This document shows positions 1 through 24,420 of a stretch of DNA of 24,420 nucleotides, one piece after another. This DNA is from Planctomycetota bacterium (GTDB lineage: Bacteria; Planctomycetota; UBA1135; UBA2386). The notes under the pieces were generated by a model. The model saw nothing but the letters and a program-made list of their open reading frames with translations. It was not told the origin of the DNA and searched no databases. The translations under genes were made by a program, and so were the position numbers. Position 1 is the stretch's first letter. Every line of letters begins with the position of its first letter. The stretch spans positions 1 to 24,420 of the forward strand of contig CANMWZ010000048.1 of NCBI GenBank assembly GCA_947501605.1, read 5' to 3'.

Positions 1-287
1 CGGATGTGGCTCAAGAACTTGTTGCCGAGCCCTTCGCCCGTCGACGCGCCCTTGACCAATCCAGCGATGTCGACGAACTCGATCGTCGCCGGGATCACCA
101 CGTTGGTCTTGGCGATCTTCTGCAACACGTAGAGCCGGTCGTCCGGCACGGTGACGATGCCGACGTTCGGGTCAATGGTGCAGAACGGGTAGTTCGCAGC
201 CTGAGCCTTCTGCGTGCGCGTGACGGCGTTGAAGAGCGTGGACTTGCCGACGTTGGGCAACCCGACGATGCCTGCTTTGAGAGTCAT
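1..287 (-). CDS. ychF: Redox-regulated ATPase YchF (Obg family), N-terminal part, runs off the window edge
   Basis: Not in the ORF track. Manual minus-strand translation from ATG 287 gives [23 protein letters not shown]...[14 protein letters not shown]...[28 protein letters not shown], with the YchF G1, NYPFCT and DIAG motifs. Confidence 0.97.
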
Positions 288-327
288 GGCTTGGTGCCTG
301 GAATCGACTTGGTACGGAAGGGGGCGG

Positions 328-1308
328 TCACTTGCTGGCGGTGAGGGCGGCGATCGCCTTCGTCAAAGCGGGCACGATCTCGAACGCATCGCCGACGATG
401 CCGTAGTCAGCGACCTTGAAGATCGGTGCATCGGCGTCCTTGTTGATGGCAACGATCGTGCGCGCGGTGCGCATGCCGGCGAGGTGCTGGATCGCGCCAC
501 TGATGCCGATCGCGAAGTAGAGCGTCGGGCTCACGACCTTGCCGGTCTGGCCGACCTGCTCGCGGTGGGGGCGCCAGCCAGCGTCGACTACGGCGCGCGA
601 CGCGCCGACGGCGGCGACGCCGGGGCCAAAAGCGGCGGCTAGCTCTTCGAGGATCTTGAACTGCTCCGGGTCCTTGAGGCCACGGCCGCCAGCGACGACG
701 ACCTTGGCCTCTTGCAGCGGCACTCGGTCCTGCGCGGCAGCGATCACTTCCTTGACGACGGACAGCAGGTTGCCGGCCTCGGCAGCAATCTTCTCGATGG
801 TCGCTGGGCCGCCCGACTTCGCCTCAAAGTTGTTGGGCCGAAGCGTGGCCAAGAACGGCGAACGCGTGGCCTGCACGTGGAGCGTGGCCTTGCCGGCAAA
901 CACCGGCTTCTGCGCCGTGAACTTGCCGCCCTGGAACCCGACGGCGACTACGTCGGTGACGAGACCGGCGTCGAGCGCGGCGGCGACACGGGGCAGCAGG
1001 TCCTTGCCCATCGCGGTGTGCGCCATCAGCACGGCGGCGGGCGCGTGCTTCTTGCACTGCTCGGTGACGATGCGGGCGTAGGCATCGCCCGAGAAGTTGG
1101 CAAAGCCTGGGGCGTCGATCAGAACGACTTGGTGCGCACCGCTCTTCTGGAGGTCGGCGCCAGCAGCGTCGAGGCCACTGCCGACGGCCACGGCGATCAC
1201 CTTGCCGCCGTTCTGAGCGGCGAGCTGCAGACCGGCAGCGACGGCTTCGAGGGAGGGGCGCTTCAACTTGCCCGCGCGGACTTCGGCGACGACGACGATG
1301 TTGCTCAT
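328..1308 (-). CDS. etfA: Electron transfer flavoprotein alpha subunit
   Basis: Motifs [47 protein letters not shown] and [11 protein letters not shown]; lies directly downstream of etfB. Confidence 0.97.
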
Positions 1309-1327
1309 GTTGGTGTTCCGCTCGGGG

Positions 1328-2080
1328 TCAGAGGGCTTTGGCTTCGTTGCGCAGCGCGGCGATCAACGCCGGGACGGCGTCGGCACCGGTGCCGAGGATC
1401 CTGCCGGCCGCGCGCGCGGGCGGCAGCGTCAGCGACACGATCGCCATCGCCGGTTCCGGCAGCTGGGCCGGCACTTCGCTGTAGGGCTTGGCCTTTGCCG
1501 CCATGATGCCCTTGAGGCTGGCGCGGCGCGGTTCGTTGAGACCCTTGTTGCAGCTCAGGACCGCCGGCGCCTTGCACGTCAGCACTTCGCGCGCACCTTC
1601 GATGTCGCGCTCGGCAGTGAACGTGCCGTTCTCCAGCGTGAGCTTGGCGACCTCGGTGACGCAGCCGAACCCGAGCATCGCCGCGAGGCGCGACGGCAGC
1701 TGGTTGTTGTCGGCGTCGACGGCCTGCTTGCCGCACAGGACGACATCGCACTTCACGGTCTTGAGCCAGCTGTGCAACGCCTGCGCGCAGGCCCAGCTGT
1801 CGCTGACCCACTGCTCGGTCGACAGCAGCACCGCCTTGTCGGCGCCGCGGGCCAGCGCGTCGCGAAGTTCCTTCTCGGCGGCCTTCGGCCCGAGGGTCAC
1901 GACGGTGACGCTCCCGGCGTTCAGCTGCTCCTTGATGCGAAGGGCCTGCTCGAGGGCGAACTCGTCGTAGGCGTTGAGTTCGAACTTCACGCCGGTCGGG
2001 TCGAACGACTTGCCATCGGCGGCGATCTTGATCGGCGTGTCCGTGGTCGGGACGCGCTTGACGCAGACTACGATGTCCAT
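1328..2080 (-). CDS. etfB: Electron transfer flavoprotein beta subunit (250 aa)
   Basis: True start is ATG 2080 (MDIVVCVKRVP). Motifs LNAYDEFALEQAL, ALARGADKA, VLCGKQAVD and NEPR. The upstream part of the 492-aa ORF is an unlikely extension. Confidence 0.96.
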   Translation of the reverse strand: MDIVVCVKRVPTTDTPIKIAADGKSFDPTGVKFELNAYDEFALEQALRIKEQLNAGSVTVVTLGPKAAEKELRDALARGADKAVLLSTEQWVSDSWACAQALHSWLKTVKCDVVLCGKQAVDADNNQLPSRLAAMLGFGCVTEVAKLTLENGTFTAERDIEGAREVLTCKAPAVLSCNKGLNEPRRASLKGIMAAKAKPYSEVPAQLPEPAMAIVSLTLPPARAAGRILGTGADAVPALIAALRNEAKAL

Positions 2081-2274
2081 GCTCTTTGCGTGGGGCTGAG
2101 GTTGCGGCCGGGAGTGGCCGGTTTTGGGGCGAGGAGTGTAGCCGCTGGGGTGTCGCCCCGCGGGAGGGTTTTTCCGCTCGAGTAGGACTCTTCCCCGTGG
2201 CGAAGTGCGGGGGCCGGGCGGAGCCGCGCCGCGCCTTCCGCTGCTGCGTGGAGCTACGGTCGCAGGACCCGCCT

Positions 2275-4203
2275 TCAGCGAACGGTCGGCCAGACGCCGC
2301 GGCGGACCGACAACCGTTCGCGGCAGGAGGCCTCGACCCCGTCGAGGAAGGCTGCGAGCGTGCCGTTCTGCCGCTGCGCGGTGACCCAGGCCGGGAGGTC
2401 GGCAACCTCGACGCCGCATTCCTTCCGCACGGTCTCGGCAACGCGCGTCGAGTCGAACTCGAGATCGCCGAACGAACACAGTGCTATGGCGGCGAGCAGG
2501 CGGGTCTCGGTCGACAGGTCGGTCTGGAGCGTCGTGGGCCATTCGCGGCGCTCGGCCGGCACGGTCGAGATCCAATCGTCGGGCAGTGCGACGAGTTCGC
2601 GCAACGAGTCGCGGCACGCAGGCAGCACACCGGGCGAGTTGGCGATCGCGGCAGCGAGACCCCGCGTCACGCGCCGCAGGTCGGTGGATGCGAGTTCGCG
2701 GTCGCGCAGATCCTCGGTCGTCGGCGTCCGAGGCACGCGCAGCCAGGCACACGCCTCGATGCTGACTCCGTAGTTCTGCGGGCACGCGTAGGTCCGGATC
2801 GCCCAATAGGAAGCCATCGGGTCCCTGTCTTTACCGGCGGCCAGCGCCGTCGCATCAGGATGACCCGCGAGCCAAGCCAACGCGACCGTCGCCGTCTCGT
2901 CGCCGGCGACGAATGCGAGCCGCAGCAGGTGCGGGGCGACTGGCCCGGCCTTCAGTCCGCATGCGTCATGGAACTGCAGCAAGCGCTGGAGCTCGTCGGC
3001 GCCGGTCCAGCGCGCGCCGATCAGGACATCGTGCACGGTGGTCGGATCGACGGGTTCTGGTCGCGCTGCATCGACGCCGCGAAGTGCCGCGTCGAGGGCC
3101 GTGGCGGTCTCGCCGGCCGGGCCATCGCCCGTTCTCGTGCTGGCGAGCACTCGCTCCGCCGTCTCGCGGCACAGATCGGCGAAGGCGCGATCGGGGGCAT
3201 GGCGCTCGAGCCAACGCAATGCCGGTAGTCCGACGAGTCCCTTCCTGCCCCATGCAGAGAGTGCGTTCACTGCGGTCTTCGCAATGCTCGATTCGCCATC
3301 CCAGATGCAGCCGACGATTGCCGCGCGCTCATGAACGGGAAGTGCGTGGCCACCGTCTTCGAACCACGCCGCGGCCCGCAGTCGCTGGTCGGGGTCCCAG
3401 TGCTGCAGCAGGGCGCGCGCGGTGGCGCTGCCGAGCGGTGCAGGCCTCACTGCGAGCAGCGCCTCGGCGAGCATCGGCGCCGCCCAGCCAGAATCCCACG
3501 ATTGCTCCCACGGGATGACCGCCATCTGCTGCGCCCCGTCGAGACGTTCGATCAGGAGCTTCTCGATCGTCGCGAGATCCCCGGGCGCGAACTCCGGGTG
3601 CGCCGCGATCCAGTTCGCGGCCGCAGTCAGTCGCTGCGGAGTCAGCCCAGACAATGCGAAGTCCGGAGCCCCGGCGTCCCCGAGCATCCTCAGCAGATTC
3701 GACGGCGACGGCTCCCTGTGCAGTTGCATTTGCCACCAGCCGGTCATCACCAGCGAGTAGTCCTCCTGGCCGCGAACCCAGGTGGATTGTTCATAGTCCT
3801 TCTCGAGCGTCGTCGCTTGCTCGTCGTCGGCCCATGGCAGCAACTGGCTCATGGTCCAGAAGGCTTGTCGCTTCAGGTCGTCCGTCGCGGCGCGATGAAT
3901 GATCGTCAGTTCGGGCCACGCCGCGACGGCCGGCTTGCCGATCCGGGCGAGGACATACATCGCGCCGTGCACTCGAAGCAGCGATTCGCCGCTCCGGCTC
4001 TGTGTCTGCAGCCGTTCGCGCAGCATGGGGACAGCGGCTTTGCCGAGATGGACCAGCGCGCGCGCGGCATCCTCGGCACGCGTTCTGGAGTCGAGATCGG
4101 CGTAGTGCTTCTCGAACGTCGCCTGCAGCCGCGATTGTTGTGCGGGCGCAGCAACCACCAAGGCGACGACGGCAGCGAGCGGAACGAGCGAGGGGTAGCT
4201 CAT
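2275..4203 (-). CDS. Secreted HEAT/PBS-lyase-like helical repeat protein (642 aa), function unknown
   Basis: ATG 4203 follows GGAGG. Signal peptide MSYPSLVPLAAVVALVVAAPA/Q. HEAT-like units include ARALVHLGKAAVPML, VLARIGKPAVAAWPEL, DPDQRLRAAAW and AVNALSAWGRKGLVGLPAL. Confidence 0.7.
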   Translation of the reverse strand: MSYPSLVPLAAVVALVVAAPAQQSRLQATFEKHYADLDSRTRAEDAARALVHLGKAAVPMLRERLQTQSRSGESLLRVHGAMYVLARIGKPAVAAWPELTIIHRAATDDLKRQAFWTMSQLLPWADDEQATTLEKDYEQSTWVRGQEDYSLVMTGWWQMQLHREPSPSNLLRMLGDAGAPDFALSGLTPQRLTAAANWIAAHPEFAPGDLATIEKLLIERLDGAQQMAVIPWEQSWDSGWAAPMLAEALLAVRPAPLGSATARALLQHWDPDQRLRAAAWFEDGGHALPVHERAAIVGCIWDGESSIAKTAVNALSAWGRKGLVGLPALRWLERHAPDRAFADLCRETAERVLASTRTGDGPAGETATALDAALRGVDAARPEPVDPTTVHDVLIGARWTGADELQRLLQFHDACGLKAGPVAPHLLRLAFVAGDETATVALAWLAGHPDATALAAGKDRDPMASYWAIRTYACPQNYGVSIEACAWLRVPRTPTTEDLRDRELASTDLRRVTRGLAAAIANSPGVLPACRDSLRELVALPDDWISTVPAERREWPTTLQTDLSTETRLLAAIALCSFGDLEFDSTRVAETVRKECGVEVADLPAWVTAQRQNGTLAAFLDGVEASCRERLSVRRGVWPTVR

Positions 4204-4316
4204 GCGGTCGACCTCCAGAGCGAGAAGGCGGCAGCATACTCCGCTCGCGCGCGGTCGGTGGGGTGGTGGTGGGCTTCTCGGTGAACGGATCGCCGCGCCC
4301 GGCCCGCGGAGCGTCG

Positions 4317-5222
4317 CTACACCGAGTCCAATCCATCGACGAACAGCATCGGCACGGCGCGATCCGACAGCGAACAGACCATTGGGCCTGCGACCGTCGC
4401 CGTCTCCAATCGGCAATCGCCGAGGAGTCGCGGCAGCGCCAGTCGATACGGCGGCACCAAAGCGATTGCTTGCGAGTGCCCGGCGAGTGCCAACGCGCGT
4501 GGCAGCATCGCGGCCACGTCCGCATCGGCGCCCCCGACTTCGTGCCACCAGCCTTGCAGGTCTGCACCCTTGCCGGTGCAGGCATAGGCGACGACTTCGC
4601 CGCTGCGTTCGAGCACCACGGTCTGCAGCCCTGGAGTCGTGAGCAGTGCCGACATGGCGTGGGGCGAACGATCGACGCGCATCGGCTTGTGGTCGTGAAG
4701 CTCGTGAAGTCGCGCATGGTCGGCGATGGTCGCAAAGCGCACGGTCGCCACGGTGCCGTCGTCGGCGATGACGTCATCGAAACGAGCCGTCAGCGCGCAG
4801 CACACTTCGAGCGCGCCGTTGCGGAAGCCGCAGCGTTCGTAGAGCCTTGGTTGTTCGGCCCACAACAGCACCAACTCGGCGCCGCCCTGTTTGCACGCGT
4901 CGAGCGATGTGCGCAGCAACTGCGACGCGAGGCCTTGACCGCGCAGCGCCGGATCCGTGGCGACCGACCCCAGCAGCGCCGTGCGACGGACCCCGGCGTT
5001 GGTATGGAGCGTCGCGAAGCGAAAGGCGCAGCAGCTCAGCATGCGCTCGCCGGCAAACAGAGTCGCGAAGCGTCCGTCACCGTCGCTGCGGTAGAGCTGC
5101 GGCCAGGTGTGTTGTGCACCGTAGAGCGCGCCCGGCAGCAGCCATTCGTCCAGCAACGGCAGCCACGGCTGCATTGCCGCGCGATCAAGCCACCGCAGCT
5201 CGAGGGTCAGGGTCTCGCTCAC
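4317..5222 (-). CDS. GNAT-family N-acetyltransferase, Eis-like architecture
   Basis: Acetyl-CoA motif A LLGSVATDPALRGQGLASQLL and motif B LYERCGF. GTG start overlaps the upstream stop (GTGA 5219-5222). Confidence 0.85.
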   Translation of the reverse strand: MSETLTLELRWLDRAAMQPWLPLLDEWLLPGALYGAQHTWPQLYRSDGDGRFATLFAGERMLSCCAFRFATLHTNAGVRRTALLGSVATDPALRGQGLASQLLRTSLDACKQGGAELVLLWAEQPRLYERCGFRNGALEVCCALTARFDDVIADDGTVATVRFATIADHARLHELHDHKPMRVDRSPHAMSALLTTPGLQTVVLERSGEVVAYACTGKGADLQGWWHEVGGADADVAAMLPRALALAGHSQAIALVPPYRLALPRLLGDCRLETATVAGPMVCSLSDRAVPMLFVDGLDSV

Positions 5223-5485
5223 AAGGTCCTCTGCTGGAAGGCTGCTTCGAGGCGACGGCGCAAGTCCATCGCCTGTTGAAAGCCCGAGTCGACATCGGCA
5301 ATGGCGCGTTTCAGCGAGTCGGTGTCGTCGACGGGCTCCTGTGTCTCGGTCGGTCGCGCGAGTCGTTCGAGCGAGTCCAGGAGACGGCGGAAGGCTGGTG
5401 ACGACTCGCTCGCACTGGCCGCGGGAGTGGAGCCGACGGGGGCGACAGTGGCGGAGCCGCTGAGCGGTACGAGGGGTTGGGTCAC
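5219..5485 (-). CDS. Small helical protein (88 aa), divergent FliE-like
   Basis: Starts 10 nt after the flgL stop and is coupled to the GNAT. C-terminal helix AIADVDSGFQQAMDLRRRLEAAFQQ aligns without gaps to the remembered FliE consensus. The family call is by eye. Confidence 0.6.
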   Translation of the reverse strand: MTQPLVPLSGSATVAPVGSTPAASASESSPAFRRLLDSLERLARPTETQEPVDDTDSLKRAIADVDSGFQQAMDLRRRLEAAFQQRTL

Positions 5486-5495
5486 GGCTCAGTGC

Positions 5496-6899
5496 TCAGA
5501 GGAAGTTCTGCAAGGAGGTCTGGATGACGCGCGAGCCCATTTGCAGAGCCGCTTGGTAGGAAATGTCCTGCCGCTGCAGTTCGAGGATGGCCTTGGCCAT
5601 GTCCGTGTCCTGAAGGTCGGAGAGCGACTGCTCGCGCGAGATGCGCAGGCCCGACACGCGGTTGCCGAGAACTTGCATGCTGGAGGAGCGGAAGCCGAGT
5701 TCGCTCAAGCCGTCGAGGACCGCGTCGTGGGCGCTGTCGATCTCCCCGAGCATCTCCGCCGCACGGGCGCGAACCGTGGCGTTGTCGGTGCCGGCCTCGT
5801 TCTTCAGCAGATCGCGCAGCGTGATCAGCATCGTGAAGGCGTCGAAGGTGCCTTCGTGCTTGACCGCTTCGTCGCCAGTCTTGATCAGTCCGGTCACGTC
5901 AACTTGCAGTACGGTGCCGTCGTCGCCGCTGCGCACTGCGATCGCAGTGGCGCTGAAGTCCGACACATCCGTGACCGTGGCGCCGCCGTCGGTGGTGAGA
6001 CCGGCCTTGGCCGTGAACGTGCCCGTCAGCGTCGCCGGCAAGCCTGTGACCGTGAGGTTGAGCACGCGACCATCAGCAGTCGTGAAATCCTGGTCGCTGG
6101 CGGGGACCGAGATGGCCGGGCCGCCGCCGATGCTCAACGTTGGCGGTGAGGCGGTGAAGGTGTAGCCGATGGGGCCGACGGCGTTCGACGTGCCGCTGCC
6201 CGCGAACACGCCGGATGGTGCGTCGGTGTGCAAACCGTTCCACGACACCGTCAGTGTTTGGAAGCCGATCGCCGTGTCGCCGCGACCCGTTGGCTGTGCG
6301 CCAGTGGCGCCTGTGAAAGTGACGCCGCGGCGGTCGCGATTCTGGAAGATCGCATCGCCCGGAAGATTGAGGCCAGTCGCCACGCCAGGCGCGACTTCGA
6401 TCTCGAGCCGTTCTTGGTTGCCGCGATAGTCGACGCGCGTGCCACCGGGGCCGTCGACGATCTCGAATGGCGGCGTGCCGTTCTCGGTGCCGCCGAACAG
6501 GTAGCGGTCGCCGCGACGCGAGTTGCCGATGCCGACCAGCTGCTGCAGCAACTGCTCCATCTCGTTGCCGATGCTGGAGCGATCGCCATCGCCAAACGTG
6601 CCGTTCGCCGCCTGCATCGTGAGTTCGCGCACACGCTGCATGAGGGCGGAGCCGTCCTCGAGCGAGGCGGCTCCCGTGTCGAGGCTCTCGCGCGCCAGAG
6701 CGACGTTGTCCGACATCTGCACAAGGCTCCGCAGATCCTTCTGCAGCGGCAGGATGCGCAACGTGGCGGTGGGGTCGTCGGACGGTACTTCGATGCGCCG
6801 GCCGCTCGCGACCTGCTGCTGGAGATTGGTGTACTTGCCGAGGCTGCGCTGGATGTCGCCCAGCGCACGTTGGAACAGATGGCCTTGGGTGATGCGCAT
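5496..6899 (-). CDS. flgL: Flagellar hook-associated protein 3 (467 aa)
   Basis: MRIT N-terminus after an AGAAGGA RBS. Motifs QQVASGRRIEVPSDDP, GDRYLFGGT and C-terminal LSDLQDTDMAKAI..YQAAL..IQTSLQNFL. Follows flgK. Confidence 0.95.
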   Translation of the reverse strand: MRITQGHLFQRALGDIQRSLGKYTNLQQQVASGRRIEVPSDDPTATLRILPLQKDLRSLVQMSDNVALARESLDTGAASLEDGSALMQRVRELTMQAANGTFGDGDRSSIGNEMEQLLQQLVGIGNSRRGDRYLFGGTENGTPPFEIVDGPGGTRVDYRGNQERLEIEVAPGVATGLNLPGDAIFQNRDRRGVTFTGATGAQPTGRGDTAIGFQTLTVSWNGLHTDAPSGVFAGSGTSNAVGPIGYTFTASPPTLSIGGGPAISVPASDQDFTTADGRVLNLTVTGLPATLTGTFTAKAGLTTDGGATVTDVSDFSATAIAVRSGDDGTVLQVDVTGLIKTGDEAVKHEGTFDAFTMLITLRDLLKNEAGTDNATVRARAAEMLGEIDSAHDAVLDGLSELGFRSSSMQVLGNRVSGLRISREQSLSDLQDTDMAKAILELQRQDISYQAALQMGSRVIQTSLQNFL

Positions 6900-6907
6900 G
6901 GTCCTTC

Positions 6908-9271
6908 TCATTGCCCCAGGTTGATGAGCGTCGCGGTCAGTTCTTGCACCGTTGACAGGTACCGCGCTGCGGCCTCGAAGGACTGCTGGAAGCGCACCAT
7001 GTCGAGCATCTCCTCGTCGAGGTTGACGCCGCTGACCGACTCGCGCTCGGCTTCGAGTCGCTGCAGCAACTGGTCCTGGGCCAGCAACGTTTGCATCGCG
7101 CCCTCGGTCTCGAAGCCGATGTCGCCAACCACGTCGGCCCAGAAGTCTTCGATGGTGTTGGAGTCGAGGTCGGACACTTCGCTCTCACGCAGACTCATCA
7201 AGCGGGTGATGTTGCCGGCGTCGCCCGAAGCGGTGCCGAGGCCCGCGGCGAACGCATCCACATTGGACCGGAGTTCCTCGTTGACGGCGATGTCGCTGGC
7301 GTCGGTGCCGAGGAAGAACGAGTTCATGCCGAGCGCGACCAGCAGATCGCTGGTGTCGCTGTCGGCGAGCACGTCGAGCTCGAGGGCATGGCCCGCGGAT
7401 GCGGAGATCGAGCCGGGGCCGAACGCCACCGAGACACCATTGCCGAGATCGACAGCCGTTCCGGGTTCGTAGTCGTCGCCGATATCGATGGTCGTGACCA
7501 GTGCACCAGCTTGATCGAGAACGCGAACCCGAAGGCCGGCCGTCACTCCGACTTGCCCGTCGCTTTCGGGCACGAACAGTAGCTGACCGTTCTCGGCGCC
7601 GTCGAAGGCCCCGGTCACCGCCACGGACACGGCGTTGTTCTGGCCAGCGGTGGCCGCGGTCGACAGGCCAAGGTTGGTGAGGGCTGTGCCGGCACCAACG
7701 TTTGCCAGTTGCAGGTGGGCAGTCGAACCACCCGCGTTGCTACGGATCACCAGGCGACCGCCGATGTCTGCCGCGGTGCCCTGGGTTCCGAGATCCGCAT
7801 TGATGGCTGCGGCCAGTTCTTCGGTGGTTGCCGCCGCGGCGTTGGCAAAGTCACTTGCATCGAGCGTGACCGTCGTCGTGGTCGGCGCGGTGGCCGTGCC
7901 GGTCGCAACCGTGAAGCTGACCGGGAAGGTCTGGCTCGAGAGATCGAACGGGCCGCTGCGACTGCTGCCGATACTCGGCGTCTGACCGCCGAAGGCGCCG
8001 AACTGATTCGGATTGGGATCGAGGCGGGGCGAGAAGTCGAAGCCGAAGCCGGAGTCCGCGGCGACGCGAAGGCGACCGGTCGGATCGACCGTCGCGGTGA
8101 GATGCTCGATGTCGCTGAGGGCCGAGGCGATGTCGTCGAGCGTCATGGCCGACGGTTCGACGTCGATGCGTGTACGGGTGATGGCGCCAGTCGTGCGGTT
8201 GGTCACCGAGACGTAGAGGTTGCCGCTCTGCACGTCGAAGGGCAGGTCGCTCTGTGACAGCAGTTCATCGCCGCGTTGGCCGTCACCATCACCGTCAGCC
8301 GAACCGTAGGCGGAGGTCAACGTCTGGTGCGGGCCGCTGCGAGGCATGCCTGTCGTGTGGCGACGGTTGACCTCCATGATGAGGTTCTGCGCAACTTGAT
8401 CGACGCGCGATAGGTAGCCTGGCACCGACTGACCCTCGCTCGCCAGCAACGCAGCGATGCGACCTTCGCGCGGCCGGATCGTGGCGCTGGTGCCGTTGAT
8501 CTGGATCTGCGTGGTGTCGGAGGCGCTGCGGCCAACCGCGAGGCTCGAGGACCGCGTGCCCGAGACCAGCAGGTTGCCGCCGACCAGGAGGTCCACCGAG
8601 CCGCTATCGCGCTCGATGGCGTTGACGTCGATCAGCTCCGAGAGTTGGCGAACTTGCTGCGCACGGGTGTCGCGCATGTCGTTCGCAGTGCTGCCGTTGG
8701 CTTCGGTCGAGATGATCTGGCCGTTGAGGCTGGCGATCGAGGACGCGAGCTGGTTGGTCTGCGCGACCAAGCCACGCACATCCTCGAAGGTGCTGCTGCC
8801 GAGTTCGTTCATGCGCCGCGACAGCAGGTTGAAGTTCTGTGCCAGTTCGTTTGCGGACTGCACGACGCCGCTTCGCAAGGCGCGATCCGACGGGTCGGTT
8901 TGGAGTCGGCTGATGCTGCCGAAGAAACCGCCAAGACCGGTGCTGAGGCCGCCGTCAGGCTCGCTGAACAGGCTCTCGAGCTCCCCGAGTCGAGCCTGGT
9001 CGACTTGCGCCGCGGACACGAGGCCGCTCTGCATGCGCAAGCGGCGTTCGAGACCTTCGTCGACCAATCGAGTGATGCCCGAGACATCGACGCCTACACC
9101 CATCTGGATTCCGCGTCCGACCGTGAAGGGCGCGGCCGACGACAGCTCGACGCGTTGGCGTGTGTAGCCCGGCGTGTTCGCGTTCGACACGTTGTTGCCT
9201 GCGGTCTGCATGCCAAGGCGCGCGGCCGTCAGTGCCCGCAAACCAGCTCCCATTCCAAATCCGAAACTCAT
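6908..9271 (-). CDS. flgK: Flagellar hook-associated protein 1 (787 aa, enlarged)
   Basis: ATG 9271 follows GAGGAG. Motifs GNNVSNANTPGYTRQRV, GVGVDVSGITR, ANDMRDTR and RESVSGVNLDEEMLDMVRFQQSFEAAAR. Confidence 0.96.
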   Translation of the reverse strand: MSFGFGMGAGLRALTAARLGMQTAGNNVSNANTPGYTRQRVELSSAAPFTVGRGIQMGVGVDVSGITRLVDEGLERRLRMQSGLVSAAQVDQARLGELESLFSEPDGGLSTGLGGFFGSISRLQTDPSDRALRSGVVQSANELAQNFNLLSRRMNELGSSTFEDVRGLVAQTNQLASSIASLNGQIISTEANGSTANDMRDTRAQQVRQLSELIDVNAIERDSGSVDLLVGGNLLVSGTRSSSLAVGRSASDTTQIQINGTSATIRPREGRIAALLASEGQSVPGYLSRVDQVAQNLIMEVNRRHTTGMPRSGPHQTLTSAYGSADGDGDGQRGDELLSQSDLPFDVQSGNLYVSVTNRTTGAITRTRIDVEPSAMTLDDIASALSDIEHLTATVDPTGRLRVAADSGFGFDFSPRLDPNPNQFGAFGGQTPSIGSSRSGPFDLSSQTFPVSFTVATGTATAPTTTTVTLDASDFANAAAATTEELAAAINADLGTQGTAADIGGRLVIRSNAGGSTAHLQLANVGAGTALTNLGLSTAATAGQNNAVSVAVTGAFDGAENGQLLFVPESDGQVGVTAGLRVRVLDQAGALVTTIDIGDDYEPGTAVDLGNGVSVAFGPGSISASAGHALELDVLADSDTSDLLVALGMNSFFLGTDASDIAVNEELRSNVDAFAAGLGTASGDAGNITRLMSLRESEVSDLDSNTIEDFWADVVGDIGFETEGAMQTLLAQDQLLQRLEAERESVSGVNLDEEMLDMVRFQQSFEAAARYLSTVQELTATLINLGQ

Positions 9272-9284
9272 GGTTCGTGTCTCC

Positions 9285-9836
9285 TCAGATGCGTCCGTCG
9301 ACGAGGCTGCCCGGGACGGATCCCGTGCGGGGGAGCGCGGCCTGCAGGCGTCGCGCATTGCGGTCGTAGCTACCGACGTTGTCGCGGGTCGTGGCCACCT
9401 GTTGGCTCACGCCGGCGACGAGTTGCTCGTTGGCGTTGTTGGTGAAGCGCAGCAAGCGCTCGCCGAGCGCTAGCTCACGACGTACTTGGGTTGCAGTCCC
9501 CGTTGCGTCGGTGGTTGCTTGCTTGAGGCGCGCGGCGAGGCTGCGCGGCAAGTGCTGCGACAGGAAGGTCGTGTTGACATGGCGAGGGCCCGCGGCCCCG
9601 GGCATGGCCGGGAGCTGCGCTGCAATGTCCGCGAGCACCTTCTGGCGGCGGTCTTCTTCCTTCTGCAGGTCTTCGCTCAAACCGGCGAGCGCAGTGGGAG
9701 CCTCGGCGAGCACGCTGGGCTTGGCGGAGATCCACTGCGTGCGTCGAGTGCGCAGCCCCTCTGCGAGCTTCTGCATGAGCCCGGTGGAAAGACGGAGCGA
9801 ACGGATCAGTGCTTCGGTGAGATCAACCAGCGACAT
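9285..9836 (-). CDS. flgN: Probable flagellar export chaperone, FlgN-like (183 aa)
   Basis: ATG 9836 follows GGAGG. Helical protein (LQKEEDRRQKVL) with a C-terminal YDRNAR motif, in the typical position between flgJ and flgK. The call rests largely on context. Confidence 0.7.
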   Translation of the reverse strand: MSLVDLTEALIRSLRLSTGLMQKLAEGLRTRRTQWISAKPSVLAEAPTALAGLSEDLQKEEDRRQKVLADIAAQLPAMPGAAGPRHVNTTFLSQHLPRSLAARLKQATTDATGTATQVRRELALGERLLRFTNNANEQLVAGVSQQVATTRDNVGSYDRNARRLQAALPRTGSVPGSLVDGRI

Positions 9837-10230
9837 CGAGGCCTCCTGCCATGCGAACCGGTAGATGCGGCGCGTTGAGCACACCGCGGTCGATTTCATC
9901 TGCGGTCTTGCCGCGAGCTTCTGTCGGCTGGCTGTTCCAGCGTTCGAAGTCGCGCATCACTGCTGCGGCGATGCCGACCTTGCCGTTCTTGCTGACCTGC
10001 TCGGCGATCTTCTCGTCGAACCAGTCGCCGTAGGTGTCGGAGCCTGGCTCGCTGCCGAACATGCCGCCGGCCTCGCTGTCGACCTTCGAGCTCTCGCGCA
10101 TCGTGCTGACGAGTTGCCGCACGAAGATCTGCTCGAACTGCATCGCGGTGTCGCGCGCCTTGGCGAGCTTCTGAGCCGGCGTGACGACTGGCGTCAGCCG
10201 GTCCATCACGTTGTTCTGGATGGGGTCCAT
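9823..10230 (-). CDS. flgJ: Rod-binding (rod cap) protein FlgJ, single domain without muramidase (135 aa)
   Basis: Motif AMQFEQIFVRQLVSTMR...GMFG....DTYGDWFDEKIAEQVS..GKVGIA. ATG overlaps the flgI stop (TGATG). Confidence 0.9.
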   Translation of the reverse strand: MDPIQNNVMDRLTPVVTPAQKLAKARDTAMQFEQIFVRQLVSTMRESSKVDSEAGGMFGSEPGSDTYGDWFDEKIAEQVSKNGKVGIAAAVMRDFERWNSQPTEARGKTADEIDRGVLNAPHLPVRMAGGLDVAG

Positions 10231-11498
10231 CAGCGGACCTCCAAGGGCGCGTGGAGATAGCCTGCCTTTTGCAGCGCGGTGAAGACATTCACCAACTGCG
10301 CCGGAGTGAGATTGAGAGCCCGCAGGTTCTGCAGCAATTCGCCGACGGTGGCGCCGCCCGCGACGGCCTTGAGCTCGCTGTTCTGCGACTCGACCTGGAT
10401 GCGCGTGCGGTTCACGCCCTGCGTCTCGCCGTTGCTGAGCGCGTTCGGTTGCGAGACCTCGGTTTCGTCGACGATCGAGATCGTCAGTTCGCCGATGCTG
10501 AAGACGCACGGAGTGATCAGCACGCCTTCACCAGCGATGACGGTGCCGCTCGACTGATCCACCAGCACCTTGGCTGGGTTGTCCACTTCGACGCGGACGT
10601 CGCGGATGCGACTCAGGATTGCCATCGCCGTGCCCTGGTTGCGCGACTTGAGCGGCAACTGGATGCGGACGAGGCCTTGGTCGACGGCGCTGACCGTGAC
10701 CTCTTCATCCATCAGAACCTTGCGGATGCCCTCGGCGATCCTCATGGCTGTGAAGTTGCTCGGGGTCGTGACCTCGATCTCCAGGTCCCCTGCTTCGGAG
10801 AAGTATGACGACGGCATGTCGCGGATGACGATGCCGCCGTCGATCAGCGTGGCGGTCGTCGCGAGGTTCTTCTGCACGCTGGCCGCACTGCCTTGCGCGG
10901 TCACGCCAGCCACTGACAGGGTCCCTTGCGCGACCACGTGTGTTTGGTTGTCGACGCCGCGCAACTCGGCGCGCAGCAGCACGCCGCCACGCAGCGAGGT
11001 CGCGTCACCGATGACTTGGCAGTCGACGTTGACGAGATTGCCCTGGCGACTGAACGGCTTCAGCGACGTGGTCAGCGAGACCAGCGCGGTGTTGCCAGCA
11101 GTGACGTCCGAGATGGTGAAGTTGAGGTTCTGATCGCGGATCATGTTCAGCAGCGCCTGCCGCGTGCCGCGATCACTCGAACCGGTGCCTTGGAGGCCAG
11201 TGACGATGCCGATGCCGACGAGCAAGTGCGGCATGCTGTTGTGCAGCCGCGTGATCTCGTGCAGGCGCACGGTCATCGGGCCTGAGGCCACTGGCACATC
11301 GGGTGTAGCTGCCGCTCGCGATTCGTAGGTCATCGGCAACGGCGAAGGCTGTGGCGCCTGCGCCGGTGCGCTCACGGGGATCGAGATCGGCGTCAGGAAC
11401 GGCGTCACGATCGGGATCGACGGCGACGGCGCCTGCGTCGGTGCGGTGACCGCGAGGACGAAGAACGCGACGGGCGAGAGCAAGGCGGTTGAGTTCAT
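10230..11498 (-). CDS. flgI: Flagellar P-ring protein
   Basis: Signal peptide plus Pro-rich linker. Motifs LVGIGIVTGLQGTG, IGDATSLRGGVLL, AKVLVDQSSGTVIAG and ALQKAGYLHAPL. Confidence 0.96.
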   Translation of the reverse strand: MNSTALLSPVAFFVLAVTAPTQAPSPSIPIVTPFLTPISIPVSAPAQAPQPSPLPMTYESRAAATPDVPVASGPMTVRLHEITRLHNSMPHLLVGIGIVTGLQGTGSSDRGTRQALLNMIRDQNLNFTISDVTAGNTALVSLTTSLKPFSRQGNLVNVDCQVIGDATSLRGGVLLRAELRGVDNQTHVVAQGTLSVAGVTAQGSAASVQKNLATTATLIDGGIVIRDMPSSYFSEAGDLEIEVTTPSNFTAMRIAEGIRKVLMDEEVTVSAVDQGLVRIQLPLKSRNQGTAMAILSRIRDVRVEVDNPAKVLVDQSSGTVIAGEGVLITPCVFSIGELTISIVDETEVSQPNALSNGETQGVNRTRIQVESQNSELKAVAGGATVGELLQNLRALNLTPAQLVNVFTALQKAGYLHAPLEVR

Positions 11499-11505
11499 GA
11501 GCAGC

Positions 11506-12138
11506 TCAGAACGGCCACGCGGCCCAGATCAGGGTGTCGAAGAGTTGCCCGACCGGGCCTTTGGTCACCTGGCGCGTGCTGGCGCCCTCGCCGGTGATTG
11601 CAATGCGGGCGTCGGCAACCTGGGAGCTGGTCACGGTGTTGAGGTTGGTGACGTCGAGGGCGCGGACGATGCCGCTGATGCGCAACGTCTTCTGCTCATC
11701 GTTGACGGTGACGCTGCGTTGACCGGCGACGATGAGGTTGCCGTTGGGCTGCACGTCGATGACCATCACGGCAATGCTGGCGCGCACGTCAGAACCGCTG
11801 TTCTGCTTCGACTCGCCGTTGAAGTCTTGCTCCTTCGAAACGGCAATGGTCGGCAGTGCGGAGGCGTTGAAGGCGTCGTTGCTCAGCGTGAAGGCAGAGA
11901 GACGTGCCGACAGCGATGTGTCGTTGGAGCGCTCGGTCTTGTCCTCGTTGCGTACGCTGTGCGTTTCTTGAATGGCGATCGTCAGCACGTCGCCCACCGA
12001 ACGGGCGCGCAGGTCAGCCGTCGCCGCGATCTTGGCACCGGCTCGCACGTATGGGTTCTGGGCCCGCACGGTGTTGCAGCAGAGGGCCAGCAGCCCAGCA
12101 GCTGCGAGCAAGAAGGGGTGAAGTGAGAGGTTGCCCAT
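11506..12138 (-). CDS. flgH: Flagellar L-ring protein
   Basis: Motifs DLRARSVGDVLTIAIQE, VIDVQPNGNLIVAG, ISGIVRALD and SSQVADARI; ends WPF. Lies between flgA and flgI. Confidence 0.95.
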   Translation of the reverse strand: MGNLSLHPFLLAAAGLLALCCNTVRAQNPYVRAGAKIAATADLRARSVGDVLTIAIQETHSVRNEDKTERSNDTSLSARLSAFTLSNDAFNASALPTIAVSKEQDFNGESKQNSGSDVRASIAVMVIDVQPNGNLIVAGQRSVTVNDEQKTLRISGIVRALDVTNLNTVTSSQVADARIAITGEGASTRQVTKGPVGQLFDTLIWAAWPF

Positions 12139-12146
12139 GGGAGGTC

Positions 12147-13130
12147 TCAGTTGCGGATCACGACGGTGCCGCTGGCCTCGGCGATGCCGGTCAGCGACGC
12201 GCGGGTGCCGGTGCTGATGACGTTGACGCGTTCGCCGCGCACGGCGTCGTTGTTGGCGATTGCCTGCGTTTCGATCTTCACGCGGCCCTTGGTGATGATG
12301 AGGGTGACGAGGTCGCCACGGCGGATCAGCGCTGGCTCGGCGACGTCGCTGAGCATCAGCAGTTGATTGGGCTGCAGGTTGCGCCGCGCGACCTTGCCGA
12401 CCACCTGTTCCATCGACGTGAGATAGAGACCGTTGGTCTGGTCGAGGCGCTCGCGCGACAGCGTGAAGTACTCCGGCCCGATCGGCATGCCCGCCGGCAC
12501 CGTGGCATTGGTCTTGATGATTTCGTGGTAGCGACGGAGCTTGAACTGGATCGGAACGGTCTTGGCGACGACCTCGTCGACGAGGATCTCGACCTCGACG
12601 ACGGCGGTGTTCGGGTTGGTGGCGCCGCCGCGAATGCGAGCGCGCATCTCCTGGCTCCTGCGTCCTGGCTGCACTTGATGCGCGCGAACGGGACTCGCCA
12701 GTTCGTACTCGACGTCGCCCCCTTCCTTCTGCAGGACGGCTTCGAGCACGGTGGTTGCGTGCTCGATGAGTTCGACTTGACTGACCGCAGCAACCAACGA
12801 CTGCACGGCGACCTCAGTTGCACCGCGAATGCGGAAGGTGCCGGCGGCGTAGCCACTGGCCACCAGGGACTGCAACAGTTCGGAGCGCGTGACCGTGCGC
12901 AGGAACCCAGGCGTCGGCGCCGCGGCGAAGCGCAACGACGCGATCGTCATGGATTCCGCATCGGTCGGTGCGAGGTCGACCAGGTCGCCAATCGTGACTT
13001 CGAGCCCGCGCACGAGAGCGTTCTCGTGCAGCGACAGTTCGTAGGTCGGTTGCGGGCGTGCCGTGGCGCCGCCGGGAGCCGGGTCCTGCGCGAGTGCGCC
13101 GAACAGTGCGATGGTGACGAATGCGAACAT
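12147..13130 (-). CDS. flgA: P-ring assembly chaperone FlgA (327 aa)
   Basis: ATG 13130 follows AAGGAG and starts a signal peptide. C-terminal SAF region VVGKVARRNLQPNQLL..PALIRRGDLVTL..GERVNV. Lies between flgG and flgH. Confidence 0.92.
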   Translation of the reverse strand: MFAFVTIALFGALAQDPAPGGATARPQPTYELSLHENALVRGLEVTIGDLVDLAPTDAESMTIASLRFAAAPTPGFLRTVTRSELLQSLVASGYAAGTFRIRGATEVAVQSLVAAVSQVELIEHATTVLEAVLQKEGGDVEYELASPVRAHQVQPGRRSQEMRARIRGGATNPNTAVVEVEILVDEVVAKTVPIQFKLRRYHEIIKTNATVPAGMPIGPEYFTLSRERLDQTNGLYLTSMEQVVGKVARRNLQPNQLLMLSDVAEPALIRRGDLVTLIITKGRVKIETQAIANNDAVRGERVNVISTGTRASLTGIAEASGTVVIRN

Positions 13131-13188
13131 GAGACTCTCCTTCTCTGCTGTGCGGACCTTCCCGAACCCTCTGCGCAAACCACGGCGA

Positions 13189-13217
13189 CGCACGCTGCGG
13201 CAAACCGCAGCGATGCG
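13189..13217 (-). other. GC-rich intergenic stem-loop between flgG and flgA
   Basis: CGCTGCGG-CAAA-CCGCAGCG (13193-13212), extendable by CGCA/TGCG across a one-base bulge. No U-tract follows. Confidence 0.6.
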
Positions 13218-13224
13218 CTCTGCA

Positions 13225-14019
13225 TCAACGGACGATGTTGGTCGCCGTCGACAGCATCTGATCGCTAGCCTGGATCGCGCGGCTGTTCACCTCGTAGGCC
13301 CGTTGCGCGACGATCAGGTTGACGAGTTCGTTGACGATCTGGACGTTGCTGCGCTCGAGAAACCGTTGGCGCAGTTGACCGAGGCCGGCGATGCCCGGCG
13401 TCGAAGTCTGCGGCGCGCCTGACGCTTCGGTCTGACGGCCCACGTTGCCACCGACCGCGAGCATGCCCGACGGATTGACGAAGCGGCTGATGGTCAGCTG
13501 ACCGACCTGCGTTGCCGCGTCCGGAGTGCTGGCAGTGGCGACCGTGACTCGTCCTGACGGATCGATGGCGATATCGAGAGTGTCGGCTGGCACGGTGATC
13601 TCGGGCAGCAGGATGTGTCCCTGGCTGGTCACGATGTTGCCGGCGGCGTTGATTTGAAACGAACCGTCGCGGGTGTAGCCAGTGCCGCCGTCGGGCAGAC
13701 GAACGGCGAAGAAGCCTTCGCCGTCGATGGCGATGTCGAGCGGGCGATCGGTCGGCTCCAGCATGCCGGGGCTGTAGACCTTGGTCGTACCGTTGAGGCG
13801 CGTGCCCGAGCCGATCTGCGTGCCGGTCGGAACCGCGAGGTCGCCGGTGCCGCGGGCGAGACCAGGCGCCTGCTGCGTGACGTAGAGAAGGTCCTCGAAC
13901 GAAGCTTGCGACTTCTTGAAGCCCGAGGTGTTCACGTTCGCGATGTTGTTCGCGATCATGTCGACCATCGTCTGCTGGGCCTTCATGCCCGTCGCGGTGG
14001 TGTAGAGGCTCTTGAGCAT
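13225..14019 (-). CDS. flgG: Flagellar distal rod protein
   Basis: MLKSLYTTATGMKAQQ..IANNIANVNTSGFKKS..FEDLLY, DIAIDGEGFF, YTRDGSF and LERSNV..VNELVNLIVAQRAYEVNS. Confidence 0.97.
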   Translation of the reverse strand: MLKSLYTTATGMKAQQTMVDMIANNIANVNTSGFKKSQASFEDLLYVTQQAPGLARGTGDLAVPTGTQIGSGTRLNGTTKVYSPGMLEPTDRPLDIAIDGEGFFAVRLPDGGTGYTRDGSFQINAAGNIVTSQGHILLPEITVPADTLDIAIDPSGRVTVATASTPDAATQVGQLTISRFVNPSGMLAVGGNVGRQTEASGAPQTSTPGIAGLGQLRQRFLERSNVQIVNELVNLIVAQRAYEVNSRAIQASDQMLSTATNIVR

Positions 14020-14023
14020 TGGA

Positions 14024-14764
14024 TTACCTGCTTAGATTCTGGACGAGGCTTTCTTGCATGCGGCCGACGCTGCCGAGTGCTTTCTGGGTCGCTGTGAAAC
14101 TGCGCTGCACGACGATCATCTGGACGAGTTCTTGGAGGGAGTCGACGTTGCTGCCTTCTTGGTAGCCCTGGCGCACGCCGTCGCTGACGACTTCGAGCTT
14201 CTGCTTGCCCGGGTCCTGGAAGTTGCCGCTGCCGACCGGGACCAGAGCGTTCGGATCGCGCACCTTGAAGACCCCGAGTGGGCCCCAGACCTGGCCCGTC
14301 GTAGGGTCGGAGATCTGGCCGCTGTTCGAGATCGAGAGCTCGGTCGGCGACTGCTCGCCGGTGCCGAGCAGGATCGGACTGCCGTTTTGGTCGAGGTAGC
14401 GGAAGCCTTCGTTGTTCACGAGGCCGCCTTGCGAATCGAGTTGCATCTGGCCGTCGCGGGTCAAGAACACGCGACCCTTGCCATCCTGCACGCGGAGCCA
14501 GGAGCCCTCGCTCAGCGCGAGCTCCAGCTGACTGCCGGTCTCGCGCAGGGAGCCTTGCTTCCAGTCGGAGACCTCGCCGTAGCGCACCGTCGGCATCCGC
14601 TCGCCCAGAACGCGTTCGAACGAAGAGGCGGACTCGAGCGCCACGGGCGTGCGGCGCTTGTAGCTCGCGGTTTCGAGGTTGGCGAGATTGTTGGAGATGG
14701 CCGCCTGGGACTCGGCCAAGAAGTGCATGCCCTTTACGAGCGCGGTTTCGGCGTAGCCTGACAT
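14024..14764 (-). CDS. flgF: Flagellar proximal rod protein (start at ATG 14764 or GTG 14767)
   Basis: ISNNLAN, QGSLRETG, LTRDG and QGYQEGSNVD motifs; about 246 aa; immediately upstream of flgG. Confidence 0.88.
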   Translation of the reverse strand: MSGYAETALVKGMHFLAESQAAISNNLANLETASYKRRTPVALESASSFERVLGERMPTVRYGEVSDWKQGSLRETGSQLELALSEGSWLRVQDGKGRVFLTRDGQMQLDSQGGLVNNEGFRYLDQNGSPILLGTGEQSPTELSISNSGQISDPTTGQVWGPLGVFKVRDPNALVPVGSGNFQDPGKQKLEVVSDGVRQGYQEGSNVDSLQELVQMIVVQRSFTATQKALGSVGRMQESLVQNLSR

Positions 14765-14766
14765 CA

Positions 14767-16740
14767 CTACCTCACGATGTTCATGAGCTCGGCGAGGATC
14801 TCGTCGGCTGTGGTGATGACGCGCGAGCTGGCTTGGAAGCCACGCTGCGCCTCGATGAGGTTGACGAACTCGCGGGCGATGTCGACGTTGCTGTTCTCCA
14901 GGGAACCTGCGCGAACGGTGCCAGCGCCTGCGGTGTTGGCCGTAGTGAAGATGGGGGAGTCCGAGTTCGGCGACTCGACGAACATGGTGTCGCCGACCCG
15001 CAGTAGCCCGGCCTCGTTGGCGAACAGCGTCACGCGCAGCTGCTCGAGCGTCTTGCTCTGACCGTTGGTGTAGAACGCGACCAGTGAGCCGTTGGTGTCG
15101 AAGGCCGCGTTGAGCAGCGTGCCGGACTCGAAACCGTCCTGATCCGTCGCCGCGATCGTGCTCTGGTTGCCGAGCATCGCGATGCCGTCGAACTGGCCCG
15201 AGGTGCCGAGATCGACTGCGACTGTCTGGGCCGCGCTGATCCCCGTGAAGCTGAACTGCAGCGTGTTGCTGCCGCCGCCGATCACGTTGAAGGAGCCGTT
15301 GTCGTTGAAGCGGATCTGGTTGATCGAGCCCTGCGTGATCGTTCCTTCGCTGGGGTCCATGGTCGCGGCCATGCCCCAGACAGTCGGGTCGGTGTCGCTG
15401 CGCGTGTAGGTCATGGTGACCGTGTGGCCGAGACCCTGCGCGTCGATGATCTCGATCGACGTGATCGCGGTGTCGGCGCCGGTGCCCTGTTGCGACACGG
15501 TGAAGTTCGGCCAGTTGTTCTTGCCGGTGTTGTTGATCGAGTCACCGATGGAGAGCGACAGATCGGCGTCGCCCTTGCTGTTCGCCGTCAGGCGGATGTG
15601 ACCGTCGGCGGTCAACGAGGCCGTGGACTGCGTGTTGTCGACGGTGCTGTTGATGAAGGTGACGAGGTCCTGCAGCGTCGTGCCGTCGGTGCCCGGTCCC
15701 GTGCCGTAGATGAACGTGTCCGAGTACGACGTGCGATCCGGGTTGGTGCCGCTGATCACGATCTGATCGCCGGTCTGGTAGGCGCTGCGGCGCGCCGTCA
15801 GCGCACCGAGGTTGGTCGTACCGATCGCGGTGGATTGCGAACCAGAGACGAGGGTTGCGTCGAGGCCGAGCGCGCCGAGCAGGCCCGAGGCACCAGGGCC
15901 GTTGTCGAACTTCAGTGTCGCGTTGCTGCCGAGTTGGATCGTGTCGAAGTCGATCGTGCCGTTGACGTCGTCGGCAGTGACAGACAGGCCGGCCACCGTG
16001 AAGGCGGCTGCCACCGTCGAAGCGTTGACCGGTCCCGCACCAAACGTAGTGGATGGGAAGGTGACCGACTGTTGCGCGCCGCCATTGACGGAGACGAGGA
16101 CGCTCTTGCCGGCGAAGGCTGACAAGTTGAATTGCGTGCCGGTGCCGGCGGTGCCCTGAGCCGTCTTGGCAGCAGCGAGGCCGGCCTGGAGCACGGCGCT
16201 CGACTGCACAATCTCCTCGAAGGGGCCACCGACTCGGGCCGGCAGGTTGCCTTGGAAGCTCACGCTCGTGGTCGCGCGGGCGGGCAGCGTGTCGGCCACC
16301 GGGACGTTGATGGTGCCGCCATCAGCCGCCATGACTCGCAGGCCGGTGCGGACGTCGACCAGGGCGCGTTCGTTGTCGATGCTGAAGGTGCCGACGCGCG
16401 TGTAGAAGCGCTGCAAGCCGTCGGTCAGGGTGAAGAAGCCGCGACCTTGCAAGGCGACATCGAGGGGACGACCAGTGTCTTGGAACGTGCCCTGACTCGT
16501 GTCGATGTCGACCGTCGTCATGATCGCGCCGTTGCCAACCTGCACTGGGTTGAGACCGCCGAGATTGCCGTTCGGGCCAGAGCCCGCGCGCAGCGTGGTG
16601 CTCAGCAGGTCGCTGAACGTCGGGCGGCCGCCGCGAAAGCCAGCCGTGCTGACGTTCGCGAGGTTGTTGCCGATGACGTCGATGTAGCTCTGGTGCAGGC
16701 GAAGGCCCGACAACCCGGTGAACAGTGCGGTACTGACCAT
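14767..16740 (-). CDS. flgE: Flagellar hook protein (657 aa, large inserted surface domains)
   Basis: ALFTGLSGL..IGNNLANVSTAGF, DVALQGRGFF, YTRVGTF and GSLENSNVDIAREFVNLIEAQRGFQASSRVITTADE; follows flgD. Confidence 0.96.
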   Translation of the reverse strand: MVSTALFTGLSGLRLHQSYIDVIGNNLANVSTAGFRGGRPTFSDLLSTTLRAGSGPNGNLGGLNPVQVGNGAIMTTVDIDTSQGTFQDTGRPLDVALQGRGFFTLTDGLQRFYTRVGTFSIDNERALVDVRTGLRVMAADGGTINVPVADTLPARATTSVSFQGNLPARVGGPFEEIVQSSAVLQAGLAAAKTAQGTAGTGTQFNLSAFAGKSVLVSVNGGAQQSVTFPSTTFGAGPVNASTVAAAFTVAGLSVTADDVNGTIDFDTIQLGSNATLKFDNGPGASGLLGALGLDATLVSGSQSTAIGTTNLGALTARRSAYQTGDQIVISGTNPDRTSYSDTFIYGTGPGTDGTTLQDLVTFINSTVDNTQSTASLTADGHIRLTANSKGDADLSLSIGDSINNTGKNNWPNFTVSQQGTGADTAITSIEIIDAQGLGHTVTMTYTRSDTDPTVWGMAATMDPSEGTITQGSINQIRFNDNGSFNVIGGGSNTLQFSFTGISAAQTVAVDLGTSGQFDGIAMLGNQSTIAATDQDGFESGTLLNAAFDTNGSLVAFYTNGQSKTLEQLRVTLFANEAGLLRVGDTMFVESPNSDSPIFTTANTAGAGTVRAGSLENSNVDIAREFVNLIEAQRGFQASSRVITTADEILAELMNIVR

Positions 16741-16764
16741 GGTGATTCCTCGTTGGCTGCGGGA

Positions 16765-17208
16765 TCAGGCTTCGTTGACGTTGGCGATGCCGTGCACATC
16801 GCGCAGGCCGATCTCGGCGCCGCCGGCTAGTCGCAGCCGCACGTCACCGGACTCGGCGACGAAGACCGACTCGACGGTGGCGGAGGTGTCGACGCCGTTC
16901 GCGTTCTTGTAGGAGACCTCACGCCCGAGCAGCGAGCTGCCCTGGCTCAAGCCCTGACTGCGCGCCAGCAGACCTTGGTAGTCGAGCAGCGCCAGCATGT
17001 TCGTGTTGAGGTCCTGCTGCTGCTCCATCGACGAGTAGCTCGCCATCTGGTTCATGAAGCTCTCGTTGTCCACCGGCGATAGCGGCGACTGGTTCTGGAG
17101 CTGCGTGGTCAGAAGGCGCAAGAACTGGTTCTCACCAAAGCTGCCGCCCTGGTTGGACAGCACCGTCGAGAGATTGCCCTGGCTGGAGATTCCGCTGGTC
17201 GTCGTCAT
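16765..17208 (-). CDS. flgD: Flagellar hook capping protein (147 aa)
   Basis: ATG 17208 follows GAGGA. Motifs FLRLLTTQLQNQSPLSPVDN..FMNQMASYSSMEQ and SLLGREV. Confidence 0.95.
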   Translation of the reverse strand: MTTTSGISSQGNLSTVLSNQGGSFGENQFLRLLTTQLQNQSPLSPVDNESFMNQMASYSSMEQQQDLNTNMLALLDYQGLLARSQGLSQGSSLLGREVSYKNANGVDTSATVESVFVAESGDVRLRLAGGAEIGLRDVHGIANVNEA

Positions 17209-17219
17209 GTTGTCGTTCC

Positions 17220-18248
17220 TCAAACCCAGAAATCGAGTCCGTTGGCCGTGTACCAGCCTGTTGGTGCGCTTGCGGCGAGCTGCAGCGCATCGTCTGCATC
17301 GCTGCCGTTTGCGTCGGGATGCTTGGCGTCGCCGAACGCATCGGCGGAGCGTTGATCGCCGCCTTGGCGCGTGTGCACCTCGGCGTGCGCGACTGTGAGC
17401 CCGCTGTCTTGCAGCTCCTTCTTGAGCTGATCGAGGCCGCCTTGCAGCAGATCGCGAAGGTCATCGCGTTCGGTGCCGATCGACAACCGCAGCGAGTTGC
17501 TGCTGTCGACGATCATGTGCAGATCGAGTTCGCCCAACTCCGGTGGGTCGAGGCGGACACGCATCTCGCTGCCCTCTTTGCCGAGCTTGAACAGGATCTG
17601 CTTGAACACCGAATCGCGGGCCTGCTCGTTCATGGCGACGCCGGCCGCATTCAGCGTGCGGTAGCCGGTGGCCTTGGCCTCGACGGCAACGGTGCGGAAC
17701 TCGGCCGACAGTTGCGGGCCGGTCAAGCGGTCGACGGTGGCGCGCGATGTCGGTGCCGCGGCCTGCAGTGGGGCGATGCCGGAGCTCAGTGGCGCTTTGC
17801 CAGGAAGCAGTACGACGGACGACGTCGAAGCTGCGACCACGGGGATCGCGAGCGGCGCGCGCGACGGCAAAGGATCGAGAGAGTCGCCGGCGTCTTCGCC
17901 TGCATCGTCTTGCCGCACCGGCGACTCTCTCGAGGGTAGTTCTTGGGAGGTAGCGACGGTCGTGGCCTGGTCGTTCGCCGCGGCTTCCGTGGCAGCGTCG
18001 GCGCCGGCTTCGATCGCAGCATCCTCGGCCGCATCGCTGTCCCGGTCGCGGGCTTCCCCTGCGGCGGTCGCGAGCGACGCGTCCGTAGGAGCGGTCTCGG
18101 TCGGCTCTTGGCGATCACGCGCTGGCGCCGGTTCGGCGCGGCGCGAGGCCTGCTCGAGTCGATCGGCGAACGTGCCACTGGCCGCGTTGCTGCCGCTGGC
18201 GGCCACTGGCACGCTCAACGGATCGAACCCGAGTTTGCTGAACTGCAT
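17220..18248 (-). CDS. fliK: Flagellar hook-length control protein (about 342 aa)
   Basis: Low-complexity Ala/Asp/Thr N-terminal region and a C-terminal T3S4 domain (MRVRLDPPELGELDL, LDQLKKELQDSGL). Upstream of flgD, with a GGAGG/AAGGGG RBS. Confidence 0.92.
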   Translation of the reverse strand: MQFSKLGFDPLSVPVAASGSNAASGTFADRLEQASRRAEPAPARDRQEPTETAPTDASLATAAGEARDRDSDAAEDAAIEAGADAATEAAANDQATTVATSQELPSRESPVRQDDAGEDAGDSLDPLPSRAPLAIPVVAASTSSVVLLPGKAPLSSGIAPLQAAAPTSRATVDRLTGPQLSAEFRTVAVEAKATGYRTLNAAGVAMNEQARDSVFKQILFKLGKEGSEMRVRLDPPELGELDLHMIVDSSNSLRLSIGTERDDLRDLLQGGLDQLKKELQDSGLTVAHAEVHTRQGGDQRSADAFGDAKHPDANGSDADDALQLAASAPTGWYTANGLDFWV

Positions 18249-18283
18249 CACGACCAAGATCCCCTTCCTCCGTCCTGGTCCAT

Positions 18284-18300
18284 TGCACGGCGCGTGCCAA
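18284..18300 (-). promoter_or_regulatory. Sigma-54 (RpoN) -24/-12 promoter of the fliK operon
   Basis: Minus strand reads TTGGCACGcgccGTGCA, with exact GG-N10-GC spacing and a near-consensus match to TGGCACG-N4-TTGC, about 35 nt before the fliK start. Confidence 0.8.
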
Positions 18301-18373
18301 GTGGGCGCAGAACACGGAAGTGCCCATGCCATGGGCCCATTGGGTCAGGTGCGGCCACGGGGCAGGGAGTGGT

Positions 18374-18412
18374 CGGCAGGAGCTGCCGGATCGAGGCCGG
18401 CAGAAGCTGCCG
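18374..18412. promoter_or_regulatory. Tandem palindromes, putative upstream activator sites for an enhancer-binding protein
   Basis: CGGCAG-GAG-CTGCCG (18374-18388) and CGGCAG-AAG-CTGCCG (18398-18412), 24 bp apart and about 100-140 bp upstream of the inferred sigma-54 start. Confidence 0.65.
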
Positions 18413-18520
18413 ATCAAGAACACCGCGCCGATCGCGCCAGGGATGCCGGGCGAGATTCCTGATTTGCTCGGTATCGCCGCAGCCATCGGCGAGTCGCACG
18501 ATTTTCCTGCGGTCCGCCTC

Positions 18521-18547
18521 TCAAGCCGAATCGAGTTCTTCCGATAC
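18521..18547 (+). promoter_or_regulatory. Sigma-28 (FliA)-type promoter of flgM
   Basis: TCAAG-N14-TCCGATAC compared with the consensus T(A/C)AAG-N14-GCCGATA; 37 nt before the flgM ATG. Confidence 0.65.
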
Positions 18548-18584
18548 ATCAAGGCAGGAACTGGCCGAGTGCCAGGAGGCAGCC

Positions 18585-18896
18585 ATGAACATCCGGAACG
18601 TGAGCAACAGTGGTGGCGTCGATCGCGGTGGAGACCGCCCGATCCGCGTTGACGGCAAGCGCGAGAGCAGTGCTGCAGCCAGCTCGACCGGGGACAAGGC
18701 CGCGATCAGCAGCGATGGCCGCGATGCCAAGGCTGCGTTCGAAGCCAACGTCGATGTCGTGCGCGCCGAAGGCAGCGATCGCGCCGCGATCGTCAGCCGC
18801 GCGATGGAGAAGCTGAAGAGCGGGGAGCTCGACACCGAGGCCGTCTACCGCGACGCCGCATCGCGCCTGCTCGCGACCGACTTCCGCACTGCCTGA
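18585..18896 (+). CDS. flgM: Probable anti-sigma-28 factor FlgM (103 aa)
   Basis: ATG 18585 follows GGAGG and lies at the 3' end of the 317-aa track ORF. GDKAAISS matches DxVxIS, and DRAAIVSRAMEKLKSGELDTEAVYRDAASRLL matches the FlgM C-terminal pattern. Upstream sigma-28-like promoter. Confidence 0.75.
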   Translation: MNIRNVSNSGGVDRGGDRPIRVDGKRESSAAASSTGDKAAISSDGRDAKAAFEANVDVVRAEGSDRAAIVSRAMEKLKSGELDTEAVYRDAASRLLATDFRTA

Positions 18897-18935
18897 GTTC
18901 CGCGCGACTGGGGCGCTGCTGACAGCCGTTGCGCG

Positions 18936-20132
18936 TCACATGAAGTTGCGCGTGTGCAAGGAACTCAGCTGCGCCGCTTCGCGGTCGTCGAAGCCGAGTC
19001 GCCGCAAGCGTGCCCGCCGACCGGAGTCCATCTGGGTTTGCAGATCGGCAACCGCCGCGTGACCGCGCGCAATGGCCGCCGGCGTCAACGCACCAGCCGC
19101 CAGGATCACCAACGCGTCGAACACTTCGGCGTTGAGCCCGGCCGTGTGTCGCAGCATCTCATGGCGGCGTTCGATGGCGACCCGCAGGCGCGGTCGCAGC
19201 GTCGAGTCGTGCGCGGCATGACGCAAGAGGTGCGACATGCCGAAGGCGACATGTCGCGCCTCGTCGACTGCCGCCAGCCGCATCACTTCGGCGGTGCAGC
19301 GATCGGGCGCGTGGGTCTGAAGGAAGCCGAGCAGATTGAGGAAGGAGCCTTCGCCAAGCACGCTGAGCAGGAAGCTGGCGAGGGCGAAGTCCGGCTCGTC
19401 GATGAGGGTCTGCAGCGATGCCTGACCACCGCCGGTCGAGAGGCCGAGTTGGTCGCGTGCGAGCAGGGCTCGCCGGGTGAACACCTCGATGTGACGAGCT
19501 TCGTCCGCAGCCTGGATCGCAAGTAGTTGCACGACTTCGCGGAAGTGCGGGTGCACCTTGGCGCAGAAGTGCGCCGGGACGATCAGCGCCGCGGTCTCGT
19601 TCTCGATCAGGTAGGTCAGTACTTGCACCAGCGCGTCTTCGACGAATGCAGGGTGCGTGCGCGGGGCGTCCCACGGGATGGCGCTCGCCGGATCCCACTG
19701 CGCGGCGGCGGCGGCGCGGTAGAGCTGGCCGGCGTTGTCGCTCCAGATCTCGTCCTTGTCGGCGAGCGCGAAGGCGAACGCAGGCGCTCCGGCCTCGACC
19801 TGAGCCCCGCGCGCGGCGAGGCCCCACGTGGCATTGGCGTGATCCATCGCGCCGTCGGGCGCTGCACTGCCAGCGCGTTGCGCCCCGACCCAGCGCGCGT
19901 TGGTCGCGGTGCCGCGCACCAACGTGCCCCTGCTGTGTTCGTCGTCGGCGCTCTCGAACCCGTGACCCTCGGCCCTCGCAAAGGCGCGCAAGTGCAGATC
20001 GAGCGATGGCGCCACCCCATGGACCGTCAATCGATCGCCGGGTGCCAGTGCCAGCAGCGCGTGCCGCAGCAACACCGTCGCGCCGAAGTCGAGGCCGAGG
20101 TCCGCGAGGTCGATGGCGGCGTTGCTCATCAT
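18936..20132 (-). CDS. TusA/SirA-like domain fused to a ferritin-like diiron-carboxylate domain (398 aa)
   Basis: ATGA overlap with the upstream gene. N-terminal IDLADLG..LLRHALLALAPGDRLTV..PSLDLHLRAFARAEGH is TusA-like. LYRAAAAAQWDP..IPW precedes the ligand set IENE / DEARH / GEG / DEARH. Confidence 0.85.
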   Translation of the reverse strand: MMSNAAIDLADLGLDFGATVLLRHALLALAPGDRLTVHGVAPSLDLHLRAFARAEGHGFESADDEHSRGTLVRGTATNARWVGAQRAGSAAPDGAMDHANATWGLAARGAQVEAGAPAFAFALADKDEIWSDNAGQLYRAAAAAQWDPASAIPWDAPRTHPAFVEDALVQVLTYLIENETAALIVPAHFCAKVHPHFREVVQLLAIQAADEARHIEVFTRRALLARDQLGLSTGGGQASLQTLIDEPDFALASFLLSVLGEGSFLNLLGFLQTHAPDRCTAEVMRLAAVDEARHVAFGMSHLLRHAAHDSTLRPRLRVAIERRHEMLRHTAGLNAEVFDALVILAAGALTPAAIARGHAAVADLQTQMDSGRRARLRRLGFDDREAAQLSSLHTRNFM

Positions 20133-20974
20133 GGTTGCATCGACTGCACGAAGCGATCGATCCAGCGGAAGCGATCGCAACTCCGCGCCAGCGTGGCATA
20201 GCCATTGGTGCGCCCGGGCCGCCATTGCTTCAGCCCTTCGAGGTCGAGCAACGGCCGCGCGACCGGATCGTCGTAGCGCATCGACAAGAGCAGGTCGCAG
20301 AAGCGGGCAACGAGGCTCTCGGGCGCTCCGTCGAGGACGCTGACGTTGCAGTGGTCGAAGAGACCAGTCTGCGACAGCACGCGCGTTTGTGCGCGTGGCA
20401 GCGTGCCTTCCTGAGTGAACAGCAGGTGGTTGCTGTCGATCATGCAGGCGGCGTCGACCTCGCCCGTCATCAGCGCCTTCGCGGCGTCGCGCTCGCCGCC
20501 GATGTGGTCGCCGTGCTTGCCAACCAGTACGTCGAAGCGCCGCACGCGGAAGTCGCGGTCGGCCAGCAAACCCTGTTGCGCCAAGTGTTCGAGCGGGATC
20601 ATCGTCGCCTGCGGCGAGTCCATTGCGCCCACACCGAGGGTCGTGCCGCGCAGGTCTGCGACCGTCTGCGCCTTCGAGTCGGCGCGAACAACGAGGACCG
20701 AACTGAGGTCCATGTCGGTGTCGCGCATGGCAACCGCCCGAGCTGTTCGCCCGCGCGCTTTGGCGATCCGATCGGTCTGCAGCCACGCGAGCGGTGAGTT
20801 CCAGGCAACGTGGAAGGCGCCATCGAAGTGCTGCTCGACCTGCCGTTCGTAGTTGCTGTAGAGCACGTAGTCGAAGGCGAGGCCGCGGGCCGCAAACCAC
20901 TTTTGAAAACCATCCCAGATGGTCACGACCTTGGCGTCGTAGGCAACCGCAGCGAGGATCAGGGTGTCGGTCAT
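20129..20974 (-). CDS. PhnD/SsuA-like type II substrate-binding-fold protein without signal peptide (281 aa)
   Basis: Motifs YSNYERQVE, VAWNSPLAW, SVLVVRADS..TVADLRG..LGVGAMDS and ALMTGEVDAA. The N-terminus MTDTLILAAVAY enters the first beta strand directly. Confidence 0.85.
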   Translation of the reverse strand: MTDTLILAAVAYDAKVVTIWDGFQKWFAARGLAFDYVLYSNYERQVEQHFDGAFHVAWNSPLAWLQTDRIAKARGRTARAVAMRDTDMDLSSVLVVRADSKAQTVADLRGTTLGVGAMDSPQATMIPLEHLAQQGLLADRDFRVRRFDVLVGKHGDHIGGERDAAKALMTGEVDAACMIDSNHLLFTQEGTLPRAQTRVLSQTGLFDHCNVSVLDGAPESLVARFCDLLLSMRYDDPVARPLLDLEGLKQWRPGRTNGYATLARSCDRFRWIDRFVQSMQP

Positions 20975-20999
20975 GGTGGTTCTGCTCGGTGGCGGCGAC

Positions 21000-22127
21000 T
21001 CAGCCAAACAACGGCATACCGCAGATCGCCTTGCCGATGAAGTCGTAGAGCTGGTCGCTGGTCGGTGCCATCACCAGCGATGCCCGCGTGTCGCGGAAGA
21101 GCCGCTCGACGCCAACGTCCTTGCGGAATGCCATCCCGCCGCAGACGCGCATCGCGAGATCCGCTACCTGCGCCGCAGTGTCGGCGGCGGCGGCCTTGAC
21201 CTCGAGCACGCGCAGGCCGGCATCGGCGCGCCCTTCTTCGAGCGCGGTGAAGGTGTCGTTCCACAAGCCCTTCGCCATGTCGACCTGGATGCGCATCTTG
21301 GCGACGTAGGCGCGGATCGTGGGCAGATCGGCGAGCGCGTTCTGCGTCGCGAGATGGGCGTACTTCTGGCCCGAAGCATGCGCTGCGGTCTTCTGCACCA
21401 ACGCCTCGGCGAGCCCGAGTGCGCCGCTCGCGATCAGGCACGAGAACGTGGGCAGCACGGTGCCCATCATGATGCCGAAGCCGGCGCCGTCGTCGCCGAG
21501 GCGATTCTTGTTGCTGATCTCGACGCCGCTCGCCGTGACCGGCGCCGAGTCGTTGCCGCGCAAGCCGAGGCCGTCGAACGGTCGCGCCACGGTGAGCCCT
21601 TTCTGCTTGTTGGGCACGAGCCACAGCGTGCTGGCTTCGTTGCCGGCAGTTGGCTTGCTCGACCACACGAACGCAGTGGCGTGGTTGGCCGACGTGATCC
21701 AGCTCTTCTCCGCATCGAGCACGACGCGGTCGCCCTTCTTGGTCGCCGTGCTGACGGGGGCCCAGAAGTGCGAACGCGAACCCGCTTCGCTGAACGCGAG
21801 CGTCGACAGGTGGCGTCCGGCGGCGATGTCGCGTCGGGTGGCAAGGTCGCCGTGCGCCTCGATCACCGTTGTGCCGCTGTAGTGCATGGTCAGCACCATC
21901 GCCGAGCTGCCGCATTCGCGAGCGATGCGTTCGATCACGTGCGCCGCTGCGCGCAGTGGCGCACCGTGGCCGCCGACATCGGGCTTGCTCAGCAGCGCGA
22001 GCAGGCCGTGTTGGCGCGCCGCCTCGACGGTTGCCGTGGGAAACGACGCGTTGGCGTCAACTGCACCGGCGTGCTCGCGGGCAACGTCTGCGACTGCTTC
22101 GGCGGCCGCATGGAAATCGTAGGTCAT
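21000..22127 (-). CDS. Acyl-CoA dehydrogenase-fold flavoprotein (375 aa), non-canonical
   Basis: Motifs VDANASFP, CGSSAMVLTMH, LAFSEAGS, AEKSWITS, GLGLRGNDS, GDDGAGF, AMRVCGG and VERLFRD. ATG at 22127. Confidence 0.9.
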   Translation of the reverse strand: MTYDFHAAAEAVADVAREHAGAVDANASFPTATVEAARQHGLLALLSKPDVGGHGAPLRAAAHVIERIARECGSSAMVLTMHYSGTTVIEAHGDLATRRDIAAGRHLSTLAFSEAGSRSHFWAPVSTATKKGDRVVLDAEKSWITSANHATAFVWSSKPTAGNEASTLWLVPNKQKGLTVARPFDGLGLRGNDSAPVTASGVEISNKNRLGDDGAGFGIMMGTVLPTFSCLIASGALGLAEALVQKTAAHASGQKYAHLATQNALADLPTIRAYVAKMRIQVDMAKGLWNDTFTALEEGRADAGLRVLEVKAAAADTAAQVADLAMRVCGGMAFRKDVGVERLFRDTRASLVMAPTSDQLYDFIGKAICGMPLFG

Positions 22128-22366
22128 GAGGATCTCGCGAGAATGGCCGCCTGCCATTGCCGCGGATGCATCAACCGCAGCTTGGGTCGGCGTCGTGCGA
22201 TGGCCCGGACACGCCGGACCTTGGCACGGTTCAGAGGTAGTGAGTGGTCGGATGCACGTGCCCCACGGTAGCGAGAAGCTCCGGCGGTCGGAAGCAAGGC
22301 GTCGTGAAGTAGCCGATGGCGACGGTGACGGTTGTCGCGACGGCATTCGTAACGGACCATGCGCGC

Positions 22367-22846
22367 ATGGACATGTCCTCTGGTTCTCGCGCCGTCGCAG
22401 CGAAGGGTCTGCCGCTCGGTGCCGTTTTGGGCATCCTGGTCGGTTGCACTTCCTGGGTCTTCGGCCTGCTGCTGCTCTGTATCGCCGAAGGGCGCGCCGA
22501 CATGATCTGGCCTGTCGTCGTGCCCGTGCTGTGCGGCTCGTTCGGAGTTGCGACCTCGGTCCTATTGGTGCTAACGCTGGTCCATCGGCTCACGCCGGCA
22601 CGACGTGACGCAGTGCGCGGCCCGGTCATGTTCGGCAGCATGTTCGTCGCCATGGGCAGTCTGCTGCTGCTGGCCGATGGCTTCGTTACGCCGCTCTTGG
22701 CGAGCGAGCCCAAGCTCGGAGACGTCGTACGCGCGAGTGGCGGCGTTCTGGGCATGCCGACCGAGTTCGCGTGCGCACTGCTCGTCGCCGGGTGCGCACT
22801 CCTGTTCGGGGTGATGCGAAAGCTGACGAAGCTCGACGCGGCGTAG
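22367..22846 (+). CDS. Hypothetical integral membrane protein (about four TM helices; start uncertain among 22316, 22367 and 22373)
   Basis: Four long hydrophobic segments. Fills the gap between two minus-strand operons and its stop converges on the lipoprotein gene. Confidence 0.65.
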   Translation: MDMSSGSRAVAAKGLPLGAVLGILVGCTSWVFGLLLLCIAEGRADMIWPVVVPVLCGSFGVATSVLLVLTLVHRLTPARRDAVRGPVMFGSMFVAMGSLLLLADGFVTPLLASEPKLGDVVRASGGVLGMPTEFACALLVAGCALLFGVMRKLTKLDAA

Positions 22847-22867
22847 CCGGAGTCTCGCCGTTCGTGG

Positions 22868-23500
22868 TCAGTCTTCTTCCCAGGTGCCGACGAAGCGATG
22901 CGCCACGTAGGCGCAAAAGCGCGTCGGCGCGATGGTGTCGAACTCGAAGCCGTGCAGGTTGCCGTCGTGGGTCAACACCCTGTCGTAGTAGTGGCGCAGA
23001 TCGCTCTGCATGCTGCGGTCGCTGGCGTCGTAGAGCGCATCGACGGCCCAGATGATCGATCCCGAGTGCACCGAGACGAGCTGCGTGCGCATGCCGAGAT
23101 GCGGCGGCGTGTAGGCGCGACACGAAGTGATCGTGCCGAGCAGCACACCGTCGAGCCGATAGCGATTGCACAGCGCTACGATCTCGTCGGTGGAGATGCG
23201 ACCGTGGCGCAATGAAGCGTCGAGCGGAACCACTTCGACGGAGTCGGCCGGCAGCGGCACCACCTCGAAGCGGCGCAGCTTCAGCAGCTCGTTGATGTAG
23301 GTCTCGCGAATGCGGGTCTTGTCAGCGACAACGCCAGGTTCTTCCGAAAACGGCAGCACCATGATCCGGCGGACGCACGCGAGGTCGCGCGCGTCGGCCA
23401 GGTAGCTGTTGATGGCACGCTTCTCTGGCGGTCGTTCGAGGGCGCAACTGGCGAAGGCCAGCAGGACGCCGACGAGCACTGCATTGCTGCTGAGTCTCAC
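22868..23500 (-). CDS. Lipoprotein with a CsgG/FlgO/PelC/DUF799-like alpha-beta fold (210 aa)
   Basis: GTG 23500 overlaps the upstream TGA. Lipobox VLLAFASC. Pattern RRIMVLPF...RFEVV...YRLDGVLLGTIT...QLVSVHSGSIIWA. Confidence 0.75.
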   Translation of the reverse strand: MRLSSNAVLVGVLLAFASCALERPPEKRAINSYLADARDLACVRRIMVLPFSEEPGVVADKTRIRETYINELLKLRRFEVVPLPADSVEVVPLDASLRHGRISTDEIVALCNRYRLDGVLLGTITSCRAYTPPHLGMRTQLVSVHSGSIIWAVDALYDASDRSMQSDLRHYYDRVLTHDGNLHGFEFDTIAPTRFCAYVAHRFVGTWEED

Positions 23501-24006
23501 TCCTTGCCTCCCGCGGGCGCCGCCGGCGTGTCGAGGCCGCTGGCGCCAGGAACCGTCTCTAGAGTGCGTTGCATCTCGGCGATCTTGGCCAGCAATGCGG
23601 ATTGTTCGAGCTTGGCCTTCTCGATGCCGAGGCTCAGGATGCGGGCTTCGAGTTCGCGGCGCTTTTGCTGCAGACTCCCGACTTCGGCTTCGGCCTGGGT
23701 TCGCAACGTGCGTTCGCGAACGAGAGAGTCGCCTTCGCCGCTGAGCTTGAGTTGCGACGCAAGGAACTTGTCTTGCAGGTCCTTGTAGTCCTTCTCCAAC
23801 TTGGCGTGATCGTCGCGCAGCGCTTTGTAGCCGCTCAGCAGGTACTCCTGCTTGGGGCCCAGGTCGACCTCGGTGTTGACGCCGGCTTCCTTGTAGGTCC
23901 CCTTGTAGCCGTCGAGCGGGTCTTCTGGCTTGGGCTCGTAGCCCAACGGCACGTTGTGGCACGCGGCGAAGAGCATGAGAAAGGGAGCGACGCGAAGCAT
24001 GGTCAT
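23497..24006 (-). CDS. Lipoprotein with a long coiled coil (169 aa), function unknown
   Basis: ATG 24006 follows GAGGAG and overlaps the upstream stop (ATGA). Lipobox LMLFAAC. Heptad-rich C-terminal two-thirds. Confidence 0.78.
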   Translation of the reverse strand: MTMLRVAPFLMLFAACHNVPLGYEPKPEDPLDGYKGTYKEAGVNTEVDLGPKQEYLLSGYKALRDDHAKLEKDYKDLQDKFLASQLKLSGEGDSLVRERTLRTQAEAEVGSLQQKRRELEARILSLGIEKAKLEQSALLAKIAEMQRTLETVPGASGLDTPAAPAGGKE

Positions 24007-24266
24007 CGGATCTCCTCTGGAGCGTGGAAGAACTCGATCAAGGATGTGGCGCCGCACTCGCAGCCCCCTGCGAACAAGGCGATGCGATCGCCGCATTCGC
24101 GACCGCGAAGGGTGGAGAGGGTGGTCGCCGACTCTTGGCAATCGTCGCGGAGCAGTGCCTCTGCGATGCGGGCGCTGTCGAGTTGCCGTGGCGAGAGCGC
24201 CACTTCGGGTTGCGCCTGGCACAGGGCCAACGCGAACACGAGTGTGGCAGCGTTCCGCGCGTTCAC
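24003..24266 (-). CDS. Small hypothetical CxCG protein (87 aa)
   Basis: GTG 24266 follows GGAGG, with start/stop overlaps on both sides. The C-terminus GDRIALFAGGCECGATSLIE is paralogous to the upstream gene. Confidence 0.6.
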   Translation of the reverse strand: MNARNAATLVFALALCQAQPEVALSPRQLDSARIAEALLRDDCQESATTLSTLRGRECGDRIALFAGGCECGATSLIEFFHAPEEIR

Positions 24267-24420
24267 TTGACACCCTCCGGCGCGTAGACGCATTCGATCA
24301 ACGTGTTGGCGCCGCAGCTGCAGCGCACCTCGAGGCCAGCTACGCGATCTCCGTCCATCAACGGCACGACGGTGATGTTGCTGCTGTGCTGACTGCTGCA
24401 GTCGACCATCGCTGGCTGCG
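24263..24420 (-). CDS. Small hypothetical CxCG protein, 3' part (5' end probably outside the window)
   Basis: Not in the ORF track. Manual translation gives QPAMVDCSSQHSSNITVVPLMDGDRVAGLEVRCSCGANTLIECVYAPEGVK*. Its TGA overlaps the GTG of the next gene. Confidence 0.65.
   Translation of the reverse strand, partial: QPAMVDCSSQHSSNITVVPLMDGDRVAGLEVRCSCGANTLIECVYAPEGVK

Follow-up and report, generated by a model that had tools for sequence, protein, structure and literature searches.

Introduction

The closest described relatives of the genes studied here form the Rv1679 (FadE16)/Rv1680/Rv1681 (MoeX) cassette of actinomycetes, whose families are catalogued in NCBIfam (NF049984, NF049985, and NF049973) and, as far as literature searches show, are uncharacterised. 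The cassette encodes an ACAD-fold protein, then a leaderless PBP-fold protein, and a radical-SAM enzyme that carries a TusA-like domain at its N-terminus and ends in Cys-Ala. Other points of comparison are YedE/YedF, DUF3343, LysR_Se, senABC, and the SAO system, accessory systems of selenium metabolism that were found through the neighbourhood of sel genes, like the trio described below. YedF has a SirA/TusA-like domain (excerpt of PMC5322559), and senABC carries its own selD (excerpt of bioRxiv 2022.04.13.486033). The main texts on YedE/YedF, DUF3343, LysR_Se, and SAO contain neither "acyl-CoA" nor "ferritin", and the main text of the sen paper (bioRxiv 2022.04.13.486033) contains neither "dehydrogenase" nor "ferritin". 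According to an excerpt of a 2022 review, a high-affinity system for Se transport has yet to be identified (PMC9312934).

Here we report a three-gene enzyme set that spans many bacterial phyla and occurs almost exclusively in selenium users. Literature searches returned no paper describing the trio and no characterised pathway that contains it, as the initial annotation of this DNA had surmised.

Organization and Conservation of the Locus

The window, a 24,420-nt stretch of a Planctomycetota contig, holds three co-oriented minus-strand ORFs that run from 22127 to 18936 and encode P0001, P0002, and P0003 (Table 1). The 25-nt gap and the ATGA overlap recorded in the initial annotation are confirmed, and, as it had also stated, the trio has no gene for a permease, ATPase, or CoA ligase next to it in the window. 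Its convergent flgM holds as a gene and not as a name: a 103-aa ORF is present (18585-18896), and Pfam, NCBIfam, and PDB lend the label no support, so that flgM is plausible only through the location of the ORF in the flagellar cluster. Pfam and NCBIfam give no family match for the divergent 176-aa ORF on the other side (22316-22846). ORFs at 328-2100, which from their resemblance we take to be etfA/etfB, lie past the flagellar cluster, ~17 kb from the trio. No sigma-70 promoter-like site was found at the locus, and terminator-like sites occur at chance frequency. In four public RNA runs from a single study, contigs match parts of the stretch, in most cases at 99% or above and with no indel listed; because they cover the entire 14-kb region, they do not demonstrate transcription of the trio, and we discarded them as expression evidence.

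Table 1. Coordinates of the trio and its parts within the window
Feature	Position	Strand	Description
P0001, ACAD-fold flavoprotein	21000..22127	-	375 aa; Rv1679/FadE16 family relative
P0002, leaderless PBP-II-fold protein	20129..20974	-	281 aa; Rv1680 family relative
P0003, TusA-like/diiron fusion	18936..20132	-	398 aa
TusA-like N-terminal domain, P0003	19890..20132	-	residues ~1-80
Ferritin-like dimetal-carboxylate domain, P0003	18936..19889	-	ligands, predicted fold
ACAD-PBP intergenic gap	20975..20999	-	25 nt, from sequence
PBP stop/diiron start overlap (ATGA)	20129-20132	-	from sequence

The order of the trio is kept in 71 of the 74 loci with enough flank to judge, natural in-frame PBP-diiron fusions occur in two loci, and the P0001-type gene is the part of the cassette that is sometimes lost. 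Among the flanks examined, no permease, beta-oxidation, or exporter family recurs beside the trio and no flavin reductase recurs near it; the family scan took in 67 of 126 picked flanking ORFs (at most 64 from flanks, three sister ORFs, and one other), and with the crude ORF calling used, the neighbour counts are approximate except for genes queried by tblastn. A search for longer fused forms yielded three proteins that look like chimeras or fusions within the cassette, and it revealed no new partner. P0003 has no match in a plasmid collection, and the ESM Atlas returned generic names only.

The initial annotation had read the trio not as fatty-acid oxidation combined with phosphonate uptake but as a dedicated, self-contained oxidative module, one that would make or degrade a single small molecule. 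Co-conservation supports the dedicated-module part of the reading: the genes are rarely apart, permease and beta-oxidation families do not recur beside them, and no orthologous trio turned up as characterised. The annotation as a whole stands in part. We note that it had missed both the Rv1679/FadE16 and Rv1680 kinship of the first two genes and the genomic tie to selenium utilization.

Features of the Three Proteins

The first two genes follow the order of the sister cassette at 35-47% identity, and their products score under the curated cut-offs of the Rv1679 and Rv1680 families (382 bits against 600 for P0001 with NF049984, 211 against 400 for P0002 with NF049985). The NF049985 model is matched by all 80 aligned members of the P0002 family, with a best E of 9e-102. 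The radical-SAM third gene (NF049973) is absent from the trio and was seen only in sister loci; where the sister enzyme has its radical-SAM part, the trio has a diiron domain.

P0001 matches four ACAD domains in Pfam, with its N, M, and C domains scoring above cut-off, and has the three-domain ACAD fold with an FAD site, in which K141, T145, and G330-G331 are invariant in the family alignment. It departs from the dehydrogenases in its catalytic base. Alignment with solved ACADs places MAPT opposite YEGT and Ala354 at the position of the MCAD/SCAD catalytic Glu, and the helix-G position used in IVD/LCAD (Phe228 region) holds no Glu either. Family-specific residues are C72, M77, M81, H82, and M353-x-P355. 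DszC, MsuC, SfnB, and 3-sulfinopropionyl-CoA desulfinase likewise combine an ACAD fold with loss of the catalytic Glu; their families match P0001 weakly, all far below cut-off, and the position that we take to be the catalytic His of DszC is Met353. Several such ACAD-fold non-dehydrogenases act on small organosulfur compounds (excerpt of PMC13352529); the trio differs from them in having no recurrent flavin reductase nearby.

P0002 matches PF12974, and its predicted structure (pLDDT 97.4) has the PBP-II fold of the phosphite/phosphonate clade. The top folds are PhnD1 (Z 23.5), PtxB (23.4), ArrX (23.1), and AioX (20.6), with the match to 5lq5 at Z 23.5, rmsd 3.8, and 257 aligned residues, so that by fold and profile the protein lies closest to phosphite (PtxB/PhnD1) and arsenic-oxyanion (AioX/ArrX) binders. 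The binding site is altered. In a profile alignment read with PMC5700983, three of the six PtxB oxyanion contacts are kept, with Y42, S120, and H154 as the equivalents of PtxB Y55, S130, and H160, whereas the S-T-S motif has become S-[P/T/A]-Q and Tyr100 is replaced. The full Y-Y-STS-H oxyanion site with an aromatic or acidic cap is accordingly not present; the cap is a Cys, as C209 aligns with the capping Tyr208 of PtxB. H208-C209 is invariant, with C209 in 94/94 homologues. Since only three of the six oxygen contacts are kept, P0002 may bind something other than a simple oxyanion. The His-Cys and KHGD motifs are common to the trio and the sister cassette.

Unlike the PhnD/PtxB ABC binding proteins, P0002 has neither a signal peptide nor an adjacent permease or ATPase. 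The first of these points is judged from N-terminal length: in 86 of the 91 PBP homologues with the first core motif, just 5-14 residues precede it, which leaves no room for a signal peptide.

P0003 itself has no Pfam match, and its family matches AurF in 52/77 members and TusA in 44/77, the TusA (PF01206) matches being weak (best E 3.6e-6). Pairwise BLAST finds no match between its TusA-like domain and that of the sister cassette; homology to the N-terminus of the radical-SAM enzyme is seen by profile comparison (hhalign probability 88.5, E 2.8e-6). The CPxP persulfide motif is absent from the alignment of this domain. The Cys of a W-C motif at position 52 is found in 78 of 97 homologues and is Ala52 in the window copy.

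The remainder of P0003 is predicted (pLDDT 94.9) to be a four-helix bundle. Its E...ExxH...E...ExxH ligand set is complete in 97/97 homologues, the dimetal ligands being E179 (or E177), E211, H214, E261, E291, and H294. The model resembles 6d9f (Z 23.0, rmsd 3.0, 257 aligned), R2lox (21.7), and 5ux2 (21.6), and the four-helix dimetal fold with four Glu and two His is also that of VlmB-like 6d9f, class Ic R2, aldehyde-deformylating oxygenase, MiaE-like proteins, and AurF. From this modelled fold, the centre is a putative O2-activating one (Fe/Fe or Mn/Fe). Identity to ferritin-like dimetal oxidases is 14-23%, and P0003 differs from them by the added TusA-like domain and an invariant C-terminal tail, LHT(R/P/K)NFM. 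It has Phe218 where R2 proteins have the radical Tyr, and the third His of AurF is missing from the position where we presume it to lie.

Association with Selenium Utilization

The genes selA, selB, selC, or selD flank 15 of the 80 trio loci, against at most 1.2 expected, and the remaining 65 have no sel gene within the flanks available. The layouts vary. Two loci carry the trio between selA and selB, a third does so with one gene after selA, and the gaps before selB in these insertions are 11-28 nt; elsewhere the trio follows selA-selB-selC (two loci) or selA-selC-selD (two loci) or lies directly upstream of selD (two loci). On the tree, sel adjacency needs 11 changes, at least seven of them forced by well-supported branches. 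None of the 21 proteins of the window clade is near a sel gene, and in the window genome selA/selD, selB, and tRNA-Sec are present at three separate places, all unlinked to the trio.

All 80 trio genomes contain selenium genes, with SelD in 77 and SelA in 73; one genome lacks both and has SelB. In Streptomyces, SelD is present in 13/14 carriers against 48/287 others (Fisher p 4e-9, rising to 8e-8 when the two discovery genomes are left out, with kin not independent). The single exception lacks SelD, SelB, and tRNA-Sec, and all three of its trio genes are broken, in part by a transposase-like insertion and elsewhere possibly by sequencing errors, so that no intact trio occurs among 240 SelD-negative Streptomyces. 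Two of the three lineage controls are not significant, that of the window's own phylum (12/13 carriers against 201/287, p 0.12) and that of the order of a second carrier genome, G006 (9/9 against 131/187, p 0.06), because SelD is common there (~70%). Three carriers possess SelD and SelU and lack SelA, SelB, and tRNA-Sec, which points away from Sec decoding and to SelD or Se supply as the common factor. SelD is the sole selenium gene in none of the 80 carriers, and one has two near-full SelD copies, as expected for an accessory module. Among SelD-positive genomes the trio is patchy (13/61, 13/214, and 11/142). The sister cassette co-occurs with SelD in only 1/7 genomes; the selenium link is therefore specific to the diiron version, and Cys209 is not selenium-specific, since the sister PBP keeps the His-Cys and other residues without SelD. 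From this confinement to sel-bearing genomes and the physical linkage, we consider a functional link of the trio to selenium very probable.

Several more specific connections were tried and set aside. In the loci examined, none of the three proteins is a selenoprotein: the stops after the P0003 tail are mixed (TGA 60, TAG 36, TAA 9; n = 105), a narrow exact-pattern search for a Sec variant of Cys209 gave 39 metagenome matches of which 0 were homologous, and a scan of 103 loci turned up a single internal stop, which is due to a frameshift. A selenoneine link was rejected on finding SenB in only 4/80 genomes, and a Se-cofactor trait on finding YqeB in 0/5 genomes tested. Genes for formate dehydrogenase (fdh) occur in 6/15 sel-linked loci, yet a search of the window genome (91% complete) at E 1e-15 gives no FdhA/FdhD/FdhE-type match, which argues against a formate-dehydrogenase-specific role.

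Proposed Role and Alternatives

We lean towards viewing the cassette as an undescribed branch of selenium metabolism, either an O2-dependent salvage route to SelD or a new selenophosphate-consuming trait. The PBP would have been turned into a cytoplasmic, Cys-based Se-capturing enzyme served by a diiron oxidase, and the radical-SAM sister would do equivalent chemistry without SelD. From gene order, PBP-diiron fusions, selenium association, residues, and predicted folds, all shown above, we infer as the best single explanation, at a probability of roughly 0.4, an O2-dependent supply module that converts a particular Se compound for SelD. In the cytoplasm, P0002 would use its PtxB-like oxygen contacts to bind a small Se compound of the oxyanion type, for example methaneseleninate or selenite, while Cys209, placed over the Se atom, would trap it as a Cys-S-Se adduct. 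P0003 might then activate O2 at its dimetal centre and oxidise the Se compound or cleave its C-Se bond. P0001, which lacks the acyl-CoA base, could be the flavin redox partner that gives electrons, which would explain both why the sister cassette pairs it with a radical-SAM enzyme and why it is sometimes lost. The TusA-like domain may dock partners or relay Se to SelD.

Some observations sit less easily with supply. Selenite reduction needs no oxygenase, the window copy lacks the TusA-like Cys, and co-occurrence cannot separate supply from consumption or detoxification.

If the supply reading is right, it gives a directly testable lead on how bacteria acquire scarce Se and route it to SelD, with Cys209 and the ligand class of the PBP as named first candidates for Se handling. 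The module has three genes, is predicted to be soluble and well folded, and is tied to sel operons in hosts that are culturable and harmless (Variovorax, Streptomyces). It would also provide the first way into the Rv1679-Rv1681 type of cassette, itself uncharacterised, and an example of a diiron oxidase/radical-SAM enzyme swap on one scaffold.

The trio depends on SelD in one direction only, in Sec and non-Sec genomes alike, which would also suit a new SelD-dependent trait. P0002 would then bind selenophosphate with the Se facing Cys209, the residue that caps the PtxB R1 position expected to hold it. The diiron and flavin enzymes would make a novel Se metabolite or cofactor or put Se on a protein. 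Radical-SAM enzymes suit heteroatom insertion chemistry, and the third gene is interchangeable with one. We nevertheless regard this as unlikely: every carrier with SelD has another known trait, SenB is scarce, and the cassette lacks a selD of its own, unlike senABC (excerpt of bioRxiv 2022.04.13.486033).

It is also doubtful that the trio acts on sulfur, or on some other substrate that the sister cassette uses as well, and reached its selenium association through lifestyle and hitch-hiking with formate-dehydrogenase/Sec islands. Such an origin would fit the sister's identical core residues without a SelD link, the high SelD baseline in two host lineages, the fdh genes at some sel-linked loci, and the action of ACAD-fold group D monooxygenases on methyl-sulfur compounds (excerpt of PMC13352529). 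Hitch-hiking is harder to reconcile with the tight insertions between selA and selB, with sel linkage in many layouts and lineages, with the contrast within Streptomyces and the decay of the copy in a Se-negative strain, and with the lack of Fdh-type matches in the window genome.

The patchy confinement to Se users of any trait and the presumed O2-using fold of P0003 could instead reflect protection, with the trio detoxifying or recycling Se species formed in aerobic Se users, for instance selenide, methylselenol, or the seleninic acids left by turnover of selenoproteins or tRNA. This seems quite improbable to us, as SelD-negative genomes would benefit too, yet the SelD-negative Streptomyces hold no intact trio, and no exporter recurs in the neighbourhoods.

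Finally, the Pfam labels and a structure prediction that led to Rv1680 being annotated as a putative component of a phosphonate transporter (excerpt of PMC8562490) would suggest unrelated, ordinary genes, namely a beta-oxidation acyl-CoA dehydrogenase, a periplasmic binding protein for phosphonate, and a ferritin-like protein, a view already contradicted by the missing catalytic Glu, the PBP N-termini too short for a signal peptide, the want of a recurrent permease, and the strict gene order with its fusions.

The Trio and Its Conservation

As first annotated, the trio consists of three minus-strand reading frames separated by a 25-nt gap and an ATGA overlap, an arrangement borne out in the sequence. 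Each gene is present once in the window's genome (4.65 Mb, 91% complete), whose contig C48 is the window in full and whose closest named homologues are labeled Planctomycetota. The diiron gene was found in none of five sampled same-family genomes, so the trio is patchy in this family. The adjoining flagellar cluster holds what we take, from sequence, to be hook, ring, rod, and hook-associated genes. The label flgM, given initially to the convergent neighbor, found no support in family or PDB searches; this ORF has the highest depth among RNA-run contigs in three of four runs, although contig depth is not expression level.

Out of the relatives from a one-genome-per-species scan, at least 536 in number, we examined the best 80; their record titles include Actinomycetota, Pseudomonadota, Myxococcota, Acidobacteriota, Planctomycetota, Chloroflexota, and others. 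The order ACAD-PBP-diiron is the same in 71 of these best 80, while six loci stop too early for the order to be judged and three (L055, L058, and L062) have PBP and diiron genes without an ACAD, as do two loci outside the first 80 (L127 and L132). When these five ACAD-less genomes were searched for a close ACAD, three gave none, and the other two had just weaker matches at other positions. The PBP gene of L055 is frameshifted; the L058 genes are preceded by a GrdG-like gene and followed downstream by selD/selA/tRNA-Sec. In two loci, the PBP and TusA-diiron genes are fused in frame. Permease, ETF, CoA ligase, ferredoxin, and flavin reductase genes did not recur among 1251 crude neighbor ORF calls that were clustered; the commonest cluster is a generic short-chain dehydrogenase (13 loci), followed by selB, selD, selA, and formate dehydrogenase genes. 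Three of the sel-linked loci (L046, L057, and L069) also share a transglutaminase-like gene close to the trio.

Coordinates of the trio and related features
Feature	Location	Positions	Remark
P0001, ACAD-fold	Window	21000-22127	Minus strand
P0002, PBP-fold	Window	20129-20974	Minus strand
P0003, TusA-like/diiron	Window	18936-20132	Minus strand
Convergent ORF	Window	18585-18896	
Flagellar cluster	Window	5219-18332	Adjoins trio
PBP/TusA-diiron fusion	L064	2749-4816	677 aa
PBP/TusA-diiron fusion	L073	9146-11236	700 aa
Decayed trio	L093 (G185:C1:9204000-9223999)	9535-11936	Adjoins hopanoid C-3 methylase hpnR
Sister cassette	L123	6604-10123	ACAD, PBP, TusA-like/radical-SAM (NF049973)
Sister cassette	L124	6700-9697	ACAD, PBP, TusA-like/radical-SAM (NF049973)
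Sister cassette	L125	6999-9951	ACAD, PBP, TusA-like/radical-SAM (NF049973)
SenB match	G027:C133	7304-8233	TIGR04348, above cut-off; one in-frame TGA

Protein Families and Predicted Active Sites

The top match of the ACAD-fold P0001 is NF049984 (Rv1679/FadE16; 382 bits against a cut-off of 600). Alignment places MAPT where ACADs have YEGT, which leaves P0001 without the base for acyl-CoA dehydrogenation; the flavin-site residues are retained.

P0002 matches NF049985 best (Rv1680; 211 bits, cut-off 400), and its model (pLDDT 97.4) is nearest in fold to PhnD1/PtxB, ArrX, and AioX. In PtxB, according to PMC5700983, Y55, S130, and H160 are oxygen ligands and Y208 caps the ligand's non-oxygen substituent. 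By profile alignment of sequence to Trichodesmium PtxB (numbering as in PMC5700983), Y42, S120, and H154 of P0002 appear to correspond to these oxygen ligands, PtxB T131, S132, and Y100 appear substituted, and C209 would occupy the Y208 cap position. C209 is present in 94/94 P0002 homologues and in three PBPs of the sister cassette (Rv1679-Rv1681 type), and its mapping is a testable active-site prediction.

For P0003, R2-like oxidase models were the only ones above noise in Pfam and NCBIfam scans. Its family is large, with 5518 matches among 8000 scored candidates and 279 clusters at 50% identity (E up to 1e-30). The model (pLDDT 94.9) is closest to 6d9f, R2lox, and aldehyde-deformylating-oxygenase-like proteins; the dimetal ligand set is complete in 97/97 homologues, and Phe occupies the radical-Tyr position. 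The motif LHT(R/P/K)NFM was found in 105 of 113 loci, and in all 105 the protein ends exactly there. Ribonucleotide reductase R2 proteins have docking tails, and this C-terminus may by analogy be one. The TusA-like domain lacks CPxP; the description Cys-less is right for the window copy and wrong for the family, in which another Cys is present in 78/97 homologues. Distant full-length homologues (P0152 and ESM Atlas rows), among them clusters commonest in Campylobacterota, retain the W-C motif and the tail.

Association with Selenium Genes

Flanks of 14 of the 80 loci contain selA, selB, selD, selU, or tRNA-Sec, against a generously set chance expectation of 1.2; a fifteenth locus, L045, has a cut selD. 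In two Variovorax loci and one Rubrivivax locus, the trio has selA on one side and selB on the other (11-28 nt before selB where measured); elsewhere it follows selA-selB-selC in Ideonella and Thiothrix and selA-selC-selD in Streptomyces and Parafrankia, and immediately precedes selD in L045 and L046. On a quick 82-protein tree, sel adjacency requires 11 changes, at least 7 of them forced, and is mildly clustered (7/500 shuffles as low); it occurs in 0/21 proteins of the window's own clade.

Genome-wide, SelD was found in 77 and SelA in 73 of the 80 carriers, which include many incomplete MAGs, and the sole carrier lacking both has SelB. Three carriers (G052, G037, and G039) have SelD and SelU without SelA, SelB, or tRNA-Sec, and G026 has SelD with tRNA-Sec. 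SenB is present in 4/80; the G027 match may be SenB in selenoprotein form or else a disrupted gene. Other contigs of the window's genome carry selA beside a UGA-containing selD, as well as selB and tRNA-Sec; neither SelU nor an FdhA-type match was found in this 91% complete assembly.

In 301 Streptomyces genomes, the diiron gene is present in 14 (one partial only) and SelD in 61: 13/14 carriers against 48/287 others, with SelD within 15 kb of the diiron gene in 8 of the 13. The exception, G185, is missing SelD, SelB, and tRNA-Sec, and its trio has decayed, with all three genes frameshifted and the ACAD split by a transposase-like ORF. Within the window's own phylum (301 genomes), SelD in 13/14 carriers against a baseline of 214/301 is not significant; the carrier without SelD has SelB. 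Most SelD copies listed for those 214 genomes have an in-frame TGA (Sec-type SelD). In the order of carrier G006 (201 genomes), the counts are 11/11 against a baseline of 142/201, which alone includes three unpublished genomes; p is 0.06 once two discovery genomes are removed, and all p-values in these lineage controls overstate significance because kin are not independent.

Proposed Function

The trio is conserved and uncharacterized, and genome comparison offers good evidence that it takes part in selenium metabolism; we put the probability that its function involves selenium at about 0.8. That it is an O2-dependent selenium-supply module is a tentative proposal, at a little below even odds, modeled on the salvage of methyl-sulfur compounds, a process that involves ACAD-fold monooxygenases (PMC13352529). 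Cys209 of P0002 would capture a small selenium oxyanion or organoselenium acid, the P0003 dimetal center would oxidize or demethylate it with electrons supplied by the P0001 flavoprotein, and the selenium would then pass to SelD. A new trait that consumes selenophosphate is less preferred; supply is favored because none of the 80 carriers has SelD as its only selenium gene and the cassette does not bring a selD of its own along.

No paper on the trio was found in the open literature, and searches with the Rv1678-Rv1681 names turned up proteomics, biomarker, and variant papers only. The trio was not found in the main texts of PMC5322559, PMC9312934, and bioRxiv 2022.04.13.486033 and 2022.07.06.499078; the selD-neighbor table of the first preprint, on sen, could list the trio genes.

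Relation to a Radical-SAM Cassette

The catalogued cassette of the Rv1679-Rv1681 type has a radical-SAM as its third gene, and the trio is a variant of it with a diiron gene in that place. Three genomes of the G006-order sample have a more distant PBP in such a cassette, ordered ACAD, PBP, radical-SAM. The radical-SAM gene scored above the NF049973 cut-off in 2/2 tested; its protein ends in Cys-Ala and begins with a domain that is a homologue of the TusA-like one in P0003. A genus sample of 61 genomes added four carriers; SelD is then present in 1/7 sister-cassette carriers against 22/56 others of that genus, so the tie to SelD belongs to the diiron version. Downstream of the L123 cassette lies a membrane protein with no family match.
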